From Bacteroidales bacterium (lineage in GTDB: Bacteria; Bacteroidota; Bacteroidia; Bacteroidales; UBA932): a stretch of 64,000 nt of DNA. Of the stretch, positions 1 to 64,000 are shown piece by piece. Below the pieces are notes generated by a model. It was given only the letters and a program-made list of their open reading frames with translations, searched no databases and was not told the origin of the DNA. The stretch is from assembly GCA_033811195.1 (NCBI GenBank), contig JAPXOZ010000004.1, forward strand, positions 36,625 to 100,624. The letters run 5' to 3'. The position numbers and the translations under genes are program-made. Positions within the stretch are counted from its first letter, which is position 1. Every line of letters begins with the position of its first letter.

Positions 1-273
1 GGGACGGTTTCCCTTCTTTGTCGAGGCGAAAAGCGTAAATTGGCTCACCACCAGCACTTCGCCATCGGTATCAACCACGGAGAGATTCATCACTCCATTA
101 TCATCATCAAAAATTCGCAATGCAGCAATCTTGCGACACATCCAATCGATATCTTCCTGTGTGTCCGCCTCTTCAAACCCTACAAGCACCGTCATGCCAT
201 AGCCTATGGTAGCCACCACTTCACCGCCTATGCTGACACTCGAAGAAGACACTCTTTGTATTACGACTCTCAT
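1..273 (-). CDS. dtd: D-aminoacyl-tRNA deacylase (N-terminal 91 codons; 3' end lies beyond the left window edge)
   Basis: Absent from the ORF track because it has no stop inside the window. My reverse-strand translation from the ATG at 273-271 reads MRVVIQRVSSSSVSIGGEVVATIGYGMTVLVGFEEADTQEDIDWMCRKIAALRIFDDDNGVMNLSVVDTDGEVLVVSQFTLFASTKKGNRP. It carries the DTD-family SQFTL and KG-x-RP signatures. The + strand ORF 40..288 is its antisense shadow. Confidence 0.85.
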   Translation of the reverse strand, partial: MRVVIQRVSSSSVSIGGEVVATIGYGMTVLVGFEEADTQEDIDWMCRKIAALRIFDDDNGVMNLSVVDTDGEVLVVSQFTLFASTKKGNRP

Positions 274-307
274 AGTATTTATTTATAATTTGTAACAAAA
301 TGTTTTT

Positions 308-880
308 AGTTCTGAGTTTCGAGTTCCGAGTTTCGAGTTGTGCTCCGCACTCCATACTCCATACTCCACACTCAATACTCCACACTCATACTCCACACTC
401 AATACTCCATACTCCATACTCCATACTCCATACTCAATACTCAATACTCAATACTCCATACTCCATACTCCATACTCCATACTCCATACTCCATACTCCA
501 TACTCCATACTCCATACTCCATACTCAATACTCAATACTCAATACTCAATACTCATACTCCACACTCATACTCCACACTCAATACTCCATACTCCATACT
601 CCATACTCCACACTCAATACTCAATACTCAATACTCAATACTCAATACTATATACTCCACACTCATACTCCAAACTCATACTCCACACTCAATACTCAAT
701 ACTCAATACTCAATACTCCATACTCCACACTCCACACTCCAAACTCACCACTCCATACTACATACTCCACACTCCAAACTCCCCACTCCAAACTCCCCAC
801 TCCATACTACATACTCCCCACTCCCAACTCCCCACTCCAAACTACATACTCCCCACTCCAAACTCCCCACTCAGAACTCC
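308..880. repeat. Degenerate heptanucleotide tandem array: 5 GAGTT-polarity units (308-342) followed by about 78 ACTC-polarity units (343-880)
   Basis: Read directly: AGTTCTG AGTTTCG AGTTCCG AGTTTCG AGTTGTG, then CTCCGCA CTCCATA CTCCATA CTCCACA CTCAATA and so on. There are 10 consecutive CTCCATA units at 454-523. The 53-nt block 378-430 is repeated exactly at 558-610. The + strand has no G from 348 to 873. A 10-bp inverted repeat AGTTCTGAGT (308-317) / ACTCAGAACT (869-878) brackets the array. Confidence 0.95.
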
Positions 881-906
881 TCACTAAACCTCGCAACCCG
901 CACCAC

Positions 907-1683
907 TTATCCGCTTATACGGATCTTTATTCCCGCTTTCTTCAAAGGCTCAGCGGCCCGTTCCATCTCTTTTACTGAGACTTTCTCCAAAGTGGAAAGA
1001 GGAGGTTTCCGGTCAAGGGTGTAGAGCATAACTTCGCGCGGACGTAGTGACAGGACCATTTTCTGCCATCCCACCAGTAAGTCGCTCCTCATCGAATCCA
1101 CCTCCACACCGTTCACAACTCCACGCAAAAACATAGTCTGCAATATGAAATCACCCTCAAACCACTCCAGATTTGAAATCACTTCGCTGATGCTGTAATT
1201 GGGATTTTGGGGACGGTCAATAAGCGTGACATAATCCTTATTCACACCATCAAGCTTGAGAATCGGATTATCTACCTTACGCAGTGCCTCCTTTATTCCG
1301 GGTCTGCCTAGCATAGTTGCGTTTGAAAGCACAGAGATAACAGCTTTCGGAAAAAACTCATCCCTAAGAGCCACCGTATAATCTATGATTTCCGCAAAAT
1401 CGGGGTGTAGGGTAGGCTCGCCGTTGCCGGAAAATGTGATGGAATCTACAGGAATATTGTCGCGTTGGCACTCGTCCAATTTATTTCTTAGGGCCTCGAG
1501 TACCTGCTCCATCGTAGGAATCTTGCTATCTGAGCGTCCCTCTGAGTTCCATCCGCACTCGCAGTAAACACAGTCAAAGGAACAAATCTTGCCCTTGAGG
1601 GGCAGAAGATTTATCCCCAGCGAACTGCCAAGTCTTCTGCTTCTGATCGGACCAAAAACTATACTATCAAAATATATCGCCAT
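907..1683 (-). CDS. Radical SAM protein (specific function not assignable)
   Basis: 258-aa ORF with CSFDCVYC, a CxxxCxxC radical-SAM cluster motif, at about residue 34. Confidence 0.75.
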   Translation of the reverse strand: MAIYFDSIVFGPIRSRRLGSSLGINLLPLKGKICSFDCVYCECGWNSEGRSDSKIPTMEQVLEALRNKLDECQRDNIPVDSITFSGNGEPTLHPDFAEIIDYTVALRDEFFPKAVISVLSNATMLGRPGIKEALRKVDNPILKLDGVNKDYVTLIDRPQNPNYSISEVISNLEWFEGDFILQTMFLRGVVNGVEVDSMRSDLLVGWQKMVLSLRPREVMLYTLDRKPPLSTLEKVSVKEMERAAEPLKKAGIKIRISG

Positions 1684-1692
1684 AATCCTTTT

Positions 1693-2889
1693 CTATATTA
1701 TTCTTCGTGATCTGCTCTCTTTGGTGAGAGCCATTCTTTCGTAATTAATGTTGTCAATAAGAACTATACCTGGTTTTTTGCCTGGTGTAAATGATCCGAA
1801 GCGCTCTTCCACCCCGACAGCACAAGCACCGTTGAGGCAACACCATTTTAATATCTCTTCAAGCGGGATGTGAGGGAAATGCTCCTGGATGCATCGGATC
1901 TCCTCCACCATTGAGAGCTGATGGTTACTAGAGAGACTATCGGTACCAACACATATTGTAAGATTGTTTGCCATCAATAGATTTAGTGGGGGCAACATCC
2001 TATGGATGAATATGTTGGAGAGGGGACAGACTGCCCAATACGGGCTTTTGAGGATTTTCAGTGCCTCATCTATGCTCTCCTGGTCGGTAACCGTGTTATG
2101 GACCAGCAGTACCCTTCCCTCTATCGGAGCCTTCACCTCCTTCCGTAGGTTGTCAAGGAAGTATTTGAGCGCCGATTCGCCGGTTACCGGAGGCATTGAG
2201 CAACCACGCGCTTTGTAATCCTCTGCCAGTTCTCCCGTGCCGTATCTGATCATATCCTCCTCTTGGTCGCTCTCCTGGTTGTGGTAGGAGATATATCCTG
2301 ACTTAAGTCCCTCAGCTGCCGATAGACGATTGAGCAGCGGACTCATTGTATAGGAAGAGTGGGGGGTAGGTGCAGCGTCCAGCCCCATCCTTTTAGCCTT
2401 CTCCTGCAACTCTACTGCTCCGGCAAGTATTTGCAGCGCATCTTCCGGCTCCGTACCGAACACCTCAATATAGGTGCGGGTGTAGATAGGTGAGGAGACC
2501 TTACATTCAAAACTCTCGTCGCAGTTGCTAATATCCCCCATTACAGAGATACCGGCTGCATACATTTGCTCCATCTGTTCTGTAAGCGCGACTATCCGTT
2601 CTTCCTTACCTACTGTCAGGCGCAACGCATTTATCTGCCGTATGAAGCCATCCATACCTGTTCCATCGCGGAAAAGACCTTTCATATGAGAGAGTTCGAC
2701 ATGGCAATGGGCATTGGCAAACCCTGGAATCAATATGCCCTTCAGGTATTCTGCCGAAGCTCTAATTTTTAGGTCAAGTCTATCTCCGGAATCACAATAG
2801 AGGATTGTACCCTCGTCGTCCACCTCCACATATCCGTTTTTAATAGGTCTTCTGTCAATTGGGAAAATATAGTCGGCACTATATATCAT
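1693..2889 (-). CDS. Amidohydrolase-superfamily protein (chlorohydrolase/deaminase-like)
   Basis: 398-aa ORF with the N-terminal metal-binding HxH motif (FANAHCHVELSH). Length and layout are typical of metal-dependent amidohydrolases. Confidence 0.7.
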   Translation of the reverse strand: MIYSADYIFPIDRRPIKNGYVEVDDEGTILYCDSGDRLDLKIRASAEYLKGILIPGFANAHCHVELSHMKGLFRDGTGMDGFIRQINALRLTVGKEERIVALTEQMEQMYAAGISVMGDISNCDESFECKVSSPIYTRTYIEVFGTEPEDALQILAGAVELQEKAKRMGLDAAPTPHSSYTMSPLLNRLSAAEGLKSGYISYHNQESDQEEDMIRYGTGELAEDYKARGCSMPPVTGESALKYFLDNLRKEVKAPIEGRVLLVHNTVTDQESIDEALKILKSPYWAVCPLSNIFIHRMLPPLNLLMANNLTICVGTDSLSSNHQLSMVEEIRCIQEHFPHIPLEEILKWCCLNGACAVGVEERFGSFTPGKKPGIVLIDNINYERMALTKESRSRRII

Positions 2890-3494
2890 TTGGTTTTTTG
2901 TTGTTTGAATTTTTTGCTGAGTTCAAGAAGTTCTTCTTTGGTAAGACGCTTTTCACGTGTGGTGATGCGCCGATTTTTCGTATCGGGCAGTTCTCGAGCA
3001 ACAGTATCTTGAACAGAAGTGTCATCAACTGACCTCTTCTGAGCCGAAGTGTCCAGACCAAAGGCATCTTCTTCGGGGAAGGCTATGTGCTCTTCAACGG
3101 GTGCACCCTCGTCAAAATCTATAGACTCTTCCATCATTCTTCTATCTTCATCCACACCATGTTGCTGCAGATCATAAAGATATTGTTCACGCTCTTTTAG
3201 CTTTGTTTCTACTGCTTGAATCATCTTGAGGAATTTCTCAGGATCCCTGAGGTAAAAATTGATTGAATTGACAAATTCCTCTTCGGTATATCCGTATTTA
3301 TCAAGTAGCGGGGCATAAACTTTCATTGAATCACTTTGGGCTCTTATTTTGGGATTGTGTTCAACATAGGTGTCGAGAAGAGAGATCTCATAATATATCT
3401 GTATCATCTTCTTTTCGGGGATGTCCGCTCTGGGGCCACAGGAGAGAGCTGTAAGCAGTAGTGAGAGTATGAGTATGCCTGTACGTTTCATCAC
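2886..3494 (-). CDS. Lipoprotein of unknown function (DUF4296-like)
   Basis: Signal peptide with a lipobox (LLLTALSC) and a charged K/E-rich C-terminal tail. 4-nt ATGA-type overlap with the downstream amidohydrolase gene. Confidence 0.55.
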   Translation of the reverse strand: MMKRTGILILSLLLTALSCGPRADIPEKKMIQIYYEISLLDTYVEHNPKIRAQSDSMKVYAPLLDKYGYTEEEFVNSINFYLRDPEKFLKMIQAVETKLKEREQYLYDLQQHGVDEDRRMMEESIDFDEGAPVEEHIAFPEEDAFGLDTSAQKRSVDDTSVQDTVARELPDTKNRRITTREKRLTKEELLELSKKFKQQKTK

Positions 3495-3567
3495 AGAAGT
3501 TTTGCCGTTTAAACTCCAAATATAGCAATTTTTATACCTATCTTTGTCAAAATTAGTTTCAACTGGT

Positions 3568-4848
3568 ATGAATGTCCTTGTATTGGGTTCGGGTGGAAGG
3601 GAAAGTGCTTTAGCCTGGAAATTATCCGGCAGTCCTCTTGCAGAGCATCTTTACTGTATGCCAGGCAACCCTGGCACCGCCACTTTCGCGACAAATGTGA
3701 ATTGCGGTCTCTCCGATTTTGAATCTATTGCACAACATATTTCCGATCTTTCGGTTGATATGCTCGTCGTAGGTCCTGAAAATCCTCTTGTTGAGGGTAT
3801 TACCGATTTTCTTCAAGATAGAATGCCTTCACTTATGGTTATAGGTCCCAGCCGTGATGGAGCAAGGCTTGAAGGCAGTAAGGATTTTGCTAAGGCTTTT
3901 ATGACAAGGTACTCCATTCCTACTGCTGCATACAGGACTTTCGAGAGTTCCCAGTTTGAAGATGCTTATGCTTTCCTGGAGCAGCTCAAGCCTCCTTATG
4001 TTCTCAAGGCAGATGGTCTTGCCGCCGGCAAGGGAGTGATCATCAGTCATTCTATAGAAGAGGCCCGTCAGGAACTTGCCTCGATGTTCGAAGGCCGTTT
4101 CGGAGAAGCCGGTGCTAAAGTGGTAATAGAAGAGTTCCTTTCGGGTATTGAACTCTCGGTTTTCGTGCTGACTGACGGCAGAGATTATCTGATGCTTCCC
4201 AACGCTAAAGACTATAAACGAATTGCCGAAGGTGATACCGGTCCCAATACCGGTGGTATGGGTTCGGTCTCTCCGGTGCCTTTTGCGGATGATCTCTTTA
4301 TGTCAAAAGTTGAAGAGCGTATAGTAAGACCTACTATACGCGGTATAGAAGCTGAGGGCATGAATTACTGCGGTTTCATATTTATAGGTTTGATGAATTG
4401 TGGCGGTGACCCTTATGTAATAGAATACAATGTCCGTATGGGAGACCCTGAGTGTGAATCGGTCGTAAGGCGCATTGATAGTGACCTTCTGGGACATCTT
4501 ATAGCTGCCGCCAAGGGTAATCTCTCTTCGGAGAAGATAATTGTCTCGCCTATGAGTTCGGTTACAGTAATGGCAGTTTCCGGAGGTTACCCGGGCAGTT
4601 ACGGCAAAGGATTTCCGATTTCAGGACTTGATGTAGACTCGAAAGAAGATGATATTGTTCTGTTTCATGCCGGTACTGCTGTTTCAGGAGCTGAAGTGGT
4701 GACATCAGGTGGCAGAGTGCTGGCAGTAACATCCCTGGCAAAATCCCTGGCTGAGGCGCGAGAAGCCTCCTACAGAAGACTTGCAGACATTTCATTTGAA
4801 GGTATATTTTACCGTAGCGATATAGGTAGCGACTTGTTGAATTTCTGA
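3568..4848 (+). CDS. purD: Phosphoribosylamine--glycine ligase
   Basis: The ORF 3544..4848 starts at a TTG. The in-frame ATG at 3568 gives the canonical PurD N-terminus MNVLVLGSGGRESALAWKL, followed by the ATP-grasp body and GG(R)VL near the C-terminus. Confidence 0.9.
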   Translation: MNVLVLGSGGRESALAWKLSGSPLAEHLYCMPGNPGTATFATNVNCGLSDFESIAQHISDLSVDMLVVGPENPLVEGITDFLQDRMPSLMVIGPSRDGARLEGSKDFAKAFMTRYSIPTAAYRTFESSQFEDAYAFLEQLKPPYVLKADGLAAGKGVIISHSIEEARQELASMFEGRFGEAGAKVVIEEFLSGIELSVFVLTDGRDYLMLPNAKDYKRIAEGDTGPNTGGMGSVSPVPFADDLFMSKVEERIVRPTIRGIEAEGMNYCGFIFIGLMNCGGDPYVIEYNVRMGDPECESVVRRIDSDLLGHLIAAAKGNLSSEKIIVSPMSSVTVMAVSGGYPGSYGKGFPISGLDVDSKEDDIVLFHAGTAVSGAEVVTSGGRVLAVTSLAKSLAEAREASYRRLADISFEGIFYRSDIGSDLLNF

Positions 4849-4863
4849 TAAGGATAGGGTGGA

Positions 4864-5850
4864 GTGAGTACATCAAAGATAAACGGAAGGACGATAGCAC
4901 TACTTGTTTTAGCGGTGGTGCTATATGTGAGCGCTTTTTTTATTGCTCCGGAACCTATGGATTATGATACAGTGCTGCCTTTTGGAAGTCCGAGGTTTCT
5001 TGACACGATATTCGGAGCGACCACTCTATCCTATATTCTGTCGATAGTTTTTATGATAGTTACCGCAGCCAGTATCTATTACTTCAATTTGATGTTCACC
5101 TCCGGTATCAACTATTTGCTACCGGTATTGTATATATTTCTTGTGGTATACAATCCAAGGGTGATCTTTTTCTCACCGCTTCATATCGTAGCGCTTCTGT
5201 TGCTTTGGTCACTCGTCTTTTCCGCTCGATACCGCAACTCCGTTCAAAATTTGAGCAATAACTTTGTTTCGTTTTTCCTATTTGGCACTGCCTCGTTATT
5301 CTTCCCCCAGCTGGTCTGGATTTTTCCTCTAATCATACTTGTCAATCTTAGGGCTTCCGAGGAGAAGTTAAAGTATATTTTTACCTCATTCCTCGGGGTA
5401 CTCACTCCACTTGTAATGGCTGGTGCAATATGCTATATATTTGGTGGAAATCAGTTTCTGAATGGAGTAATAGCCTCTTTCTGGGTTTCAATGAGTACTC
5501 TTGGCAGATATACTTTTAATTTTTCTGCTGTAGAAATTGCAGCTGCACTTTTTATGATCATTTTTGCTTTGATTTCAACCTTTTATGTGCTGCGCAATCT
5601 CAATCGTTACAAGATTATTCACTCAAATACTTCTATCCGCATCATCTTTTTTGCGATACTGATTTCACTTATTTGTGCGGTTTTTATTACGGACATCCGT
5701 GATCCGTATGGTGTGATGCTTTATGTGCCGGTTTCGCTGATTCTTTTTGAGTATCTCTCTTCCTCTAAAAACAACAAGGGGGCCACTATATTTTGTATAG
5801 TAGTATCCGGCCTTGCAATAATCTCAAGAATTATAGTTTTCGTTCGTTAG
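4864..5850 (+). CDS. Integral membrane protein of unknown function
   Basis: 328-aa ORF (GTG start), hydrophobic throughout with roughly 8-9 predicted transmembrane segments. I recognise no catalytic motif. Confidence 0.55.
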   Translation: MSTSKINGRTIALLVLAVVLYVSAFFIAPEPMDYDTVLPFGSPRFLDTIFGATTLSYILSIVFMIVTAASIYYFNLMFTSGINYLLPVLYIFLVVYNPRVIFFSPLHIVALLLLWSLVFSARYRNSVQNLSNNFVSFFLFGTASLFFPQLVWIFPLIILVNLRASEEKLKYIFTSFLGVLTPLVMAGAICYIFGGNQFLNGVIASFWVSMSTLGRYTFNFSAVEIAAALFMIIFALISTFYVLRNLNRYKIIHSNTSIRIIFFAILISLICAVFITDIRDPYGVMLYVPVSLILFEYLSSSKNNKGATIFCIVVSGLAIISRIIVFVR

Positions 5851-6410
5851 ATTCCATCCATAAAGTCGAAGCATCCGTCGTGAAAGCCTTTTAGGTCCAT
5901 GGCCTTGTAGATTTTTTGAATTTCACGCTGGTCTGCCATGGGGTCATCCGTCAGCTCGAATCGCTCGCCGTATCCTATAACTTTGCGTCCCCAGTCGAAA
6001 TAACCCAGATAGACCGGGACACCGGTCGCTTTGGCAATGGTATGGAATCCTAATTTCCACCTTTTTACAGCCTTGCGTGTTCCTTCGGGTGCCAGAGCCA
6101 GGTGAAATTTTTCGCAGGAATTGAAAATATCAATCATCTGTTTGATAACTGAGGCCCCGCTTTTACGGTCAATTGGGAAGGCGTGGAGTTTTTTGAGCAA
6201 CCAACCCAGAGGCCAGAAAAACATCTCCTTTTTTATCATGCATTTTGCTTCTCCTCCAATTCCCATGTAATAGAGGTAGGAGACCGCAAAATCCCAGATG
6301 GATGTATGGGGTACCCCAAGTATGATGCATTTGTCTTCAGGTACGGGGACGTCCTGAGTTACTTTCCAGCCCAGGCTTTTCAAAAGAAATTTACAGAATT
6401 TGCGCCACAT
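5847..6410 (-). CDS. Lysophospholipid / 1-acyl-sn-glycerol-3-phosphate acyltransferase family protein
   Basis: HX4D acyltransferase motif (PHTSIWD) and the EGTR block (LAPEGTRK). Confidence 0.7.
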   Translation of the reverse strand: MWRKFCKFLLKSLGWKVTQDVPVPEDKCIILGVPHTSIWDFAVSYLYYMGIGGEAKCMIKKEMFFWPLGWLLKKLHAFPIDRKSGASVIKQMIDIFNSCEKFHLALAPEGTRKAVKRWKLGFHTIAKATGVPVYLGYFDWGRKVIGYGERFELTDDPMADQREIQKIYKAMDLKGFHDGCFDFMDGI

Positions 6411-8347
6411 TATTGAACTTCTTCGGTATTGTTGATATCGGAACGGAGATTGTTCCTAATGAATTTTTGTCTCACGGGCGTGTTGGTGCCCATATAGAAT
6501 TCTATTATATCGTTGATATTCTCCTCTTTGGTCAGGCGTACTGCATCAAGGCGCATTTCAGGCCCGATAAAGCCCTTGAACTCTTCGGGAGAAATCTCTC
6601 CAAGGCCTTTAAAACGGGTCACTTCAGCCTTTTTGCCTAGTTTGTTGACAACTTTGTCTTTCTCTGCGGAATTGTAGCAATAGATGTTGGTTTTTTTGTC
6701 AGTTACCCTGAATAGCGGTGTCTTGAGTATATAGAGATGACCCATACGCACGAGATCAGGGTGGAACTTGAGGAAAAAGGTAAGTAGCAGCAGACGAATG
6801 TGCATTCCGTCTACGTCAGCATCGGTGGCGATTACCACATTGTTGTAGCGCAGGTTTTCAATATCCTCTTCAATACCGAGCGCGGACTGAAGCAAGCAGA
6901 GTTCTTCATTACGATCTACATATAGGTCCTTTTTGGAGGCCTTGGCGCAATTGAAGGGTTTTCCCTTTAGGCTGAATACAGCTTGAATGTTTGCGTCCCT
7001 GCTGGATGTGATAGAGCCTGATGCAGAATCTCCCTCGGTGATGAATATTGTTGTCTCCTTTGCCTGAGGATGCATTTCACCCCTGGTAGTCTTGTCATTA
7101 TAGTGGACTCGGCAGTCTCTGAGTTTTTTATTGTAGACGTTGGCTTTTTTGAGACGTTCTCTGGTCTTTCTGCTCACTTTGGAGATAGCTGTTCGCTCCT
7201 GTTCCGATTCCTGTATCTTTTTTAGGATAATGTCCGCCACATCTAGGTTTTTGTGGAGATAATTGTCCAGTTCAGTCATCAGAAAATCAGTCATAGTCTT
7301 GCTTATGGTTGGACCGTGAGTGCCATCCTGTTTGTTCTGCCACATATATTTGGACCCCAACTGCACTTTTGTCTGTCCCTCAAATTCCGGCTCCTGAATG
7401 CGTACACTGACTGCACCTATGATTGATTGGCGAATGTCCACCGGATTGAAATCTTTTTTGTAATAGTCTCTGAGTGTCTTAGTCAGCGCTTCTCTAAATG
7501 CCGAGAGGTGTGTGCCACCGAGAGTCGTATTTTGTCCGTTTACAAAGGAGTGTATATTCTCTCCGTAATCATTGCCGTGAGTGAAGACTATCTCGATATC
7601 CCCGTTTTTTAGGTGAATAGGGGGATAGAGCGGTTCTTCGACCAAATTGTCGTTGAGTAGATCGAGCAGCCCGTTCTCGGATTTGTAGTCGGTGCCGTTG
7701 AAACTAAGTTTTAAACCTACGTTGAGATAGGAATAGTTCCGTAGCATCGTGTCGATGTACTCCAAATTGTATTGGTAGGGTTCGAAGAGTGTATCATCAG
7801 GAACAAAAGTTACCAGAGTTCCGTTTTTCTCCGTGGTTGGTTCCGGCGTAAAGTTGGGAGTGGTGAGGATACCCTTTTCGTATTCAAGTGCAAGGGTCTC
7901 TCCCGAACGGAAAGACTGTACGGTGAAATGTGAGGAGAGTGCGTTAACTGCCTTTAAGCCGACACCATTCATACCTACCGATTTCTGGAAGGTCTTGTCG
8001 TCAAATTTTGCCCCGGTGTGCAGTTTTGTCACAGCTGCGTCAAGCTGGTTGACACTCTTATCTTTTTCGCTGAAGCCAAAAGGGATGCCGCGTCCGAAGT
8101 CTCTTATATGTATTTTCTTGTCCTCGATCTCCATGTTGATTTGTTTACCGTAACCCATGGCAAATTCATCAATGGAGTTGTCAATCACCTCCTTCATCAG
8201 CACATACATTCCGTCGTTGGGCTCGGTACCATCCCCAAGACGCCCGATGTACATTCCGGGCCTAAGTCTTATATGTTCGAGGTCTTCCAGAGTGACGATG
8301 CTCTCATCGTCGTATACATGGTTATTCAATTTCTCTGTTTGTTCCAT
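6410..8347 (-). CDS. parE: Type IIA DNA topoisomerase subunit B, most likely topoisomerase IV subunit B
   Basis: 645 aa with a GHKL ATPase N-terminus (HIRLRPGMYIGRLGDG, which I associate with Bacteroidetes ParE rather than GyrB) and TOPRIM EGDSA (ITEGDSASGS). Confidence 0.75.
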   Translation of the reverse strand: MEQTEKLNNHVYDDESIVTLEDLEHIRLRPGMYIGRLGDGTEPNDGMYVLMKEVIDNSIDEFAMGYGKQINMEIEDKKIHIRDFGRGIPFGFSEKDKSVNQLDAAVTKLHTGAKFDDKTFQKSVGMNGVGLKAVNALSSHFTVQSFRSGETLALEYEKGILTTPNFTPEPTTEKNGTLVTFVPDDTLFEPYQYNLEYIDTMLRNYSYLNVGLKLSFNGTDYKSENGLLDLLNDNLVEEPLYPPIHLKNGDIEIVFTHGNDYGENIHSFVNGQNTTLGGTHLSAFREALTKTLRDYYKKDFNPVDIRQSIIGAVSVRIQEPEFEGQTKVQLGSKYMWQNKQDGTHGPTISKTMTDFLMTELDNYLHKNLDVADIILKKIQESEQERTAISKVSRKTRERLKKANVYNKKLRDCRVHYNDKTTRGEMHPQAKETTIFITEGDSASGSITSSRDANIQAVFSLKGKPFNCAKASKKDLYVDRNEELCLLQSALGIEEDIENLRYNNVVIATDADVDGMHIRLLLLTFFLKFHPDLVRMGHLYILKTPLFRVTDKKTNIYCYNSAEKDKVVNKLGKKAEVTRFKGLGEISPEEFKGFIGPEMRLDAVRLTKEENINDIIEFYMGTNTPVRQKFIRNNLRSDINNTEEVQ

Positions 8348-8378
8348 CTATTGTTCTTTCAAATTTACAATATGAGCG

Positions 8379-8386
8379 CAAATATA
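8379..8386 (-). promoter_or_regulatory. Candidate Bacteroidetes -7 promoter box TATATTTG (TAnnTTTG) for parE
   Basis: The reverse complement of CAAATATA at 8379-8386 lies 32-39 nt upstream of the parE ATG (8347). Confidence 0.4.
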
Positions 8387-8419
8387 GCACTTTTTGTGCC
8401 TTTATTGAGAAGAAAATCT

Positions 8420-8427
8420 TATTTTTG
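8420..8427 (+). promoter_or_regulatory. Candidate -7 promoter box TATTTTTG for mutA
   Basis: TAnnTTTG match about 54 nt upstream of the mutA ATG (8481). Confidence 0.35.
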
Positions 8428-8480
8428 CAAGATATTCAAAGGTAATATCTAAAACAATATAATAAAAACTTTATAATTTT

Positions 8481-10379
8481 ATGGCTAACAAACTTTTTTC
8501 TGAATTTCCTCCGGTTTCTACCGAGAAATGGGAAGAGGTAATTATCAAAGATCTGAAGGGAGCCGACTATGACAAGAGACTTGTATGGAGGACCCACGAA
8601 GGGTTCAATGTGCGTCCCTATTATCGTGCTGAAGATCTGAAGAATCTGAGGTATATGGGTAGCAAACCCGGTTGTTTTCCTTTTGTCAGAGGGACAAAAA
8701 AGGATAACGAGTGGTACATCCATCAGGGTATATCCGCATGTGAGGGTGATTTTGCCAAGGTTAATTCCGAAGCAAAGGTGCTTTTGACAAAAGGTGTCGA
8801 ATCTCTCGGATTTTATCTTGACAATACAAAGGTTCTAATCAAAGAGGACTTCGCACGCCTTCTTAAGGGCATAGACTTGACGGTTGTCCCCGTTTTATTC
8901 TGCGGATGCTCTCTCCAAAATGTTGAATCTCTCAACGGTTTTATTGCTTATGTTGACTCACTCGAAGTTGACAGAGATGCAGTCAATGCAATATTTGATT
9001 TCAACCCCCTGATGACTCTTACCACAAAGGGCAATTTCTGTGAGGAGACCTCTTTCGAGAAGCTTGCCAAGTGTGTGAAGGCAGTAGAGGCATACAAAAA
9101 TATCCGTGTAATTACAGTTGATGCTACCACTTTCAACGGAGCAGGTGCTTCTTCCACACAGGAACTCGCTTTCGCACTATCGGAAGGCAGTGAATATATT
9201 TCACGCTTGACAGATCTGGGACTCTCGGCAAAGGATGTCGCCAGCAAGATGCTATTTGTCTTCTCGGTGGGCAGTTCATACTTCATGGAAATTGCAAAGT
9301 TCCGTGCAGCTCGTATGCTTTGGGCAAATGTGGTTGAGGCTTATGGCGTCGATTCCAATTGTGCAAAGAAGATGAAGATTTTTGCATATACCAGCGAGTG
9401 GAACCAGACAGTATATGATTCATATGTAAATATGCTCAGAGCAACTACGGAGGCAATGAGTGCTGCACTCGCAGGTGTCGATTATCTTGAGGTAGTGCCC
9501 TTCGACTTTGCTTATCAGGTGCCCGGCGAGTTCTCCAGCAGGATTGCACGTAATATACAGAGCATTCTCAAGGAAGAGTCCAACTTCAACAGGATTGTTG
9601 ACCCTGCTGCGGGTTCTTACTATGTTGAAAACCTCACCAACTCTTTGGCAGAAGCTGCCTGGAAACTCTTCACCGACGTGGAGAGCGCTGGCGGCTATGT
9701 CGCTCAGTTTAAAGAGGGCTTCATCCAGTCAGAGATCAAAGCTGTCTCCGATAAGAAAGACAAAAACATAGCTATGCGTAGAAAAACCCTTCTTGGCACC
9801 AACCAGTACCCTAACTTCCTCGAAGTTGCCGAGGAGTACATTACGAAGGAGATTGTTTCCAGAGAGATTCCCACTCTTATGGGTATGAAGATAGAAGAAC
9901 CTTGCTGCTGTAGTAAACAAATAGCTGAGCCTCTGAGACCTTATCGCGGATCTCAGGCGTTCGAGGCTCTTCGTCTGGCTACTGACCGAAGCGGCAAAGA
10001 GCCTAAGGCATTTATGCTTACATTCGGTAATCTTGCAATGTGCCGTGCAAGAGCACAATTCTCATCCAACTTCTTTGCTGTAGCAGGAATAAGGATTATT
10101 GATAACAACCGTTTTGATACCATCGAAGAGGGTGTTAAGGCTGCTCTCGAATCAGGCGCTGAGATAGTGGTTGCCTGTTCATCCGATGATGAGTATGCAG
10201 AGGCAGTGCCTCAGATTGCAAAACTACTTGGTGACAAAGCTATCCTGGTGGTTGCCGGTGACCCCGCCTGCAGAGAGGAACTTATTGCCGCGGGCATTAA
10301 TAATTTTATCCATGTAAGAAGCAATGTTCTTGAGACTTTGAAAGAGTATCAGAAGATGCTTGGTATTCCAGAACTCTAA
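8481..10379 (+). CDS. mutA: Methylmalonyl-CoA mutase small (beta) subunit
   Basis: 632-aa mutase-fold protein immediately upstream of the large subunit. It lacks the DxHxxG cobalamin-ligand motif that the downstream partner has. Confidence 0.8.
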   Translation: MANKLFSEFPPVSTEKWEEVIIKDLKGADYDKRLVWRTHEGFNVRPYYRAEDLKNLRYMGSKPGCFPFVRGTKKDNEWYIHQGISACEGDFAKVNSEAKVLLTKGVESLGFYLDNTKVLIKEDFARLLKGIDLTVVPVLFCGCSLQNVESLNGFIAYVDSLEVDRDAVNAIFDFNPLMTLTTKGNFCEETSFEKLAKCVKAVEAYKNIRVITVDATTFNGAGASSTQELAFALSEGSEYISRLTDLGLSAKDVASKMLFVFSVGSSYFMEIAKFRAARMLWANVVEAYGVDSNCAKKMKIFAYTSEWNQTVYDSYVNMLRATTEAMSAALAGVDYLEVVPFDFAYQVPGEFSSRIARNIQSILKEESNFNRIVDPAAGSYYVENLTNSLAEAAWKLFTDVESAGGYVAQFKEGFIQSEIKAVSDKKDKNIAMRRKTLLGTNQYPNFLEVAEEYITKEIVSREIPTLMGMKIEEPCCCSKQIAEPLRPYRGSQAFEALRLATDRSGKEPKAFMLTFGNLAMCRARAQFSSNFFAVAGIRIIDNNRFDTIEEGVKAALESGAEIVVACSSDDEYAEAVPQIAKLLGDKAILVVAGDPACREELIAAGINNFIHVRSNVLETLKEYQKMLGIPEL

Positions 10380-10391
10380 AAACTGAAAGAT

Positions 10392-12524
10392 ATGAGACCA
10401 AATTTTAAAGATATCAAATATACTGGCACTCCTGCAGCATGTTGCAATGGTAAAGAGAATATCCCTTCCTGGAACACTCCGGAACAAATTGAAGTGAAAT
10501 CCATCTATACGGAAAAGGATATTGAAGGTATGGAGCACCTTAATTATGCGGCAGGTGTACCACCTTACCTTCGTGGCCCTTATTCTACAATGTATGTTAT
10601 GAGACCTTGGACTGTTCGCCAGTATGCAGGTTTCTCCACAGCAGAAGAGTCCAACGCATTTTATCGCCGTAACCTTGCAGCAGGTCAGAAAGGACTTTCC
10701 GTGGCATTTGACCTTGCAACACACCGAGGATATGATGCAGATCACCCGAGAGTGGTCGGTGATGTGGGTAAAGCAGGTGTAAGTATCTGCTCCGTAGAGG
10801 ATATGAAGGTTCTTTTCGACCAGATTCCTCTCGGAAAGATGTCAGTATCAATGACAATGAACGGTGCGGTTCTCCCTATCATGGCCTTTTACATAGTAGC
10901 AGGTCTTGAGCAGGGTGTGAAACTAGATGAGATGGCCGGAACCATTCAGAACGACATTCTCAAAGAGTTCATGGTTCGTAACACCTATATCTATCCCCCC
11001 GAGTTCTCCATGAGAATAATCGGTGATATTTTCGCCTATACCTCTCAGTTTATGCCTAAGTTCAACACCATCTCCATCTCCGGCTATCATATGCAGGAAG
11101 CAGGTGCTACGAGTGACATTGAGATGGCTTATACTCTGGCTGACGGTCTTGAGTACCTCCGTACGGGTATCAAGGCAGGTATTGACGTAGATGCTTTCGC
11201 ACCTCGTCTTTCATTCTTCTGGGCTATCGGCATGAATCACTTCATGGAGATTGCCAAGATGCGTGCAGCACGTATGATTTGGGCCAAACTGGTCAACCAA
11301 TTCAATCCAAAGAATCCCAAATCCCTCTCTCTGAGGACTCACTGTCAGACTTCAGGCTGGTCCCTGACAGAGCAGGATCCATTCAACAACGTTGCCAGGA
11401 CCTGTATAGAGGCTATGGGTGCTGTTTTGGGCCACACCCAGTCACTTCACACAAATGCTCTTGACGAGGCGATAGCACTTCCTACAGATTTCTCTGCACG
11501 TATCGCACGCAACACACAGATCTATATCCAGGAAGAGACCAATGTATGCCGCTCTATTGACCCTTGGGCAGGTTCATACTATGTTGAGAGTTTGACCAAA
11601 GAGATTGCACATAGGGCTTGGGCTCTTATTGAGGAGATAGAGAAACTCGGCGGTATGGCAAAAGCCATTGAGACCGGTCTTCCTAAACTCCGTATAGAAG
11701 AAGCAGCTGCCCGTAAACAGGCACGTATTGACTCAGGCCTCGAGAAGATTATTGGTGTCAATCAATATAGACTTGATAAGGAAGATCCTATCGAGATTCT
11801 CGACGTTGACAATACTAAGGTTCGCGAGTCACAGATCAAGAGACTAAACGAGCTTCGTGCTAACAGAGATGAAGCAAAGGTAAAGGCAGCTCTTGACGCT
11901 ATTACCCATGCTGTAAAGACCAAGTCCGGCAACCTGCTCGCATTGGCTGTCGAAGCAGCAAAGGTACGTGCTACTCTCGGTGAGATTTCTGATGCTTGTG
12001 AGAAAATAGTAGGTAGATATAAAGCAGTTATCCGTATGAATACAGGTGTTTACTCTTCAGAGGTAAAGAATGACTCTGATTTTGAAAAGGCAAAAGCAAT
12101 GGTTGCCGAGTTTGCAAAGAAGGAAGGTCGTCAGCCCCGTATCATGGTGGCCAAACTTGGACAGGATGGTCATGACCGTGGTGCTAAAGTGGTTGCTACA
12201 GGTTATGCCGACTGCGGTTTCGACGTGGATGTAGGACCTCTATTCCAGACTCCCGAAGAGGCGGCAAAACAGGCAGTAGAGAATGACGTTCACGTAGTGG
12301 GCGTATCATCACTTGCTGCCGGTCACAAGACCCTTGTGCCACAAATTGTAAGCGAACTTGCCAAATTAGGTCGTGAGGATATTCTCGTTGTCGTAGGCGG
12401 TGTGATTCCTGCTCAGGATTATGATGCTCTATACAAGGCCGGTGCTATGGCCATTTTCGGTCCCGGAACTCCGATTGCTACTGCGGCCATCAAGATGATG
12501 GAGATACTTAATCAGAAGTTTTAA
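10392..12524 (+). CDS. mutB: Methylmalonyl-CoA mutase large (alpha) subunit
   Basis: 710 aa with a TIM-barrel mutase domain ([18 protein letters not shown]) and a C-terminal B12-binding domain carrying DxHxxG ([10 protein letters not shown]). Confidence 0.9.
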
Positions 12525-12529
12525 AAATT

Positions 12530-12554
12530 AAAGGGTTCGGATTTCGAACCCTTT
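12530..12554 (+). terminator. Hairpin terminator after mutB
   Basis: AAAGGGTTCG (12530-12539), loop GATTT, CGAACCCTTT (12545-12554): a perfect 10-bp stem 6 nt after the mutB stop. Confidence 0.6.
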
Positions 12555-12561
12555 AATATTT

Positions 12562-12596
12562 AGTTCTGAGTTCTAAGTTCTGAGTATTGAGTTCCG
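12562..12596. repeat. Five GAGT-polarity heptads (AGTTCTG AGTTCTA AGTTCTG AGTATTG AGTTCCG)
   Basis: Read directly. Same unit family and the same AGTTCTGAGT decamer as at 308-317 and 56222-56231. Sits between the two terminator hairpins of convergent mutB and rpsU. Confidence 0.85.
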
Positions 12597-12598
12597 AA

Positions 12599-12631
12599 TA
12601 AAAAAGAAGCTCCCTTCGAAAAGGGAGCTTC
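12599..12631 (-). terminator. Rho-independent terminator of rpsU
   Basis: GAAGCTCCCTT (12606-12616), loop CGAA, AAGGGAGCTTC (12621-12631): an 11-bp stem followed on the minus strand by a T-run (complement of AAAAAA at about 12599-12605). Confidence 0.7.
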
Positions 12632-12678
12632 CAGCTATGAAAACGGTTTATATATGATTTTTTTGCAAAAATCCGAAG

Positions 12679-12870
12679 TTATTCGTCGAGTTGTTGCATC
12701 TTCTGAACATAGATAGCCTTTTGCTTTTGGGCTCTCCTTTTTACAGAAGGTTTCTCAAAGGTCTTACGTTTCCTGAGTTCGCGCAAAGTACCCGTCCTTT
12801 CAAATTTGCGTTTGAATTTCTTTAATGCTCGTTCAATATTTTCACCTTCTTTAACCGGTACGATAATCAT
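12679..12870 (-). CDS. rpsU: 30S ribosomal protein S21
   Basis: 63-aa basic protein MIIVPVKEGENIERALKKFKRKFERTG..., the canonical bS21 sequence pattern. Confidence 0.95.
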   Translation of the reverse strand: MIIVPVKEGENIERALKKFKRKFERTGTLRELRKRKTFEKPSVKRRAQKQKAIYVQKMQQLDE

Positions 12871-12900
12871 TGTTCAGTAACACCTCCTTTTTTGTGGGCA

Positions 12901-12908
12901 CAAATATA
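12901..12908 (-). promoter_or_regulatory. Candidate -7 promoter box TATATTTG for rpsU
   Basis: The reverse complement of CAAATATA lies 31-38 nt upstream of the rpsU ATG (12870). Same box and spacing as upstream of parE. Confidence 0.45.
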
Positions 12909-12949
12909 ATCAGGTTTTTTGGTTTGACAAATTATTGGAGAAAAAAATG

Positions 12950-12957
12950 TATTTTTG
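12950..12957 (+). promoter_or_regulatory. Candidate -7 promoter box TATTTTTG for hutU
   Basis: TAnnTTTG match 32 nt upstream of the hutU ATG (12989). Confidence 0.4.
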
Positions 12958-12988
12958 TAATAAACATTTAAAAGAACGACGATATTAA

Positions 12989-15004
12989 ATGGACAATAAA
13001 GAATTGAAACGCTTTAGGGAGTTGGTGGTACAGGGAATTCCTACCCAGCTTCCTCCACCTGCCAGATACGACAACGAAATTAGTCATGCACCAAAACGTA
13101 AGGATATACTTACCAGAGAGGAGAAAGTCCTCGCTATCAAAAATGCTCTCAGATATTTCCCGAAAGAGCACCACAAAGAGCTTTCGACAGAATTTGCACG
13201 AGAACTTGAGAGCTACGGACGCATCTATATGTATCGTTTCCGCCCTGAGTATCCTATAACAGCGCGTTCAATAGACGATTTTCCCCATAAATCTCGCCAA
13301 GCAGCTGCAATTATGCTGATGCTCAGCAATAATCTCGATTATGCTGTAGCCCAGCATCCGCACGAACTCATAACTTACGGCGGCAATGGAGCCGCTTTCC
13401 AAAACTGGGCGCAGTATCTGCTAACGATGCAGTATCTCTCCCAGATGACCGACGATCAGACTCTTGTGCTATATAGCGGTCATCCGATGGGGCTCTTTCC
13501 TTCTCACAAGGAGGCTCCCCGTCTGGTGATTACCAACGGTATGGTGATTCCCAACTACTCTTCGCAGGATCATTGGGAAAAATTCAATGCGATTGGAGTG
13601 TCGCAGTATGGTCAGATGACGGCAGGATCCTTTATGTATATAGGTCCGCAGGGTATTGTGCATGGTACTACTATCACTGTGCTAAACGCAGCGAGAATGC
13701 ATAATAAAGGAAGTGATGATATCAGAGGTAAGATTTTCGTTAGTTCGGGACTTGGAGGAATGTCGGGAGCCCAGCCCAAGGCAGCAGTAATTGCAGGAGT
13801 GGTAGGGATTGTGGCGGAAATCAATCCCAAGGCAGTAAGTAAACGATATGAGCAAGGTTGGGTGGATGAGGTATATACCGATTGCGATCTGCTCATAGAT
13901 AGAGCACTAAAAGCGAGTGTTGCGAAAGAAGCGGTCTCACTTGCATACAAGGGCAATATTGTGGATCTTTGGGAGCGTCTTGCCGACAGAGAAGTCAGGG
14001 TGGATCTGGGCAGTGACCAGACCTCGCTCCACAATCCCTTTGCCGGTGGCTATTATCCCGTCGGTCTCTCCTTTGAAGAGTCCAACAGAATGATGGCACA
14101 GGAGCCGGAACGCTTCAAGGAGGAGGTATACAAAACCCTTCGCAGACATGTGGCTGCTATCAATAGACTTACTGCACGAGGGATGTATTTCTTTGACTAT
14201 GGTAACGCTTTCCTTCTGGAGGCATCCAGAGCAGGTGCTGATATTTTGGCAGCTGACGGCAATTTCCGTTACCCGTCGTATGTTCAAGACATCATGGGAC
14301 CGCTTTTCTTCGACTACGGTTTCGGCCCCTACCGCTGGGTTTGCACATCTTCCCGTGCAGAGGACTTGACTGTTACGGATGCTCTCGCAATAGAGGTATT
14401 GGAGGAAATCTTGCTTACAGCTCCGGTCGAGATACAACCTCAGCTCAAGGACAATATACACTGGATCAGAGAGGCGGCAGCCAATAATTTAGTAGTGGGC
14501 TCACAGGCTCGCATTCTCTATGCTGATGCTGAAGGACGCATAAAGATAGCTCTGGCGATGAACAAGGCAATTCGTGAGGGAAGGGTTAGTGCCCCTATAG
14601 TGCTGGGACGCGACCATCACGATGTGTCGGGTACCGATTCTCCTTTCCGTGAGACTGCCAATATCTATGACGGTTCCTCCTTTACTGCAGACATGGCAAT
14701 ACACAATGTCATAGGAGATTCTTTCCGTGGTGCTACCTGGGTATCGATCCACAATGGTGGCGGAGTGGGTTGGGGAGAGGTGATTAACGGCGGATTTGGA
14801 ATGGTGATAGATGGCAGTGAAGAGTCGGACCGCCGAATCCGGGCTATGCTCCATTGGGATGTCAATAACGGTATTGCACGCCGTAGTTGGGCACGTAACG
14901 AGGGTGCCATTTTCGCCATTAAGCGTGAAATGGAACGCACTCCATTGCTCAAGGTGACTCTGCCCAATATCGCGGATGACGATCTTGTGGAGAGCTGTTT
15001 CTGA
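12989..15004 (+). CDS. hutU: Urocanate hydratase
   Basis: 671 aa. Urocanase-typical blocks include GLGGMSGAQPKA and SIHNGGGVGWGE. Confidence 0.9.
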   Translation: MDNKELKRFRELVVQGIPTQLPPPARYDNEISHAPKRKDILTREEKVLAIKNALRYFPKEHHKELSTEFARELESYGRIYMYRFRPEYPITARSIDDFPHKSRQAAAIMLMLSNNLDYAVAQHPHELITYGGNGAAFQNWAQYLLTMQYLSQMTDDQTLVLYSGHPMGLFPSHKEAPRLVITNGMVIPNYSSQDHWEKFNAIGVSQYGQMTAGSFMYIGPQGIVHGTTITVLNAARMHNKGSDDIRGKIFVSSGLGGMSGAQPKAAVIAGVVGIVAEINPKAVSKRYEQGWVDEVYTDCDLLIDRALKASVAKEAVSLAYKGNIVDLWERLADREVRVDLGSDQTSLHNPFAGGYYPVGLSFEESNRMMAQEPERFKEEVYKTLRRHVAAINRLTARGMYFFDYGNAFLLEASRAGADILAADGNFRYPSYVQDIMGPLFFDYGFGPYRWVCTSSRAEDLTVTDALAIEVLEEILLTAPVEIQPQLKDNIHWIREAAANNLVVGSQARILYADAEGRIKIALAMNKAIREGRVSAPIVLGRDHHDVSGTDSPFRETANIYDGSSFTADMAIHNVIGDSFRGATWVSIHNGGGVGWGEVINGGFGMVIDGSEESDRRIRAMLHWDVNNGIARRSWARNEGAIFAIKREMERTPLLKVTLPNIADDDLVESCF

Positions 15005-15012
15005 TACACTTT

Positions 15013-15957
15013 ATGAAGATAATTGATTCATTCATCGATTGGCTTGGAGTACAGAAAAGGTATTCCCCGCGTACATTGGTTCTTTACCGTAGTGCAGTGG
15101 ATGAATTTTATGCCTATATCTTTCCCGAGGGTAAAATAGAGGCAGGAGAGGAGACATCTGTGCTCACTCCTCTCAATATTCGCGGTTTTATTGCCAGAGG
15201 ACTTGAGAGCGGGCTTTCCGCTCGCACAATGAACCTTAAGTTAGCGGCTCTGAGCAGCTACTGTTCCTATCTGATGAAACAGGGAGTGATCCAGTCAAAT
15301 CCTGTCAAAAAGGTATTTCGCCCCAAGGAGGAGAAAAAGCTTCCGGAGTTTTATACAGAGAAGGCTATGGGTAATTATTTCGAAGCTTTGACTGAGGAAA
15401 AACAGGAGCAGGAAGTGGAGGAACCCTTTCCGATTTTGCGCAATAGAACAATACTTTTGTTGCTTTATGCCAGCGGAATTAGGCGTGCCGAACTATGCGG
15501 CTTGAAAATCACCGACTTCGATCCTGAGAGATCGGTAATAAGGGTTTTGGGGAAGGGAGATAAATTAAGAGAAATTCCAATTCCTTATGTGATATGTCAG
15601 GAATTATTGTTATATTTGAAAAGAATTAACAGGGAGTTTCCCGGCAACAGCGACGGATACTTCTTTTTGACCGATGTCGGACGGCCACTCTATCCGGCTT
15701 TTGTTAATAATGTAGTCAAAAAGGAACTTGAGAAGGTAGAAGGTTTTACAGGGCGAAAGTCGCCACACCTACTGAGGCATTCACTCGCGACACACCTGCT
15801 CAACCGTGGCGCCGACCTCAATAGTATCAAGGAGATCCTGGGCCACACATCCCTTGCTGCGACACAGATTTATACACACAATTCGTTCGAACAGCTAAAG
15901 AACGCATACTTAACAGCTCATCCAAGAGCAAAAAACGGAGGTAATAATGGAAATTAA
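15013..15957 (+). CDS. xerC: Site-specific tyrosine recombinase, XerC/XerD family
   Basis: Catalytic signature visible: SGIRRAEL (Arg), HLLRHSLATH (HxxR), LGHTSLAATQIYTH (His...Tyr). Sits in the housekeeping rpsU / hpf neighbourhood. Confidence 0.7.
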   Translation: MKIIDSFIDWLGVQKRYSPRTLVLYRSAVDEFYAYIFPEGKIEAGEETSVLTPLNIRGFIARGLESGLSARTMNLKLAALSSYCSYLMKQGVIQSNPVKKVFRPKEEKKLPEFYTEKAMGNYFEALTEEKQEQEVEEPFPILRNRTILLLLYASGIRRAELCGLKITDFDPERSVIRVLGKGDKLREIPIPYVICQELLLYLKRINREFPGNSDGYFFLTDVGRPLYPAFVNNVVKKELEKVEGFTGRKSPHLLRHSLATHLLNRGADLNSIKEILGHTSLAATQIYTHNSFEQLKNAYLTAHPRAKNGGNNGN

Positions 15958-16237
15958 AGTTCAATCAATCAAATTCGACGCAGACCAGAAGCTGCTTGAT
16001 TTCATCGACAACAAGGTAGGTAAAATCACCAAGTACTACGAAGATATCGTGCGTACTGAAGTCAACCTCTCATTGCTTGCAGACCCACAAAACAAAAATG
16101 TAAAGATTATCGTCTACATTCCGGGCACGGAAATTATCGTTACAAAAAATGCTGACACATTCGAGGAGGCTATCGTGGAGTGTGTAGGAGTTCTCAAAGG
16201 AGCTCTTGTATCGGCCAAGGAGAGACGATTCAAATAA
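15947..16237 (+). CDS. hpf: Ribosome hibernation promoting factor / ribosome-associated inhibitor (S30EA family)
   Basis: 96-aa protein MEIKVQSIKFDADQKLLDFIDNKVGKITKYY..., the typical short HPF/RaiA pattern. 11-nt overlap with xerC. Confidence 0.8.
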   Translation: MEIKVQSIKFDADQKLLDFIDNKVGKITKYYEDIVRTEVNLSLLADPQNKNVKIIVYIPGTEIIVTKNADTFEEAIVECVGVLKGALVSAKERRFK

Positions 16238-16240
16238 GTT

Positions 16241-17218
16241 TTAGAAAAATAATTGGGTCAGTTCTTCGGGACTGATTCCGCAAAAATAGTCACCGGCTGC
16301 CACTTCATTGAGGCGGCCGGAAATTTTTTCAGGAGTATGTTCCACACCGCACATGAGATTGCAGAACTCCTCTATAGGTTTATTGAAAAAGAAATCGCCT
16401 CTTATTTCCAGAGCGGAAATTTTTCTGGAAAAGACATCAAATGAAATCTCCACAAGTCCTGCCGGAAACTTTTTAACCTTGTTGAGACTATATTTAGGTG
16501 AAGCACCAAAATTCCAGAAATCTCTGCGGTATCTTGACTCCGCAAGGGCATCAATTGAGCGCAAATCTTCTTCACTCCAACTGTAGGGCTTGTACTCGCG
16601 TCCAACATAATCTGCCAGATAATCCATAAATTCGCGTACATCCATTTTATTGGGGAGATGCTCAGAAATGTTGGTGACTCTCGAACGGTGTGACCTTACT
16701 GCTTTGCCATCAAATTTCTCCGGACGCTCTTTCAATGCCTTTGCCAGGGAATTCATCGAGGCACTGAATAGCAGTGTTCCGTGTTGCATTATTCGGTCTT
16801 TTGAAAAGCATATCGCATTACCGGAAAACTTTTTCCCATCAATCATCAAATCGTTGCGTCCTTCCAGGTATGCCTCCACTCCAAGCGAATGGAGCGCATC
16901 CAGAATAGGCTTGGTATACCTGCGGAACATCTCATTGCTTTCTTTGCGGGAAATTTTGCTTTCGAAAAAGGAAAAATTGACATTGCCGAGATCGTGAAAA
17001 ACCGCACCACCTCCGCTCAATCTGCGAACTACGGGAATACCATTGGAAGAGACCCATTCCGTATCAATTTCAGCATAAGCATTTTGGTTGCGGCCAACAA
17101 TAATAGAGTCTGCATTTCGCCAGAGGCGAAAAATGCTCTCACTGAATTTTTCGAGTAGATACTCTTCAGCAGCGAGATTCCAGTTAGGATCGGTAGTGAT
17201 ATCGTGAATCAGGAGCAT
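16241..17218 (-). CDS. lplA: Lipoate--protein ligase A
   Basis: BPL/LPL catalytic blocks RRLSGGGAVFHDLGN and DGKKFSGNA. The ORF-track start at 17416 runs through the upstream PAP2 gene. The in-frame ATG at 17218 ([22 protein letters not shown]) gives a standard 325-aa LplA. Confidence 0.85.
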   Translation of the reverse strand: MLLIHDITTDPNWNLAAEEYLLEKFSESIFRLWRNADSIIVGRNQNAYAEIDTEWVSSNGIPVVRRLSGGGAVFHDLGNVNFSFFESKISRKESNEMFRRYTKPILDALHSLGVEAYLEGRNDLMIDGKKFSGNAICFSKDRIMQHGTLLFSASMNSLAKALKERPEKFDGKAVRSHRSRVTNISEHLPNKMDVREFMDYLADYVGREYKPYSWSEEDLRSIDALAESRYRRDFWNFGASPKYSLNKVKKFPAGLVEISFDVFSRKISALEIRGDFFFNKPIEEFCNLMCGVEHTPEKISGRLNEVAAGDYFCGISPEELTQLFF

Positions 17219-17766
17219 GCTTTTCGTAAAATGGTTTTGTAGATGAACCAGAAGAGATATGCAATCAGCAGGCCTAGCAGTGCACCGCCAATGATGTCGG
17301 CCGGATAATGCTTCCCCACATAAATCCTGCTGTATGATATCAGTGTAGCCCATATGAAAATTAAAATTGAGTAGACTCTTTTGCGAATAATCAGAGATGA
17401 GAGAGCTGCAAAGCAAAAGGTATTGGAGGCATGTCCGGAAACAAACCCGTAGAGGGACCCGTGAGGTTCGAGCATCCTGACACTATCTGCCAGCAAAGGC
17501 TCTTCACACGGCCTTAAGCGGCCTACACTCTCTTTTATGAATACTGAGATATATTCACTTGCAACAAATGCCAATATAATGACGGTTATTGCGAGCAGTG
17601 CAATTCTCCATTTTTTGATTAAGAAAAGATATATCAGCACCGCTAAGTAGAGCGGTACCCAAACCCAAACTTTTGAGAGGAAAATCATTATCGGATCAAA
17701 GAAATCCGAATGCCACCCGTTGAGTAGGGTGAAAAATTGCATATCAAGTTCGATCAATTTCTCCAT
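17209..17766 (-). CDS. PAP2-family membrane phosphatase (undecaprenyl-diphosphatase-like)
   Basis: All three PAP2 motifs are present: [15 protein letters not shown] and [12 protein letters not shown]. Several transmembrane segments. Confidence 0.8.
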
Positions 17767-18763
17767 CGGCGTTCAGAGTCTTCCAGAGCATATCTTTGAG
17801 TTGAGTTATGCCTTCGCCGGTGAGCGAAGAGATGAAGATATAGGGAATCTTTTTGGGTAGATGCTTTTTAATTTCCTTTTTGAGTTCGTCATCGAGCATA
17901 TCGGATTTAGTGATGGCCAAAAGCCGCTCCTTATCCAGCAATTCGGGATTGTATTGTTTCAGCTCATTTAGCAATACCCTATACTCTTGGGCTATATCCT
18001 TGCTGTCAGCCGGTATCATGAAGAGCAGCATAGAATTGCGTTCTATATGCCTGAGAAATCTCAGTCCAAGGCCCCTGCCCTCGTGAGCTCCTTCTATGAT
18101 GCCCGGAATATCGGCCATCACAAAAGATTTGTCATCGTAATAATTGACAATGCCGAGATTGGGTTCGAGAGTGGTAAAAGCATAGTCGGCTATCTTGGGT
18201 TTTGCGGCTGAGACTACAGAGAGGAGAGTGGATTTGCCTGCATTTGGAAATCCCACCAGTCCCACATCGGCCAATATTTTCAGTTCGAGAACGAACCACC
18301 CTTCAATACCCTCTTCACCCGGTTGGGCATAACGAGGTGTACGATTTGTAGGGCTTTTGAAGTGATCGTTGCCAAGTCCGCCACGACCTCCTTGGGCAAG
18401 AATCATCTCCTGACCGTCATCGACTATTTCAAAAAGCACTTCACCTGTCTCGCCATCTTTGGCCACCGTACCCAGGGGTACTTTTAGGATAATGTCTTTA
18501 CCATCAGCTCCCGTGCGTAGTTGTCCACTACCGTCTCCTCCGTTTTCGGCTTTTATATGCTTACGGTATTTGAGATGAATCAGAGTCCAGAGTTGCTTGT
18601 CGCCTCTTAATATTATATGACCACCTCGTCCTCCATCTCCTCCGTCGGGACCGCCCTTCTCTACATATTTCTCCCTACGAAGGTGTGTGGAACCCTTGCC
18701 TCCGTGGCCCGACTTGCAAAAGATACGGACATAGTCTATAAAGTTGGAATTCTGATTTTTCAT
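17744..18763 (-). CDS. obg: GTPase Obg/CgtA
   Basis: Glycine-rich Obg fold ([12 protein letters not shown]), then G1 [10 protein letters not shown]3 DIPG and G4 TKSD. Confidence 0.9.
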
Positions 18764-18768
18764 AATAA

Positions 18769-19344
18769 TTATGAAAGCCGTTCTATCAGGAGAGATATTT
18801 TGGCAAAAATTTCTTCAATCGTACCCTCTCCGTCAATTTCGTGGTATTTTCCCTGTTTCTTATAGTAATCGATTAAAGGCTCAGTCTTGGCGTGGTAAGT
18901 AGTTATACGATTTTGGATTATCTCATCATTCATGTCATCCTTGCGATCTTCAATCAGAGCGCGATGGTGGATCCTATCTTTGACCGTATCATCACTTATG
19001 ATAATGGAGATCACGCCGTTCACATCCATTTTGAGATTGTGGAGATGAGAGTCAAAAGCCGATGCCTGTGTGGTTGTACGGGGAAATCCGTCAAAAATAA
19101 ATCCTGACACATCCGGATTCTGGGCAAGCTCATTTTTGACTAATTTGAGGACCATTTCGTCAGGCACGAAATTGCCGTCGTCAATTAGGGCTTTGGCTAT
19201 GCGTCCGAGTTTGGTGCCGGCTTTTATTTCAGCACGAAGTAGATCTCCGGTGGAAATGTGCCTCAAATTATATTTTTCAACCATTAGCTTGGCTTGAGTG
19301 CCTTTACCAGCGCCAGGCGGGCCAAATATGATAAAATGCTTCAT
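18769..19344 (-). CDS. adk: Adenylate kinase
   Basis: The internal ATG at 19344 gives [17 protein letters not shown] (P-loop). The 43-codon N-terminal extension in the ORF track overlaps hpt and is not adk-like. Confidence 0.9.
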
Positions 19345-19366
19345 GATATATGTATCGTATATAGTG

Positions 19367-19915
19367 TTAAGATTGTTTGTCAAGAATGTAGATGTCTTTG
19401 CAGTTGCGCCCCAGCTGATTATAGTCCAGACCGAATCCCACGAGAAAACGATTTTCAACTTCCATAGCCACATAGTCTAAAACTAGAGATTTGTCGTAAA
19501 CCTCGGGTTTGAGTAGGAGCGTGCAGATCTTGATTTCGTTTGCTCCGGCTATAGTGAGTGTTTTATGGATGTCGTAAATGGTGGTTCCGGTATCGACTAT
19601 ATCTTCTACAATGATCAGGTCTCTACCTTTGATATCGGCGGTAAGTCCAAGTATTGTCTTTGTTTTGCCCGAGGAGAGTGTTCCTTCGTAGGAAGCCAAT
19701 CGGATGCTGGTGATCTCGCAAGGGAATGTAATTCTTTTCATCAACTCTCCTGTAAACATTATAGACCCGTTGAGTACACAGAGAAGGATTGGGGGCCTTT
19801 TACGTCCGCGGTAGTCGTTATTTAATTTTTCAGCTACTATATCAATGGCCTTGGAAATCTCTTCGTAGCGAATGTACGGTACAAAATATTTATCATGAAG
19901 CTTAATTCTTTCCAT
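19367..19915 (-). CDS. hpt: Hypoxanthine phosphoribosyltransferase
   Basis: 182 aa with the PRPP-binding loop LIIVEDIVDTGTT. Confidence 0.85.
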   Translation of the reverse strand: MERIKLHDKYFVPYIRYEEISKAIDIVAEKLNNDYRGRKRPPILLCVLNGSIMFTGELMKRITFPCEITSIRLASYEGTLSSGKTKTILGLTADIKGRDLIIVEDIVDTGTTIYDIHKTLTIAGANEIKICTLLLKPEVYDKSLVLDYVAMEVENRFLVGFGLDYNQLGRNCKDIYILDKQS

Positions 19916-19940
19916 CTGTGAGATTATTTTTTTGTAGAGG

Positions 19941-19948
19941 CAAATTTA
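19941..19948 (-). promoter_or_regulatory. Candidate -7 promoter box TAAATTTG for hpt
   Basis: The reverse complement of CAAATTTA lies 26-33 nt upstream of the hpt ATG (19915). Confidence 0.4.
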
Positions 19949-19953
19949 ATCAT

Positions 19954-19961
19954 TATTTTTG
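19954..19961 (+). promoter_or_regulatory. Candidate -7 promoter box TATTTTTG for purE
   Basis: TAnnTTTG match 15-24 nt upstream of the two candidate purE ATGs (19976, 19985). Confidence 0.35.
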
Positions 19962-19975
19962 GGACATTATACAAA

Positions 19976-20497
19976 ATGAGAAATATGAGACCGCTTGTTA
20001 GTATTATAATGGGAAGTACCTCCGATATGCCTGTGATGCAACAGGCCGCGGAGTTTCTTGAAATGATGGAGATACCTTTTGAGATTAATGCTCTTTCGGC
20101 ACATAGAGTGCCCCATAGGGTTATGGAGTTTGCAGAAGGAGCTGCCGGAAGTGGAATCAAGGTTATTATTGCAGGCGCAGGTGGAGCGGCTCATTTGCCG
20201 GGAGTCATTGCTGCCTATACTCCTCTGCCGGTCATCGGGGTCCCCATCAAATCCTCAAATTCTATAGATGGGTGGGACTCAGTACTTTCTATTCTTCAAA
20301 TGCCTTCAGGTATTCCGGTGGCAACTGTGGCCCTGAATGGAGCAAAGAACGCAGCCATTCTTGCAGTGCAGATGTTGGCACTCTCCGATGATGCAATTAT
20401 GAAGAAATTAAAGGCTTTTAAGGCTGATCTTGCCTCTAAGGTAGCCAAAGCCAATGATGAATTGGCTGACATCAAATACAAGTATAAGACCAATTGA
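19976..20497 (+). CDS. purE: 5-(carboxyamino)imidazole ribonucleotide mutase
   Basis: 173 aa with the PurE blocks IMGSTSD and AGGAAHLPGV. Confidence 0.9.
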   Translation: MRNMRPLVSIIMGSTSDMPVMQQAAEFLEMMEIPFEINALSAHRVPHRVMEFAEGAAGSGIKVIIAGAGGAAHLPGVIAAYTPLPVIGVPIKSSNSIDGWDSVLSILQMPSGIPVATVALNGAKNAAILAVQMLALSDDAIMKKLKAFKADLASKVAKANDELADIKYKYKTN

Positions 20498-20540
20498 CAA
20501 CATGCACTTTTGATTTTCATAGTATTTATTATTTCAGGAT

Positions 20541-22442
20541 ATGAGGCGAGAGATTGTGGGGTTGGAAAGAACTCTTATTGCCATCGCCATTGCGGTGGCA
20601 ATTTTTTTTAGCTCATCATCACATTGTACGGCACAACATCAGCTTCCGCACCAACTAATTTCGATAATCGAGGATATGGCCTCTTTAGGTGGGGAGGAGG
20701 CTGCCCTTGAACTCCAGATCAGGTTTGAGGAAATGCTTTCCTCGCCGCTTGAGATCAATCTGCTTACCAGAAGGCAGATGGAGGAGTGTAGCCTTCTTAC
20801 ACCGTTCCAGATTGAGAGTATTCTTGACTACCGGAAGGAGTATGGTGACATTCTTTCACTTTCGGAGTTGTCACTTGTGGATGGTTTCGGTCCGGAAGCA
20901 ATAGAATTGGTGAGACCCTTCTTCAGGTTTTCTTCGATTCAAGCTATTGCATCTCCTTTTGTTGAGGAGAGTTTCAGCCATCGTTTTTCGGCTAAAGCCC
21001 ACAAAAAAATGAAGTCGAAAGGCATTTCGCTTACTTCAAAATATAAAATAGAATATGGTAAGCGTATCAGTGCAGGTTTGACTCTCGACGGCGATGCGGG
21101 AGAAAAACTTACCAGTTACTATCATCCCGATTTTACCTCATTGCATCTTGCATGGAGCCCACCTGAAATACCCCATGATAAGAAAAAGATAAGATTCCGT
21201 AAAGTAGTTCTTGGGGATTATGTGGCCAGATTTGGGCAGGGACTTGCATTGTGGAAGGCCTTTCCGGTCTCATTTTTCGGCACTCCGTCATCACTCAGCA
21301 AACGGGGGAGTGCCATTACTCCCTATACCTCTACAGATGAGTCAAATTTTTTGCGGGGAGCAGGAGTGACCTTTGGTTCGCGGGAAATGGAATGTTCGCT
21401 CTTTGCCTCATACAACGGGGTCGATGCTCGGATAGTGGGGGACAGTTGTTACACCTCGATAATTACCGGCGGACTTCACACTACTGATGCTGAACGTGCC
21501 ACACGCAACAGTATGCATGAATATCTCTTTGGCGGACATCTCTCTTACGGTTTCAGTCGTCTGCAGTTGGGGGTTACCGCTCTTTGTTATGGCTACGACA
21601 AGTGTAATGCACGTCGTATTAAGGAATACAATCGATATCAGATGTATGACGGTATATGGGGCAATCTGGCGTTGGATCTCTACTCTTCTTGGCGCAGTTT
21701 CCGCTTCTTTGCCGAAGTTGCAACTGATTTTCGTCCGGCAGCAGCACTGCTCTGTGGACTCTCCTGGAATCCGGATTATTCGCTGGAAATGGCTCTGATG
21801 TTACGCGCTTACGGTAAGGGCTATACAGCTACTCACGCAGCCGCATACTCCACTCTCTCCAGTTGTTCCAACCAATATGGAGCTACTATCAGTATCAAAT
21901 ATATTCCATTGAGAGGCTGGATTATGCATCTTTCAGCGGAGTATAGTGCCTATCCCTGGTCGAGGTATCGGATTGATGGGCCATCGTGGGACTCCAGGGC
22001 GCGATTGGATATCCTTAGAGAATCACAGAAAGGATCGCAACTCCAGATGCGGTTCGACTGGCGCCATAAGAGTGAGTCAGGATCTACCCTCAAGGGACGA
22101 TTACACACACGTGTAGTACTTTCACAGTGCTGGTCTTTATCTGCACGTATCGAGGGTGGCTTGAAGGGTTTTGCTACCTATGGGGAACTTGGATTTCGCA
22201 CTGCAGACCGCAGATGGGATATCTGCGCAAGAGGCACCTATTACAATACCGAAGATTGGAAGTCGAGGGTATACATATACGAGAGGGGAGTACCGCAATC
22301 TTTTTCTGTGGAGAATTACTACGGAAAGGGTTGGAGCTGGTATTTCCTTTTGAAATGGTCTCCTGCGAGGTTAGCAGATTTGTGGTTCAAATACTCGAAG
22401 AACTACTGCGCCTTCTTTATCTTGATTACCATTCCGGGATAG
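20541..22442 (+). CDS. Helix-hairpin-helix (ComEA-like) domain protein with a large C-terminal domain of unknown function
   Basis: N-terminal signal-like segment, then an HhH-type region (LLTPFQIESILDYRKEYGDILSLSELSLVDGFGPEAIELVRPFF). About 480 further residues are rich in alternating aromatic/polar stretches. Confidence 0.55.
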   Translation: MRREIVGLERTLIAIAIAVAIFFSSSSHCTAQHQLPHQLISIIEDMASLGGEEAALELQIRFEEMLSSPLEINLLTRRQMEECSLLTPFQIESILDYRKEYGDILSLSELSLVDGFGPEAIELVRPFFRFSSIQAIASPFVEESFSHRFSAKAHKKMKSKGISLTSKYKIEYGKRISAGLTLDGDAGEKLTSYYHPDFTSLHLAWSPPEIPHDKKKIRFRKVVLGDYVARFGQGLALWKAFPVSFFGTPSSLSKRGSAITPYTSTDESNFLRGAGVTFGSREMECSLFASYNGVDARIVGDSCYTSIITGGLHTTDAERATRNSMHEYLFGGHLSYGFSRLQLGVTALCYGYDKCNARRIKEYNRYQMYDGIWGNLALDLYSSWRSFRFFAEVATDFRPAAALLCGLSWNPDYSLEMALMLRAYGKGYTATHAAAYSTLSSCSNQYGATISIKYIPLRGWIMHLSAEYSAYPWSRYRIDGPSWDSRARLDILRESQKGSQLQMRFDWRHKSESGSTLKGRLHTRVVLSQCWSLSARIEGGLKGFATYGELGFRTADRRWDICARGTYYNTEDWKSRVYIYERGVPQSFSVENYYGKGWSWYFLLKWSPARLADLWFKYSKNYCAFFILITIPG

Positions 22443-24013
22443 ATCTTTGTGGATTGGGTAAACCCGTTAAGCTTGAGCAGTGAGCTGAGGGTTACACCCG
22501 AAAATTTGCCCGCAATGCCGGAAAGAGTATCATTTTTCTTGACGGTATAAGTGATATACCCATCTTTCGTAGCTGTTCCGGAAGTGCTACCGGAGTTTTT
22601 CGTTGAAGAACTCGATCTGGTGGATGCTGCACTACCCCCTATCCGGAGTTTTTGGCCTACACGAATCATGTCGCTCCTGAGGTTGTTCCATCTTTTAATG
22701 TTGGAGACTGTGGTACGATATTTCCTGGCGATGCCGCCCAATGTCTCGCCAGATCTTACGGTGTGGGTGATCATGCTACCCTCGGTACCACCCTTTTCCT
22801 TGACTTTTTTGATGGCTACATCGCTAAAGAAGAGTGTGTCTTTGTAAGAATATATTGACTTTTCATTGTTGACAAATTGCATCGTGTAGTTGTGTGGAAG
22901 TCTGAGGATATAGGTTTTCTCCGTTCCTGGGATTATATCGTGTAAATACTGGGGATTAATCTGGCGGAGTTCCTCCATCGGTATGCCGATAACTTCGGAA
23001 ATTTGCTGGAAATGAAGCATTCTGTTGACATGAATCGTGTCGACATGGGCAGGAAGTGAAGATTGCTGGGGAACTATTCCGTGTTCCGGGTAGTATTTCA
23101 AAGTATAGAGTGCTGCAAAGAAAATGGGCACATAGCCGCGTGTCTCTCTAGGCAGATAATTGTAAATCTCCCAGAAGTCAGTTTTTCCGCCCGAGCGTCG
23201 TATTGCCTTCAGGACATTACCCGCTCCACAGTTATAGGAGGCGATTGCAAGAGACCAGTCTCCAAAAATATTGTACGAATCCTTGAGATACCTCGCTGCT
23301 GCATGGCAGGATTTATAGGGATCATATCTTTCATCTACAAATGATGTCATATCCAGATCATACAATCTTGCGGTGTAGTGCATGAACTGCCACATTCCTC
23401 TTGCTCTTGCTCTCGAAACGGCTTTTGGATTGAAAGCAGATTCTATCATTGCCATTGCCTTGAGCTCTTTTGGAAGGTCGTACATATCAAATATTCCCTC
23501 TATTATTGGGAGATAATAGTTTGAAAGAGAGATGATGTTTGCGGTTACCTTTGGCATCTTTTCCGTGTATAGGATGATATTGTTCCTCACGTAGTGGTTG
23601 AACTGTATCGGAATGAAAGAATTCAATCTGTTGAGTCTCTCAATATAGACGGAATCGGGGATTGATGACTTGAGAGTATCTCTTTCAAGCATTTCGAAAT
23701 CGGGGTTGAATGCCTCAGCCTGCTTGTGTAAATACCAAATATTGCGGAGAGAGTCTATGCTTTCAGGTGTATAAGTTTCTGGTTTGAATACCTCTTCCAG
23801 AGCAATCTCTTCTTCCACAACCCCCGAAACCGGTTCAGCGAGCAGATTGTATTCGTATGCGAGAGAGTCGTAGGCATTCTGGAGCGAATCCAGTCTACGT
23901 GTAAGATCCTCTATGATTTGTTTTCTAGTTCTGATCTGAGCCCCTGCCTCTGGCAGGAAATTGAATAGGGCAATTAGGAGAATAACTGTGGAAAATAAAG
24001 GTCTTGCTTTCAT
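22403..24013 (-). CDS. Lytic transglycosylase (MltD-like) with two C-terminal LysM domains
   Basis: Signal peptide; SLT blocks MIESAFNP, ARGMWQFM and AIASYNCGAGN; two LysM repeats (HTVRSGETLGGIARKY... and YTVKKNDTLSGIAGKF...). Confidence 0.85.
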   Translation of the reverse strand: MKARPLFSTVILLIALFNFLPEAGAQIRTRKQIIEDLTRRLDSLQNAYDSLAYEYNLLAEPVSGVVEEEIALEEVFKPETYTPESIDSLRNIWYLHKQAEAFNPDFEMLERDTLKSSIPDSVYIERLNRLNSFIPIQFNHYVRNNIILYTEKMPKVTANIISLSNYYLPIIEGIFDMYDLPKELKAMAMIESAFNPKAVSRARARGMWQFMHYTARLYDLDMTSFVDERYDPYKSCHAAARYLKDSYNIFGDWSLAIASYNCGAGNVLKAIRRSGGKTDFWEIYNYLPRETRGYVPIFFAALYTLKYYPEHGIVPQQSSLPAHVDTIHVNRMLHFQQISEVIGIPMEELRQINPQYLHDIIPGTEKTYILRLPHNYTMQFVNNEKSIYSYKDTLFFSDVAIKKVKEKGGTEGSMITHTVRSGETLGGIARKYRTTVSNIKRWNNLRSDMIRVGQKLRIGGSAASTRSSSSTKNSGSTSGTATKDGYITYTVKKNDTLSGIAGKFSGVTLSSLLKLNGFTQSTKIYPGMVIKIKKAQ

Positions 24014-24017
24014 GTAA

Positions 24018-24968
24018 TTAGAAGTTGAGTGTCATCTGGAGTCCGAAGGAGGGCATCGGAGTATATGATGGAGAATAATATGGAGTTAGCGGCTCTATTA
24101 TGGCAGGCTCAAATTGGAGTGTGGCGAGATTGTCGCTTACTTCGAAATCTGCCATGTGTGCGAATACGTTGGCGTCAATCACATTTAGTGCGTATACAAG
24201 TACGAATGCCACTACGGAATAGTCTCTGAATCGTCTGTAGGTATCTCTGTACCATTCTGCCTGGCTAGCCGTTATATTGCCAATATAGCCACTATTCGGA
24301 TCTTTGTCCACCTTGCAGATATACCTGAAACGCTTGTACATTATGTCGTTCTGGTGGAGAAAATAGCCGCAGGCTACAAAGCCGGTCCACCAGATAGGAA
24401 TCTTCCAATAGTCGCCGTTGTAGGCTTGTCCTAGGCCGGGAAGAAGGGCTGAGTATATTGTGGACTTTGCTGCGACAGGAACTCTGACCTCTGTCTTGTA
24501 TGAAATTGTAGCATCCAGAAGTGAACCCCAGTAGACAAGTCCTGTACCTATATACCCTAGATTACGATAGAGTTTATATTTTTCGTCCCCGGTCTGTTGG
24601 AATTTGATATTGTTGGATATTCCTGTATAGAGCCCGGCTCCTATACCTCCGTAGATGATAGGAACTTTCCACCATTGTTTATTGTATATCTGGCCTGCTC
24701 CGGGTAAAATAGCTGTACCTAGAAGCATATAACCGGGCTTTAGTGTATCCCTGCCCATATAACCGCGAATGAGTGCCTTCATTGAGAATCCGGCGGTAGT
24801 ATCAGCCTTGACATCGCTTTCCGGATTAACCTGTGTGCCGGTCTGCATATTGGCACCAGGAGGTCCTCCCATTTTACTCATAGTAACATTTCCCGAGCGC
24901 TGAAACTGTGCTTCAGCGCTGAAATAGAAAACCATGAGCAAAAGTATGATGGAAAGATGTCTCTTCAC
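24018..24968 (-). CDS. DUF5683-like membrane/periplasmic protein
   Basis: Repeated LPG(A/L)GQ(I/A)YN..(Y)WK(V/I)PI blocks typical of the protein that follows parB in Bacteroidetes. I prefer the GTG at 24968 (VKRHLSIILLLMVFYFSAEAQ, a signal peptide) over the ATG at 25028, which overlaps parB by 53 nt. Confidence 0.6.
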   Translation of the reverse strand: MKRHLSIILLLMVFYFSAEAQFQRSGNVTMSKMGGPPGANMQTGTQVNPESDVKADTTAGFSMKALIRGYMGRDTLKPGYMLLGTAILPGAGQIYNKQWWKVPIIYGGIGAGLYTGISNNIKFQQTGDEKYKLYRNLGYIGTGLVYWGSLLDATISYKTEVRVPVAAKSTIYSALLPGLGQAYNGDYWKIPIWWTGFVACGYFLHQNDIMYKRFRYICKVDKDPNSGYIGNITASQAEWYRDTYRRFRDYSVVAFVLVYALNVIDANVFAHMADFEVSDNLATLQFEPAIIEPLTPYYSPSYTPMPSFGLQMTLNF

Positions 24969-24975
24969 TCTCAAT

Positions 24976-25887
24976 CTATAACTGTTTATCTTCGATAACC
25001 TTGAGGAAAGCATCGAGTTCGTTATCATTCTTGAAACGGACTGTCATTGTGCCGCCTCCACTGCTTGTGCGTTTAAAGGAGACTCCTCTATCAAAATACT
25101 TGCCAACAATGTCGGCGAGGCGGTAGTAGCTCTCGGGATAATTGTCTTGCTCTTGGTTGCTCACCTGTACGGGTGGGGGAGTATTGCTCAGACGGACTTT
25201 CTCTTCAAGCTGACGTACGTTGAGGTCCTTGCGTATGGTCAGTTCACATAGTTCTATCTGGCGTTCATGTGTATCAAGAGAGAGTAGTGCTTTGGCATGC
25301 CCCATGCTGATCTTGCCGGTCTTTACAGCCTTCTGGATCTCTACCGGAAGTTTGAGCAGACGGAGATAATTGGCTACAGTTGCTCTCTTTTTACCGATTC
25401 TGGATGCCATTTCCTCCTGAGTGAGGTTACATTCCTCCATCAGACGCTGAAATCCGAGTGCTGTCTCAATGGGGTCGAGATCCTCTCTTTGGATGTTCTC
25501 TACAATGGCCATTTCGAGCATTAAGGTATCGTCAGCCTCACGTATATATGCGGGGATTGTTTGAAGGCGGGCTAATTTTGCTGCCCTAAAACGTCTTTCT
25601 CCGCTGATGATCTGGTATTGTGAGGGCCCTATCTTACGTAAGGTAAGGGGTTGAATAATGCCAAGAGTGCGAATTGAATCCGCAAGCTCCAACAGACCCT
25701 CTTCGTCAAATGATAGGCGTGGCTGCCCGGGGTTAGGTACAATCTGGCTCAGAGGTACTTCGCAAATGGATGCAGGATTGCTCCTTTCGGGGGGAGGAGT
25801 GGGTCTGTACTCATTATGTTGACGGATCTCGCTGGCATCTCCCAGGAGCGCTCCGAGTCCTCTTCCTAATGCTTCTCTTTTTGCCAT
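24976..25887 (-). CDS. parB: Chromosome partitioning protein ParB (Spo0J)
   Basis: ParB box GERRFRAA, an HTH region, and the N-terminal LGRGLGALL motif. Confidence 0.9.
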
Positions 25888-26654
25888 GACTGGTTCTTTT
25901 TTATTATTTCCTTAGCGAGCTCCAGGTAGTTTGATGCTCCTGGCGAGCCGACATCATAGAGTATGGCAGGCTTGCCGAAGGAGGGAGCTTCACTCAAACG
26001 AATGTTTCTAACAATAATCGTGCTGAAGACCATTTCTTTGAAATGAGTCTTGACCTCTTCCACCACCTGGTTGTGCAGGCGGAGACGGCTATCAAACATA
26101 GTAAAGAGGAATCCTTCTATATTAAGAGCCGGGTTGAGGCGGTTCTGGACGAGCTTAATGGTATTAAGCAGCTTGCCAAGTCCTTCAAGAGCAAAAAACT
26201 CAGGCTGGACAGGGATGATGACCGAATCAGCAGCTGTAAGGGCATTTACAGTGATTAGTCCCAGTGAGGGAGCACAATCCAGGATTATGTATTCATAACG
26301 GTCACGTATCTTTGATAGTGCCTTTTTAAGCACAGATTCACGATTGTCAACATTGAGCATCTCTATTTCGGCACCTACGAGGTTGATATGGGAGGTTATT
26401 AGGTCGAGATAATCCAACTCTGTGGGCATAATGGTCTGCTCGATATCTTTTTGTCCGATAAGAACTTCGTAAAGTGTATTAGCTGAGTCGGAATCGGGGT
26501 TGAAATTGAGTCCTGATGTGGTATTGGCCTGAGGATCTGCGTCAATTAGCAGGGTTTTCCTTTCCAGTACGGCCATTGAAGCTGCAAGGTTTATAGCTGT
26601 GGTAGTTTTCCCTACTCCTCCTTTCTGATTAGCTATTGCAATAATTTTTCCCAT
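25866..26654 (-). CDS. parA: Chromosome partitioning ATPase ParA (Soj)
   Basis: Deviant Walker [12 protein letters not shown]; 262 aa; 22-nt overlap with parB. Confidence 0.9.
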
Positions 26655-26684
26655 ATATGCTCTGAATTAGTTCCAAATAAAAGG

Positions 26685-26692
26685 CAAATTTA
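26685..26692 (-). promoter_or_regulatory. Candidate -7 promoter box TAAATTTG for parA
   Basis: The reverse complement of CAAATTTA lies 31-38 nt upstream of the parA ATG (26654). Confidence 0.4.
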
Positions 26693-26724
26693 CAAATTCT
26701 TTTTCTTAGGAAAGGTATTTATGT

Positions 26725-26732
26725 TATTTTTG
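26725..26732 (+). promoter_or_regulatory. Candidate -7 promoter box TATTTTTG for the lipid kinase-YfhO-flippase operon
   Basis: TAnnTTTG match 25 nt upstream of the ATG at 26757. Confidence 0.4.
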
Positions 26733-26756
26733 TCGGAAAATGATTCTTGAGCAAGT

Positions 26757-27689
26757 ATGGCAGACTCCTGGAAAGTAATAGTAAGTAGCCTGTCGGGTGG
26801 CGGCAAAGCCGGCAGCGAATGGCCTGAAATAGCAGCCCGCCTTGAAGCCAGAGGTATCGCACACTCTGTTTCTTTTACAAAACACCGTTTCCACGCCAGA
26901 GAAATCGCATTAGAGGCTCTCAAAGAGGGCTTTAGGCAGATTATCGTGGTAGGCGGAGATGGGGCTTTACACGAAGTGCTTTCCGGAGTAATGTCACAGA
27001 GTAAAGTCCCTACAAATCAAGTAACCTTGGCAATAATTCCTGTTGGCTCGGGTAATGACTGGGCTCGTCTTCACGAGATTCCTAAGGGCTTTGATGATGT
27101 CACGGATGTTATCGCCAGAGGAAAGAGTGTGGTTCAAGATGTTGCGAAAGTTGAGTCCGTTATGGACGGAGCTCCATTTATATCCTATATGGTCAATATT
27201 GGGGGCTTGGGATTCGACGCACAGGTTTGTCACAATTTCGACCTGGAAAAAAAGGAGGGCAAGGCAACAAGTGATGCACTTTATCTCAAATGCCTTCTCA
27301 AGGGGTTTATGGGATACGATGCGCGCAAGTTCCGTATAATGACTGACGGTAATCTCTTCTATGAAGGTGATGTCTTTTCAGTTGCAATGGGTATAGGAAG
27401 GTATTCCGGTGGAGGTATGATACAGACCCCAAATGCTCTTTTTGATGATGGTTTGATTGATCTTACAGTCATCAAAGATATCCCTAAATCAAAGATTTTG
27501 CGTAAGATTCCCACTCTATTCACGGGTAAGATATATGATGTAAAAGAGGTCATTCATACCCAGGCACGCGTTATTGAAATTTCGGCTGATCCGGAGTCAT
27601 TTGTCGAGGTAGACGGCGAGGCCGTCGGCTTGAGTCCAATCCGTGTAGAGGTAATTCCAGCTGCAATTAGAATCATCACCAATCTGTAA
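26757..27689 (+). CDS. Diacylglycerol-kinase-family lipid kinase (YegS/BmrU type)
   Basis: DAGK catalytic-domain blocks IIVVGGDGALHEV and IIPVGSGNDWAR. Confidence 0.8.
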   Translation: MADSWKVIVSSLSGGGKAGSEWPEIAARLEARGIAHSVSFTKHRFHAREIALEALKEGFRQIIVVGGDGALHEVLSGVMSQSKVPTNQVTLAIIPVGSGNDWARLHEIPKGFDDVTDVIARGKSVVQDVAKVESVMDGAPFISYMVNIGGLGFDAQVCHNFDLEKKEGKATSDALYLKCLLKGFMGYDARKFRIMTDGNLFYEGDVFSVAMGIGRYSGGGMIQTPNALFDDGLIDLTVIKDIPKSKILRKIPTLFTGKIYDVKEVIHTQARVIEISADPESFVEVDGEAVGLSPIRVEVIPAAIRIITNL

Positions 27690-27692
27690 GAG

Positions 27693-30185
27693 TTGATCAT
27701 TATGAAGAATCTTGTTGGTATATTGAAAAAAGTGCTGCCTTATCTTGCTGCAGCCGCTATTTTTATCATCCTTGCCGTGGCCTACTGTCATCCCATACTT
27801 TCAGGTAAGGTACTTAGTCAGGGCGATATTTATCAGTGGAAGGGCATGGCACAGGAGGTGCAGGAATATTATGAAAATACCGGTAATATCTCAAAATGGA
27901 GTGGCTCTATGTTTTCGGGTATGCCGGCTTATCAGATAACAAACATTCCTCCTCAGAGCGGTTTTGCGGGATTTATGCAGAAGATTTGGACTTTCTTCTA
28001 TCAACTTGCTCATCTATTCTTCAATTCGGTACTTGGAATAATTATTGGATATTTTGTAGGATTTTACATACTTATACGTTCTTTCAATATCAATAAATGG
28101 CTCTCGATAGTAGGATCGATAGCCATTGCACTCTCATCCTATTTTTTCATCATCATAATGGCGGGCCATGAAACAAAAGCACTGACCCTCGGACTAATGG
28201 CCCCCGTGATAGCTGGATTCTATCTTATATTTCGCAAGAAATACCTCTGGGGTATATGCTTAACGATGCTTTTTACTGCATTGGGTCTCTACAGGCATCC
28301 ACAGATGTCATACTATATCTTCATGATGATCGGCGTACTTGCCATAGCGGAGATCTGGTGGCATATAAAAGAGAAACGCTTCCGGGATATGGTGGTTGCC
28401 ATCTCTCTCTTCGTACTTTCAGTGCTCATAGGTGCTGGTACAGGTTATGGCAACTACAGGTCCAATGCCGAATATATGAAGGAGACTATGCGTGGAGGGC
28501 ACTCGGAGCTTGTGAGGGAGGAGGCAGGCGTCACTTCAAACAACGACTCGGGACTTAGCTTTGATTATGCCACCCAGTGGAGCTACGGCATTGGTGAAAC
28601 CTTCACTCTGATGATACCCAACTTTAAGGGAGGATCCTCCGGTTCGGATATTGGTACAGACTCACGTTTAGCGAAGGCTCTTAGATCTAAGGGGGTAGAT
28701 CCGCAAGCGGTAAAATATTACACCTCCGTGGCCCCGACATATTGGGGAGAGCAACCTTTCACAGCCGGACCGGTCTATGTGGGAGCTATAGTTTGTATGC
28801 TATTCGTGCTTGGGCTCTGTATTGTAAAGGGTCCTTACAAGTGGGGATTGTTGATTGCATCTCTATTTTCGGTCCTTCTTTCCTGGGGACACAATTTCGA
28901 GTGGTTTTCAAAACTCTTTTTTAATTATTTCCCTCTCTACAGCAAGTTCAGGGCGGTATCCTCGATACTCGTGGTAGCGCAGATAGCGATGCCGTTGCTT
29001 GGATTTATCGCATTAAGAGAAATATTAGAGAAGAGAGTCGATGCTCGGAAACTCAAGAGGGCACTTCTGATAGCAACCGGTGTCACCGGTGGCATTTCTC
29101 TCTTTTTCGCACTTTTCGGCGGACTTATTTTTAGCTTTACCTCTTCCGGAGATGCCTATATGGCAGCCCAATTCCCCGATTGGTTTATGGAGGCACTCAT
29201 TGACCAGAGGGCTGCGATGTTTCGTAGTGACTGCTTTAGATCCCTTGCATTCATCCTGCTTGCGTCACTCGTTATTCTGCTCTTTGCAAAACAAAAAATC
29301 AAACCGGCGATTTTCACCCTCATTCTTGGAGTTCTGATTGTTGCCGATATGTGGCCGGTTAATAGAAGATACTTCAATGAAGATCATTTTGTCACTAACA
29401 AGGAGCAAGACTCTTATTTTCAAAAATATGCTTATGAAGAGGAAATACTCAAAGATGTTGATCCCCACTTCAGAGTATTGAATCTTACCACCAACACTTT
29501 CAACGAGTCCCGCACTTCATATTATCTAAAGTCCATAGGCGGCTATCATGCAGCTAAATTACGCAGGTACCAAGATCTGATAGACGAGCACCTCACACAG
29601 ATGAATATGAAGGTGATCAATATGCTCAACACCAAATACATAATTGTTGAGCAGGATGGAGCTCACGTACCGATGCTAAATGAAGAGCATTTGGGTAATG
29701 CCTGGTTTGTGGATGAAATAATTTTGGTCGAGACCCCAAATCAGGAGAGCGATGCACTGAGGGTTATTGACCCTGCTACTGTTGCTGTAACAGATAGGAT
29801 ATTTGCCGACTTTGTCACTGACCCTGTGACACCTGCAGATCCTTCCGCTGTCATAGAATTAACATCCTATGCCCCTGACGTACTGACTTATACAACCAAA
29901 TGTGCATACGATAAAATTGCAGTCTTCTCGGAAATCTATTATCCCTACGGTTGGCAAGCCTACATTGATGGCACTCCGGTGGAACATTTCCGTGTCAACT
30001 ACCTTCTCAGAGCTCTCAATATACCCGCAGGTAAACATGATATTCGTTTTGAATTCCGCCCTGATTCGGTGACAAAAGGCAATATGATCTCTGCAGTGTT
30101 TACTTTTGTGATGGTGACTATTATTGTCGCTTCGATAGTGCTTTCTTGTTTGAGAATTTATAGAAAAAGAGAAGAAAAAGAGTAG
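27693..30185 (+). CDS. YfhO-family polytopic membrane protein (GT-C-like glycosyltransferase fold)
   Basis: 830 aa with more than 12 N-terminal transmembrane segments, a large extracytoplasmic C-terminal domain and a final transmembrane segment. This architecture and size match the bacterial YfhO family. 3-nt gap after the kinase gene. Confidence 0.65.
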   Translation: MIIMKNLVGILKKVLPYLAAAAIFIILAVAYCHPILSGKVLSQGDIYQWKGMAQEVQEYYENTGNISKWSGSMFSGMPAYQITNIPPQSGFAGFMQKIWTFFYQLAHLFFNSVLGIIIGYFVGFYILIRSFNINKWLSIVGSIAIALSSYFFIIIMAGHETKALTLGLMAPVIAGFYLIFRKKYLWGICLTMLFTALGLYRHPQMSYYIFMMIGVLAIAEIWWHIKEKRFRDMVVAISLFVLSVLIGAGTGYGNYRSNAEYMKETMRGGHSELVREEAGVTSNNDSGLSFDYATQWSYGIGETFTLMIPNFKGGSSGSDIGTDSRLAKALRSKGVDPQAVKYYTSVAPTYWGEQPFTAGPVYVGAIVCMLFVLGLCIVKGPYKWGLLIASLFSVLLSWGHNFEWFSKLFFNYFPLYSKFRAVSSILVVAQIAMPLLGFIALREILEKRVDARKLKRALLIATGVTGGISLFFALFGGLIFSFTSSGDAYMAAQFPDWFMEALIDQRAAMFRSDCFRSLAFILLASLVILLFAKQKIKPAIFTLILGVLIVADMWPVNRRYFNEDHFVTNKEQDSYFQKYAYEEEILKDVDPHFRVLNLTTNTFNESRTSYYLKSIGGYHAAKLRRYQDLIDEHLTQMNMKVINMLNTKYIIVEQDGAHVPMLNEEHLGNAWFVDEIILVETPNQESDALRVIDPATVAVTDRIFADFVTDPVTPADPSAVIELTSYAPDVLTYTTKCAYDKIAVFSEIYYPYGWQAYIDGTPVEHFRVNYLLRALNIPAGKHDIRFEFRPDSVTKGNMISAVFTFVMVTIIVASIVLSCLRIYRKREEKE

Positions 30186-30190
30186 TTCCA

Positions 30191-31690
30191 ATGGGAGTGA
30201 TAATCAGACAGAGTTTTAAAGGAACGTTGGCAAACTATCTTGGTGTTGCCATAGGTTTCTTTACTACTTTTTTCGTTCTTGTACGTTATCTTACTCCCGA
30301 AGAAATTGGTTTGACAAGAGTGTTGTTGGATGCGGCGGTTTTGCTTGCCGGTCTTTCACAACTGGGTACCGGTTCATCCACGATGAGGTTTTTCCCCTAT
30401 TTTAAGGATGAAAAAAATAAGGACAACGGTTTCTTTTTCTGGACCTTGATTATTCCGCTGGTCGGTTTTGCCATCTTTACTCTCTTGTTCTTCATATTCA
30501 AGAGACCGGTGTGTGATTTCTTCCAGGAAAAATCACCTTTGTTTGTAGATTACTATCATTTGGTTGTTCCTATAGCATTCTGGATACTTTATAACACGGT
30601 ATTTGAATGCAATGCCAGTGTGTTGGAAAGAATCGCGGTGCCGCGATTCATAAAAGAGGTCGGTTGCAGGATATTTTTGCTTGGCCTTTATCTTTTGTAT
30701 GGATTCAAAGTAATCAGTTTTGAAAGGGTACTGGAAGGCTTTGCCGTTACCTATTTTTTGTGCACATTATTGAATATCGGGTATCTTATATCATTGAAGA
30801 GAGTCTCCTTCAAACCCAATTTCAAATATGTGACACCAAAAATCCGTAAAGACTTTACATTATATACGCTCTTTTTGGTAACGGCTGCTATTGCAGGTTT
30901 GATTACGCCGAGCATTAATACCTTTTTTGTAACAGCAAAGATGGGACTGGAGTCAACGGGAGTTCTAACAATTGCGATATATATTGTAGCGATTATCGAG
31001 ATGCCCTATCGATCTTTGGGTGTGGTTTCACTTCCTTCGATATCTCAAGCTATGAAGGATGGGGATCTACAGCGCACAAATCAGTTATGCAAGAGCGTTT
31101 CCCTGCATCAGTTACTGATATCCTCGTTCATTTTTATGGTGATATGGATGAATATAGACCTTTTCTTTGAGTTGCTTCCCAATGGAGACAAATATTCCGG
31201 CGCAAAAATGATTATTGCTATTCTCGGATTGTCGAGAATCCTTCATTCTTCACTAAGTATAGCCACTTCTGCATTGGGATTTTCGAAACATTACTATTTT
31301 TCTCTAATCTTCACCTTTGTTCTGACTTTTACGGCAATTGTGTTGAACAACAAGTTGATTCCAATTTATGGAATTGATGGCGCTGCGTGGGCTACTCTAA
31401 TATCTTATCTCGTAGCTTATTTATTTCTTCTGCCTTTTCTTTACTTTACCACAAAAGTCTCAATTCTCTCTAAAGGACAGATAATAGTATTTTTAATTTT
31501 TATTATTATGCTGCTAATGGAGATATTTTGGAATAGGTTGTTTAAGATACCTTCTTCAATGGGACTAAAAATAACCTTTTACTTAGTAAAAACATTGGTA
31601 ATCTGTTCTTTGGGAATAGCCGGAATATACTTTAACAAAGTTTCCGTTGATATAAATAGAATTATAGAGAAGGTCTTTAGGCGAAAGTAG
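30191..31690 (+). CDS. Oligosaccharide flippase family protein (MOP/Wzx-like)
   Basis: 499 aa with about 14 transmembrane segments, the typical Wzx-type length and topology. 5-nt gap after the YfhO gene. Confidence 0.7.
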   Translation: MGVIIRQSFKGTLANYLGVAIGFFTTFFVLVRYLTPEEIGLTRVLLDAAVLLAGLSQLGTGSSTMRFFPYFKDEKNKDNGFFFWTLIIPLVGFAIFTLLFFIFKRPVCDFFQEKSPLFVDYYHLVVPIAFWILYNTVFECNASVLERIAVPRFIKEVGCRIFLLGLYLLYGFKVISFERVLEGFAVTYFLCTLLNIGYLISLKRVSFKPNFKYVTPKIRKDFTLYTLFLVTAAIAGLITPSINTFFVTAKMGLESTGVLTIAIYIVAIIEMPYRSLGVVSLPSISQAMKDGDLQRTNQLCKSVSLHQLLISSFIFMVIWMNIDLFFELLPNGDKYSGAKMIIAILGLSRILHSSLSIATSALGFSKHYYFSLIFTFVLTFTAIVLNNKLIPIYGIDGAAWATLISYLVAYLFLLPFLYFTTKVSILSKGQIIVFLIFIIMLLMEIFWNRLFKIPSSMGLKITFYLVKTLVICSLGIAGIYFNKVSVDINRIIEKVFRRK

Positions 31691-31691
31691 A

Positions 31692-33233
31692 CTATTCCTC
31701 TTCTACCGGCAACCGGTACTTGTTTCTGAATATTTTTCCCAATATCAATCTCATCGCGGAGACTGTGAAAAGCAGAAGTTTTTTTGAGCCTAGAATTTTT
31801 TGGTAATTAACTCCGTGAGCTTTGAAACCGCAGATCGAAATTGAGTAGGTAGTGTAGTCAAAATAGTTATACATCTGTTCTTCAACTGTGGCTCTCTTGA
31901 AGTCCATAATGTAATATCCGAATTTCTGAATAAAAAGATTGTTCTTTGGCTCAATAGGGGACTTAATCATAGGTATGATTTCCTCTTTTGTTTTTGGAAT
32001 ATGACAGATATCGGCGTAATAGTAGAGTGATGCTCCAAGAAGAATAACTGGTTTATGCCAATACGCAGCCTCTATTCCCATAGTAGAACCGAATACCACG
32101 ACCTTGTCGGCAGCATCCATAAGTGCGTAAGTGTCAATTCTGTCGGTAGCATGGATAACAGTGATATTGGCATATCGTTCACTCAACTTGTATAAGTCAG
32201 TATGGTATTTATAGCCAATCTTGGAAAGATTTGGATGCACTCTGAGGTAAAAGTGATAATCCTTAATCCCCTTGAAGTGGTCCAGAATGTATTTTAGACC
32301 CTCTAATTGTGTGTCAAAGAGAGCTAGTTTGTCAAAATCGCCGCCTACTGCAGCAAATTCATCCTCCGATGAATTGAATATGGCAATGTTGTGTTTGGAA
32401 TCATCCCAGTCCTCGGGAAGAAGCCCTAATTCCTGATGAGTAGTATAAATTATATCTCCTGCACGTTTTTTCTCCCTCCTTTTTATAAAGAAAGAGTTTG
32501 CTATTGATATCTTCTCTTCTTCTTCCAGAGGGGAGTTATTCCACATCTCAGCAATAACTTTGTGTCGATTTTTGATGTTGTGGGATAAATAATTCTCAAA
32601 CACTACTTTGAACGACTTGTTGGGGTTGTGACTGGGATGGACTTCCATCACATCTACAGGAACATTTAAAGTCTTACAAGTATCGAAAAGTACCCTTGTC
32701 TCAAGTAATCGTCCATTGAAGAGTACGACCTTGTCAGGCTTCAATTCTGAAAGAAGTTTGTAAGATGCATCTGTCAACGTGCGGCCTTGATCAAGAAGGT
32801 GGTCAAAATAGGGTTTACTCTCCGGGGTAATCTTTGGGTGGAGATTTCTGGTATTGTCAATATAAAATGATATTGCTGCCAATCCGATATTTGCATTACG
32901 GTAGACAATGTTGCGAAATTCTCTTGATGAAGTGTAACTCCAACCGGTTCCACCGGTTTTAGACTCCGCATAGTCGGCAAAACTGATCCTCTTTATATTC
33001 TTGTCAAGCACGGAAAGGGCCTTGGATGTCCATAATTCACAAGTTATACAAAGTCCCTTATTGGCTTGTGGGTTGCCTGAACAACAGTTCATGATATGTT
33101 TGCCACATTTTTTGCCGCAAGTCAAAAAATAAACTTCATGACCCTCATTAGCCACCTTCTGGGCCTCATCGCTAAGAACACCATAAGCAATCTTATTGTA
33201 TAATATGCAGGTTGAATAAAAGAGAATTTTCAT
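31692..33233 (-). CDS. KpsC/KpsS-like (Capsule_synth-type) putative glycosyltransferase; candidate CMP-nonulosonate-dependent transferase
   Basis: 513 aa with an HP motif (FYLRVHPNL) and the downstream block VVVFGSTMGIEAAYWHKPVILLG, which resembles the S-T-x-G-x-EA...KPV signature of KpsC/KpsS-type enzymes. N-terminal Cys cluster CGKKCGKHIMNCCSGNPQANKGLCITC. Last gene of the nonulosonate operon. Confidence 0.45.
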   Translation of the reverse strand: MKILFYSTCILYNKIAYGVLSDEAQKVANEGHEVYFLTCGKKCGKHIMNCCSGNPQANKGLCITCELWTSKALSVLDKNIKRISFADYAESKTGGTGWSYTSSREFRNIVYRNANIGLAAISFYIDNTRNLHPKITPESKPYFDHLLDQGRTLTDASYKLLSELKPDKVVLFNGRLLETRVLFDTCKTLNVPVDVMEVHPSHNPNKSFKVVFENYLSHNIKNRHKVIAEMWNNSPLEEEEKISIANSFFIKRREKKRAGDIIYTTHQELGLLPEDWDDSKHNIAIFNSSEDEFAAVGGDFDKLALFDTQLEGLKYILDHFKGIKDYHFYLRVHPNLSKIGYKYHTDLYKLSERYANITVIHATDRIDTYALMDAADKVVVFGSTMGIEAAYWHKPVILLGASLYYYADICHIPKTKEEIIPMIKSPIEPKNNLFIQKFGYYIMDFKRATVEEQMYNYFDYTTYSISICGFKAHGVNYQKILGSKKLLLFTVSAMRLILGKIFRNKYRLPVEEE

Positions 33234-33254
33234 ATAACTTCAGCCGCAAACAAC

Positions 33255-34253
33255 TTAAATGATGTCCAGGATTGTACCACCCCATGAGTAACCTACCCCG
33301 AATCCGGAAAGCAAAATTTTGCCTTTTAAAACACCGGATTTTCGTGCTTCTGTTAATGCTATAGGTATTGTGGCAGAGACCGTGTTGCCTACATTCTCCA
33401 TAAAGTAGTAGAAGCGTTTTTCATCGATCCCCATCTTCTTTCTGAGAAAGTTAAGCATGAATTTGTTGGCCTGATGAAAGACAAACAACCCGATCTCTTC
33501 TTTCTCCAATTGATTTTTTACCAGAAGATCATTCACCATCGTAGGTACTACGCTCTGCGTAAAATTGAAAATAGCACTACCATCCATATAGAGAAAGTCA
33601 TCGGAAACGGGATTTCCATTTTCATCATAACTGAATTTGCCGGATAACTCTTTCTGCCTGAAGGCACCTGTTTTAATAATAAGATTTGAAGCTCCGGCAC
33701 CGTCCGTACCAAGAATGAATTCTCTAATTTTCGCAAAACCATCTGCAGAAACAAGGGTGGCTGCAGATGCATCACCGAAAATTGTTCGGTTACCCTTATC
33801 TTTAGAATGTATATGTTTAGTATATGTTTCTGATGTAATAAGAAGTACATTGCTGGCAATTCCCGATAATATGAGTCCTTTTGCTAGAGCAAGACCGTAT
33901 ATGTATCCCGAACAGCCAAGGTTGAAGTCTAATGCGCCTGCAGATGTGGGCAAGTTTAGCCTATCCTGAAGAATGCATGCGGTAGTGGGGAGAAAATAAT
34001 CCGGTGATTGTGTGCAAAGCATCAAAAAATCTATATCAGTCGGATTGATATTGTTTTCTGCAAACAATTTTTCAGCCACCTTAAATGCCATATCTCCGGC
34101 AGTCTGGTCTGCCGCAGCAATGTGTCGCTGAGAGATACCTATTTTCGAAGAAACCTTTTCAACACTCCATTCGGGAAACTCCTTAACCAGTTCTTCGTTG
34201 GTTAAAATTGTCTCTGGTAGATAATATGATATTGCTTTGATATATGCTTCCAT
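33255..34253 (-). CDS. 3-oxoacyl-ACP synthase III (FabH-like) family protein
   Basis: KAS III Cys-His-Asn triad contexts are visible: NLGCSGYIYGL, VFHQANKFM and NVGNTVSATIP. Confidence 0.8.
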   Translation of the reverse strand: MEAYIKAISYYLPETILTNEELVKEFPEWSVEKVSSKIGISQRHIAAADQTAGDMAFKVAEKLFAENNINPTDIDFLMLCTQSPDYFLPTTACILQDRLNLPTSAGALDFNLGCSGYIYGLALAKGLILSGIASNVLLITSETYTKHIHSKDKGNRTIFGDASAATLVSADGFAKIREFILGTDGAGASNLIIKTGAFRQKELSGKFSYDENGNPVSDDFLYMDGSAIFNFTQSVVPTMVNDLLVKNQLEKEEIGLFVFHQANKFMLNFLRKKMGIDEKRFYYFMENVGNTVSATIPIALTEARKSGVLKGKILLSGFGVGYSWGGTILDII

Positions 34254-34255
34254 AA

Positions 34256-35014
34256 CTACATGCAGGTATAACCTCCGTCAATTATTATATTAGAGCCTGT
34301 CATCCAGGCAGTGGCATCAGAGAGCAGATAAACTGCAGTCCAGGCGACTTCTTCCGGCTTGCCATATCTCCCTATAGGGTAATTTAACCGATCCTTTTCC
34401 AGTTGCTCCTTCGACACAGTTCCGTCAGCCATAATGGCGGTGTCGACCATACCCGGACTTATACAGTTAACTCTGATTCCTTTAGGAGCCAACTCCAGAG
34501 CAAGAGATTTGGACATTGCCGCTATGGCACCTTTGGATGCGGAGTAACTTGCAATACCGATGGCTGATACAACTCCTCCTGAAATTGAGGATATGAAAAC
34601 CACAGATGCATTTCTGTTCAGCTGTTTGCTTTTAATGAAATGCTGGGTAAGCATAGTGGGTGCAAAGAAATTAACTTCCATTACAGAATCCACGAACTCC
34701 CTGTTATTGAAACGGAACGGTACATGGTTAATGATACCGGCGCAGTTTACCAGACCGTCAATATTGCCGGAAAACTTTGTCAGGGAGTCGAGTTGTGAAG
34801 CATCTGTCAGGTCTGCGGCATACATTGCATTGTCTAGGCCATCCATCATCGATAAGGTTTCGGCCAGACGAGTCTCATTTCTTGCCGTAATAAGCACTTG
34901 TGCGCCCATTCGGGAACATTCTACTGCAATAGCTCTTCCAATACCTGAGGAGGCTCCGGTAACCAGAATTCTCTTTCCGGTCAATGAAAATGGATTATAG
35001 GATTCGGTGTTCAT
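34256..35014 (-). CDS. SDR-family oxidoreductase (3-oxoacyl-ACP reductase FabG-like)
   Basis: TGASSGIGRA cofactor motif and the YSASKGA (YxxxK) active site. Confidence 0.8.
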   Translation of the reverse strand: MNTESYNPFSLTGKRILVTGASSGIGRAIAVECSRMGAQVLITARNETRLAETLSMMDGLDNAMYAADLTDASQLDSLTKFSGNIDGLVNCAGIINHVPFRFNNREFVDSVMEVNFFAPTMLTQHFIKSKQLNRNASVVFISSISGGVVSAIGIASYSASKGAIAAMSKSLALELAPKGIRVNCISPGMVDTAIMADGTVSKEQLEKDRLNYPIGRYGKPEEVAWTAVYLLSDATAWMTGSNIIIDGGYTCM

Positions 35015-35033
35015 ACTTTAATTAATAATAGTC

Positions 35034-35264
35034 CTATTTTCTACTTTCGACAAGATCGAAAAGATCCCGTATTGTTTTGGAGTTGCGGATATCATCACCT
35101 TTTATTTGGACACCGTATTGTTCATCCACCATAGCGATTATTGTCAGAGCAAGGAAGGAAGACCATTCATCCAGTGTCTTAAACTCTGTCTCAGCTTTGA
35201 ACTCAGAAGAATCAGTTTCATCAAACTGAAAAGCGAAATTTTCTACAAACTTTTGAATATCCAT
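35034..35264 (-). CDS. Acyl carrier protein (stand-alone, glycan-locus type)
   Basis: 76-aa acidic four-helix-sized protein. Its LDEWSSFLALTIIAMVDEQYG block matches the (D/S)S-x-x-x-L phosphopantetheine-site context of polysaccharide-locus ACPs. Confidence 0.7.
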   Translation of the reverse strand: MDIQKFVENFAFQFDETDSSEFKAETEFKTLDEWSSFLALTIIAMVDEQYGVQIKGDDIRNSKTIRDLFDLVESRK

Positions 35265-35322
35265 AATTAAATATTGTTATACTGAACTGCAATTGCAGTC
35301 TGTTTATTCGACTTTGCTTATA

Positions 35323-35964
35323 TCAGAATTTTAAAATTGTTGCAGGATTTCCGACGTAAGAATTACCATCCTTTACTTTAGTCATCAATACACTTGATGC
35401 TCCAAGACGTACTTGATTGCCAATTTTCATTTGTTGAAGTACAACACTTGAAACGCCGAAAAAATTACGATTGCCGATTGATACATTTCCGGCTATTCTG
35501 ACTGAAGGCATCAGTGCATTGAAATCACCTATTGTTACATCATGCCCAATATTTATCATTCCATTGAAAATGTTGAAGTCTCCTATTTTTACATCGCATG
35601 AAAATAGGCAACCGGTGCAAATAATATTGCCTTTTCCAAATGAAATATTGTCTTTATCAAGGAATACCGTGTCCGGAGAAAATAGGTTTGGGAAAACGAT
35701 GTTCTTATTTTTGATTTCGCTTGCAACCTTAAAAACAGATTCGGGATTGCCAATGGCAATCACAACATTTAATTCCTCCTCCCATGCATTCAATTCAGGA
35801 ATATCACCAAGCATCCTGCCATATTTACTCTCTTCTCCAATCTCCTTGTCCCGATTGAAAAAGCCAATGAAATTCCAGATAGGTTCCTTTTCATTGATGC
35901 GGTTTATTAGACAGGCTACTTCTTTTGAAAATCCGCCTCCTCCATATATTGCAATATCCTTCAT
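35323..35964 (-). CDS. NeuD/PglD-family sugar N-/O-acyltransferase (left-handed beta-helix)
   Basis: The start at the ATG 35964 gives MKDIAIYGGGGFSKEV (NeuD/PglD N-terminal Rossmann-like domain). The C-terminal half is made of hexapeptide repeats (IGDFNIF.., IGHDVTIGDFN.., IAGNVSIGNRNF..). Confidence 0.75.
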   Translation of the reverse strand: MKDIAIYGGGGFSKEVACLINRINEKEPIWNFIGFFNRDKEIGEESKYGRMLGDIPELNAWEEELNVVIAIGNPESVFKVASEIKNKNIVFPNLFSPDTVFLDKDNISFGKGNIICTGCLFSCDVKIGDFNIFNGMINIGHDVTIGDFNALMPSVRIAGNVSIGNRNFFGVSSVVLQQMKIGNQVRLGASSVLMTKVKDGNSYVGNPATILKF

Positions 35965-36036
35965 GATAAAAAACTTGTTCAAACAAACCACAAATATACT
36001 ATTAAACTGTGATTAATGCTATCAATTTAGTCCACC

Positions 36037-37083
36037 CTATCTTTCCACTAAATGCTTTACAAGTTCGTTGGCTTTCTTATAGTCCTCGTTTTTACCGATG
36101 TCTATCCAGTAACCGGTGATAGGAAACCTGACAACTTTTGAGCCACGTGAAATCAAAAGTTCAATAAGATCAGTAGCGTCAAAATACTCATTATCTGGTA
36201 TTAGTGAGAGCATTTCTTTCTTTATCAGATATAGACCGGCATTTGCATAGTAGTTGTAGGTCGGCTTTTCAGCAAGAGCCTTAATGGAATCTTGTTCAAT
36301 CTCAAGGATTCCGTACGGAATGGAAACGGAGTAGGGGATAGCAGCGACAGACATATCTGCTTCACTTCGAACAAAGTCGAGGTAGAAATCCTCGTAATTG
36401 ATGTTGGTAAAAAGATCTGAATTCATTACCAATATCGTGTCGTTATGGAATGTTTCCACAAACTTAACTGACCCTATGGTTCCAAGAAATTTTGGCTCTC
36501 TAATGGTATTGATTGTTACGCCGTTTCTTGGCTTGGAGAAGTGCTCTTCCAAGTGTTCTTTAAGATAATTTACTGTAACGGAAATATGTTTTATACCGTA
36601 TGATAGTAAACGGTCAATATTGTGATCAATGATTGTTTTATCTCCCACTTTGAGAAGAGGTTTGGGTGTAGCATCCGTCAAAGGTCTTAGACGTTCTCCT
36701 TTGCCACCGGCCATCAACACAGCATCTACAGGGAGCATAGATTTTTGTTTCGCAGTGTCTATGATTCCAACCAGCCTCAACTCCTCATCAAGTATTGGAA
36801 TGACCTTTATGCCCCTTTTTTTAATTTGATGAAATGATTCTACTGTCTCGCTTTCATTAGATGCATAGAATGAGAAGTCGTTGTTCATAGCAGTTGTGAC
36901 GCAGTCAGTCAAAGCTCCTCCTTCAACCAGTCTTCTGCGGATATCTCCGTCGGTGATTGTGCCGACAACCCTGTTATAGGGGTCAGTCACAAACAAAGTA
37001 AGTCCGATAACAGTAAAATCGTTAAGCAACTTAAGCGCATCCAGTATTGTAGCTGAATTGCTTATGGTATTATTCTTTATCAT
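36037..37083 (-). CDS. ptmE: CBS-domain sugar-phosphate nucleotidyltransferase (PtmE-like)
   Basis: Tandem CBS region in the N-terminal half, then an NTP-transferase domain (VLMAGGKGERLRPLTDATPKPLL). I prefer the ATG at 37083 (MIKNNTIS), which avoids overlap with the upstream SDR gene. Confidence 0.65.
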   Translation of the reverse strand: MIKNNTISNSATILDALKLLNDFTVIGLTLFVTDPYNRVVGTITDGDIRRRLVEGGALTDCVTTAMNNDFSFYASNESETVESFHQIKKRGIKVIPILDEELRLVGIIDTAKQKSMLPVDAVLMAGGKGERLRPLTDATPKPLLKVGDKTIIDHNIDRLLSYGIKHISVTVNYLKEHLEEHFSKPRNGVTINTIREPKFLGTIGSVKFVETFHNDTILVMNSDLFTNINYEDFYLDFVRSEADMSVAAIPYSVSIPYGILEIEQDSIKALAEKPTYNYYANAGLYLIKKEMLSLIPDNEYFDATDLIELLISRGSKVVRFPITGYWIDIGKNEDYKKANELVKHLVER

Positions 37084-37087
37084 TGTA

Positions 37088-37831
37088 TTATATTGCTGTC
37101 CAGCCGCCATCCACGGCTATATTTTGTCCGGTAATATATTTAGCCCCGTCTGACACAAGGAAGAGGCAGATTGGAGCGATATCATCGGGATTGCCCATCC
37201 GTTTCATTGGACATTTGTAGGTGTATTTCTTAACAAATTCCTCTCGCTGATTGTCAAATATGCCTCCTGGAGAAACACAGTTGACTCTGACATTATACTT
37301 TCCAAAATAAGAGGCTAGATAACGCGTAAAGTTGATTATTGCACCTTTTATTGCGCAATATTCGCCCGGAGAAGTGCCATTGTAATCTTCATATATAGTA
37401 AAATCATTTCCAACAATTCCATAGATGGAGCCTAAGTTTACTATAGAGCCATATTTCTGCTCCTTCATAACATTCAAGACCTGCTGATTGAGGTAAAAAA
37501 CCGAATTTAGCTGAAGACTAATATTATTTTCCCAATGGGAAAAAGGAGATTCTTCGAAATAGTACTTTCCCCAATCTTTTGTACGAGGGTAGGCAGCATT
37601 AACAAGTGCATCAATTCGCCCATATTTTTCCACAACAAACCTTATCAGAGCATCAATTGATGAATTGTTGGCAAGATCAAGCTTGAAAGTATTATTTTCC
37701 GAGAAGGTTTCATTGGCCAAATCCGCATCTATTACAATAGAATTTCTCTCTTTGAACTGTTTTACAATTTCTCTTCCGATCAATCCTTTGCCGCCGGCAA
37801 CAATTACTATTTTATTCTCAAGGTCTTTCAT
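37088..37831 (-). CDS. SDR-family oxidoreductase (PtmA-like)
   Basis: Rossmann motif VAGGKGLIGRE and an SDR Y/K active-site region (YCAIKGA). Located inside the nonulosonate operon. Confidence 0.65.
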   Translation of the reverse strand: MKDLENKIVIVAGGKGLIGREIVKQFKERNSIVIDADLANETFSENNTFKLDLANNSSIDALIRFVVEKYGRIDALVNAAYPRTKDWGKYYFEESPFSHWENNISLQLNSVFYLNQQVLNVMKEQKYGSIVNLGSIYGIVGNDFTIYEDYNGTSPGEYCAIKGAIINFTRYLASYFGKYNVRVNCVSPGGIFDNQREEFVKKYTYKCPMKRMGNPDDIAPICLFLVSDGAKYITGQNIAVDGGWTAI

Positions 37832-38750
37832 AATCCAGACATAATTTCAAAATCTTATTTGCAAATATAATATCATTGAAAGAATCTTTCTCATTATTTG
37901 AGACAAGATCGAAGAAGTACCTCATCTGCTCGGCATATGTATCAGCACCACTCTGCTCTGACTGGAAAATGACAAACCCATTAGAATCGGTAATAGAGTT
38001 TTTAGCCAAGTCCACCTTCCATGTTACGGAATCAAAGAGAATCTCTATCTCTCGTTTATAATCCCTTCTAAAGTAATTGAGTGTTATGTCGCAGATAAAA
38101 TCTTCATAAAATAGAAGATATTTTGCATAATCTATTGCGTCAATCTTAAGAGATGATTTGCTACGACAAAAGGCCCTGTGACTCTCAGGCACTCCAAATA
38201 TCCAACATATATAGTCTAATTCGTGAATCAGATCGAGATGAACACCTCCTCCCATTTCCGGTTTAGCGCTATATGAGTCCTTAAAATCGGTTCCGGGACG
38301 CCATTCAGGAAGATAGGAGCCACAATAGACATTCACTTCATTGATTTTTCCGGGTGTATTTCCCGATTCGATGCATTCCTTTAAATATTGAATAACTTCA
38401 AGGAATCGAAGGTTACAGGCCACGTATGACAATATTCTACTCTCTTTAATGCTATTTATGAGACCGTCGATGGGCGAGGAAGCTACCGGTTTTTCTATAA
38501 AGAGTGGAATTTTGAATTCCAAAAGTTTTTGTATGGTGTTTTTGTGCTCTGATGTTGGATTGGATATTATGGCAAAATCAAAACCGATATTTGATGCCTC
38601 ATCAAATGAGTAAAGATTTGTGATTCGGTCATAGGTCTGCGCATTGTGTTGTGACCTCAATGCGTAGATGGAGGCATTGCTGTCAATAGAGCGTATTGCT
38701 GCAATGTGTTTTTTTGCTATAGAGCCAAGTCCGATAATCAGAATTTTCAT
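37818..38750 (-). CDS. Gfo/Idh/MocA-family oxidoreductase (PtmF-like)
   Basis: N-terminal MKILIIGLGSIAKKH dinucleotide fold and the EKP block (LFIEKPVA) typical of Gfo/Idh/MocA enzymes. Confidence 0.65.
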   Translation of the reverse strand: MKILIIGLGSIAKKHIAAIRSIDSNASIYALRSQHNAQTYDRITNLYSFDEASNIGFDFAIISNPTSEHKNTIQKLLEFKIPLFIEKPVASSPIDGLINSIKESRILSYVACNLRFLEVIQYLKECIESGNTPGKINEVNVYCGSYLPEWRPGTDFKDSYSAKPEMGGGVHLDLIHELDYICWIFGVPESHRAFCRSKSSLKIDAIDYAKYLLFYEDFICDITLNYFRRDYKREIEILFDSVTWKVDLAKNSITDSNGFVIFQSEQSGADTYAEQMRYFFDLVSNNEKDSFNDIIFANKILKLCLDYERP

Positions 38751-39478
38751 TATAATTCAATTCGTTTGGTTGAGAGCAGAAAGGAGAGATAGTCAAAGTC
38801 GTGAGGTTCGTCCAGATCAAAACAGATATGGTTCATCAAATAACATTTTGTTTTATTTGTAAGAGCTGTGGATGTATCCGTATCGAAGAAGTAGCGACGA
38901 TAAACATAAATAGAGGCATTTATATCGTAAACTTTAGGCGCAGCTTGCCTTGAGAGATATCTGCCCTCAATCACGAGCTTACAGTAACCGTCCGGTTTTT
39001 CCTCAACCTGGTTAAAATAAGGATTTCTAGCACAGTGATTAACCGAAAAGACCGTCATCAGGTCATTGTCCTTATTAAACATAGTGAGACAGTTGATTAT
39101 GTCATCAGTTGTTCTTATCGGTGAAGTAACATCCAGATCCACTATGAAATCATATTTACAGCCATTCTTCGTTTCCGAGTGGAACACAAGATCTCTAATA
39201 GCATCTATCTTCCCGCAGGTGTCGTTGGCCAGATAAGCCGGACGTTGATAATCGGATTTCAAGCCGAATTCTGAGGCGCATGTTCTGATTTGCTCCGAAT
39301 CGGTTGAGAGCTCAATATCAACCCTGCATTCGGATAATTTCTCTTTTACCCGTTTGGCTGCCTCAATAGTATATGCTATGAGGGGTTTTCCACCCACTTC
39401 CTTGATATTCTTACCTGGGATGCCTTTTGAACCTCCTCTTGCGCAGATTGTAATAAGTATATTGCTGTTATTTTTCAT
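38750..39478 (-). CDS. legF: Acylneuraminate cytidylyltransferase family (CMP-nonulosonate synthetase, LegF/NeuA-like)
   Basis: ICARGGSKGIPGKNIK N-terminal signature of CMP-sialate/CMP-Kdo-type cytidylyltransferases; 242 aa. Start and stop each share 1 nt with the neighbouring genes. Confidence 0.75.
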   Translation of the reverse strand: MKNNSNILITICARGGSKGIPGKNIKEVGGKPLIAYTIEAAKRVKEKLSECRVDIELSTDSEQIRTCASEFGLKSDYQRPAYLANDTCGKIDAIRDLVFHSETKNGCKYDFIVDLDVTSPIRTTDDIINCLTMFNKDNDLMTVFSVNHCARNPYFNQVEEKPDGYCKLVIEGRYLSRQAAPKVYDINASIYVYRRYFFDTDTSTALTNKTKCYLMNHICFDLDEPHDFDYLSFLLSTKRIEL

Positions 39479-40638
39479 TATTTCAAATCATAAAAACTCT
39501 TTTTAGTGCAGTTTTGAAGATCATAAGATGAAATGATTTCGTAAATGGTCTCTGCACACCTCTCCTTTTCGTATGGGTTGATACTCTTCTCAGAAAGTGT
39601 CTGATGTTCCGGGGATAAAACATGCTCTATACCTTTTGATATGGATTCTTTGTCATTTGCGCAGTGAACCACACTCCGGGAAGCGATACGACCTTTCTGT
39701 CTCTCGCCAATATTTAGAGTGGGTATGCCAAATGAGGGGACTTCAACAATTCCGCTTGAGGAATTGCCAACAATCGCCTTGACATACTGCAGCGCTGAAA
39801 GATAGCGTTTTACTCCAAGAGAAGGGAAGGCTTTGGAGTTATCCGGATGTTGTTTTGTATACTGTTCGATTGCATGCACAATTGCTTTATGCCCAGTATC
39901 GGAATTGGGCATTGTGAATATTACTCTAAGGTTCGGATATTGCGCGATTGCTGCAAACAATTCATAAATATCTCTTTTAGGGTCACCTCCGAGAGTTTCA
40001 GGATGATATGTGACAAGAATGGTGCGGTCGTCAAATCTAAACTCAAGAGAATTCTCAAGTTCCTCTTTATTCATCAATGGTATCTGCTTGATGTTTTCCA
40101 CTCCTAAGGAGCCTACATTAAAGACTCTTTCCGGATTTTCACCGAGTTGTATGACACGTTTTCGATACTCTTCACATGACGTGAAATGAAGTGAACTCAT
40201 TTTTGTGATAGAGTGACGGATTGCATCGTCATAAGCTCCTTCGGTGACCTCTCCTCCATAAAGGTGGGCTATCGGAATCCTGGAAATCAATGCTCCGGTG
40301 GCAGCTGAAAGCATCTCATATCTGTCCCCGAGAATGACGACTATATCAGGTGTAAGTTCCGAATAAGCTATTCCAAATCCTTCTAGTCCCTTTGACATTG
40401 CCTTTAATGTGGAAACAGGCAAGTCTTCAGCAACTTCGTCAATAATCGGAACCTTTTTGTCAATTTTAAATCCATCACTCTCGATTTCCCGATATGTCTC
40501 ACCAAACTTTGGGGATAGATGCATATTAGTGGCAATAATCTGCAATTGCAAGGTTGAATCCTCCTGCACAAGGCGCATAAGGCGACTTAAAAGGCCATAC
40601 TCGGCACGGGATCCTGTAACAAAGCAGATTTTTCTCAT
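39478..40638 (-). CDS. legG: Hydrolysing NDP-N-acetylhexosamine 2-epimerase (NeuC/LegG family)
   Basis: MRKICFVTGSRAEYGLL N-terminus and the GDRYEML block typical of NeuC-type hydrolysing 2-epimerases; 386 aa. Confidence 0.8.
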   Translation of the reverse strand: MRKICFVTGSRAEYGLLSRLMRLVQEDSTLQLQIIATNMHLSPKFGETYREIESDGFKIDKKVPIIDEVAEDLPVSTLKAMSKGLEGFGIAYSELTPDIVVILGDRYEMLSAATGALISRIPIAHLYGGEVTEGAYDDAIRHSITKMSSLHFTSCEEYRKRVIQLGENPERVFNVGSLGVENIKQIPLMNKEELENSLEFRFDDRTILVTYHPETLGGDPKRDIYELFAAIAQYPNLRVIFTMPNSDTGHKAIVHAIEQYTKQHPDNSKAFPSLGVKRYLSALQYVKAIVGNSSSGIVEVPSFGIPTLNIGERQKGRIASRSVVHCANDKESISKGIEHVLSPEHQTLSEKSINPYEKERCAETIYEIISSYDLQNCTKKSFYDLK

Positions 40639-41639
40639 ATCTCAATCAATTGGTCTTCTAAAAAATCCTGTTTAGCGGTTAGTCCTATAACTTCATCCCA
40701 TCTCATTGGAGAGATACCATTTCCAGGTCGTTTTACAGTGAGGTTTTCTTCTGTAAATTTCTCTCCTGCCTTAATGTTTTTTGCTGCAACAATGCTTTTT
40801 CTTGCAATGGCAATATTCTTTCGTTCACTTGTGGTTACAATCTTTTTATCGCTACCTAGGGCTATTTCGATATTTCTAATAGCATTTACCATTGCTTTCA
40901 ACTCATGCGGTTCGAGTGAGGCAACATGGTCGGGTCCGGGCAATGTCTTGTCAAGAGTAAAGTGCTTCTCAATAATTTCAGCCCCCATGGCTACCGCTGC
41001 TATTGGAACTTCAATTCCTAGAGTATGATCAGAATAACCAACCCTCACACAAAAATTCTCTTTGAGGGTATTCATTGCTCTGAGATTGACATCCTGCATA
41101 GGAGTGGGATACTCGGTATTGCAATGGAGAAGTGAAATGCTTTTCAAAGAGAGTCCATTGTCTGTCAAGACTATCAATGCATCTTCGATCTCATCTGTTC
41201 TACACATTCCGGTAGACATTATCACAGGTATGCCCAGTTTCGCAATTTTTCTTAGATAGGGTAGATTTGTTATTTCTCCTGATGGAATTTTAAAGTAGTC
41301 CATATCCAATCCACTAAGAAAATATACGGATGGTAAATCAAAAGGTGTCGATAAAAAACTGATCCCTATTTTGTCGCAATAACTTTTCAATTCGGTGAAC
41401 TCGTCAAATGTAAGCAAGAGCTTTTCAATCATTTCAAGTTGACTTTCCTGATTACCGATATTCTTCTTTTGATAATCTGCCATTTCTGCAAACTTGGAGA
41501 CCAGTAATCTTGGAATGCCTGTCTGAAACTTCACATAGTCGGCACCTGCTTCCTGCGCAGCCTCTGCAAGTTGTTTTGCCATTTCAAGACTGCCATTGTG
41601 ATTAACACCTGCTTCAGCTATGATGATGACTTTGTTCAC
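40635..41639 (-). CDS. legI: Nonulosonic acid synthase (NeuB/LegI family)
   Basis: IIAEAGVNHNGSLEMAKQL N-terminus, a TIM-barrel NeuB domain and a C-terminal SAF/antifreeze-like domain (VKRPGNGISP). Confidence 0.85.
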   Translation of the reverse strand: MNKVIIIAEAGVNHNGSLEMAKQLAEAAQEAGADYVKFQTGIPRLLVSKFAEMADYQKKNIGNQESQLEMIEKLLLTFDEFTELKSYCDKIGISFLSTPFDLPSVYFLSGLDMDYFKIPSGEITNLPYLRKIAKLGIPVIMSTGMCRTDEIEDALIVLTDNGLSLKSISLLHCNTEYPTPMQDVNLRAMNTLKENFCVRVGYSDHTLGIEVPIAAVAMGAEIIEKHFTLDKTLPGPDHVASLEPHELKAMVNAIRNIEIALGSDKKIVTTSERKNIAIARKSIVAAKNIKAGEKFTEENLTVKRPGNGISPMRWDEVIGLTAKQDFLEDQLIEI

Positions 41640-42808
41640 TTGATTTTATTTTTATAGGAAGAATTAAAGTTTATACTACTCGGAATATTTACAACCCTAT
41701 CCGCAAACCATTCGGTGTTTTTAAGTCCGTTTGTCTGGCAATTGAGGAACATTGGGAGCCGATTCATCAGCTCCCAAATGGGACGTGTCATAATTCCATT
41801 GTTGTTGGTATATTGGAGGAAACCGTCACGGGTATCCCGATCTTTCGTAATGACTGCATTGAGCCAATAGTTTGATCGGCAGCTTGCAGGTTCGGAAAAG
41901 AATTCAAACCCTTCGATCTCTTTGAAAAAGTCCGAATAATGGGAGGCTGTTTCGCGTTTGTTGAGCACAAACTCTTCAAGCCTCTCCATCTGGGCACATC
42001 CAAGGGCGGCATTGATATTTGGCATACGGTAATTATAGCCCACTTCGTCGTGATAGAATTCCCATTTATGGGGCCTCTTTGCCTGCGTAGTGAGGTGTTT
42101 TGCCCTGGCGGCAAGTACTTCATCATTGAAAAGGAGCATTCCTCCGCCTCCGGTAGTAATGGTCTTGTTACCGTTGAACGAGAGTATGCCTATTAGGCCG
42201 AAAGTACCGGTATGTTTTCCTTTATAAAATGAGCCAAGGCTCTCGGCGGCATCTTCGACCAGTTCCAGATGCCATTTGCTGCAAACCGCCATAAGTTCAT
42301 CGAGATGGACGGGATGACCGAATGTGTGCATCGGCACACAGCATCGGATCCGGCGACCGGTACTCTTGTTATAACACTCATTTCCGCGTAGCTCGGCGTT
42401 CTCCTCAAGCCAATATTCTGCCGCAGTGGGGGAGAGCCCCATTGTATCGCGGTCAACATCAATGAAGATCGGGTGGGCGCCGATATAACTGATAGCATTG
42501 CAGGTTGCAACAAAGGTGAGAGCTTGAGTGATCACTTCATCCTCGCGCTTTACGCCTGCTAGCATCAAGGCCAGATGTAGTGCATTGGTGCCGTTTACAC
42601 ATACCACAGCTTTTTCGGCGCCGGTGTAATTGGCCACCATTTCTTCAAATTGATCCACAAATTTTCCCACACTGGAGACGAAAGTGGAATCAATGCACTC
42701 ATCCAGATATTTCTTCTCATTACCGGTGAAGACCGGTACACTGAGAGGAATGAAATCCTGAGAATTATAGAGTTCCCTGATATATGATGCAATCCTGCTA
42801 TACATCAC
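41636..42808 (-). CDS. legC: DegT/DnrJ/EryC1/StrS-family PLP-dependent sugar aminotransferase (LegC-like)
   Basis: 390 aa, aminotransferase class V-like. Active-site lysine context SFNGNKTITTGGGGML. 4-nt overlaps on both sides. Confidence 0.75.
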   Translation of the reverse strand: MMYSRIASYIRELYNSQDFIPLSVPVFTGNEKKYLDECIDSTFVSSVGKFVDQFEEMVANYTGAEKAVVCVNGTNALHLALMLAGVKREDEVITQALTFVATCNAISYIGAHPIFIDVDRDTMGLSPTAAEYWLEENAELRGNECYNKSTGRRIRCCVPMHTFGHPVHLDELMAVCSKWHLELVEDAAESLGSFYKGKHTGTFGLIGILSFNGNKTITTGGGGMLLFNDEVLAARAKHLTTQAKRPHKWEFYHDEVGYNYRMPNINAALGCAQMERLEEFVLNKRETASHYSDFFKEIEGFEFFSEPASCRSNYWLNAVITKDRDTRDGFLQYTNNNGIMTRPIWELMNRLPMFLNCQTNGLKNTEWFADRVVNIPSSINFNSSYKNKIK

Positions 42809-42811
42809 TCG

Positions 42812-44020
42812 TTACATTTTCTGATCAAGATTCTTACCCTTTTCCACATGTTCGAAGTTGGGAAGAAAAGTGCATAAAGTCTCAACTATACCGGCTTTTG
42901 TGCAGGCCGGACACTTAAATAGTGATTCAAGTGTGGAGATGTATCCGGAGATCTCATCCACCGTACAATGGGTTTTACCCTTGATTACACCGAGCGAAGA
43001 GAAGGTCTCCATATCAATTTTTTCTCCCGGTACGAAGAACTCCTCGATATCCTTTTCACCGGTGGTGTCGCTCTTAAAATAGAATACCGGATATTCTTTA
43101 TCATCCTCTTTCATCAGAGAAGCGTACAAACGGGCTTCGCGATCGCTGGTACACTCTTTTTTGGTATAGCCGAACTCATCCACAAATTTATCGCAAATTG
43201 CAGAAAAAGTAGTCATTTGCTCTTGTCCCAGTTTTGGAAAAAAGATCTCTCCGCTATTGCCGAGAATGCAAGCAAGCAGACATATCTCTCCGCTCTCCTG
43301 CGGTGAAACGAAGTATCTTTTAACATCGGAGGGTGCTACCAGAGGCTGTTTTTTCATAATTCTGTTTAGCCAGCTATCTAGGAGGGAACCGTTGGAAAAT
43401 GCAACATTTGCAAATCTGGCGGTAGTTACCGGAAAGCGCTCTTGGTATGACATCACTAATTTTTCCATCAGAAGTTTGCTGGCTCCCATTATATTTACAG
43501 GATTTGCCGCTTTGTCTGTGGAGACACAGAAGAAATGGCGGGGCGGGTATTTTGACAAGAGCTCCATCAGACCCTTTGCCTTGAACACATTGTTGACAAT
43601 GAGCGCCTGAACGGAGAAAGTATCACGTTCGCTGCGGACATGTTTGTGAGCAGAAAAATTCGCTACTATATCAAAACCTTTTTCGCAAATGAATAATTGT
43701 TCGAATATCGGGCTGGTAAAATCGAGCGTGTAGGTACGGTAATCATCGGGTACAAACATTCCCTCAGTAGACCTGAGATCCCTGGTAAGTTCTACAAGAC
43801 CATTCTCGCTCAAATCCACGACTACAAGTGAAGATGGCTTGAAGGGGAGGATGGCTTTTATGAAGGATGATCCAATGCTGCCGGCACCTCCAATTACACA
43901 TACTCTTTTGTCACAAATGGCCTCTTCAAGTCGCTGTCGATTGGCTTCAATGTCTTTTATAAAAAGACTTTTATCCCTTTTTGTGATATATTTGGAAATG
44001 AATTTGCTTATATCAAACAT
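42812..44020 (-). CDS. legB: NDP-N-acetylhexosamine 4,6-dehydratase (soluble CapD-like; LegB/LgaA-type)
   Basis: 402 aa with Rossmann motif VIGGAGSIGSSF and an extended-SDR catalytic region (STDKAANPVNIMGASK). First gene of the nonulosonate module. Confidence 0.7.
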   Translation of the reverse strand: MFDISKFISKYITKRDKSLFIKDIEANRQRLEEAICDKRVCVIGGAGSIGSSFIKAILPFKPSSLVVVDLSENGLVELTRDLRSTEGMFVPDDYRTYTLDFTSPIFEQLFICEKGFDIVANFSAHKHVRSERDTFSVQALIVNNVFKAKGLMELLSKYPPRHFFCVSTDKAANPVNIMGASKLLMEKLVMSYQERFPVTTARFANVAFSNGSLLDSWLNRIMKKQPLVAPSDVKRYFVSPQESGEICLLACILGNSGEIFFPKLGQEQMTTFSAICDKFVDEFGYTKKECTSDREARLYASLMKEDDKEYPVFYFKSDTTGEKDIEEFFVPGEKIDMETFSSLGVIKGKTHCTVDEISGYISTLESLFKCPACTKAGIVETLCTFLPNFEHVEKGKNLDQKM

Positions 44021-44049
44021 AAGGATTATCGCATTTTGTTCCTAACTTT

Positions 44050-44057
44050 CAAAGGTA
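44050..44057 (-). promoter_or_regulatory. Candidate internal -7 promoter box TACCTTTG ahead of the nonulosonate module
   Basis: The reverse complement of CAAAGGTA lies 30-37 nt upstream of the dehydratase ATG (44020), inside the only sizeable intergenic gap (80 nt) of the 16-gene locus. Confidence 0.35.
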
Positions 44058-44100
44058 GTAATAATTTCTTGCAAATCATTGACGACGCGCGTAAAACCGC

Positions 44101-45081
44101 TTAGTACCATTTGTTAGGTAAGGCATTGCTATCTTTGGGAAGATCGTTTGTGTCAAGACGCGGTAGTTTATAGATAGCATCGTTATCCCATGTGGCTAAA
44201 TTAGCTGTGTTGGGAACCGTGGTTAATCCCAATTTGCATCCCTTCTCTTTCAAAATGGAGATGGTCTGGTCATTGTAGTTGCCATATGGGTAGCAAAAAG
44301 TCCAGTTCTCAGTATCTCCGCCGATGGAATCTATAAATTCAATAGACTTTCTTATCTCAAATTCCTGTTTTTCTTTGGAAAGAGATCCCAACCAATAATG
44401 GTTATATCCGTGGCTACCAATATGCATTCCGCAATCCGACATGCATTTTATCTGGTCGATTGACATGTAGAGTTCACGACTGAATATGCTTTCATCAATG
44501 CCTACTGACTTTTTGAAAAGTATGTCCGTTATCTTTTTTCTTAACTCTTCTTCAAGTTCCATTTGGAGAAGCCGTTTTATAAAAATCACCTCCTTGGTGT
44601 CAAATCTGTTTCCTACAGCAAGTTTGTCAAAATAGTAATCAAAGCTCTCAAGATTAAATTCCTCACGGTAGTTGTCAAGCAAGATCTTAATTTCTTTAAT
44701 GAGCATTTCCATTTTCTCTTCGGGAGTTGAGGCGAGTATGAAATGAATTTTGTTGACATCTAGAACAATATGCTCAGTTACTGCCTTAACGGGAGGGTAG
44801 AAAGCCCCCTGAATTCCCATCCTATTTAAAATGGGAAATACGTTGTTGAAATGGTCTGAATATGCGTCATCGAAAGTCAACAAAACCGGATGGTCAGGCA
44901 AAGCGTAGTCACCTTGAAATGCTGCAATTACATCTTCAACCTTAACAAAAGTGTAGTGTTTTAAAAGATAACCCAGTTGTTCTTTAAATAGTTCGGTCTG
45001 AAGACCTTTGATGCCGGGATAGCGTGACTTCTTCAAGTCTCTTACATAGTGGTACATTACCACAGTCAATCTTTGTCCCAT
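44101..45081 (-). CDS. Polysaccharide deacetylase (NodB-homology) family protein
   Basis: NodB motif 1 LLTFDDAYSDHF and a later His block (HIGSHGYNH), with a helical insertion between them. Confidence 0.75.
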   Translation of the reverse strand: MGQRLTVVMYHYVRDLKKSRYPGIKGLQTELFKEQLGYLLKHYTFVKVEDVIAAFQGDYALPDHPVLLTFDDAYSDHFNNVFPILNRMGIQGAFYPPVKAVTEHIVLDVNKIHFILASTPEEKMEMLIKEIKILLDNYREEFNLESFDYYFDKLAVGNRFDTKEVIFIKRLLQMELEEELRKKITDILFKKSVGIDESIFSRELYMSIDQIKCMSDCGMHIGSHGYNHYWLGSLSKEKQEFEIRKSIEFIDSIGGDTENWTFCYPYGNYNDQTISILKEKGCKLGLTTVPNTANLATWDNDAIYKLPRLDTNDLPKDSNALPNKWY

Positions 45082-45085
45082 AAAA

Positions 45086-46141
45086 TCAAAGTATTATATT
45101 CGGTCTGTCCTGATCAGAATCTCCCTTGAAAAAGTGATAGTCAAAATTAGATCTGTATGAATAGGAGAGAGGGTAATTCGCTCTTTCGAAGGGTTCAAAA
45201 TAGTTTGGCAGAATTAGGATATCATTTTCATAGTCCAATTCTTTGAAACCCATTTCCTTCACTATTTCAACATCAAGTCCTAAATTCATAAAATCAATAT
45301 ACTCGAAGTTTTCATTGTACAGTATTTCTCTAATTGTGGGAAGTATATAACCTTCCATCCTCCCAAGAACATCAATAATTCGTAAAATACGGCTTTCTCC
45401 AACATTGATAGCCCTTACCGCAATTACTGCGGAAAGAGTCTCATTATTGAAAAGTCCCAGAAATCGATATTTGTAGATAGGATGGTTAAGGTATCGGTTC
45501 TTAAAATATGTGATGGATTTTAATGGCCTGTAGATTGGTTTGATATCTTTGTCATAAAGTGTGTTGATATCAATCCATCTGACTGAATATTCGGTTTTAT
45601 TCGGAACTTCCGGAGATAAAATGTCTTTTTTATCTACATTTCCCGCTATTTCAAATCTATTTATTTTGTCATTTAGAATATAATAATGACGCAAATATCC
45701 GGTTTTCAAACGTGCTGCTTTGTAAAACTTGAATGCTTCTCGACTCAATCCTATATTTCCTAACGAGGTAAAATGAGGGAGTTCAAAAATCCTTTCCCAT
45801 ATACGAAGTCCCAGGTCTTTTATTTCCTCATTATTTACATCTATCCTTCGTTTCCAGATTGCACCCCAGTAATCTCCATTTTCTGCTAATGCAGGGTCAA
45901 ATTGTGATGTAGGTATATACCCTATAATTGCATCATATTCTCCGGTTTCTCTATTTTCTGCTACAATAAAGGAGTAGGAGTCGGTTTTTGAGTTATAATG
46001 CTGAAAATCAAGCAATATTGTGGATTTGACAAGTGCATGTCCCTTTTTCCAGTGGTTGTCAATAAAATCAACAAGTTTGTTGCGTTCGGAGCCCGGAATC
46101 CCCTCTTTAAGTATATATTTTTCCATAAAATTAGGCAACAA
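45086..46141 (-). CDS. Hypothetical protein (possibly a GNAT/FemAB-like acyltransferase fold)
   Basis: 351-aa ORF tightly packed between the deacetylase and GT2 genes. I can name no motif with confidence. The fold guess rests only on two-lobed length and the pattern AVIAVRAINVGESRILRIIDVLG. Confidence 0.3.
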   Translation of the reverse strand: MLPNFMEKYILKEGIPGSERNKLVDFIDNHWKKGHALVKSTILLDFQHYNSKTDSYSFIVAENRETGEYDAIIGYIPTSQFDPALAENGDYWGAIWKRRIDVNNEEIKDLGLRIWERIFELPHFTSLGNIGLSREAFKFYKAARLKTGYLRHYYILNDKINRFEIAGNVDKKDILSPEVPNKTEYSVRWIDINTLYDKDIKPIYRPLKSITYFKNRYLNHPIYKYRFLGLFNNETLSAVIAVRAINVGESRILRIIDVLGRMEGYILPTIREILYNENFEYIDFMNLGLDVEIVKEMGFKELDYENDILILPNYFEPFERANYPLSYSYRSNFDYHFFKGDSDQDRPNIIL

Positions 46142-47068
46142 TTAACCTACCACTAAATTCCGCGTGACATTCCATCTGAACCTTACAAGCATATTCCCGC
46201 GACCGGGTTTGAATTGGATGGCGTACCAGCACCAAAGGGCTAGAGTTCCGCACCATTTAACGGCTTCGGTGAAAAGGCGTTTAATGTAGCAGCTTTTGGA
46301 GATCCTAAGAGTGCGTATTCTTTCACTTTCTCCGATGCTACGTGTGAGTCGGTTAAAATACTCTTTTTCCAGTTTGTATCGGGGTATTCTGTGATAGAGG
46401 ATACACTGCGGGAGATACTTGAACTTCATTCCGGCAGCAATCATCTTGTTGAAGATATCTTTCTCTTCACCGCCTCCGAGATTGCCTCCGCTGCGACCAA
46501 GTTCGACATTGTAGAGTCCAACTTTTTCAAAGACCTCTTTGCGATATGCTGCGTTACCGCCGCCAGGATAGTTTTCACCAGGGAAATCTCGCTCTTTGTC
46601 ACCGAAATAGAGATACCCGGTTAGGAGTCTCTTGATGAAATAGGTCATCCATTGCGGCTCTTCTCCCTCTTCATAGTCGGGAATAATAGGGCCCCCCGCA
46701 GCGTGAATCTCAGGATGTGCTTCAAAGAAGGCATTATATCCAGCAAGATATTCTTTGTTTATGGTGGCATCGTCATCCACATAGATAAGAATGTTTCCCT
46801 CAGCCTCTTTAATCCCACGGTTGCGTGCGTAGGAAAGTCCCTGATTTGTCTCGACAAAAGTGCGAAGTTTCACATCGGGATGATCGGAAGCGAATCTTGC
46901 AACTTCCTTACCGGTGTTATCAGTGCAATTGTTGTCCACCAATACTATTTCATATTTCGATTTGGGAAAATCATTCAGTGCAATGCTCTGGAGAACATCG
47001 TAAATATACTTTTCCCTGTTGTATGTACAGATGATAACGGAAATCATTATTGTTGTTTCTATTCGCAA
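46142..47068 (-). CDS. Family 2 glycosyltransferase
   Basis: GT-A signature VIICTYNREKYI...VDNNCTDNT...YVDDDA (DxD). An alternative start at 47047 is possible. Confidence 0.8.
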   Translation of the reverse strand: MRIETTIMISVIICTYNREKYIYDVLQSIALNDFPKSKYEIVLVDNNCTDNTGKEVARFASDHPDVKLRTFVETNQGLSYARNRGIKEAEGNILIYVDDDATINKEYLAGYNAFFEAHPEIHAAGGPIIPDYEEGEEPQWMTYFIKRLLTGYLYFGDKERDFPGENYPGGGNAAYRKEVFEKVGLYNVELGRSGGNLGGGEEKDIFNKMIAAGMKFKYLPQCILYHRIPRYKLEKEYFNRLTRSIGESERIRTLRISKSCYIKRLFTEAVKWCGTLALWCWYAIQFKPGRGNMLVRFRWNVTRNLVVG

Positions 47069-47086
47069 ATTTGTTTCTTTATCTTA

Positions 47087-47094
47087 CAAAGGTA
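47087..47094 (-). promoter_or_regulatory. Candidate -7 promoter box TACCTTTG for the glycan operon
   Basis: The reverse complement of CAAAGGTA lies 19-26 nt upstream of ATG 47068 (40-47 nt upstream of ATG 47047). The octamer is identical to the one at 44050-44057. Confidence 0.35.
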
Positions 47095-47164
47095 ATATTA
47101 TGAATTGATTCATCAAAACTATTATATTCGTATCTCTAAACTGATTTTTTGCTAAACGCTGACG

Positions 47165-48967
47165 CTATTTATTCAGAGAACCGGTAATTTTTAGGTTGAT
47201 GGCACGGACTTGGTCAGCGTCGGGCTTTATTACTTTGCGGTCGTAGGTCATAAGGCCGTTTACCTCTATTTCCACATCGGTAGTTTGTGTGTATATTGCA
47301 CCCGAAAAGCCACGGGCAATCATACCATAAAGCATTTCCGCATATTTTACATATTCATCGGTTACTTCGGTGCTGCTGTTGAAACGGATGTAGCCCCAGT
47401 TACGGTCGGGTTCCCAAAGATGACCTTCCAGAGGCCATCCGATGCCCCCATATTCTCCCATTACATTTATCCTGTATGCATCGTATAGATACATTTTAGG
47501 AGTAGGATAGTGATGCAGGTCAAGTACGTCACCGGTCATAAAGTGGTTGCCACCGCTCGCGGCATTTACAAGGCGGGAAGGATCGTGGCTTTTAGTCCAT
47601 TCTGCTATCTCACAGGTCTTGAACTGTCCCCACCCTTCATTGAAGGGAACCCACATCACGATGCAGGGATATGAATGGAGATAATCCATTATTTCACGCC
47701 ACTCCTTGCGGTAACCGGCTTCCGATTCGGGGCTTCTCACCAGCTCGTTATAGTTGAAATAGTGGGTCATATCCCATTTTGGGGTTTTGTCGCCGTTTGG
47801 CATATCCTGCCATACCAACACACCGAGACGGTCGCAATGGTAATACCACCTTGCAGGTTCCACTTTGACATGCTTTCGGATCATATTGAATCCCAATTCC
47901 TTTGTCTTGATAATATCAAAGGCTAAAGCCTCATCGGTGGGTGCAGTATATAGGCCATCAGGCCACCATCCTTGGTCAAGCAGACCGAAATGGAAGAGAG
48001 GTTTGTTGTTTAATTCCATTCTCATTATCCCGTTCTCATCAGCTTTGTATGAGATCTTTCGCATAGCCGCGTAACTGCGCACAGCATCCACTCTTTTGTC
48101 TCCGGACAATAATACCACCTCCATATCATAAAGAAAAGGAGAGTCGGGACTCCAGAGCTTGGGCTCGGACAGAGCAACTTCCACTTCGTTGCCTACAAGT
48201 GCTTTACCTGAAGCCACCTTAACGTCTTTGTCATAAATGAATACCTCTATTATTCCTTCACTATAGTCTGAAAGCGAAGCTTCCACTCTAAAAATCCCCC
48301 TATCAAGGTCGGGGGTGGTACGTAGGTCGGTGATATGGTGTGTGGGTACAGGCTCTATCCAGACAGTTTGCCAGATACCGGTAACTGAAGTGTACCAGAT
48401 ACCCTTTGGTTCAGCCACTTGCTTTCCCCTAGGCTGCCATCCGGCGTCGGAAGGATCCCATACTCTCACTTTTAGGGTGTTATTTCCTTTGATAAGAGCA
48501 CCTGTGATATCTATGGAAAATGGGGTGTAGCCGCCTTGATGACTTCCGACCTTTATATCATTGACCCAGATGTCACACTTCCAATCTACCGCTCCGAAAT
48601 TAAGTATGATGCGCTCTTTACTCCAGGAAGAAGGGACAGTAAAACTTCTGCCGTACCAGAGGTGATACCCTTTGCCGACACTTCTGCCTACTCCGGAGAG
48701 TGAAGATTCAGCACAAAATGGAACGAGGATCTCACCCTGCCACTCTTCGGGTTGCTCTCCGAAAGGTACGATAGAGTACTCCCATAAGCCGTTGAGGTTG
48801 ATCCATCTCTCGCGTACAACCAGAGGACGGGGATATTCAGGTAGTGGATTTTGGGGGTTGACATTTTCAGCCCAAGGAGTCTTTATTTTGTCTCCTGCGG
48901 GCAGCCATTGGGCATTAGCTATAATTGTTACAAGCAGAAGAAGTGCAGTTATCAGAGATTTTTTCAT
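47165..48967 (-). CDS. Glycoside hydrolase family 2 protein (secreted)
   Basis: Signal peptide, a sugar-binding/Ig-like/TIM-barrel order, and the acid/base region WVPFNEGWG. Confidence 0.75.
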   Translation of the reverse strand: MKKSLITALLLLVTIIANAQWLPAGDKIKTPWAENVNPQNPLPEYPRPLVVRERWINLNGLWEYSIVPFGEQPEEWQGEILVPFCAESSLSGVGRSVGKGYHLWYGRSFTVPSSWSKERIILNFGAVDWKCDIWVNDIKVGSHQGGYTPFSIDITGALIKGNNTLKVRVWDPSDAGWQPRGKQVAEPKGIWYTSVTGIWQTVWIEPVPTHHITDLRTTPDLDRGIFRVEASLSDYSEGIIEVFIYDKDVKVASGKALVGNEVEVALSEPKLWSPDSPFLYDMEVVLLSGDKRVDAVRSYAAMRKISYKADENGIMRMELNNKPLFHFGLLDQGWWPDGLYTAPTDEALAFDIIKTKELGFNMIRKHVKVEPARWYYHCDRLGVLVWQDMPNGDKTPKWDMTHYFNYNELVRSPESEAGYRKEWREIMDYLHSYPCIVMWVPFNEGWGQFKTCEIAEWTKSHDPSRLVNAASGGNHFMTGDVLDLHHYPTPKMYLYDAYRINVMGEYGGIGWPLEGHLWEPDRNWGYIRFNSSTEVTDEYVKYAEMLYGMIARGFSGAIYTQTTDVEIEVNGLMTYDRKVIKPDADQVRAINLKITGSLNK

Positions 48968-49017
48968 AACTTTATAGTCCGTAAATTACAGGTTATACTT
49001 ACAAAATTATAAAGAAA

Positions 49018-50103
49018 ATGAAGCTGTTCAAAATAATCGGGATGCTTTCGCTAACAGTGGTTATGACATTTGCCTGTCACAGTACCCACGAGGCCGAGAT
49101 GATTACAATATCCAACCACAATGGAATGTCAGCTACTTTTACCAATTTCGGAGCACGCCTTACTTCTCTGATTGTACCGGCATCTGATGGTACTTTTAAG
49201 GATGTGGTATGGGGTTATGATACCATAGAGGAGTATTATGCCTCAAATGATCTCTATTGTGGCCCGATTGTGGGTAGATATGGCAACAGGATAGGCAAGG
49301 GGAGGTTTCTTCTCGATGGAAAGGAATATTTCCTTACAACTAATGATGGAGAAAATCATCTTCACGGTGGAACAGGTGGCTTGAGTACGAAAGTATGGAG
49401 AATGGAGAAGCTCTCTGATCTCGAGGTAAAGATGAGTATAGTCTCTCCTGACGGGGAGGAGGGCTATCCCGGCAATGTGGAGATCTCTGTCTACTATACC
49501 ATTAATTATGACAACTCCCTTGACATTAGGTATGAGGCAGTTACGGATGCTCCTACAATAATTAATCTAACTTCACACGTCTATTTTAATCTCCATGGAA
49601 CATCAAAACACTCTATAAACAGCCATATCCTGAGAATAAATGCCGGCCATTTTACGCCAACTGATGAAGGTTTGATTCCAACCGGTGAAATTGCTTCCGT
49701 AGAGGGCACACCTCTCGATTTTCGTATTCCGACAGCTATTGGGGAGAGGATAGATGAGACCTCTTTCGAGCCCATTGCTTTCGCAGGAGGTTATGACCAT
49801 AATTGGGTGCTTGATAAAGATAGGGAATTCTCTGTTGCAGCTGAGGTTTTCGAACCCTCAACAGGCATTGTGATGCAAGTGTGGACAGATCAACCCGGTT
49901 TGCAGTTCTATAGTGGAAATTTTATGGATGGTAAAGATATCGGACGTGGCGGCGACATACACGGATACCGCACAGGGATAGCCCTCGAAACACAGAATTA
50001 TCCCGATGCTCCCAATCATCCTGATTTTCCCTCATCGGTATTGAGACCTGGAGAGATCTATAAGCATCTTACTCGCTATTCTTTTTCTCTGAACGCTTTT
50101 TAG
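49018..50103 (+). CDS. galM: Aldose 1-epimerase (galactose mutarotase), exported
   Basis: Signal/lipoprotein-like N-terminus plus the mutarotase blocks ENHLHGG and GIALETQNYPDAPN. Confidence 0.85.
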   Translation: MKLFKIIGMLSLTVVMTFACHSTHEAEMITISNHNGMSATFTNFGARLTSLIVPASDGTFKDVVWGYDTIEEYYASNDLYCGPIVGRYGNRIGKGRFLLDGKEYFLTTNDGENHLHGGTGGLSTKVWRMEKLSDLEVKMSIVSPDGEEGYPGNVEISVYYTINYDNSLDIRYEAVTDAPTIINLTSHVYFNLHGTSKHSINSHILRINAGHFTPTDEGLIPTGEIASVEGTPLDFRIPTAIGERIDETSFEPIAFAGGYDHNWVLDKDREFSVAAEVFEPSTGIVMQVWTDQPGLQFYSGNFMDGKDIGRGGDIHGYRTGIALETQNYPDAPNHPDFPSSVLRPGEIYKHLTRYSFSLNAF

Positions 50104-50341
50104 GAGGATTAAGGGCTACCTCTACATGGATTAATCTCTTCATATGTTGGGTGCCATTAAGCGCAGCGATGGCTGCAGCACCTTCTTCATCATTCATCTC
50201 CACAAATCCGTAGCCTCTGGAACGTTTTGTTTCGGGGTCAACTATGATGCGTGCGGATGTCACAGTACCATACTGTTCAAACAACTGTATCAGGTTTTCT
50301 CGCCTCGCTTTATAGCTGAGCCCATAGATAAAAATCATCAT
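50069..50341 (-). CDS. RRM-type RNA-binding protein
   Basis: 90 aa with RNP-2 IFIYGL and RNP-1 RGYGFVEM, then a basic tail. The last 35 nt overlap the 3' end of galM (convergent). Confidence 0.85.
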   Translation of the reverse strand: MMIFIYGLSYKARRENLIQLFEQYGTVTSARIIVDPETKRSRGYGFVEMNDEEGAAAIAALNGTQHMKRLIHVEVALNPPKKRSEKKNSE

Positions 50342-50391
50342 CGTTAATTATATCTTGGTAAGGTTGTTTCATGGTTAAGGGGGCAGTTACT

Positions 50392-51801
50392 TCATTCTCC
50401 CTCTCCGGTACCGTCAAAGCAATGTGTACACAGGGACTCTTTGGGAAGTCCTATTGCTTGCACTATATCTTCAACACTGTTAAAACGGAGCGTGCTCATA
50501 TTGAGGCTGTTCCTTATGTATTCCACCATACGGGCATGCTCAGGGCAGCTATGGCAGGAATATTTGTGCAAATCGGCAGATCCCGCTTTCTCAACTTCGT
50601 GGATAAATTTTCGTGTGATCAACTCCAGCGTCGATCTGGATGATGAAAAGTTGAGAAAAGGACAGGGGTGGATGATCGGGGGACAACTTATCCTGATATG
50701 AACCTCCTGAGCTCCATGAATGTAAAGAGCTTTAACGTTGTTTTTAAGCTGCGTACCGCGCACTATGGAATCGTCGCAAAAGGCAACTCTCTTGTTCTTT
50801 ATTATGGAGTAGTTAGGGATTAGTTTCATTTTTGCCACCAGTTCCCTGGTACGCTGGCTTACAGGAGTAAAACTGCGGGGCCATGTGGTGTTATACTTGA
50901 CAAGGGCAGCCCTGAAAGGAATACCTTTACCTCTTGCGTATCCCACCGCCATACAGGTTCCCGAGTCCGGAATTGAGGAGACTACATCCAGCGGAGTGTC
51001 ATCTTTTGCACCCATTATGCTGCCAAGTCTGTTGCGCACATCATCTACATTTATGCCTTCGTAGTTGCTGGTGGGGAAGCCGTAGTAGATCCAAAGGAAT
51101 GAACAAATCTGGAGCTTCTTATGTGGTGCAATCAGTTGTGTTATACCCTCCGCAGTGAGTAACACCGTTTCACCGGGGCCAAGTATATATTCGCTCTCAA
51201 AACCAATATTGGGGAAGGAACAGTCCTCGGAGGCTACTGCAAAGCCCTCTTTGTCTCTACCTACGATTAGCGGAGTGCGGCCGTATTTATCCCTGGCTGC
51301 GATGATTCCGTCAGATGTGAGGATTAACATCGTTAGGGAGCCCCTGATACGGCTGTGTGCATATGCTATACCTTCGGAAAATGAGTCCTTTTCAGTGACG
51401 AGGTGTGAGGCAAGTTCAGTTTGGTTGGTCTTTCCCGAGCTTATTTCTGCAAAATTTTTGTTTTGGGCAAGAAATTCCTCTTCGAGCTCTTCGATGTTGT
51501 TGATTTTGCCGACCGTGGCGATAGCAAATCTGCCAAGGCGGGAGTTTATCAGTATCGGCTGCGCATCAGTGTCGCTTATCACTCCGATACCGGAATTGCC
51601 ATCAAATTTGGCAAGGTCGGGTTCAAATTTAATTCTGAAATAGGAACTCTGTATGTCATGGATGGAGCGCGCAAAGAATCCGTCACGGTTAATAACCGCC
51701 ATTCCGGCACGTCTAGTGCCGAGATGTGAGTGATAATCTGTTCCGTAAAAAAGTTCGGTTACGCATTCGCGTTTGGATATTACTCCAAATAAACCCCCCA
51801 T
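50392..51801 (-). CDS. purF: Amidophosphoribosyltransferase-like protein lacking the N-terminal Cys nucleophile
   Basis: PRTase motif FCDDSIVRGTQL and an Ntn-glutaminase-like N-domain. The start at ATG 51801 gives MGGLFGV where canonical PurF has (M/propeptide)CG(V/I)xG. C-terminal Cys residues (CPPIIHPCPF, CTHCFDG) suggest the Fe-S type. Confidence 0.7.
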   Translation of the reverse strand: MGGLFGVISKRECVTELFYGTDYHSHLGTRRAGMAVINRDGFFARSIHDIQSSYFRIKFEPDLAKFDGNSGIGVISDTDAQPILINSRLGRFAIATVGKINNIEELEEEFLAQNKNFAEISSGKTNQTELASHLVTEKDSFSEGIAYAHSRIRGSLTMLILTSDGIIAARDKYGRTPLIVGRDKEGFAVASEDCSFPNIGFESEYILGPGETVLLTAEGITQLIAPHKKLQICSFLWIYYGFPTSNYEGINVDDVRNRLGSIMGAKDDTPLDVVSSIPDSGTCMAVGYARGKGIPFRAALVKYNTTWPRSFTPVSQRTRELVAKMKLIPNYSIIKNKRVAFCDDSIVRGTQLKNNVKALYIHGAQEVHIRISCPPIIHPCPFLNFSSSRSTLELITRKFIHEVEKAGSADLHKYSCHSCPEHARMVEYIRNSLNMSTLRFNSVEDIVQAIGLPKESLCTHCFDGTGEGE

Positions 51802-51853
51802 AATTTCAGATTTGTAATTCAACCGACAAAGGTAGCATAAATAAAAATATAAA

Positions 51854-52897
51854 CTACTCCAAACTGGCGATAATGGAAATAATTTCATTCAATAATCCCA
51901 CCGTAAAATGCAATATCGAAGCTGCGCAAGTACCTGCAATAGGTATTCTCTTGGTAATAATGGCAGTGGCAGTCAGATAGAGTGAGGCTCCTGTAAGGGG
52001 TATTGCGAGAATGTTGGTAATGAGAAAAAAAGCCGAAAAATGTCCGAAATATAGAAAGGCGATGACTCCGGCGGTCATCTGGCAGCTGATACTTATACAG
52101 ACGCTGTTCCATAATTTCTCCAGAAGTCGGATGCGGGTATGCATCAATCCTTTCAGGACAGGATAGATGGTGAAAATGGAGAATACGGCAAAGAAAGAGA
52201 GCTGAAATCCAACCTCTCTTGGAGCTTCTGGGTTAAAAATTGTGATTATAAGTGCGCTGGCAGCTAGTGAAGTGAGTCCATCCCTGTCGGAGTAGCGCCA
52301 TCCGGACAATTCGTGAATAGTAATCATAAGTACCGCTCTAAATATAGAAGAGCTGAGTCCGGTAATAATGGCAAAGCCCCATAATGAAAACACTATTATG
52401 AGACTTTTGAGCCGCTTTGCAGCAATTGATCCGCCAATAAAGAAGAGCATTAGCTCCACAAGTTTGTAGATGATGCCTACGTGAAGTCCCGAAAGAGCCA
52501 ATAGGTGTGCTGCGCCGCTTTTTCTATAATTTTCCCTCAATTCTCGGTTAATATCGCTCTTGTCGCCTGTTGTCAATGCACGTACTATGGCCAGTTCGTC
52601 ACCTTCGCTGAGTATCTCTCCAAGCGATGTTGAAAAATCCTCTTTGAGAGCAGCTGCTGTACGATCAATTGCAGAGACCTTGATATCAACGGGAATTCTG
52701 GAGACTTGGAGTGATGCAGCCCCCAACAGAAAAAGTGTCGTCAGCAGTAGTATCCCTTTTTTAAATATCCTTGCTGTTATAGCGCAAACGATTGCCGCTG
52801 CAAAGAACAGGATAGGTGGTAGAGTCAGCCATCCTCCAAACAAATCGCCCGCAATGAAAGCGAGCGAACAGAAAAAAAGTCTCCTACCTTTCCACAT
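51854..52897 (-). CDS. ComEC/Rec2-family membrane protein (competence domain only)
   Basis: 347 aa, polytopic, with ComEC-typical blocks YRKSGAAHLLALSGLHVGIIY and GFQLSF. No C-terminal metallo-beta-lactamase domain. Confidence 0.65.
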   Translation of the reverse strand: MWKGRRLFFCSLAFIAGDLFGGWLTLPPILFFAAAIVCAITARIFKKGILLLTTLFLLGAASLQVSRIPVDIKVSAIDRTAAALKEDFSTSLGEILSEGDELAIVRALTTGDKSDINRELRENYRKSGAAHLLALSGLHVGIIYKLVELMLFFIGGSIAAKRLKSLIIVFSLWGFAIITGLSSSIFRAVLMITIHELSGWRYSDRDGLTSLAASALIITIFNPEAPREVGFQLSFFAVFSIFTIYPVLKGLMHTRIRLLEKLWNSVCISISCQMTAGVIAFLYFGHFSAFFLITNILAIPLTGASLYLTATAIITKRIPIAGTCAASILHFTVGLLNEIISIIASLE

Positions 52898-52962
52898 AAT
52901 CCTTCCCTCTATATTTCAAATTGCAATGTACAATTATTTTTTGAAAGGTCGCCTATAATGAC

Positions 52963-52970
52963 TACTTTTG
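52963..52970 (+). promoter_or_regulatory. Candidate -7 promoter box TACTTTTG for ackA-ptb-buk
   Basis: TAnnTTTG match 37 nt upstream of the ackA ATG (53007). Confidence 0.4.
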
Positions 52971-53006
52971 TAGGATAAATCTGACAACAATAACCAGATA
53001 TATATT

Positions 53007-54218
53007 ATGATAATACTTGTACTAAATTGCGGAAGTTCCTCTTTAAAATATCAAGTGCTTGATATGAGGAGCGACAATGACTATTCACTTCTGGCTAAAG
53101 GCCTTGTAGAACGTATCGGAGAAAAGATGGGTATTTATAACCACCAGTTACCGGGCAAAGAGAAAATTACTGTAGAAAAACCTGTGCCCAACCACACTGT
53201 GGGTATCTCCAAAGTACTCGAACTGCTTACTGACAAATCTCTCGGAGTTATCTCTTCACTTGAGGAAATAGAGGCCGTTGGCCACAGGGTTGCACACGGC
53301 GGTGAGTATTTTTCAGGCAGTGCTGCGATTGATGATGATGCAATTGCCAAGATTGAGAAGTGCGGCGAACTCGCTCCTCTTCACAATCCCGCCAATCTGC
53401 TCGGTATTCGTGCCGTGCAGTCCCTTATGCCGGAGATCCCCCAGGTGGCTGTGTTTGATACATCATTTCATCAGACCATTCCCGATTATGCATATATGTA
53501 CGCAATTCCTTACGAGTACTATCAGAAATACAAGATCCGTCGCTACGGATTTCATGGCACCAGTCACAAATTTGTGGCAAAGAAGGCCTGCAACCTCGTA
53601 GGCTTGGATATTTCAAATTCAAAAATTGTCACTTGCCACCTCGGCAACGGCAGCTCTATCACAGCAATTAAGAATGGACGTTCCATTGACACCTCTATGG
53701 GATTCACCCCTATGGAGGGTCTTGTTATGGGCACCAGAAGCGGCACTGTTGATGCAGGAGTGGTAACATTTCTCGAAGAGAAAGAAAAGCTCAGCGCAGC
53801 TGAGATTAATACAATTCTGAATAAGAAAAGCGGACTTCTCGGTGTATCACAGGCCTCTTCAGATATGAGGGATATTGAGTCCGGTGCAGGAAGTGGCAAT
53901 GCCAACGCTGCACTAGCACAAGAGATGCTTTTTTACGGCATCCGCAAATTTATCGGCGCCTACGCCGCAGCAATGGGTGGACTCGACATGATTGTCTTTA
54001 CAGGCGGTATTGGAGAAAACTCCTCCATCACACGTGAACAAGCGTGCGAAAACCTTGAATTTATAGGTGTGGATTTTGACAAAGATCTCAATAGAGCTGT
54101 CAGAGGAAAGGATGTGGTCCTTTCCACCCCTTCATCCAAAGTGAAAGTTGTAGCTGTAACCACCAATGAGGAGCTGGTAATTGCACAAGACACAATGAAT
54201 ATTGTAAAAAACAAATAA
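53007..54218 (+). CDS. ackA: Acetate kinase
   Basis: MIILVLNCGSSSLKYQ N-terminus and RYGFHGTSH block; 403 aa. Confidence 0.9.
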   Translation: MIILVLNCGSSSLKYQVLDMRSDNDYSLLAKGLVERIGEKMGIYNHQLPGKEKITVEKPVPNHTVGISKVLELLTDKSLGVISSLEEIEAVGHRVAHGGEYFSGSAAIDDDAIAKIEKCGELAPLHNPANLLGIRAVQSLMPEIPQVAVFDTSFHQTIPDYAYMYAIPYEYYQKYKIRRYGFHGTSHKFVAKKACNLVGLDISNSKIVTCHLGNGSSITAIKNGRSIDTSMGFTPMEGLVMGTRSGTVDAGVVTFLEEKEKLSAAEINTILNKKSGLLGVSQASSDMRDIESGAGSGNANAALAQEMLFYGIRKFIGAYAAAMGGLDMIVFTGGIGENSSITREQACENLEFIGVDFDKDLNRAVRGKDVVLSTPSSKVKVVAVTTNEELVIAQDTMNIVKNK

Positions 54219-54234
54219 TTTAACACTAAGAACA

Positions 54235-55140
54235 ATGATTACAAATTTCGAACAGATTTTTACGCAGTTGCGTTCAAAAAACAGAAAGCGCCTTGTTGCA
54301 GCTTGGGGTGTTGACGATCACACTATTACTGCTGCCCGTTTGGCAGTTGACAAAGGCATCGTTCACGCCATTCTCGTGGGTGATGCTGATATGATCAATG
54401 CAGTTTGCAAGGCGGAGGGCATAAACCCTTCTATGTTTACCGTTGTTGACAACAAAGATGAACTCCAATCGATTACACAGGCTGTAGATATGATCAATGC
54501 AGGTGAAGCTGACATCTTGATGAAGGGTCTTTGCAGCACTGATAAATATATGCGTGCCATTCTCAATAAAGAGCGCGGACTCCTTCCCCCCAAGGCAGTT
54601 TTAAGTCACGTTTCAGTGCTTGAGAATCCCAACTACCATAAACTTATCATTCTTGGTGACATGGCAGTAATCCCTGCCCCGGACTTCAAGCAGAAAGTTG
54701 CTATCACCAGGTATCTGGTACAGACCGCACATGCTCTCGGTATAGAGAAACCTAAAGTAGCCGCTATCGCAGCCACCGAGCAGATGCTTGAGGGTATGCC
54801 CGCTTGTGTTGAAGGAGCCATGCTTGCAAAGATGGCAGATAGAGGCCAGATTAAAGGTTGTTACATTGACGGTCCTCTCGCACTCGACGTAGCTATCTCC
54901 AAAGAGGCTGTAGAAATTAAGAAACTTGAGAGCAATGTAGCAGGTGACGCCGACTGTCTGTTGTTCCCCAATATTGAGTCAGCCAACGTCTTCTACAAGG
55001 TTAACTCACAGCTTTCAGTAGGTGTGAAACAGGCTGCAATTGTAGCCGGTGCAAAGGCTCCATGCGTACTTTCAAGTCGTGCCGACAGCATTTACACTAA
55101 GCTCAATTCTATCGCTCTTGCAGCTCTTACGGCAAAATAG
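54235..55140 (+). CDS. ptb: Phosphate butyryltransferase / phosphotransacylase (PTA_PTB family)
   Basis: 301-aa PTA_PTB-sized protein directly upstream of butyrate kinase. Confidence 0.75.
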   Translation: MITNFEQIFTQLRSKNRKRLVAAWGVDDHTITAARLAVDKGIVHAILVGDADMINAVCKAEGINPSMFTVVDNKDELQSITQAVDMINAGEADILMKGLCSTDKYMRAILNKERGLLPPKAVLSHVSVLENPNYHKLIILGDMAVIPAPDFKQKVAITRYLVQTAHALGIEKPKVAAIAATEQMLEGMPACVEGAMLAKMADRGQIKGCYIDGPLALDVAISKEAVEIKKLESNVAGDADCLLFPNIESANVFYKVNSQLSVGVKQAAIVAGAKAPCVLSSRADSIYTKLNSIALAALTAK

Positions 55141-55148
55141 ATCTCAAG

Positions 55149-56213
55149 ATGAAGATTCTTTGTCTCAATCCGGGATCTACTTCTACGAAGATTGCTGTTT
55201 TTGAAGATGGAAAACAAGTCTTTATAACCAATATCAAGCACTCTGCGGAAGCGATTGCAAAGTACAAATCGGTTATAGACCAGTATAAGTTTAGAGAGGA
55301 GATTATTCTCAAGACTCTTGCCGACAACGGCTTTGATAAATCGGAGTTCAGTGCCGTTGTGGGTCGAGGAGGCCTTCTCAAACCTATCCCTTCCGGCACA
55401 TACGAAGTGAATGAGGCACTGTTGGCCGATCTTCGTGGCTCAGTTGGCGGTGAGCATGCTTCCAATCTTGGCGGTATCCTTTCTGATTCGATTGCATCTG
55501 AGATCCCAGGCTGTCGCGCATTCATTTCCGACCCTGTAGTTGTGGACGAGCTTAGTGACCTGGCCAGGGTAGCCGGTCACCCTAAGTTCAAGCGTATCTC
55601 CATTTTTCACACTCTCAACCAGAAAGCTGTTGCCAAACATTATGCGAGCGAAATCGGAGTTTCTTATGACTCTCTCAATCTCATTGTTGCACATCTTGGT
55701 GGAGGCGTTTCAGTAGGAGCACACTATCAAGGAAAGGTAATTGATGTCAATAACGCTCTCAACGGAGAAGGACCTTTTTCACCCGAGCGCTCCGGTACTC
55801 TTCCTGCACAGCAGCTTGCAGATCTCTGCTTTTCCGGTAAATATACACCTGAAGAGGTCAATAAGATGATTTGCGGACAAGGCGGAGTAGTTGCCTATCT
55901 TGGTACGAATGATTTTTATGAGGTAGAACTCAAGATGGTAGATGATCCACATTTCAAGTTTATTGCCGATGCATTCCTTTACAATGTTGCCAAAGAGATA
56001 GGAGCAATGGCAGCTGTCCTTAAAGGCAAAGTGGATGCAATTTTGATTACAGGAGGTGTGGCAAAAGGCAAGGGAATGATGAAGGATTTGACAGAGTATA
56101 TAAAGTTTATCGCTCCCGTCAAAATATATCCCGGAGAGGATGAAATGGCCGCTCTGGCAATGAATGGCTTTGCCGTTCTGGAAGGTCGAGAAGAAGCGAA
56201 GGTTTATAGTTAG
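55149..56213 (+). CDS. buk: Butyrate kinase
   Basis: MKILCLNPGSTSTKIAVFE N-terminus; 354 aa; ASKHA-fold acyl kinase distinct from the AckA upstream. Confidence 0.85.
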   Translation: MKILCLNPGSTSTKIAVFEDGKQVFITNIKHSAEAIAKYKSVIDQYKFREEIILKTLADNGFDKSEFSAVVGRGGLLKPIPSGTYEVNEALLADLRGSVGGEHASNLGGILSDSIASEIPGCRAFISDPVVVDELSDLARVAGHPKFKRISIFHTLNQKAVAKHYASEIGVSYDSLNLIVAHLGGGVSVGAHYQGKVIDVNNALNGEGPFSPERSGTLPAQQLADLCFSGKYTPEEVNKMICGQGGVVAYLGTNDFYEVELKMVDDPHFKFIADAFLYNVAKEIGAMAAVLKGKVDAILITGGVAKGKGMMKDLTEYIKFIAPVKIYPGEDEMAALAMNGFAVLEGREEAKVYS

Positions 56214-56400
56214 GAGTTTAAAGTTCTGAGTTTAGAGTAATTTTGGAGTTTGGAGTTGTGTGGGGTAGGGTTGGTTTCGAGTTCTGAGTGGTGCAAGTTA
56301 CGGGTTACGAGGTGCGGGTTGGTTTCGAGTTACGTGGTGTTTGTCGTGAACTTGAGTTAGGGTTAAGCTCAGAACTGGCTTAAAGTTAAAAGTAGGCCAT
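56214..56400. repeat. Diverged GAGT-polarity heptad arm (left arm of the 56.2-56.8 kb repeat locus)
   Basis: GAGTTTA AAGTTCT GAGTTTA GAGTAAT ... read directly. 16-nt direct repeat GGGTTGGTTTCGAGTT at 56268-56283 and 56316-56331. GAGTTCTGAGTG (56279-56290) is the exact complement of the junction sequence of the downstream 14-mer array. Confidence 0.85.
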
Positions 56401-56417
56401 TTTTGGCTCTCTAAATG

Positions 56418-56458
56418 AAAAAAGGAGGATGATTTCAAAATCGTCCCCCTTCCTTTTT
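56418..56458. terminator. Possible bidirectional terminator hairpin (A-tract / imperfect stem / T-tract)
   Basis: AAAAAGGA (56419-56426) pairs perfectly with TCCTTTTT (56451-56458). The inner GGAGGATGA / TCGTCCCCC pairing is partial. Lies between the two repeat arms. Confidence 0.3.
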
Positions 56459-56487
56459 CTCTCAAAATTCCTCATTGCACCCTACCC

Positions 56488-56753
56488 ACTCCACACTCAG
56501 AACTCCACACTCAGAACTCCACACTCAGAACTCCACACTCAGAACTCCACACTCAGAACTCCACACTCAGAACTCCACACTCAGAACTCCACACTCAGAA
56601 CTCCACACTCAGAACTCCGCACTCAGAACTCCGCACTCAGAACTCCACACTCAGAACTCCACACTCAGAACTCCGCACTCAGAACTCCACACTCAGAACT
56701 CCACACTCAGAACTCCGCACTCAGAACTCCACACTCAGAACTCCACACTCAGA
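56488..56753. repeat. 19 tandem copies of the 14-mer ACTCCACACTCAGA (two heptads per unit)
   Basis: Counted unit by unit: 266 nt = 19 x 14. Fifteen copies are identical. Units 10, 11, 14 and 17 carry ACTCCGCACTCAGA. Confidence 0.97.
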
Positions 56754-56763
56754 ACTATTTTTT

Positions 56764-57780
56764 CTATCTTTTAATCAAGGTAGCTGCAATCTGATGTGCC
56801 ATCATAAGGAAGTCATCGGCAATAGCGGAATCAAATGTGATTACAACATTGAGTTGGATGTCGTCAACAATGATGGCTTTCTTGTAGATATAGCTATCAT
56901 CCTTGTGGCCGATGATGTAAAATTCATTTTCAGAGATGGTCGTATCGTCAAGGATATAGCCTATCTCTTTGAATCCTTCACATTTTTCCTCAAAATGCTC
57001 CTGTATGGTCTGATTGAACATCACAGTGCTGTTATAGCCGCCATAAGCATAGAATCTGGCAAGACCATTGTCCGAAATAAATAACTGTCCATCTCCATTT
57101 TCAGGCTCCCCTTGTCCGGTGAAATTGAAAGGATACCTGATGGTGAACCCGAAACGTTCATTGTAATAACATCTGTCCATAACCAGGTCAAGTTGGTCAA
57201 ATCCACCAAATCCGTCCCATTCAAGATGGCCGACTTTCTGATACTCTTCGCCTCTTACATAGACAGTGATGTCTTTGCCTTTCTGGGGCAATTCTATATA
57301 GTAGCGGGTAGCATCCGGTATGGAGGCTGCAAGTGCAGGAAGCGGTTTTAGAGTCTGCTCTTCAATGCGGTGTTCGTAAAACATCTTTAGTGCTTTCTCA
57401 TTTTCTCTAAGGACAACGCCCACTATCCGCCTGCCATCCGGCACTTTCCAGTAGCACATCTGGAGATTACCCTCCTGCTCACCGGAAATGCCCGCACGCA
57501 TATAGCCATTGCGTTTATCCATTAAAACATAGCCATTAGGGTCACTGGTGATATCTATTTCGTGGTAGACATTATATGCCACTTGCAATACATCGTTTGA
57601 AAATGCTTTGGAAATGACGTTAAAGTAGTACTCAATATCCGGAATGGACTGGTCGGGAAGGGTGATGACTTTCTCCTGCCAGATATTCTCAATCTGGGGG
57701 ACATTCATCCTGCCGGCAAAAACTGATCCTGAAATCAACAGCGCCGACAGTGTGTTGACTAGGATTATCAGTCGTTTCAT
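56764..57780 (-). CDS. Secreted hypothetical protein
   Basis: 338-aa ORF with a clear signal peptide (MKRLIILVNTLSALLISGSVFA). I see no recognisable motif. Confidence 0.55.
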   Translation of the reverse strand: MKRLIILVNTLSALLISGSVFAGRMNVPQIENIWQEKVITLPDQSIPDIEYYFNVISKAFSNDVLQVAYNVYHEIDITSDPNGYVLMDKRNGYMRAGISGEQEGNLQMCYWKVPDGRRIVGVVLRENEKALKMFYEHRIEEQTLKPLPALAASIPDATRYYIELPQKGKDITVYVRGEEYQKVGHLEWDGFGGFDQLDLVMDRCYYNERFGFTIRYPFNFTGQGEPENGDGQLFISDNGLARFYAYGGYNSTVMFNQTIQEHFEEKCEGFKEIGYILDDTTISENEFYIIGHKDDSYIYKKAIIVDDIQLNVVITFDSAIADDFLMMAHQIAATLIKR

Positions 57781-57914
57781 TGTATATGTGGTATTGGTTG
57801 TTAGTATTTATCACCAGCAATTGTTAGGAACAATATCAGTACTATCCGTTTCGCCGTCTTAGGGATCTACTCTAGATTCTCAAATATACAAAATATTTTT
57901 CAAATCTTAATGCT

Positions 57915-57922
57915 TATCTTTG
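57915..57922 (+). promoter_or_regulatory. Candidate -7 promoter box TATCTTTG for the MATE gene
   Basis: TAnnTTTG ending 2 nt before the first ATG (57924). This argues that translation starts at the next ATG (57951). Confidence 0.35.
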
Positions 57923-57950
57923 CATGGAAAAAACAATTTTTTATGTTTTT

Positions 57951-59357
57951 ATGGCAGAGAAGATACCTGTAGAGCTTGGAACGGAAAAGATTGGCACATT
58001 GTTGAGGCAATATGCAGTACCGGCAATTATAGCGATGACCGCTTCCTCGCTTTACAATATGGTGGATAGCATATTTATAGGCCAGGGAGTGGGACCTCTC
58101 GCCATTTCCGGTCTGGCAGTAACGTTTCCCCTTATGAACCTATCAGCGGCCTTTGGAACACTGGTAGGTGTCGGAGGTGCTACTCTCGTATCGGTGCTGC
58201 TGGGACAGCGCAACTATGACATGGCGAAGAAGGTGCTTGCAAATGTCTTTATCCTCAATGTTGTCATCGGAGTGCTCTTTACCATCTTCTCGCTCTCATT
58301 CCTCGACCCGATTCTTAGATTTTTCGGTGCGAGCGACGATACCCTCCCTTATGCCAGGGAGTATATGACTGTGATATTGTCAGGTAATATTATCACCCAT
58401 CTCTATTTCGGACTAAATGCCATACTCAGGGCGTCGGGGTTTCCCAAGAAAGCGATGACGGCCACCATTTTAACCGTTGTGCTAAATACCATACTTGATC
58501 CGATTTTCATCTTCCTCTTTGATATGGGAATTCAGGGTGCGGCAATTGCCACGGTCATTTCTCAGGCTGTATCGCTGGTATGGGTTTTCCGAATGCTCTC
58601 CGATAGAAGGAAACTGCTCCATTTTTCCAAGGATAAATTCTCTCTTGACTGGAAGATTGCTCTCCGTTCGCTTTCGATTGGCATGGCACCTTTCCTAATG
58701 AATATTACCTCTTCCCTAGTGGTGATATTGATAAATAATCAGCTTAGAAGACATGGTGGCGATATGGCAATTGGCGCTTACGGAATAATCAACAGAATTG
58801 TATATCTTTTCATCATGATAGTTATGGGATTTACGCAGGGTATGCAGCCCATAGCCGGATATAATTATGGAGCTAAACTCTATTCAAGAGTGACTGAGGT
58901 CTTTCGTCTTACGGTCTTTTGGGCAACACTTATAACTACCCTCTGTTTTTTGGTGGGAATGTTTTTTCCTGGTGTTGCGGTATCGCTTTTTACCAGAGAT
59001 CCTGAACTCAAGGCGATTGCTATGCGTGGTTTGAGAATTGATGTCTGCCTTTTCCCGATCGTTGGATTTCAAATGGTGACTTCCAACTTTTTCCAGAGTC
59101 TCGGACTTGCCAAGAGGGCGATTTTCCTCTCCCTTTCACGTCAGCTGCTCTTTTTGATTCCCTGCCTTGCAATACTCCCGAGCTTTTTCGGAGTTGACGG
59201 AGTATGGATGAGCATGCCGGTATCAGATGCAATAGCAACAGTCGTAGCAGCTCTGATGCTGAGCTCTTTAATCCGCAAATTCAGGGCAGAAACCACCATG
59301 CAAAATACCTTGGAAGACAACGCCAATAGCCAACAATCAATAATAAGCAGCAATTAG
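57951..59357 (+). CDS. MATE-family efflux transporter
   Basis: 12-TM protein with the MATE N-terminal pattern LLRQYAVPAIIAMTASSLYNMVDSIFIGQGVG. Start chosen at 57951 for the promoter reason given above. Confidence 0.8.
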   Translation: MAEKIPVELGTEKIGTLLRQYAVPAIIAMTASSLYNMVDSIFIGQGVGPLAISGLAVTFPLMNLSAAFGTLVGVGGATLVSVLLGQRNYDMAKKVLANVFILNVVIGVLFTIFSLSFLDPILRFFGASDDTLPYAREYMTVILSGNIITHLYFGLNAILRASGFPKKAMTATILTVVLNTILDPIFIFLFDMGIQGAAIATVISQAVSLVWVFRMLSDRRKLLHFSKDKFSLDWKIALRSLSIGMAPFLMNITSSLVVILINNQLRRHGGDMAIGAYGIINRIVYLFIMIVMGFTQGMQPIAGYNYGAKLYSRVTEVFRLTVFWATLITTLCFLVGMFFPGVAVSLFTRDPELKAIAMRGLRIDVCLFPIVGFQMVTSNFFQSLGLAKRAIFLSLSRQLLFLIPCLAILPSFFGVDGVWMSMPVSDAIATVVAALMLSSLIRKFRAETTMQNTLEDNANSQQSIISSN

Positions 59358-59450
59358 CAGGTAAGATAATTGATTGACAAAGATAAATGTATGAATAAAT
59401 AATTATAGACAAAAAGAATTATTATTTGGGTGTAAAATCAACATTTAGAT

Positions 59451-59527
59451 CCATAACCCATAACTAGCACCCTAACCCCAAACTAGTAACTTTTAACTCA
59501 ATACTACACACTACATACTCATAACTC
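59451..59527. repeat. Eleven degenerate ACTC-polarity heptads immediately upstream of a start codon
   Basis: CCATAAC CCATAAC TAGCACC CTAACCC CAAACTA GTAACTT TTAACTC AATACTA CACACTA CATACTC ATAACTC, ending 3 nt before the ATG at 59531. The last units are the same type as in array 308-880. Confidence 0.7.
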
Positions 59528-59530
59528 AAA

Positions 59531-60157
59531 ATGGAACATTTTGTAATAACCATAGGACGCCAGATTGGCAGCGGAGGACTTGACACAGCCTCCATGCTTT
59601 CCGAACAGCTCGGCGTACCGATGTATGACAAGAATCTCCTGATGGAGGTTTCCAAACAGAGCGGACTTGCCTGCGAATTCTTTGAAAAACGGGATGAAAA
59701 GGCGGCTAAAAGACCGTTGGGTCGTTTTTTTGGACTTAGATCCACAATGCAGGGCAATGACGGATTTCCTGCGTTCAATGCCATCTCAGATGAACAACTC
59801 TTTAATATCCAGAGTGAGGTGATGCGGAATATTGTAGAAAAAGAATCCTGCATAATAGTGGGTAGATGCGCAGACTATGTCCTTCGAGACCATCCACGTT
59901 GCCTTAGTATATTTATCAGCGCCTCAATGGAGGATAGGGTTGCCAGAATTGTTGCAGGACAGGGTATATCCGAATCCGAAGCTCGCCGCATTATAGAACA
60001 CGGAGATCGTAAACGCGCCGATTATTACAACTATTACACCTTTAAACAATGGGGAGATTGCTCAAGTTATCACCTCTGCCTTAATTCCTCCAAACTGGGT
60101 AGTATAGAAAATGTGGTGAAGGTTATACGCAATTACATGGAAGTAATAAATTTTTGA
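59531..60157 (+). CDS. Cytidylate-kinase-like family protein
   Basis: 208 aa with N-terminus MEHFVITIGRQIGSGG (degenerate P-loop), characteristic of the cytidylate kinase-like family rather than true Cmk. Confidence 0.65.
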   Translation: MEHFVITIGRQIGSGGLDTASMLSEQLGVPMYDKNLLMEVSKQSGLACEFFEKRDEKAAKRPLGRFFGLRSTMQGNDGFPAFNAISDEQLFNIQSEVMRNIVEKESCIIVGRCADYVLRDHPRCLSIFISASMEDRVARIVAGQGISESEARRIIEHGDRKRADYYNYYTFKQWGDCSSYHLCLNSSKLGSIENVVKVIRNYMEVINF

Positions 60158-60163
60158 TATATC

Positions 60164-61840
60164 ATGGCTGACGAAAAAATTATCTTTTCGATGAACGGGG
60201 TGAGCAAGATTCTCCCTCACAACAATAAAGTAATCATCAAGGACATTTATCTCTCATTTTTCTATGGCGCTAAAATCGGCATCATAGGTCTTAACGGCTC
60301 AGGTAAATCCACAGTATTGAAAATCATTGCGGGTGTAGAGATCCCTACCCAAGGCGAAGTGGTATTTGCTCCGGGGTATAGTGTGGGCTATTTGGAGCAA
60401 GAGCCACAGCTCGATGACTCCAAAACGGTGATTGACGTGGTGAGAGAGGGTGTCCAAGAGGTAATGGATTTACTTAAAGAGTACGAAGAGGTTAATCTCA
60501 AATTTATGGAGCCGATGGATGATGATGAGATGAACGCTCTAATTGAGCGTCAGGGCGAGCTTACCGATAGAATTGAACAGGTGAGTGGCTGGGATATCGA
60601 CTCCAGATTGGAAAGAGCGATGGATGCACTTCAATGCCCTGAGCCGGATGCTTCTATAGCCACTCTCAGTGGTGGAGAGAGACGTAGAGTGGCACTTTGC
60701 CGTCTGCTGCTTCAGGAACCTGATGTGTTACTTCTGGACGAGCCGACCAACCACCTCGACACCGAGAGTATTCAGTGGCTTGAAGCGCACCTCAAACAGT
60801 ATAAGGGTACTGTTATCGCAGTAACGCACGACAGATATTTTCTGGATAATGTAGCAGGATGGATACTCGAACTCGACAGGGGAGAGGGTATCCCCTGGAA
60901 GGGTAATTACTCCTCATGGCTCGAACAGAAGAGTATTCGCCTGGCGATGGAGGAGAAGCAGGAGAGTAAACGTCGCAAGACTCTCGAACGTGAGCTCGAA
61001 TGGGTCAGGATGGCCCCAAAAGCGCGTCACGCCAAGTCTAAAGCACGTTTGGGTGCATACGAAAAGCTCCTAAGTGAAGATGGACGCCAGAAGGAAGAGA
61101 GGCTCGAGATCTTTATTCCCAATGGTCCTCGTCTGGGTAATAAGGTGATCGAATTTCAGGGGGTAAGTAAGGCATACGGAGACAAGATACTATTTGAGGA
61201 TCTAAGCTTTAAGCTACCTCCGGCAGGTATAGTAGGAATTATTGGCCCCAACGGCTCAGGTAAAACCACACTTTTCAGGCTGATAATGGGCTATGAGCAG
61301 CCGGATTCGGGCACATTCGAGATAGGGGAGAGCGTCAAGATAGCTTATGTAGATCAGCAACACAAGCAGATAGATCCCAACCTAACCGTCTATGAGACCA
61401 TTACGCAGAATTCCGAGTATGTGAGACTTGGCAATCGTGATGTCAATGCACGTGCCTATGTATCAAGGTTTAATTTTAGCGGAGCTGACCAGGAGAAACT
61501 ATGCGGGGTACTTTCGGGAGGTGAGCGCAACCGTCTGCACCTTGCACTGACCCTAAAGGAGAATGCCAACGTATTGTTGCTCGACGAGCCTACCAACGAT
61601 GTGGATATCAATACCATTCGTGCTCTCGAGGAGGGTCTTGACAATTTTGCCGGTTGTGCTGTGGTAATCTCCCACGACAGATGGTTCCTCGACCGTATTG
61701 CAACTCATATTCTTGCTTTTGAGGGCGATTCGCAGGTCTATTTCTTCGAGGGAACCTATTCGGAGTATGAGGAGAATAAAAAGCGCCGTTTGGGCAATGT
61801 AGAGCCCAAACGTTTCAAGTATAAGAAATTGATAGGATAA
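60164..61840 (+). CDS. ettA: Energy-dependent translational throttle protein EttA (ABC-F ATPase)
   Basis: 558 aa with two ABC cassettes and no transmembrane domain: Walker A GLNGSGKST and GPNGSGKTT, signatures LSGGERRR and LSGGERNR. Confidence 0.9.
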   Translation: MADEKIIFSMNGVSKILPHNNKVIIKDIYLSFFYGAKIGIIGLNGSGKSTVLKIIAGVEIPTQGEVVFAPGYSVGYLEQEPQLDDSKTVIDVVREGVQEVMDLLKEYEEVNLKFMEPMDDDEMNALIERQGELTDRIEQVSGWDIDSRLERAMDALQCPEPDASIATLSGGERRRVALCRLLLQEPDVLLLDEPTNHLDTESIQWLEAHLKQYKGTVIAVTHDRYFLDNVAGWILELDRGEGIPWKGNYSSWLEQKSIRLAMEEKQESKRRKTLERELEWVRMAPKARHAKSKARLGAYEKLLSEDGRQKEERLEIFIPNGPRLGNKVIEFQGVSKAYGDKILFEDLSFKLPPAGIVGIIGPNGSGKTTLFRLIMGYEQPDSGTFEIGESVKIAYVDQQHKQIDPNLTVYETITQNSEYVRLGNRDVNARAYVSRFNFSGADQEKLCGVLSGGERNRLHLALTLKENANVLLLDEPTNDVDINTIRALEEGLDNFAGCAVVISHDRWFLDRIATHILAFEGDSQVYFFEGTYSEYEENKKRRLGNVEPKRFKYKKLIG

Positions 61841-61871
61841 AGACCTTTTCTGCCTGATTCAGGCGAGGTCT
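61841..61871. terminator. Possible shared hairpin between convergent ettA and asnA
   Basis: AGACCT (61841-61846) / AGGTCT (61866-61871) enclosing GCCTG-ATT-CAGGC (61852-61864). Overlaps the asnA stop codon. Confidence 0.3.
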
Positions 61872-62908
61872 ATACCGTGTTTGTAGCACTCCATCCGCAT
61901 TGCTTCCGGCCAGACACTGCTCTGGATTTCGCCTATATGGGCTTTTCTGAGCAGAAACATGCAGAGTCGCGATTGTCCAATGCCACCGCCTATGGTGAGG
62001 GGCAGTTCTCCTGAGAGTAGCTTGTGGTGGAAGTAAAGTTCCGACTTCCATTCTTCTTCACTTAGAGATAGCTGGTGACGAAGCGCTTCCTCATCTACCC
62101 TTATGCCCATAGATGATATCTCGAAGGCGCACTCCAACACAGGATTCCATAGCAACAGGTCTCCGTTGAGTCCCTGATATCCTTCAGAATTTTGGGTGCT
62201 CCAGTCATCGTAATCCGATGCCCTTGTGTCGTGTGGTTTCCCATCTGATAGTTTTCCTCCGATGCCAATGATAAAGACTGCCTTTTTTTCCTTACAGATC
62301 GCGTCTTCCCTCTTTTTCGGAGAAAACCAGGGATACCTTTGCAGCAATTCTTCCGAATGAATAAAGAAGATTTCCTCCGGTAGTATTGGATGAATTTGTG
62401 GAAAGTCCACATAGATCTTATTTTCGGTCACTTTTATCGCCTCATAAATACGGCGAACAATCTTTTTGAGGAATTCCAGATTTCTTTCGGAACTTTCTAT
62501 TACTCTTTCCCAGTCCCATTGATCCACGTAGATTGAGTGGATGTTGTCCAGTTCTTCGTCGGGGCGGATTGCATTCATATCGGTATAGATACCGCTTCCA
62601 ATGGGAGTTTTAAGGGTTGCCAGCTTTAGGCGTTTCCATTTTGCAAGAGAATGTACCACTTCGGCGAGGTTATCCTGCATATCTTTTATGGGAAAACTTA
62701 CCGGACGTTCTATTCCATTTAAGTCATCGTTGATTCCGGTTCCCTTCATCACCACCATTGGTGCTGTAACACGCAGCAGTGAGAGTTGAGCGGAAAGGTT
62801 GAGCTGAAACATATCTTTAACCACTTTGATGGCTTTTTCGGTCCTGACGACCGTACCGAGGATATTGCTGTAACCGGCGGGAATATAGAGTGACATAGTC
62901 TGTAGCAA
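61859..62908 (-). CDS. asnA: Aspartate--ammonia ligase
   Basis: 349 aa of the AsnA class II synthetase-like family (DQWDWERV and GGGIGQSRL blocks). The start may be the ATG at 62896 (MSLYIPAGY). Confidence 0.85.
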   Translation of the reverse strand: MLQTMSLYIPAGYSNILGTVVRTEKAIKVVKDMFQLNLSAQLSLLRVTAPMVVMKGTGINDDLNGIERPVSFPIKDMQDNLAEVVHSLAKWKRLKLATLKTPIGSGIYTDMNAIRPDEELDNIHSIYVDQWDWERVIESSERNLEFLKKIVRRIYEAIKVTENKIYVDFPQIHPILPEEIFFIHSEELLQRYPWFSPKKREDAICKEKKAVFIIGIGGKLSDGKPHDTRASDYDDWSTQNSEGYQGLNGDLLLWNPVLECAFEISSMGIRVDEEALRHQLSLSEEEWKSELYFHHKLLSGELPLTIGGGIGQSRLCMFLLRKAHIGEIQSSVWPEAMRMECYKHGIDLA

Positions 62909-62999
62909 GTCTTTTTAGGGTTCAAATCTATGCCAACTCTAACAATTATCCAAATATTTATATCTTTGCCATTTAAATGAACCCCCGTTTCTACAAAGT

Positions 63000-64000
63000 A
63001 TGAGGAAAATTTCAAAAACATTGAAGAGGTGGCACGAAAATAATATTGACACTCTCGGCAAACTCTTCGAGTATTCAACCACGAAATATAGTAATAACAA
63101 ACAGTCTCAGGTAATAGACGGGGAACTCTATTATACTTACGCTTCATTTAAAGAAAAGTGTGAGTCAATCTCAAATAAACTCAGTCAGTATGGTATAGGA
63201 GCCAGTGACAAGGTCGCAATTCTTGCCCACAACACTCCCAACTGGACGGTAGCTTTCTTTGCCTGCGTGCCTTTTAGCCGCATTGTGGTACCAATCCTTA
63301 CCGAATCTTCAGAAAATGAAGTGACCAATATTCTGCACCATTCCGATAGCAAGGTTATTTTCATTTCCAGAAAACTTCTCTACAAACTTTCTCAGGAGTC
63401 ACTTTCCAGAATGAGATTGGTAGTGGATATTGATACCTTCGAGATTATTAAAGCGGATGAGGAGGCATTTACCTGTGACGGTAGGGTGGCCGTGCCGATG
63501 CCAAATGATATTGCTGCCATTATCTACACTTCAGGCACTACAGGCAGTGCTAAGGGGGTGTTACTGAGCCACCGCAATTTCATATCCAATATAATGGCCT
63601 GTTATTATTCTCACAAGTGTACGGATAAGGATAGTTGCATATCAATCCTACCGATGGCTCATACATACGAACTTTCTCTCGGAGTGCTCTATCCGATCTA
63701 TTGCGGCGCAACAGTCTATTATCTCTCCACACCGCCTGTACCCGCACTACTGATGGCTGCTATGAAGAAAATTCGTCCTACAGCGCTCCTCACCGTACCA
63801 TTGATTATTGAAAAAATTTACCGCAATAGCGTTTTACCTGCCATTAGAAAGAGCAAGACCCTCTCTTGGTTGAATGAGCATCACAACAGACTGATGTGCC
63901 GTATTATAGGATGGAAGCTTAAAAAGAGTTTCGGCGGCAAGCTCAATTTCTTTGGTGTGGGCGGTGCCAAGCTCGACACTACTGTCGAGGAGTTTCTCTG
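63000..64000 (+). CDS. AMP-dependent synthetase/ligase (long-chain acyl-CoA ligase-like), 5' part; runs off the right window edge
   Basis: My translation from ATG 63000 reads MRKISKTLKRWHENNIDTLGKLFEYSTTKYSNNKQSQVIDGELYYTYASFKEK... and contains the AMP-binding motif IIYTSGTTGSAKGV. Open to the end of the window. Confidence 0.8.
   Translation, partial: MRKISKTLKRWHENNIDTLGKLFEYSTTKYSNNKQSQVIDGELYYTYASFKEKCESISNKLSQYGIGASDKVAILAHNTPNWTVAFFACVPFSRIVVPILTESSENEVTNILHHSDSKVIFISRKLLYKLSQESLSRMRLVVDIDTFEIIKADEEAFTCDGRVAVPMPNDIAAIIYTSGTTGSAKGVLLSHRNFISNIMACYYSHKCTDKDSCISILPMAHTYELSLGVLYPIYCGATVYYLSTPPVPALLMAAMKKIRPTALLTVPLIIEKIYRNSVLPAIRKSKTLSWLNEHHNRLMCRIIGWKLKKSFGGKLNFFGVGGAKLDTTVEEFL

Follow-up and report, generated by a model that had tools for sequence, protein, structure and literature searches.

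Knowledge of heptanucleotide repeats in bacteria goes back to the cyanobacterial STRR work. Among the long simple-sequence repeats (LSSRs) of prokaryotes, which are tandem repetitions of a 5-11 nt unit, heptanucleotide units form the most abundant class and are proposed to arise by slippage (Mrázek et al. 2007, in the summary given by PMC4679880). In filamentous cyanobacteria, 7-bp STRR tracts occupy many intergenic sites, including one between the co-transcribed genes hupS and hupL, and can form hairpins, for which roles in transcript stability or translational coupling have been proposed (PMC2670836). Assemblages of TAACTGA and other heptamers have been described from Beggiatoaceae, Cyanobacteria and some Bacteroidetes; arrays reach 43 copies in Gramella and Aequorivita, Elizabethkingia has mixed assemblages, and relatives of TAACTGA-repeat carriers have shorter spacers without repeats (PMC4679880). 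The hmw1A gene of H. influenzae carries an (ATCTTTC)n repeat in its transcribed 5'-UTR, where the repeat folds with a complementary arm into a hairpin that RNase III cleaves; phase variation is proven for the hmw1A/hmw2A repeat, which belongs to an adhesin gene (PMC12721329).

Here we describe a heptanucleotide array in a 64-kb stretch of DNA (the window, by which we mean the whole stretch analysed) from an uncultured Bacteroidales. The best matches to its radical-SAM protein, at 84-90% identity, are encoded by metagenome-assembled genomes from sludge digesters and biogas reactors. Exact-protein look-ups returned no record for the radical-SAM and buk proteins, and placed the amidohydrolase on one 1.4-kb contig only. 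The explanation that we favor, and consider probable, is that the array is a non-coding heptanucleotide LSSR, effectively a minisatellite, and probably a transcribed spacer; of the window's tracts of this kind, which number at least six, it is the largest.

An earlier note on this DNA had matched the form of the array to none of the repeat classes that it considered. Heptanucleotide LSSRs do fit it (PMC4679880, PMC2670836): 72 of the 77 units are 7 nt long, the length is well beyond chance, and the location is mainly non-coding, with six of six tracts intergenic. Further points of likeness are the head-to-tail arrangement, the occurrence at several loci per genome, the patchy phylogeny and the proposed origin by slippage; the array differs from LSSRs in being unusually long (77 units) and degenerate and in carrying higher-order duplications. 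It resembles STRR tracts in that heptamers with a shared core (here AGT, at six loci in 64 kb) are dispersed over many intergenic sites, lie between co-oriented or co-transcribed genes and are hairpin-capable, but the host is a Bacteroidales rather than a cyanobacterium, the sense strand is G/A/U-only and the units are others; the STRR units CCCCAGT, TTGGTCA and CAACAGT form 0 tandem pairs in the window. With the TAACTGA repeats it shares the arrangement of intergenic heptamer direct repeats near start or stop codons, but its main tracts follow stop codons whereas TAACTGA repeats precede start codons. The window contains 9 single copies of TAACTGA itself and no tandem pair. In mechanism, the nearest analogue is hmw, likewise a heptamer repeat upstream of a gene with a complementary arm. 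In contrast to hmw, the helix here is weak and predicted, the orthologous locus shows no within-species variation, and the genes that flank the array, dtd and radical-SAM, are, like their neighbors, housekeeping genes and not surface, restriction-modification or other variable-function genes. We found no earlier report of an LSSR in this Bacteroidales clade in the literature searched, and the array apparently adds a new unit family, from a new clade, to a kind of element already known.

Structure of the array and its genomic neighborhood

The array and its surroundings comprise the following features.

1-273, minus strand: 5' part of dtd (D-aminoacyl-tRNA deacylase; Pfam Tyr_Deacylase 3e-36, NCBIfam TIGR00256 6e-32)
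274-307, minus strand: dtd leader, 34 nt, A/T-rich, between the inverted arm and the dtd ATG
308-342, plus strand: inverted arm, five units of opposite polarity (AGTTCTG AGTTTCG AGTTCCG AGTTTCG AGTTGTG)
340-350: junction palindrome, GTGC-TCC-GCAC, where the two polarities meet, read from the sequence
343-880, minus strand (sense): main heptad array, 77 head-to-tail units, 72 of 7 nt and 5 of 6 nt
378-453: segmental duplication, copy 1 (partner 558-633), 53 nt exact and 1 mismatch in 76 nt
454-523: homogeneous core, 10 x CTCCATA
558-633: segmental duplication, copy 2 (partner 378-453)
881-906, minus strand: decayed heptads up to the radical-SAM stop codon at 907
907-1683, minus strand: radical-SAM gene, 258 aa (Pfam PF04055 7e-12), its stop codon abutting the array

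As the earlier note had proposed, the array sits between two co-oriented minus-strand genes, which Pfam and NCBIfam identify as radical-SAM and dtd, with dtd downstream in the sense direction. The two belong to a co-oriented run of DUF4296, amidohydrolase, radical-SAM (the third gene) and dtd. Since the spacers of the upstream amidohydrolase and DUF4296 genes measure 9 nt and -4 nt, the array fills a gap, 633 nt long between radical-SAM and dtd, in an otherwise tight gene run.

Tandem Repeats Finder, which the note had suggested as a check and which we ran on the window, recovered a period-7 array at 343-872 with 76.4 copies and 84% matches; periods of 14 and 21 were also called over 343-872, with a score of 609. 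Splitting at CTC/CTA gives 77 units, where about 78 had been counted, and a census of 343-880 in which CTCCATA (22), CTCAATA (19), CTCCACA (11), CTCCAAA (6) and CTCCCCA (6) predominate, followed by CTCATA (5), CTACATA (3) and singletons. On the sense strand these units read GAGTATG, GAGTATT, GAGTGTG, GAGTTTG, GAGTGGG and similar. Matches to the phased pattern ACTCN3ACTCN3ACTC number 91 in the window versus 0 in 100 dinucleotide-preserving shuffles, which places the length of the array well beyond chance.

The unit types and the phase-shifting 6-mers were thus as described, with one correction: the 6-nt CTCATA units reported at 385, 552 and 565 are present, but there are five in all, the others starting at 662 and 675. 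All five share one local context, adjoining CTCCACA or CTCCAAA, and the 6-mer therefore probably had a single origin and spread by block duplication. Sequence comparison bore out the higher-order structure as well, in that 378-430 equals 558-610 and the match runs on to 453/633 with one mismatch; the longest exact repeat inside the array is 56 nt, at an offset of 180. The homogeneous core of ten CTCCATA units was found where it had been placed, between diverged edges.

The five units of opposite polarity at 308-342 were recovered both by Tandem Repeats Finder, which called 308-339 separately as a short array with unit GAGTTTC, and by a phased scan; on the sense strand they read NNNNACT. Between them and dtd, the leader contains ACATTTTG 22 nt upstream of the ATG. 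The note had further seen a bracketing inverted repeat. Positions 308-317 of the plus strand are indeed the exact reverse complement of 869-878, but this is no specific terminal repeat, because AGTTCTGAGT occurs 25 times in the window, versus 0.14 expected, across four intergenic spacers, and is the dimer most often seen in a dispersed family of heptads.

The heptad family in the window and in related species

A phased scan for AGT at 7-nt spacing revealed that the array belongs to an (N)AGTNNN heptad family of six tracts in 64 kb, all of them intergenic. These occupy four of the seven intergenic spacers of at least 150 nt in a window that is 92% coding.

308-342: the inverted arm, before the dtd start codon, ACT-type on the sense strand
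343-885: the main array in the phased scan, after the radical-SAM stop codon
12557-12596, plus strand: about 5 units (AGTTCTG AGTTCTA AGTTCTG AGTATTG AGTTCCG), after the methylmalonyl-CoA mutase stop codon, with a hairpin on either side
56202-56340, plus strand: degenerate AGT-type tract that begins at the butyrate kinase stop codon and precedes a terminator-like hairpin
56484-56756, minus strand: 38-39 units, 19 x (GAGTTCT GAGTGTG) with some GAGTGCG, 8 nt past the stop codon of the minus-strand gene 56764-57780
59478-59530, minus strand: about 7 units, ACT-type on the plus strand, abutting the ATG (59531) of a cytidylate-kinase-like gene

Tandem Repeats Finder describes the tract at 56484-56756 as 19 x ACTCCACACTCAGA, with period 14, 19.2 copies and 97% matches. 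At five loci a G-rich, AGT-type tract comes after a stop codon, and at two a G-poor, ACT-type tract stands just before a start codon, that of dtd or of the cytidylate-kinase-like gene. The AGT-type tracts at 12562 and 56208-56756 lie upstream of terminator-like hairpins, and the tract near hutU falls in the 3' region of the upstream gene, ahead of a terminator-like hairpin, rather than in the leader of hutU. Few as the loci are, this consistent polarity of the tracts relative to genes hints at constraint.

The same position is occupied in related species. The spacers between the radical-SAM stop codon and dtd compare as follows.

Window: 633 nt, 77 units plus 5 inverted
L001 = L202 = L318: about 156 nt, about 20 units, TAGTATG and TAGTGGG
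L002: 122 nt, about 3 units
L003 = L203 = L308: 123-126 nt (two measures), about 6 degenerate units
L204: 98 nt, 3-4 decayed units
L004 = L205: 264 nt, 3 + 10 units, with a heptads-plus-hairpin module duplicated
L298 group: 81 nt, no heptads, operon kept

Five of the six related species carry heptads at this site, in numbers from about 3 to 20 and with differing unit sequences. These counts are subject to ascertainment, in that a short-read assembly can cross a short array only. The orthologous heptads start at or inside the radical-SAM stop codon, and nearly all are C-free. Several relatives have a conserved 14-bp-stem element (TTCAAATAACACGG...CCGTGTTATTTGAA) before dtd; the inverted arm is present in the window only and is absent from the orthologous spacers. 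At the buk locus, two related species have about 6-7 and about 9 units of the ACTACAC/ACTACAT type, versus 38 in the window. These comparisons indicate that the position of the heptads is conserved in a genus-level clade while unit sequence and number change fast. Because a tract directly follows the radical-SAM stop codon in five related species, the heptad tract at this stop codon is shown to be older than the split of these species.

Beyond the closest relatives the family was not seen: 75 loci of more distant relatives (at most 63% identity, about 0.8 Mb) contain no phased AGT run of three heptads or longer, and in the same scan runs of at least five phased AGT units were confined to the window and its closest relatives. 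Judging from sequence comparison, the family is restricted to one clade, of genus level, of uncultured anaerobic-digester Bacteroidales. In a scan of viral contigs for five GAGTNNN units, heptamer arrays of every unit type were among the matches listed; heptamer arrays are accordingly widespread, which says little about the (N)AGTNNN family.

The relatives also bear on the possibility that the array is an assembly artefact, or at least wrong in copy number and internal order. Tandem arrays that exceed the read length are hard to assemble, and among the relatives the contigs L297, L311 and L312 end in or beside heptad tracts and L004 has an N-gap there. However, the unit order is complex and non-uniform with higher-order structure, the source contig (reported as 111 kb) crosses two long arrays, and five species, assembled independently, have heptads at this very site. 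We consider an artefact highly improbable.

A second question is whether unit number varies within species, as would be expected if this were a contingency (phase-variable) locus in which frequent gain and loss of units alters spacer length and hence dtd expression. The earlier note had raised such a reading. Slippage-prone perfect runs are present (10 x CTCCATA, and 19 x the 14-mer at 56488-56756), the 7-bp hmw repeat offers a precedent (PMC12721329), and we found a 7-nt indel at another tract in a related species. There, L282 and L285, two loci of one species, match at 100% over 241 nt apart from a single 7-nt unit; the indel falls within the 3'-terminal heptad tract (GAGCAAT TAACAAT GAGCAAT) of a MatE gene and changes the C-terminus of the product, from 462 to 453 aa. 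The orthologous radical-SAM-dtd spacers, however, are invariant in three related species, being identical in 10 samples of one, in 8 of a second and in at least 2 independent assemblies of the species with 20 units, and two related species, sampled 6 and 9 times, likewise each show a single sequence for the buk-side spacer. One-unit slippage occurs, and short degenerate tracts are stable on population time-scales, which argues against a high-frequency contingency role. Most of the array is, moreover, degenerate, and dtd and its neighbors are not the kind of genes for which such a role would be expected. The contingency reading is unsupported by these data, and we regard it as very unlikely.

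Strand composition, transcription and possible roles in RNA

Between 349 and 868 the plus strand contains zero G, and the sense strand correspondingly zero C. The transcript would be made of G, A and U only, since the sense units are GAGTATG, GAGTATT, GAGTGTG and the like; the antisense strand of the array has 43% C and 0% G. Rough odds for seeing no C among about a dozen unit-creating substitutions are about 1%. A C-free sense strand over 520 nt, together with the scarcity of C in the orthologous arrays, exceeds the expectation from simple drift and hints at constraint.

The absence of G also bears on the coding potential of the locus. All three plus-strand frames are open across the array solely because that strand lacks G, and the minus-strand frames carry 8-12 stops. 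The plus-strand ORFs of 195-228 aa were rejected as protein-coding, as they lack a Pfam match and are antisense to the operon. MITE and REP-BIME elements were likewise set aside, given that the 10-nt inverted repeat is a dimer of the family (25 copies) and that the loci differ in length and flanks, and a CRISPR array was dismissed as the heptad units abut each other with no spacers. That the locus is a mobile, MITE-like element with terminal inverted repeats, or else encodes a repetitive protein of 195-228 aa on the plus strand, is suggested by the inverted repeat at its ends and by the three open frames, but we judge it extremely improbable: the repeat is simply the commonest dimer of the family, no target-site duplication or shared flank was noticed on reading the loci, the frames owe their openness to the missing G, and the length differences between orthologous arrays are not multiples of 3.

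Whether the array is transcribed depends on where dtd transcription starts. A motif scan found no canonical Bacteroidetes -7 motif (TAnnTTTG) before dtd, and hutU, in the same window, has one. A scan for sigma-70-type promoters and for terminators gave nothing relevant within the radical-SAM-dtd spacer. Since dtd has no recognizable promoter, the co-transcript envisaged in the earlier note is plausible, and the array is most likely transcribed, to judge from the gene arrangement and these scans, as an untranslated spacer of a radical-SAM-dtd co-transcript. Across the whole window, Rfam gave 0 matches at the gathering threshold and a tRNA search found none. A G-quadruplex as a general property was also rejected, as no G4 motif with loops of up to 12 nt occurs in the window and just one in the L202 array.

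Folding of the sense strand of 260-460 (201 nt) gave a minimum free energy of -45 kcal/mol, a centroid of -28.1 and a z-score of -2.96. The centroid fold keeps a hairpin between arm and array, made of the 35-nt ACUC arm and the adjacent GAGU units, whose predicted helix resembles a ladder, with single mismatches separating segments of 4-5 bp. For a 651-nt segment covering the entire spacer, the minimum free energy fold uses a distal 10-bp pairing and has a z-score of -7.3; tandem repeats inflate z-scores of this kind.

These properties raise the possibility that the array acts as a cis-acting element in the mRNA, which could take three forms. It might build a long imperfect hairpin of GAGU array and ACUC arm in the dtd leader, processed as the hmw1A 5'-UTR is; it might offer a multivalent platform to a candidate single-strand RNA-binding protein, either of the RRM type (such as Bacteroides RbpB) or a ring protein reading NAG-N4 (such as HutP); or it might serve as a spacer that is proof against Rho, with a strong loading site for Rho on the antisense strand. 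The predicted hairpin of 308-342 with adjacent units and the low z-score of the 651-nt fold are consistent with such a role, as are the strand composition, the placement of AGT-type tracts between stop codons and terminator-like hairpins and of ACT-type tracts just before start codons, the conserved position at the stop codon in five related species, and the precedent of RNase III cleavage in the hmw1A (ATCTTTC)n hairpin (PMC12721329).

With regard to a protein partner, RbpB bound three copies of GUAGGAUA, which is G/U/A-only, and not a C/U-rich motif (bioRxiv 10.1101/2021.04.27.441718). By analogy this may provide a lead to a partner, as distinct from evidence on the array itself. Candidate protein-binding repeat RNAs are (GAGUAUG)n and (GAGUUCUGAGUGUG)n. 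The L001 array, (UAGUAUG)n, reads as UAG-N4, which fits the HutP site pattern; NAG at a 7-nt period bears a resemblance, no more, to what HutP- or TRAP-like proteins bind.

Several observations speak against a cis-acting RNA element, and we consider it possible but unlikely. Unit sequence and number vary between species, one species keeps the same operon with zero heptads, and the inverted arm is found only in the window; a ladder of short, mismatched segments would be a poor substrate for RNase III, and the fold z-scores are inflated as noted.

A bolder reading, which we hold to be quite unlikely, extends this role to the lineage as an RNA-level code, with G/A/U-only (N)AGUNNN tracts immediately after stop codons and the complementary NNNACU immediately before start codons. 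The tracts would recruit a candidate single-strand RNA-binding protein or pair together, and might thereby govern how the intercistronic RNA is processed, how the next cistron is translated or how the transcript is shielded from Rho. To our knowledge, the Bacteroidetes are a phylum without Hfq, CsrA and Shine-Dalgarno-led initiation.

Origin of the array and its significance

Our preferred explanation, a non-coding LSSR, would account for the array as follows. A heptad tract at the radical-SAM stop codon, older than the species split, would have expanded to 77 units in the lineage of the window, along two routes. Unit-by-unit replication slippage is suggested because there are runs of identical units and a clean 7-nt indel at another tract in a related species, and unequal recombination or segmental duplication is shown by the 76-nt internal duplicate and the propagated 6-nt units. 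The array would lie untranslated in the radical-SAM-dtd co-transcript and would probably have no sequence-specific function. It may be tolerated because the sense strand holds only G, A and U, and would thus offer neither a C-rich Rho loading site nor strong G-C structure. The five inverted units are predicted to form a weak, ladder-like hairpin just upstream of dtd.

Four observations fit this explanation less well. The C-free sense strand, at rough odds of about 1%, hints at constraint, as does the consistent AGT/ACT polarity; five related species have heptads at this same stop codon; and slippage is not fast, as short arrays are invariant within species.

In practical terms, heptad arrays break short-read assemblies and yield spurious ORFs, and both effects are to be expected in the annotation of Bacteroidales metagenome-assembled genomes. 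This lineage also provides a compact test case, with one heptad family at defined sites, after stop codons and inverted before start codons, and with a position conserved across species, rapid sequence turnover and extreme strand composition. If polarity and the avoidance of C hold genome-wide, this would be a sign of selection acting on the RNA and not of slippage alone, and an RNA-level code, if true, would give a testable function to the long-unexplained heptanucleotide repeats of bacteria.

Heptad tracts elsewhere in the window

Outside the gap between the radical-SAM gene and dtd, the window has four further heptad tracts, one of them long.

Heptad tracts outside the radical-SAM-dtd gap
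56484-56756: second long array, 19 near-perfect copies (97% matches) of the 14-mer ACTCCACACTCAGA, equal to 38 heptads
56202-56340: degenerate AGT-type heptads, the first unit at the butyrate kinase stop codon
12557-12596: about five units 3' of the methylmalonyl-CoA mutase gene, flanked by two hairpins
59478-59530: about seven ACT-type heptads abutting the ATG (59531) of a cytidylate-kinase-like gene

In the second long array, copies of the 14-mer carrying an A/G variant (CCACA or CCGCA) are interspersed throughout, and only 8 nt separate it from the stop codon of a minus-strand gene (56764-57780) whose 338-aa product has no match in Pfam or NCBIfam. Related species have only 6-9 units at this position, as opposed to 38 heptads in the window. 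Terminator-like hairpins lie downstream of both the butyrate kinase and the methylmalonyl-CoA mutase tracts. The heptads preceding the cytidylate-kinase-like gene are almost devoid of G (a single one in 53 nt); at this site a related species (L282) has three NNAACCC heptads in place of the ACT-type units, and another relative (L288) has nearly no spacer.

Variation among related species

Unit number differs within a single related species, by a clean one-unit (7-nt) indel at the same tract (L282 7825-7845 versus L285 7825-7838). The tract concerned, GAGCAAT TAACAAT GAGCAAT, lies in the 3'-terminal part of a MatE gene, and the indel frameshifts the MatE C-terminus (462 versus 453 aa). In the closest relative (L202, 10877-10900), the array ends in four TAGTGGG units that constitute a canonical G-quadruplex motif, which was not found in the window's array.

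Most relatives also carry a conserved element 5' of dtd that is missing in the window and in L001, a locus of the same species as L202. It consists of a 14-bp stem, TTCAAATAACACGG...CCGTGTTATTTGAA, with a loop rich in T, and the dtd promoter may lie within this element. In L205, this element and its heptads are duplicated as a set.

Conserved element 5' of dtd in related genomes
L002: 6815-6860
L003: 6805-6870
L205: 10795-10860 and 10950-11015
L298 and L308: in the spacers

Heptamers in more distant Bacteroidales

Three loci from more distant Bacteroidales (radical-SAM protein about 51% identical) contain heptamer blocks of unlike sequence.

Heptamer blocks in distant Bacteroidales
L278: 9879-9979, 10875-10941 and 14594-15027
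L269: 11323-11485
L272: 8194-8266, with heptad tracts arranged as an inverted pair

These heptamers (AATTCTA, TTCGACT, TTCCGCC, CTTTCGC, ATTTACG) share the period of 7 with the window's heptads but differ in unit sequence, and some blocks are directly followed by a promoter-like -7 motif, TAnnTTTG. Separately, a short dispersed element occurs at two L278 sites (9675-9720 and 14905-14955), reading CCCCTCC..GGAGGGG..AGGGGGAGGTC, then AATTCGTAATTCGTAATTG; it looks REP-like, with heptads attached.

Open reading frames across the arrays

Mechanical plus-strand ORFs of 121-228 aa cross the arrays at window 300-1024 and 56429-56794 and would encode 7-aa repeats such as HTPYSIL. We rejected them as genes, and they are artefacts of G-poor sequence; the coiled-coil Pfam matches of the 56429-56794 ORF are weak and spurious. 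Such array-spanning ORFs could be mis-annotated as genes.

What the first reader, a model, noticed from the sequence alone, without database searches (positions are those of the whole stretch)
31692..33233. Cys-rich 513-aa HP-motif protein at the end of the operon: candidate novel nonulosonate (legionaminyl) transferase
The protein has an (R)VHP motif (FYLRVHPNL). About 45 residues later comes GSTMGIEAAYWHKPVILLG. This resembles the HP and S/T-x-G-x-EA...KPV signatures of KpsC/KpsS-type beta-Kdo transferases. An HP motif is also shared by several sialyltransferase families. All of these use CMP-activated ulosonic acids. The position immediately after the CMP-sugar biosynthesis and acylation genes fits the enzyme that consumes the product. 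The N-terminal 70 residues contain a dense Cys cluster (CGKKCGKHIMNCCSGNPQANKGLCITC) that I do not associate with that family and that could bind metal. Transferases for legionaminic acid are poorly characterised, so this is a worthwhile candidate.
Basis: partly seen in the sequence, partly recalled or inferred. Interest (0 to 1): 0.6.

Follow-up and report, generated by a model that had tools for sequence, protein, structure and literature searches.

The report
Candidate KpsC-like legionaminic acid transferase
The last gene of a legionaminic-acid (sialic-acid-like sugar) operon encodes a distant, cysteine-cluster-bearing cousin of the capsule enzyme KpsC that most likely attaches that sugar to a surface glycan; no member of its family has been tested, although the function was already predicted in 2015.

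Summary
A 513-aa ORF lies at 31692-33233 (minus strand) with RVHPNL, GSTMGIEA...KPV and an N-terminal Cys cluster.

**Family features**
- The protein passes Pfam Capsule_synth over its C-terminal core only.
- The family holds about 700-1,500 clusters at 50% identity, in Bacteroidota, CPR, Cyanobacteria and Proteobacteria.
- All 12 homologue loci examined carry NeuB and a CMP-synthetase within 10 kb. The target's nearest relative examined sits in a Leg-type locus.
- The genome has one NeuB locus and one such protein.
- Four cysteines (C-x4/6/11-C-x10-C-x2-C) are kept in 113 of 116 members, so a structural metal site is probable.
- The literal QxxxD nucleophile motif of Kdo transferases is absent; an invariant S-S-E-D-E occupies its place.

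**Verdict**
Kenyon et al. 2015 predicted "Gtr59-family" PF05159 proteins, including a Bacteroides fragilis one, to be retaining Leg/Aci/Pse transferases. The related KpsS1 (GT118) is a proven Pse transferase. The scan has also flagged similar KpsC-like candidates in many other genomes. The function is still untested.

The parts
31692..33233 (-). 513-aa GT-B-fold protein, candidate CMP-nonulosonate (Leg-derivative) glycosyltransferase
33039..33119 (-). Residues 39-65, the Cys cluster. The family-conserved ligand candidates are C39, C51, C62 and C65; C43 and C50 are lineage-specific extras. Probably a structural metal (Zn) site.
   Evidence: C51, C62 and C65 in 116/116; C39 in 95/116. Of the 21 without C39, 18 carry a Cys two residues later. 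Spacing is C-x4/6/11-C-x10-C-x2-C. The site is also kept in the distant proteobacterial and cyanobacterial members.
32358..32375 (-). Residues 287-292, N-S-S-E-D-E, directly after the first beta-strand of the C-terminal Rossmann domain. This is the topological position of the QxxxD nucleophile motif of KpsC/WbbB/KrkA.
   Evidence: N287, S289, D291 and E292 are 100% conserved in 116 sequences. In the distant clade only S288, S289, E290 and E292 persist. DSSP places strand 281-286 just before the motif. The register against QxxxD is unresolved.
32226..32252 (-). Residues 328-336, FYLRVHPNL: the HP (CMP-phosphate binding) motif
   Evidence: R331, H333, P334 and N335 are invariant. The motif aligns with the HP of E. 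coli KpsC and KpsS.
32034..32090 (-). Residues 382-400, GSTMGIEAAYWHKPVILLG: the nucleotide (ribose) binding loop-helix typical of GT-B C-domains
   Evidence: S383, G386 and E388 are invariant or nearly so. The stretch aligns with KpsC TSQYGFEALLAGKPV and KpsS NSTAGISALIHNKPL.
31731..31784 (-). Residues 484-501, a C-terminal amphipathic helix; probably a peripheral membrane anchor
   Evidence: AF2 helix 484-501. Mean Kyte-Doolittle hydropathy 1.14 and hydrophobic moment 1.01. No window reaches the transmembrane threshold. The family median moment is 1.07.
35323..44020 (-). Donor pathway: LegB-like dehydratase, LegC, NeuB/LegI, NeuC/LegG, CMP-synthetase, PtmF-like, PtmA-like and PtmE-like proteins, and a NeuD/PglD-type acyltransferase
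   Evidence: Pfam. NCBIfam scores above cutoff: LegC family 573 against 420, NeuB_NnaB 490 against 400, NeuC_NnaA 456 against 236.
33255..35264 (-). ACP-like ORF (35034-35264), FabG-like reductase and FabH-like KAS III. This cassette probably supplies a non-acetyl N-acyl group for the nonulosonate.
30191..31690 (+). Convergent Wzx-like flippase with 12 predicted TM segments; the likely next step after cytoplasmic glycan assembly
   Evidence: Pfam Polysacc_synt; TM count. A Wzx gene follows the homologue in B. fragilis locus L001.

Best explanation
The gene encodes a cytoplasmic, peripherally membrane-associated GT-B glycosyltransferase. Its likely donor is the CMP-activated legionaminic-acid-type nonulosonate made by the 12 genes upstream, probably carrying a non-acetyl N-acyl group. 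Its likely acceptor is a lipid-linked glycan, which is then flipped by the adjacent Wzx-like protein. The C-terminal Rossmann domain binds CMP through the RxHPN and GSTxGxE motifs, as in KpsC/KpsS. The invariant acidic cluster S-S-E-D-E after the first strand of that domain, together with E197 (E/D throughout the family) in the N-domain, are the candidate catalytic residues. A conserved four-cysteine site in the N-domain probably holds a structural Zn. What is shown: the ORF, the motifs, their conservation, the fold similarity, the synteny and the Leg-type pathway. What is inferred: the donor, the acceptor, metal binding and the stereochemical outcome. Retention is suggested only by kinship with KpsC and by Kenyon's Gtr59 assignments.
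Against: No member of this family has been assayed. Sequence similarity to KpsC/KpsS is limited to about 80-130 residues of the nucleotide-binding core. The literal QxxxD motif is absent, and D291 is replaced by N or E in distant members. B. subtilis SpsB, which has HP motifs and lies next to Leg genes, proved dispensable for Leg transfer (PMC7439481), so adjacency plus motifs can mislead. [quoted passage not shown] The locus holds no initiating transferase or Wzy, so the acceptor is unknown.
Confidence: 0.75

Rival explanations
1. It is a nonulosonate transferase but with an unusual acceptor or mode. It could be a KpsS-like primer enzyme that puts the sugar on a lipid (phosphatidylglycerol or polyprenyl-P-sugar), with a flippase and the neighbouring YfhO-like GT-C completing the route. 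Alternatively it could be a processive poly-Leg polymerase.
For: The island contains only one other GT (a soluble GT2), a Wzx-like flippase, a YfhO-like GT-C and a lipid-kinase-like gene, with no Wzy or initiating transferase. KpsS, a relative, acts on a lipid. The C-terminal amphipathic helix suggests membrane contact.
Against: In other genomes the homologue sits in ordinary Wzx/Wzy repeat-unit loci with several GTs. Similarity to KpsS is no greater than to KpsC.
Confidence: 0.15
2. It transfers something other than the nonulosonate. The donor could be another sugar, or a CDP-activated polyol phosphate as in TagB/TagF-like enzymes. Its adjacency to the pathway would then reflect only shared membership of one glycan locus, as with B. 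subtilis SpsB.
Against: KpsC ranks above all TagF-like structures, with much lower rmsd. The 12/12 linkage is specifically to NeuB plus a CMP-synthetase, across four phyla and across loci that otherwise share little. No CDP-glycerol or CDP-ribitol genes were seen in the window.
Confidence: 0.1
3. It is not a transferase but a GT-B-like enzyme of nonulosonate metabolism, for example a nucleotide-sugar hydrolase or epimerase like PseG or NeuC, or a CMP-sugar-modifying enzyme.
For: There are weak sub-threshold Pfam hits to Epimerase_2 (E 0.013) and DUF354. UDP-GlcNAc 2-epimerases are frequent fold neighbours.
Against: The Leg-type loci already encode a complete pathway, including a NeuC-type enzyme that scores above its cutoff. 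The epimerase matches have rmsd of 9-13 Å against 4.7 Å for KpsC. The HP and SxGxEA motifs are those of CMP-ulosonate transferases.
Confidence: 0.04

Closest known systems
KpsC (CAZy GT107; PDB 6mgb, 6mgc, 6mgd, 8fuw), the retaining beta-Kdo transferase of group 2 capsules
   Different: Only 25% identity over 80 residues. There is no literal QxxxD and no EDGF-type general-base motif. The target adds a Cys4 site, extra helices between Cβ1 and Cβ2, and a C-terminal extension of about 60 residues. It is linked to 5,7-diamino nonulosonates rather than Kdo.
Gtr59 family of Acinetobacter baumannii KL12/KL63 and 'Gtr59-like' proteins (Kenyon et al. 2015, PMC4487303)
   Same: These are PF05159 proteins encoded next to the nonulosonate module. 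They were predicted to add Aci5Ac7Ac (K12) and legionaminic acid (K63, beta-2,6) with retention. A Gtr59-like protein of B. fragilis CL05T00C42 next to a Pse module is cited. The target's 41%-identical homologue P0112/P0121 is a B. fragilis protein, with the CL05T12C13 strain name in its cluster, that lies next to a Pse module.
   Different: I could not obtain a Gtr59 sequence, so identity of the two families is probable but not shown, and the accession cited in the paper was not among those listed for the cluster. Gtr59 itself is only a prediction. The Cys4 site and the SSEDE motif have not been described for it.
KpsS1 (CAZy GT118), the retaining Pse5Ac7Ac transferase of A. baumannii (Walklett et al. 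2024, as cited in PMC12887879)
   Same: It is a KpsS/KpsC relative that transfers a 5,7-diacylamino nonulosonate from its CMP donor. It is encoded beside the sugar's pathway and is the only biochemically proven member of this wider group that acts on a nonulosonate.
   Different: KpsS1 is reported to be about 30% identical to E. coli KpsS. The target shares 29% identity over only 85 residues. KpsS-like proteobacterial proteins (26% identity over about 330 aa to KpsS) match the target's family HMM only over about 70 C-terminal residues and lack the Cys4 site. The donor here is Leg-type, not Pse.
Tannerella forsythia Tanf_01245 / TFUB4_00887 / BFO_1060 (NCBIfam NF046086), Pse- and Leg-derivative transferases of the general O-glycosylation system
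   Same: Same phylum and same proposed job. There is an HP motif and a weak but real C-domain homology (E 2e-6, residues 293-424).
   Different: The score is 27 bits against a cutoff of 200, so the target is not a member. The Tannerella enzymes are about 445 aa and TagB-like. They are supported by genetics, not by enzymology.
WbbB GT99 and KrkA GT140, retaining Kdo transferases
   Different: They are structurally more distant than KpsC. Both have QxxxD with a proven Asp nucleophile, which is not conserved as such here.

Membership tests
Pfam PF05159 Capsule_synth | Whole-protein score at or above the gathering cutoff (20 bits) | tested here: met
   28.8 bits, E 1.1e-6, but only residues 308-406 against profile positions 168-268 of 310. 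The six-frame search of the genome gives 29.7 bits.
GT107 (KpsC/KpsS) | KpsC-like two-domain GT-B-type fold | tested here: met
GT107 (KpsC/KpsS) | [quoted passage not shown] | tested here: met
   H333-P334 are invariant in 116/116 and align with KpsC H194-P195 and the KpsS HP.
GT107 / GT99 / GT140 retaining Kdo transferases | QxxxD motif (carboxylate-binding Gln plus nucleophilic Asp) | tested here: not met
   No QxxxD is present. The equivalent position after Cβ1 reads N-S-S-E-D-E. D291 becomes N or E, and N287 becomes V or I, in distant members. Pairwise and profile alignments disagree on the register. A functional equivalent, for example E292, is not excluded.
GT107 (KpsC/KpsS) | Sequence similarity along most of the module | tested here: not met
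   BLASTP gives 29% over 85 aa against KpsS and 25% over 80 aa against KpsC. hhalign covers 115 columns or fewer.
GT118 (KpsS1) | Close kinship with KpsS1 (reported about 30% identity to E. coli KpsS) | not testable with these tools
   No KpsS1 sequence could be obtained. As a proxy, KpsS-like proteobacterial proteins match the target family's HMM only at the C-terminal core and lack Cys4.
Gtr59 family (Kenyon 2015) | A PF05159 protein encoded adjacent to a non-2-ulosonic acid synthesis module | tested here: met
   All 12 homologue loci examined also meet it.
Gtr59 family (Kenyon 2015) | BLAST-level similarity to A. baumannii Gtr59 (AIT56356) | not testable with these tools
The link is indirect: the paper's 'Gtr59-like' B. 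fragilis protein next to a Pse module fits P0112/P0121.
NCBIfam NF046086 (BFO_1060 family, Tannerella Pse/Leg transferases) | Score at or above 200 bits | tested here: not met
   27 bits; 28 bits in the six-frame search.
Classical bacterial sialyltransferase families (GT38, GT42, GT52, GT80) | A match to the corresponding Pfam models (PF07388, PF06002, PF07922, PF11477) | tested here: not met
   hmmscan of the protein at E up to 10 lists only Capsule_synth, Epimerase_2 and DUF354.
Cys4 structural zinc site (feature of this family) | Four conserved Cys with compatible spacing; bound metal | tested here: inconclusive
   Four Cys are present in 113/116 members, with one ligand shifting by two residues in 18 sequences.

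The most novel reading that the evidence does not exclude
This Cys4-bearing family may be a separate, still unclassified glycosyltransferase family of the KpsC-like superfamily. It would transfer legionaminic-acid-type sugars, which I infer to have an equatorial C5 substituent, with retention of configuration. It would use a Glu-centred S-S-E-x-E motif in place of the canonical QxxxD Asp nucleophile, and a structural zinc site. That would contradict the recent suggestion that retaining Kdo-like enzymes cannot readily adapt to sialic-acid-like ulosonates.
Probability: 0.3. Interest if true: 0.6.

Novelty: new member of a known kind. Interest (0 to 1): 0.4.

Why it matters
Few dedicated legionaminic-acid transferases are known: there is one genetic case in Tannerella, and a 2020 paper states that no bacterial enzyme transferring Leg to a cell surface had been reported (PMC7439481). 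Leg and Pse decorate capsules, O-antigens, S-layers and flagella of many pathogens and gut commensals. This family of about 700-1,500 sequence clusters, found in human-gut Bacteroides, marine Flavobacteriia, CPR bacteria and others, is a well-supported pool of candidates for that missing step. Characterising one member would probably define a new CAZy family. It would test whether the covalent-adduct mechanism of Kdo transferases extends to sialic-acid-like sugars. It would also allow functional annotation of proteins now labelled 'capsule biosynthesis/export protein' or 'hypothetical protein'.

Tried and rejected
1. I first thought N287-x-x-x-D291 was the QxxxD equivalent. I dropped this as stated, because D291 becomes N or E and N287 becomes V or I in the cyanobacterial, proteobacterial and G351 homologues. 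hhalign and BLAST give three different registers.
2. A three-module GT107 profile (KpsC-N, KpsC-C, KpsS) did not extend the alignment beyond the nucleotide-binding core.
3. I tried to reach an Acinetobacter genome with the published OXA-51-like primer as a DNA pattern.
4. The Walklett 2024 GT118 paper is not held.
5. The translated plasmid search gave a single hit, Synechococcus NIES-970. It was useful for context only.
6. Own-genome searches for GT52, GT80, GT42, GT38 and Maf families found nothing above cutoff. For GT52, GT80 and GT42 no control genome matched either, and the genome is 92% complete, so this is weak.
7. The PDB profile search by sequence gave only non-significant KpsC hits, E 0.6-1.3.
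8. Other PF05159-like proteins next to NulO genes in a 400-genome proteobacterial sample (L074-L081) lack Cys4 and match the target family only at the C-terminal core. They are sister families, not members.
9. The GT2 and the 351-aa neighbour have no TM segments, so a GtrB-type polyprenyl-P-sugar synthase reading of the GT2 is not supported.

Full report
**The observation**

The window holds an ATG-to-stop ORF at 31692-33233 on the minus strand, encoding 513 aa. It follows the FabH-like gene by 21 nt. It is convergent with a Wzx-like gene whose stop codon lies 1 nt away, so it is the last gene of the long minus-strand operon. FYLRVHPNL sits at residues 328-336. GSTMGIEAAYWHKPVILLG sits at 382-400. 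The cysteine cluster spans residues 39-65.

**Profile searches**

- Pfam Capsule_synth (PF05159, the KpsC/KpsS family) scores 28.8 bits against a gathering cutoff of 20. It covers only residues 308-406.
- NCBIfam gives one weak hit, 27 bits against a cutoff of 200, to NF046086, the 'BFO_1060 family glycosyltransferase'.
- BFO_1060 is an orthologue of Tanf_01245 and TFUB4_00887. These are the Tannerella forsythia proteins shown genetically to be needed for adding the terminal Pse or Leg derivative to the O-glycan (PMC5420450).
- No sialyltransferase Pfam family matched, even at E up to 10.

**The family**

- A word-indexed search found more than 1,000 homologues, nearly all about 500 aa. They are labelled at best 'capsule biosynthesis protein' or 'LipB/KpsS family' and come from Bacteroides, Polaribacter, Nonlabens and a Moranbacteria (CPR) genome.
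- The exhaustive HMMER search of 1.84 billion representatives gave 2,630 hits at E≤1e-3, 1,516 at E≤1e-10 and 691 at E≤1e-30.
- Distribution is patchy. The family was found in 3 of 400 other sampled Bacteroidota genomes and 2 of 400 genomes sampled from a proteobacterial class.
- In 116 full-length members these residues are invariant: C51, C62, C65, G117, R129, R175, W231, N287, S289, D291, E292, R331, H333, P334, N335, S383, E388 and W392. Position 197 is always E or D.

**Fold**

- An AF2 model built on a 31-sequence alignment has mean pLDDT 91.1 and pTM 0.89. It shows two Rossmann-like domains plus a C-terminal hairpin and helix.
- Foldseek ranks KpsC first, at E 1e-8.
- The Z margin over generic GT-B folds is modest, about one unit. 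The rmsd gap is large.

**Sequence relation to KpsC and KpsS**

- I fetched E. coli CFT073 KpsC and KpsS.
- hhalign of the family profile against KpsC-N gives 80% probability, E 1.4e-5. RVHPN aligns with KVHPD, and GSTMGIEAAYWHKPV aligns with TSQYGFEALLAGKPV.
- BLASTP identity is 29% over 85 residues with KpsS and 25% over 80 with KpsC.
- The kinship is therefore real but confined to the CMP-binding core.

**Catalytic motifs**

- The literature defines retaining Kdo transferases (GT99, GT107, GT140) by the HP motif plus a QxxxD motif. The Asp of QxxxD forms a covalent sugar adduct (PMC12887879).
- The three E. coli GT107 modules share E66, Q156, D160 and H194-P195.
- The target has HP but no QxxxD.
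- Directly after the first strand of its C-domain (strand 281-286), where QxxxD sits in KpsC, it has the invariant N-S-S-E-D-E.
- In the most divergent members D291 becomes N or E and N287 becomes V or I, while S288, S289, E290 and E292 persist.
- Alignments give conflicting registers. One places SSEDE opposite the QVEDD of KpsC-C, which would make E292 the counterpart of the nucleophile, but that alignment is not significant.
- The catalytic residue and the stereochemical outcome therefore remain open.

**Genomic context of the target**

Upstream on the same strand lies a complete Leg-type pathway:
- A LegC-family aminotransferase scores 573 bits against a cutoff of 420.
- A NeuB/NnaB-type synthase scores 490 against 400.
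- A NeuC/NnaA-type hydrolysing epimerase scores 456 against 236.
- The remaining genes are a CMP-synthetase, PtmA-, PtmF- and CBS-PtmE-like proteins, and a NeuD/PglD-type acyltransferase.
- An ACP-like ORF, a FabG-like reductase and a FabH-like KAS III complete the set. An earlier follow-up read these as an N-acylation cassette.

The genome (1.93 Mb, 92% complete) has one NeuB locus and one Capsule_synth-like gene.

**Synteny across the family**

I examined 12 homologue loci:
- B. fragilis (L001), Polaribacter (L004), Moranbacteria (L006) and three metagenomic contigs (L007, L015, L016).
- Three GTDB Bacteroidota genomes (L025-L027).
- A Synechococcus NIES-970 plasmid (L028) and a proteobacterium (L031).
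- A more distant hit that matches the N-domain only (L032, G549). It has a CMP-synthetase and PtmA/PtmF-like genes nearby.

Results:
- All of the first eleven carry NeuB and a CMP-synthetase homologue within 10 kb.
- Six loci, counting the window, are Leg-type, with LegG and PtmE present. The others look Pse-type.
- A maximum-likelihood tree splits the family into a deep clade found only in non-Leg loci and a core clade with both types. The target pairs with the L015 homologue, from a Leg-type locus, at 100/99 support.
- In B. fragilis the gene is followed by Wzx, Wzy and three GTs inside a UpxY/UpxZ capsule locus. That fits cytoplasmic addition of the sugar to a lipid-linked repeat unit.

**The cysteine cluster**

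- Of the six Cys in residues 39-65, four are family features. C43 lies in a five-residue insertion unique to the three closest sequences, and C50 is variable.
- C51, C62 and C65 are in 116 of 116 members, and C39 in 95.
- Of the 21 sequences without C39, 18 have a Cys two positions later. So 113 of 116 keep four Cys with spacing C-x4/6/11-C-x10-C-x2-C.
- The distant cyanobacterial and proteobacterial members keep them too.
- A ligand that shifts position while the count stays at four is typical of a structural metal site.
- I could not inspect the model coordinates, so the geometry is untested.
- KpsC, KpsS and the other PF05159-like proteins I found beside NulO genes in Proteobacteria lack this site.

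**What was already known**

- Kenyon et al. 2015 (PMC4487303) assigned A. baumannii Gtr59, a PF05159 protein with no CAZy family, to the alpha-Aci5Ac7Ac-(2-6)-GalNAc linkage of K12.
- They assigned its 90%-identical K63 variant to a beta-(2-6) legionaminic acid linkage. Both linkages require retention.
- They noted 'Gtr59-like' genes beside nonulosonate modules in Photobacterium profundum, E. coli O108 and B. fragilis CL05T00C42, the last one next to a Pse module.
- The target's 41%-identical homologue P0112/P0121 is a B. fragilis protein next to a Pse module, and its cluster includes a CL05T12C13 entry. The target's family is therefore very probably the Gtr59-like family.
- I could not prove this, because no Gtr59 sequence was obtainable and the cited accession was not among those listed for the cluster.
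- The related KpsS1 was later shown to be a retaining Pse transferase and founded GT118 (Walklett 2024, as cited).
- The scan itself holds 59 notes on KpsS/KpsC-like candidates beside nonulosonate genes in other genomes. I treat these as leads only.

**Cautions**

- B. subtilis SpsB has HP motifs and lies beside Leg genes, yet it is not needed for Leg transfer (PMC7439481).
- The JBC 2026 authors argue that the axial C5 group of Kdo and Pse helps position the acceptor, so retaining Kdo-like enzymes may not readily adapt to ulosonates with an equatorial C5 substituent. They name sialic acids; applying this to Leg is my own inference from its sialic-acid-like configuration.
- That argument conflicts with the Leg association seen here and with Kenyon's K63 assignment. 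This is the most interesting open point.
- The window's glycan island (26757-47068) has only a soluble GT2, the target, a YfhO-like GT-C, a Wzx-like flippase and a lipid-kinase-like gene. The rest of the window is housekeeping. The acceptor cannot be named.

**Verdict**

I put 0.75 on a CMP-nonulosonate (Leg-derivative) glycosyltransferase. I file it as a new member of a known kind: KpsC-like nonulosonate transferases, predicted for Gtr59 and proven for KpsS1. Two features appear undescribed, the conserved Cys4 site and the S-S-E-D-E motif in place of QxxxD. Interest is moderate. It is a good enzymology target rather than a surprise.

Noticed in passing
window 26757-31690 (+): A DAGK/YegS-like lipid kinase, an 830-aa protein with 11 predicted TM segments and a sub-threshold YfhO (GT-C) match, and a 12-TM Wzx-like flippase form a tight operon convergent with the Leg locus. 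The window has no Wzy, Wza/Wzc or initiating phosphoglycosyltransferase. The sugar may therefore reach its acceptor by a flippase plus GT-C route.
   Followed up: partly
window 45086-46141 (-): A soluble 351-aa protein with no Pfam or NCBIfam match lies between the GT2 and the NodB-type deacetylase. A 36%-identical homologue sits next to a 65%-identical deacetylase in another Leg-type locus (L007:3569-5531). The pair looks like a conserved accessory module of unknown role.
   Followed up: partly
window 35034-35264 (-): A 76-aa ORF with an acyl-carrier-protein-like DEWSS motif, lying between the PglD-like acyltransferase and the FabG-like gene, gets no Pfam hit at E≤1e-3.
   Followed up: no
L004:14133-17043 and L015:11557-13831: In two Leg-type loci the homologue is followed by an HMGL-like (aldolase/synthase-type) gene and a second CTP_transf_3 cytidylyltransferase, plus a HAD phosphatase in L004. 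This hints at a second CMP-activated acidic sugar made in the same locus.
   Followed up: no
L032 (G549:C1:712475-713029): A 500-aa proteobacterial ORF matches only the N-terminal domain (profile positions 2-187, E 1e-16) of the family. It lies about 8 kb from CMP-synthetase, PtmA- and PtmF-like genes. The acceptor-side domain may be combined with a different C-domain there.
   Followed up: no
L074-L081 (proteobacterial genomes G443, G656, G711, G425, G647, G671, G498): Seven further PF05159-like proteins of 446-533 aa lie beside NeuB-type genes. They lack the Cys4 site and match the target family only at the nucleotide-binding core. Several sister families of KpsC-like proteins therefore appear to be tied to nonulosonate loci.
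   Followed up: partly
L028 (Synechococcus sp. NIES-970 plasmid AP017960.1, 17790-19268): A family member (29% identity, Cys4 kept, D291 replaced by N) is annotated 'glycosyl transferase, group 1'. It sits on a 138-kb cyanobacterial plasmid within a Pse-type locus.
   Followed up: partly

Follow-up and report, generated by a model that had tools for sequence, protein, structure and literature searches.

The 64-kb window analysed here (64,000 nucleotides from an uncultured MAG of a gut/digester Bacteroidales bacterium) carries four contiguous genes which, judging from their sequences, form a self-contained N-acylation cassette that replaces LegH in a legionaminic acid (Leg) operon of the GDP type, a conclusion that we hold with a little better than even confidence. 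The cassette comprises a PglD-fold acyltransferase (AT), a private acyl carrier protein (ACP), a FabG-like ketoreductase (KR) and a KAS III condensing enzyme. The AT most likely fills the LegH step with 3-hydroxyacyl-ACP as the donor, because it belongs to an ACP-linked clade, control Leg loci are free of ACP, the window lacks a canonical LegH, and a related locus differs by a clean indel of the cassette; the most likely product would be 7-N-(3-hydroxyacyl) Leg. The N-acyl groups of legionaminic and pseudaminic acids set epitopes, phage receptors and immune recognition, and the enzymes adding non-acetyl groups to such sugars are largely unknown (Friedrich et al. 2017; PMC5378307). The locus offers a concrete, testable route in which private ACP, KAS III and KR feed a PglD-fold transferase.

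All four cassette ORFs are present on the minus strand at 35964-33255, as the sequence-only reading had reported, and run in the order AT, ACP, FabG-like KR, KAS III. Together with their neighbours, in the direction of transcription, the genes are as follows:

46142..47068, minus strand: GT2 glycosyltransferase, opening the co-directional block (PF00535, E 6.6e-29)
45086..46141, minus strand: tandem-GNAT-fold acyltransferase, likely start 46126 (346 aa; AF2 model pLDDT 90.9)
44101..45081, minus strand: NodB-type (Polysacc_deac_1) deacetylase, partner of the tandem-GNAT protein (PF01522, E 3.5e-23)
42812..44020, minus strand: LegB-like NDP-GlcNAc 4,6-dehydratase, Polysacc_synt_2 (PF02719, E 1.2e-37)
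41636..42808, minus strand: LegC-family aminotransferase (TIGR04181, 573.2 bits, cutoff 420)
40635..41639, minus strand: nonulosonate synthase LegI/NeuB (TIGR03569, 490.3 bits, cutoff 399.65)
39478..40638, minus strand: hydrolysing NDP-sugar 2-epimerase LegG/NeuC (TIGR03568, 455.6 bits, cutoff 235.9)
38750..39478, minus strand: CMP-nonulosonate synthetase, LegF-like (CTP_transf_3; PseF model E 2.4e-25, under cutoff)
37818..38750, minus strand: Gfo/Idh/MocA oxidoreductase in a PtmF-like position (Pfam GFO_IDH_MocA)
37088..37831, minus strand: PtmA-like SDR (NF050062 FlagModPtmA, E 5.7e-52)
36037..37110, minus strand: PtmE-like protein of the GDP-sugar branch of the Leg pathway, directly followed by the cassette (CBS and NTP_transferase domains)
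35323..35964, minus strand: AT, a left-handed beta-helix sugar N-acyltransferase of 213 aa from its ATG (Pfam PglD_N and Hexapep)
35034..35264, minus strand: dedicated 76-aa ACP, predicted phosphopantetheine site Ser36 in LDEWSS (family profile against solved ACPs)
34256..35014, minus strand: FabG-like SDR ketoreductase, predicted to convert 3-oxoacyl-ACP to 3-hydroxyacyl-ACP (adh_short_C2, E 3.4e-56, and KR domain)
33255..34253, minus strand: predicted KAS III (FabH-type) condensing enzyme (NF006829, 256.4 bits, cutoff 249)
31692..33233, minus strand: putative CMP-nonulosonate-dependent glycosyltransferase, 513 aa (PF05159, E 1.1e-6; NF046086, E 2.3e-6)

The intergenic gaps within the cassette measure 58, 19 and 2 bp; upstream, 72 bp separate it from ptmE, and the next downstream gene follows after 21 bp. 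The cassette and its neighbours are one co-directional operon. A scan of the locus genes between 26.7 and 49 kb gave no match to a PPTase or FabD family, in keeping with the earlier remark that the locus contains neither FabD nor a phosphopantetheinyl transferase.

The window holds a complete GDP-type Leg operon, with homologues of LegB, LegC, LegG, LegI, LegF and PtmE occurring together. PtmE homologues anchor the 80 Leg loci (0.91 Mb) that served as controls, and LegB-like homologues open them. A LegH-profile match was obtained in 31 of the 35 control loci showing both LegC and NeuB, the canonical LegH lying between LegC and LegI. Since the legC and legI genes of the window share 4 bp, there is no slot for LegH between them, and the AT is found after ptmE rather than at that place. 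Apart from the AT, no gene of the LegH/PglD type, canonical LegH included, is present in the 64-kb window; a PglC-type initiating transferase, a second aminotransferase and a second dehydratase are absent as well. The C. jejuni LegH/PglD system and the Leg locus of Tannerella forsythia (BFO_1063-1074; PMC5378307) share the same LegB, LegC, LegG, LegI, LegF and PtmE set and the same acyltransferase fold; there, however, acetyl-CoA is the donor and the gene sits between legC and legI, whereas in the window that gene is absent and the AT follows ptmE.

The AT scores 155.9 bits on TIGR03570 (NeuD/PglB/VioB), slightly below the 160.8 cutoff, with both Pfam domains present. An upstream GTG start at 35991, given by the ORF tool, lacks support in comparison with the ATG, because homologues begin at MKDIAIYG. 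Profile scores place the AT outside the canonical LegH clade of PtmE-type Leg loci: it reaches 373 bits on the cassette-AT profile versus 121 bits on the LegH profile, and for full-length canonical LegH proteins the order is reversed, with 26-138 bits on the former and 180-305 bits on the latter. Its best solved relatives are distant acetyl-CoA enzymes (VioB, E 4.6e-20; PglD, ~1e-9), weak LpxD/LpxA similarity is confined to the hexapeptide region, and no sequence feature proving ACP use was identified in the AT. Compared with 77 other cassette ATs, the Leg-linked ones carry the substitutions A9G, G13S, R14K, D37N, D38R and I95F; G9 and K14 also predominate at their positions in canonical LegH. 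LpxA and LpxD, likewise acyltransferases with a left-handed beta-helix, use ACP as the source of their (R)-3-hydroxyacyl groups, and LpxD N-acylates its substrate after deacetylation by LpxC. These enzymes differ from the AT in using the housekeeping ACP and long chains, in their N- and C-terminal domains, and in falling outside the PglD_N clade.

The 76-aa ACP has no Pfam match, PP-binding included, and NCBIfam ACP models match it weakly (E 1.5e-4; 21.5 bits, cutoff 84). A profile of its family (38 members) matches more than 60 solved ACPs; the best is 2lml_A, a 'putative acyl carrier protein', yet at an E of only 1.5e-7. NCBI gives the name 'acyl carrier protein' to a homologue of 91% identity. 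Ser36 (LDEWS-S36) aligns with the DSL serine of 2lml and 2ehs, 2lml_A and the cassette ACP both carry a Trp two residues before the attachment serine (WDS / WSS), and T17, S36 and A44 are invariant in the alignment of the 38 family sequences. A further comparison is GmACP3 of Geobacter metallireducens, said to have been described by Ramelot et al. in 2011 and reportedly a specialised ACP of LPS loci. The SDR displays TGASSGIG at residue 19, NCAG at 90, SSISG at 142 and YSASK at 157; because it scores under all FabG equivalog cutoffs (NF009466, 167 vs 222 bits; TIGR01830, 156 vs 298 bits), it is described as FabG-like and not as housekeeping FabG. The KAS III contains PF08545 (ACP_syn_III, E 1.2e-18) and PF08541 (E 1.8e-26) and scores 232.6 bits on TIGR00747, under the 292.1 cutoff. 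Its triad Cys114/His260/Asn290 aligns to C112/H244/N274 of E. coli FabH, and the three residues are kept in 102/102 cassette-linked KAS III homologues. With triad, SDR motifs and ACP serine all intact, the original assignment of an ACP, a FabG-like SDR and a KAS III with a complete Cys-His-Asn triad agrees with both motifs and alignments.

The link between AT and ACP extends well beyond the window. In 80 species-representative genome loci carrying the cassette-AT clade (L008-L087; AT homologues at 50-90% identity), an ACP-profile match accompanies the AT in 78, usually with KAS III and KR genes, and the two exceptions are short contigs. Of the 78 loci in which the sequence continues for 400 bp or more past the AT gene, 65 have the ACP gene directly downstream of it. 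The pair is also kept beside acyl-making genes of other kinds, for example in L004-L007, which have AMP-binding, LuxE, LuxC and transketolase genes. In the 80 control PtmE-anchored Leg loci, the number of ACP-profile matches was zero. Within the Leg context, the cassette-positive relatives L001-L003, L008 and L009 likewise lack a canonical LegH, and in L008 the AT start codon overlaps the stop codon of ptmE, indicating translational coupling. The related contig L088 carries a near-identical Leg locus from which a clean 2.8-kb indel removes the cassette, so that window and L088 constitute a natural presence/absence pair. No acyltransferase of any type was found in the L088 Leg operon, though this operon is apparently intact; because L088 keeps it without an acyltransferase, a trans-acting LegH may exist and could serve the window too. 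Moreover, in L076 a LegH-like gene occurs alongside a cassette AT, and therefore the two are not strictly exclusive. The proposal of the sequence-only reading, a NeuD/PglD-type enzyme at the LegH position supplied with an ACP-borne 3-hydroxyacyl group, thus gains from the AT-ACP linkage and from the AT being the sole LegH-type enzyme in the window, and is qualified by the possible trans-acting LegH and by the tandem-GNAT protein as a possible client.

The idea of an ACP-dependent cassette is not new in kind. The sequence-only reading was aware of no defined route of this kind and of none in Bacteroidales; this view is not supported, since Cisar et al. (2019; PMC6519341) predicted the same gene set (KAS III, 76-aa ACP, KAS III, KR and a PglD homologue) for placing 3,5-dihydroxyhexanoyl on Qui2NAc4N in the fish pathogen Flavobacterium psychrophilum, and the number of genome loci with the cassette exceeds 528, most of them from Bacteroidales. 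In the F. psychrophilum O-antigen, 3,5-dihydroxyhexanoyl on the same 4-amino sugar is chemically proven (PMC6519341). The contiguous PglD-like AT, ~76-aa ACP, KAS III and KR of the window match this Wfp-type architecture, and wfpC-wfpG come from the same phylum with matching sizes (KAS III 333/350 aa, ACP 76 aa, KR 242 aa, PglD homologue 216 aa). The acceptor there, the 4-amino group of NDP-Qui2NAc4N, is chemically the same as in the Leg intermediate, and the transfer is predicted in both systems. They differ in that F. psychrophilum has two KAS III for a C6 3,5-diol and the window cassette one, in that the F. psychrophilum sugar is UDP-linked and that of the window presumably GDP-linked, and in that the former is used directly, near a PglC-type transferase, and not turned into a nonulosonate. 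In the rfbK-rfbO tetronate module of Vibrio cholerae O1, a private ACP and acyl-processing enzymes within a glycan locus likewise serve to decorate an amino sugar. Enterobacterial flagellin glycosylation islands also contain FAS-like genes (De Maayer and Cowan 2016; PMC4875605). Both resemble the window in keeping a private ACP and acyl enzymes within the glycan locus; they rely, however, on AMP-ligase and LuxC/LuxE-type activation and not on KAS III, and are closer to the Bacteroides loci L004-L007.

The wider distribution also bears on what the cassette does here. A PglC-like gene lies directly upstream of it in 40 of 70 loci, most having their own DegT downstream. In most genomes the cassette serves a first sugar of the bacillosamine type, which counts against a LegH takeover in the window. 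Together with the Qui2NAc4N derivative of F. psychrophilum and the persistence of the L088 Leg genes without a local acyltransferase, this pattern would fit a cassette that makes NDP-Qui2NAc4N(3-hydroxyacyl) as its own glycan residue, the Leg being ordinary Leg5Ac7Ac formed by an acetyltransferase encoded elsewhere. We consider this unlikely for the window, where the PglC-like gene, the second aminotransferase or dehydratase and the canonical LegH are all missing, where the cassette is part of the Leg operon, flanked by ptmE and the putative Leg transferase (and is coupled to ptmE in L008), and where the N-domain substitutions of the AT converge on LegH residues. Human-gut Bacteroides, Parabacteroides, Prevotella and Alistipes are among the hundreds of Bacteroidota species that carry the cassette, and proving its chemistry once would annotate a large share of gut-microbiota capsule diversity.

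For the takeover of the LegH step, a mechanism can be proposed whose enzymatic steps are all assigned from family membership and gene context. The private ACP would be phosphopantetheinylated at Ser36 and loaded with malonate, both by housekeeping enzymes. The KAS III would then condense malonyl-ACP with a short acyl-CoA primer (acetyl-CoA in the simplest case), and the SDR would reduce the 3-oxo group to yield 3-hydroxybutanoyl-ACP or a close homologue. The beta-helix AT would acylate with it the 4-amino nitrogen of GDP-2-acetamido-4-amino-2,4,6-trideoxy-glucose, the predicted LegB/LegC product, after which LegG, LegI and LegF would lead to CMP-Leg5Ac7(3-hydroxyacyl), to be added to the glycan by the downstream 513-aa transferase. 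A precedent for acyl carry-through is C. jejuni PseI, which takes a 4-N-3-hydroxybutyryl hexose substrate to a 7-N-acyl product (PMC13576459). As to stereochemistry, the Bacteroidota precedents are S-configured (PMC3210612).

A single condensation and reduction is proposed because the cassette has only one gene each for KAS III and KR and encodes neither a dehydratase nor an enoyl reductase. The same mechanism could also yield an acyl group other than C4, from propionyl-, isobutyryl- or another acyl-CoA primer or by repeated action of the KAS III. Primer choice is not readable from the KAS III sequence, and the enzyme reaches only 130 bits to E. coli FabH, as compared with 344 bits to its best solved relative, the uncharacterised Burkholderia KAS III 3gwa. 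The distribution of condensing enzymes (one KAS and one KR in 34 loci, two KAS and one KR in 25) suggests that chain length tracks KAS gene number. As the gene content of the window points most simply to one acetyl-CoA condensation, and as F. psychrophilum has two KAS III for its C6 3,5-diol, a non-C4 product appears quite unlikely.

The 5' end of the same operon encodes the tandem-GNAT protein and the NodB-type deacetylase (46141-44101), a pair overlooked in the sequence-only reading. The tandem-GNAT protein has no Pfam or NCBIfam family match; a Foldseek search with its model retrieved N-myristoyltransferases, VipF and 3ddd (E ~2e-8). The deacetylase translation contains the metal-site motifs TFDD and HGYNH, and its homologues (520-550 bits) come after the tandem-GNAT gene in L168 and L170. 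In six of six tandem-GNAT homologue contexts looked up, ACP and KR modules adjoin. Such gene contexts make the tandem-GNAT protein a candidate for drawing on the acyl-ACP, either besides the AT or in its stead; it could even be the true or sole ACP client in the operon, and this counts against a LegH takeover. In that case the AT would be an ordinary acetyl-CoA LegH, and ACP, KR and KAS III would feed only the tandem-GNAT protein, which with the deacetylase would swap the 5-N-acetyl group to give Leg5(acyl)7Ac. The Leg loci L170, L172, L174 and L175 fit this scheme, having the pair inside an ACP module beside a canonical LegH, and L172 shares the ACP family (LEEWSSL) and a KAS III at 403 bits to the window enzyme; the window tandem-GNAT protein has no ACP of its own. 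The scheme is nonetheless decidedly unlikely, given that the AT belongs to a clade ACP-linked in 78/80 genomes and outside the LegH clade, and because L001-L003, L008 and L009 carry the cassette without tandem-GNAT or deacetylase, so that the ACP module has a client in their absence.

If the AT does act at the LegH step, the tandem-GNAT protein and the deacetylase would probably re-acylate a de-N-acetylated amine, most plausibly N5, from the same acyl-ACP, and the module could account for N5 substituent exchange. We tentatively suggest, as a doubtful extension, that one private ACP module feeds two unrelated acyltransferases, the beta-helix enzyme at N7 and the tandem-GNAT enzyme, of a hitherto undescribed family, at N5 after NodB-type de-N-acetylation, giving a doubly hydroxyacylated Leg. 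If true, the deacetylate-and-reacylate logic of LpxC and LpxD, whose order matches that proposed for deacetylase and tandem-GNAT, would be applied to a nonulosonic acid, although LpxD has a beta-helix and the second acyltransferase of the window a GNAT fold. Tandem-GNAT, deacetylase and ACP would then represent a general, unrecognised route to Leg N5-acyl diversity in many metagenomic Leg loci.

The 513-aa glycosyltransferase downstream of the cassette shows weak similarity to Capsule_synth and to the BFO_1060 family, its NF046086 score being far under the cutoff; its homologues come after the cassette in L008 and after ptmE in L088.

The cassette comprises four minus-strand genes between positions 35964 and 33255. 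These were already described in the sequence-only reading, and their coordinates, families, motifs and catalytic triad were confirmed:

35964-35323, minus strand: AT, a PglD/NeuD-fold acyltransferase of 213 aa (PglD_N plus hexapeptide acyltransferase)
35264-35034, minus strand: ACP, 76 aa, too divergent for Pfam
35014-34256, minus strand: KR, a FabG-like SDR of 252 aa with the motifs TGASSGIG, NCAG, SSISG and YSASK
34253-33255, minus strand: KAS III, 332 aa, scoring 256.4 bits on NF006829 (cutoff 249)

The genes are separated by gaps of 58, 19 and 2 bp. The AT scores 155.9 bits on TIGR03570, against a cutoff of 160.8. A family profile built from 38 ACP members recovers solved ACPs, the best at E 1.5e-7, and aligns the invariant Ser36 (LDEWS-S) with the DSL-motif serine; a relative 91% identical to the cassette ACP carries the NCBI name "acyl carrier protein". 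The possibility that this gene is a chance ORF was ruled out, since it is conserved, its serine is invariant, and the profile matched none of 80 control loci of legionaminic acid (Leg) synthesis, collected from metagenomes with PtmE homologues as anchors (0.91 Mb). Alignment places Cys114, His260 and Asn290 of the KAS III on the E. coli FabH triad; a non-condensing acyltransferase was likewise ruled out, as Cys-His-Asn is intact in 102 of 102 homologues.

Database searching gave 1717 relatives of the AT, led by proteins of Bacteroides and other Bacteroidales at 55-64% identity. A genome scan returned at least 528 AT loci; the analysis covered the best 80, with one locus for each species. In 78 of these loci the sequence extends 400 bp or more past the AT, and 65 of them have an ACP of about 76 aa directly downstream of it. 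The family profile detects an ACP in 78 of the 80, both exceptions being short contigs. Where the flank of an ACP-positive locus was long enough, the gene set was a single KAS III with a single KR in 34 loci and two KAS III with one KR in 25. The usual setting is that of a bacillosamine-type first sugar, with a PglC-like initiating transferase directly upstream (40 of 70 loci) and DegT downstream. In four loci of common human-gut Bacteroides (L004-L007), the AT-ACP pair is kept and the acyl-processing genes differ (two SDRs, a split transketolase, an AMP-ligase, LuxE and LuxC). The AT and the ACP thus behave as a conserved unit, which argues that the AT draws its acyl group from the ACP. No sequence signature telling ACP use from CoA use was found in the AT; on the strength of the gene association, we consider it probable that the AT uses the adjacent ACP. 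The L004-L007 capsule module (locus coordinates about 9379-19240, human-gut metagenomes), which also includes PglC, a cassette-clade AT, a 79-aa ACP and DegT, is very common in Bacteroides, and its acyl-making route is wholly unlike that of the window cassette.

The entire region is coded on the minus strand, with genes running from high to low coordinates, and the cassette forms the 3' part of a single co-directional operon, listed here in the order of transcription:

5' end, minus strand: GT2, 351-aa family-less protein, NodB-type deacetylase, LegB-like dehydratase, LegC
Middle, minus strand: LegI/NeuB, LegG/NeuC, LegF-like cytidylyltransferase, Gfo/Idh/MocA oxidoreductase, PtmA-like SDR, PtmE-like CBS-nucleotidyltransferase
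3' end, minus strand: AT, ACP, KR, KAS III, 513-aa Capsule_synth-like putative transferase

LegC (TIGR04181, 573 bits), LegI/NeuB (TIGR03569, 490 bits) and LegG/NeuC (TIGR03568, 456 bits) are readily assigned, and the set matches the GDP-type Leg pathway described for Campylobacter and Tannerella (PMC5378307). Judged by its sequence, the operon is a complete GDP-type Leg pathway save for the acetyltransferase gene between legC and legI: in the window no such gene lies there, and legC and legI overlap by 4 bp. Among the 35 control loci showing both LegC and NeuB, 31 have a match to the profile of LegH, the canonical N-acetyltransferase of the pathway, typically encoded between LegC and NeuB, and in three of the others ATP-grasp or FemAB-like genes occupy this position. 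On the LegH profile, full-length canonical LegH proteins reach 180-305 bits and the cassette ATs a median of 114 bits; on the cassette-AT profile, the corresponding figures are 26-138 bits and a median of 326 bits. With 121 bits on the LegH profile and 373 bits on the cassette profile, the window AT is not a LegH by descent. As the sole such gene in the 64-kb window, it is the only candidate encoded there for the LegH step.

In Leg loci that have no LegH-type gene, the slot between legC and legI is occupied by ATP-grasp ligases in L091 (5830-6783) and L105 (6184-8333), the latter also holding a PLP decarboxylase, and by a FemAB/Acetyltransf_6 protein in L099 (1273-6361). N-acyl diversification seems to concentrate at this slot. 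A Prevotella sp. locus (L076, 9346-15661) carries a cassette AT-ACP-KR followed, 3 kb downstream, by a LegC-like aminotransferase (624 bits) and a LegH-like AT that reaches 308 bits on the LegH profile, with a PtmE-like gene alongside; since this locus holds both, cassette AT and LegH are not strictly mutually exclusive.

In the proposed mechanism, housekeeping enzymes would load the holo-ACP with malonate, the KAS III would condense a short acyl-CoA primer with malonyl-ACP, and the SDR would reduce the 3-oxo group. The AT would then use the resulting 3-hydroxyacyl group to acylate the LegB/LegC product at its 4-amino group, and LegG, LegI and LegF would convert the acylated intermediate into CMP-Leg5Ac7(3-hydroxyacyl). 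All of these enzymatic steps are inferred, and we lean only slightly towards the mechanism as a whole. A long lipid anchor as the product was ruled out, the module having no dehydratase or enoyl reductase; for the same reason, and with one KAS III and one KR, 3-hydroxybutanoyl is the simplest product, although we put the chance of precisely 3-hydroxybutanoyl at N7 at about even. The Tenacibaculum maritimum nonulosonate carries an (S)-3-hydroxybutyramido group and the Flavobacterium example, F. psychrophilum, a (3S,5S)-dihydroxyhexanoyl group (PMC3210612). As both Bacteroidota examples are S-configured, R stereochemistry should not be assumed. The nonulosonate synthase PseI of C. jejuni has been shown to tolerate hydroxybutyryl at this position (PMC13576459).

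The closest known parallel comes from the O-antigen locus of F. psychrophilum, in which WfpC (KAS III, 333 aa), WfpD (ACP, 76 aa), WfpE (KAS III, 350 aa), WfpF (KR, 242 aa) and WfpG (PglD homologue, 216 aa) are predicted to build a 3,5-dihydroxyhexanoyl group and move it from the ACP to UDP-Qui2NAc4NH2 (PMC6519341). This acceptor and the Leg intermediate differ only in the nucleotide; the F. psychrophilum locus has two KAS III, whereas the window cassette has one. Published work had thus already predicted both the principle of the cassette and its occurrence in Bacteroidota. The sequence-only reading is upheld in part: its ACP-fed 3-hydroxyacylation of the nonulosonate precursor gains from the AT-ACP tie and from the AT being the sole candidate for the LegH step, but, in being aware of no defined ACP-dependent route and of none in Bacteroidales, it passed over this predicted route and the many cassette loci of Bacteroidales. 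The literature searched yielded no link of an ACP to Leg or Pse synthesis, nothing relevant on an ACP with a bacillosamine N-acyltransferase or on an acyl carrier in the T. maritimum O-antigen, and only fatty-acid work for FabH/FabG in an O-antigen context. Three things are new here: a Leg operon that has captured the cassette and lost LegH, the scale of the AT-ACP association, and a tandem-GNAT/deacetylase module.

The same Leg operon plus cassette was found in L001-L003 and L009 (AT 90% identical) and in L008 (89%), where the stop codon of ptmE and the start codon of the AT overlap; none of these five loci shows a canonical LegH. Conversely, L088 (Ga0116174_10000797) has 82-87% DNA identity to the window on both sides, and window positions 36048-33262 are wholly absent from it: about 50 bp separate ptmE from the 513-aa gene that comes next. 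The two constitute a clean presence/absence pair for the cassette. The Leg genes of L088 look intact and no acyltransferase is in view, a caution that LegH could be encoded elsewhere. At the L088 junction, a few bases look similar to the 3' end of the KAS III gene, a trace that might point to deletion rather than insertion. Window 41593-40767, the 5' two-thirds of legI/neuB, has no nucleotide match to L088, with both flanks at 82-87%; the L088 NeuB is intact and divergent over this stretch, which looks like a recombination patch within the synthase gene.

Three Leg-linked cassette ATs (window, L008 and L009) differ from 77 others by A9G, G13S, R14K, D37N, D38R and I95F, at positions 86-100% conserved in those 77, five of the six falling within the N-terminal nucleotide-sugar-binding domain. 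Most canonical LegH proteins also have G9 and K14, which may mark a switch from UDP- to GDP-sugar. The pattern, which comes from one lineage, fits adaptation to a GDP-linked Leg intermediate and is only suggestive.

A second acyltransferase, overlooked by the sequence-only reading, is predicted for the 351-aa protein encoded at 45086-46141 (minus strand). It is likely 346 aa long and has 367 homologues in a family of about 345 aa. It matches no Pfam or NCBIfam family and, by sequence search, no solved structure in the PDB, and BLASTP found no similarity to the FemAB-like gene of L099. Its AlphaFold model (pLDDT 90.9) retrieved tandem-GNAT acyltransferases (N-myristoyltransferases, VipF, 3ddd) at E about 2e-8, probability 1.00 and TM 0.4-0.5. 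The predicted tandem-GNAT (N-myristoyltransferase-like) fold thus comes from structure prediction and fold search, the sequence searches having given no match. In all six genomic contexts retrieved (L168-L175), a small carrier protein and a KR lie beside the tandem-GNAT gene, together with a KAS III or an AMP-ligase, and one also has a FabD-like transacylase. In the window, the NodB-type deacetylase lies at 44101-45081 (minus strand); the same deacetylase follows in five of the six contexts, and four of the six are Leg loci with the order LegB-LegC-[ACP module-tandem GNAT-deacetylase]-canonical LegH-LegI-LegG. In L172 the ACP is of the cassette type (LEEWSSL), and the KAS III there matches the window enzyme at 403 bits.

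The adjacency of deacetylase and acyltransferase suggests that the pair would swap an existing N-acetyl for a new acyl group, most plausibly the 2-N-acetyl that becomes N5, following the same deacetylate-then-acylate logic as LpxC/LpxD. As the window provides no separate ACP for the pair, the cassette ACP may feed both acyltransferases. The pair is absent from cassette-positive relatives; hence, the cassette does not depend on it.

The 513-aa protein (31692-33233, minus strand) shows only weak similarity to Capsule_synth and the BFO_1060 family (Tannerella). Homologues lie directly after the cassette in L008 and directly after ptmE in L088, and the protein is a candidate legionaminic-acid transferase. 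Finally, G+C is 0.37-0.41 over the glycan locus (about 30000-46000) versus 0.44-0.47 in the flanks, which is typical for horizontally exchanged surface-polysaccharide loci.
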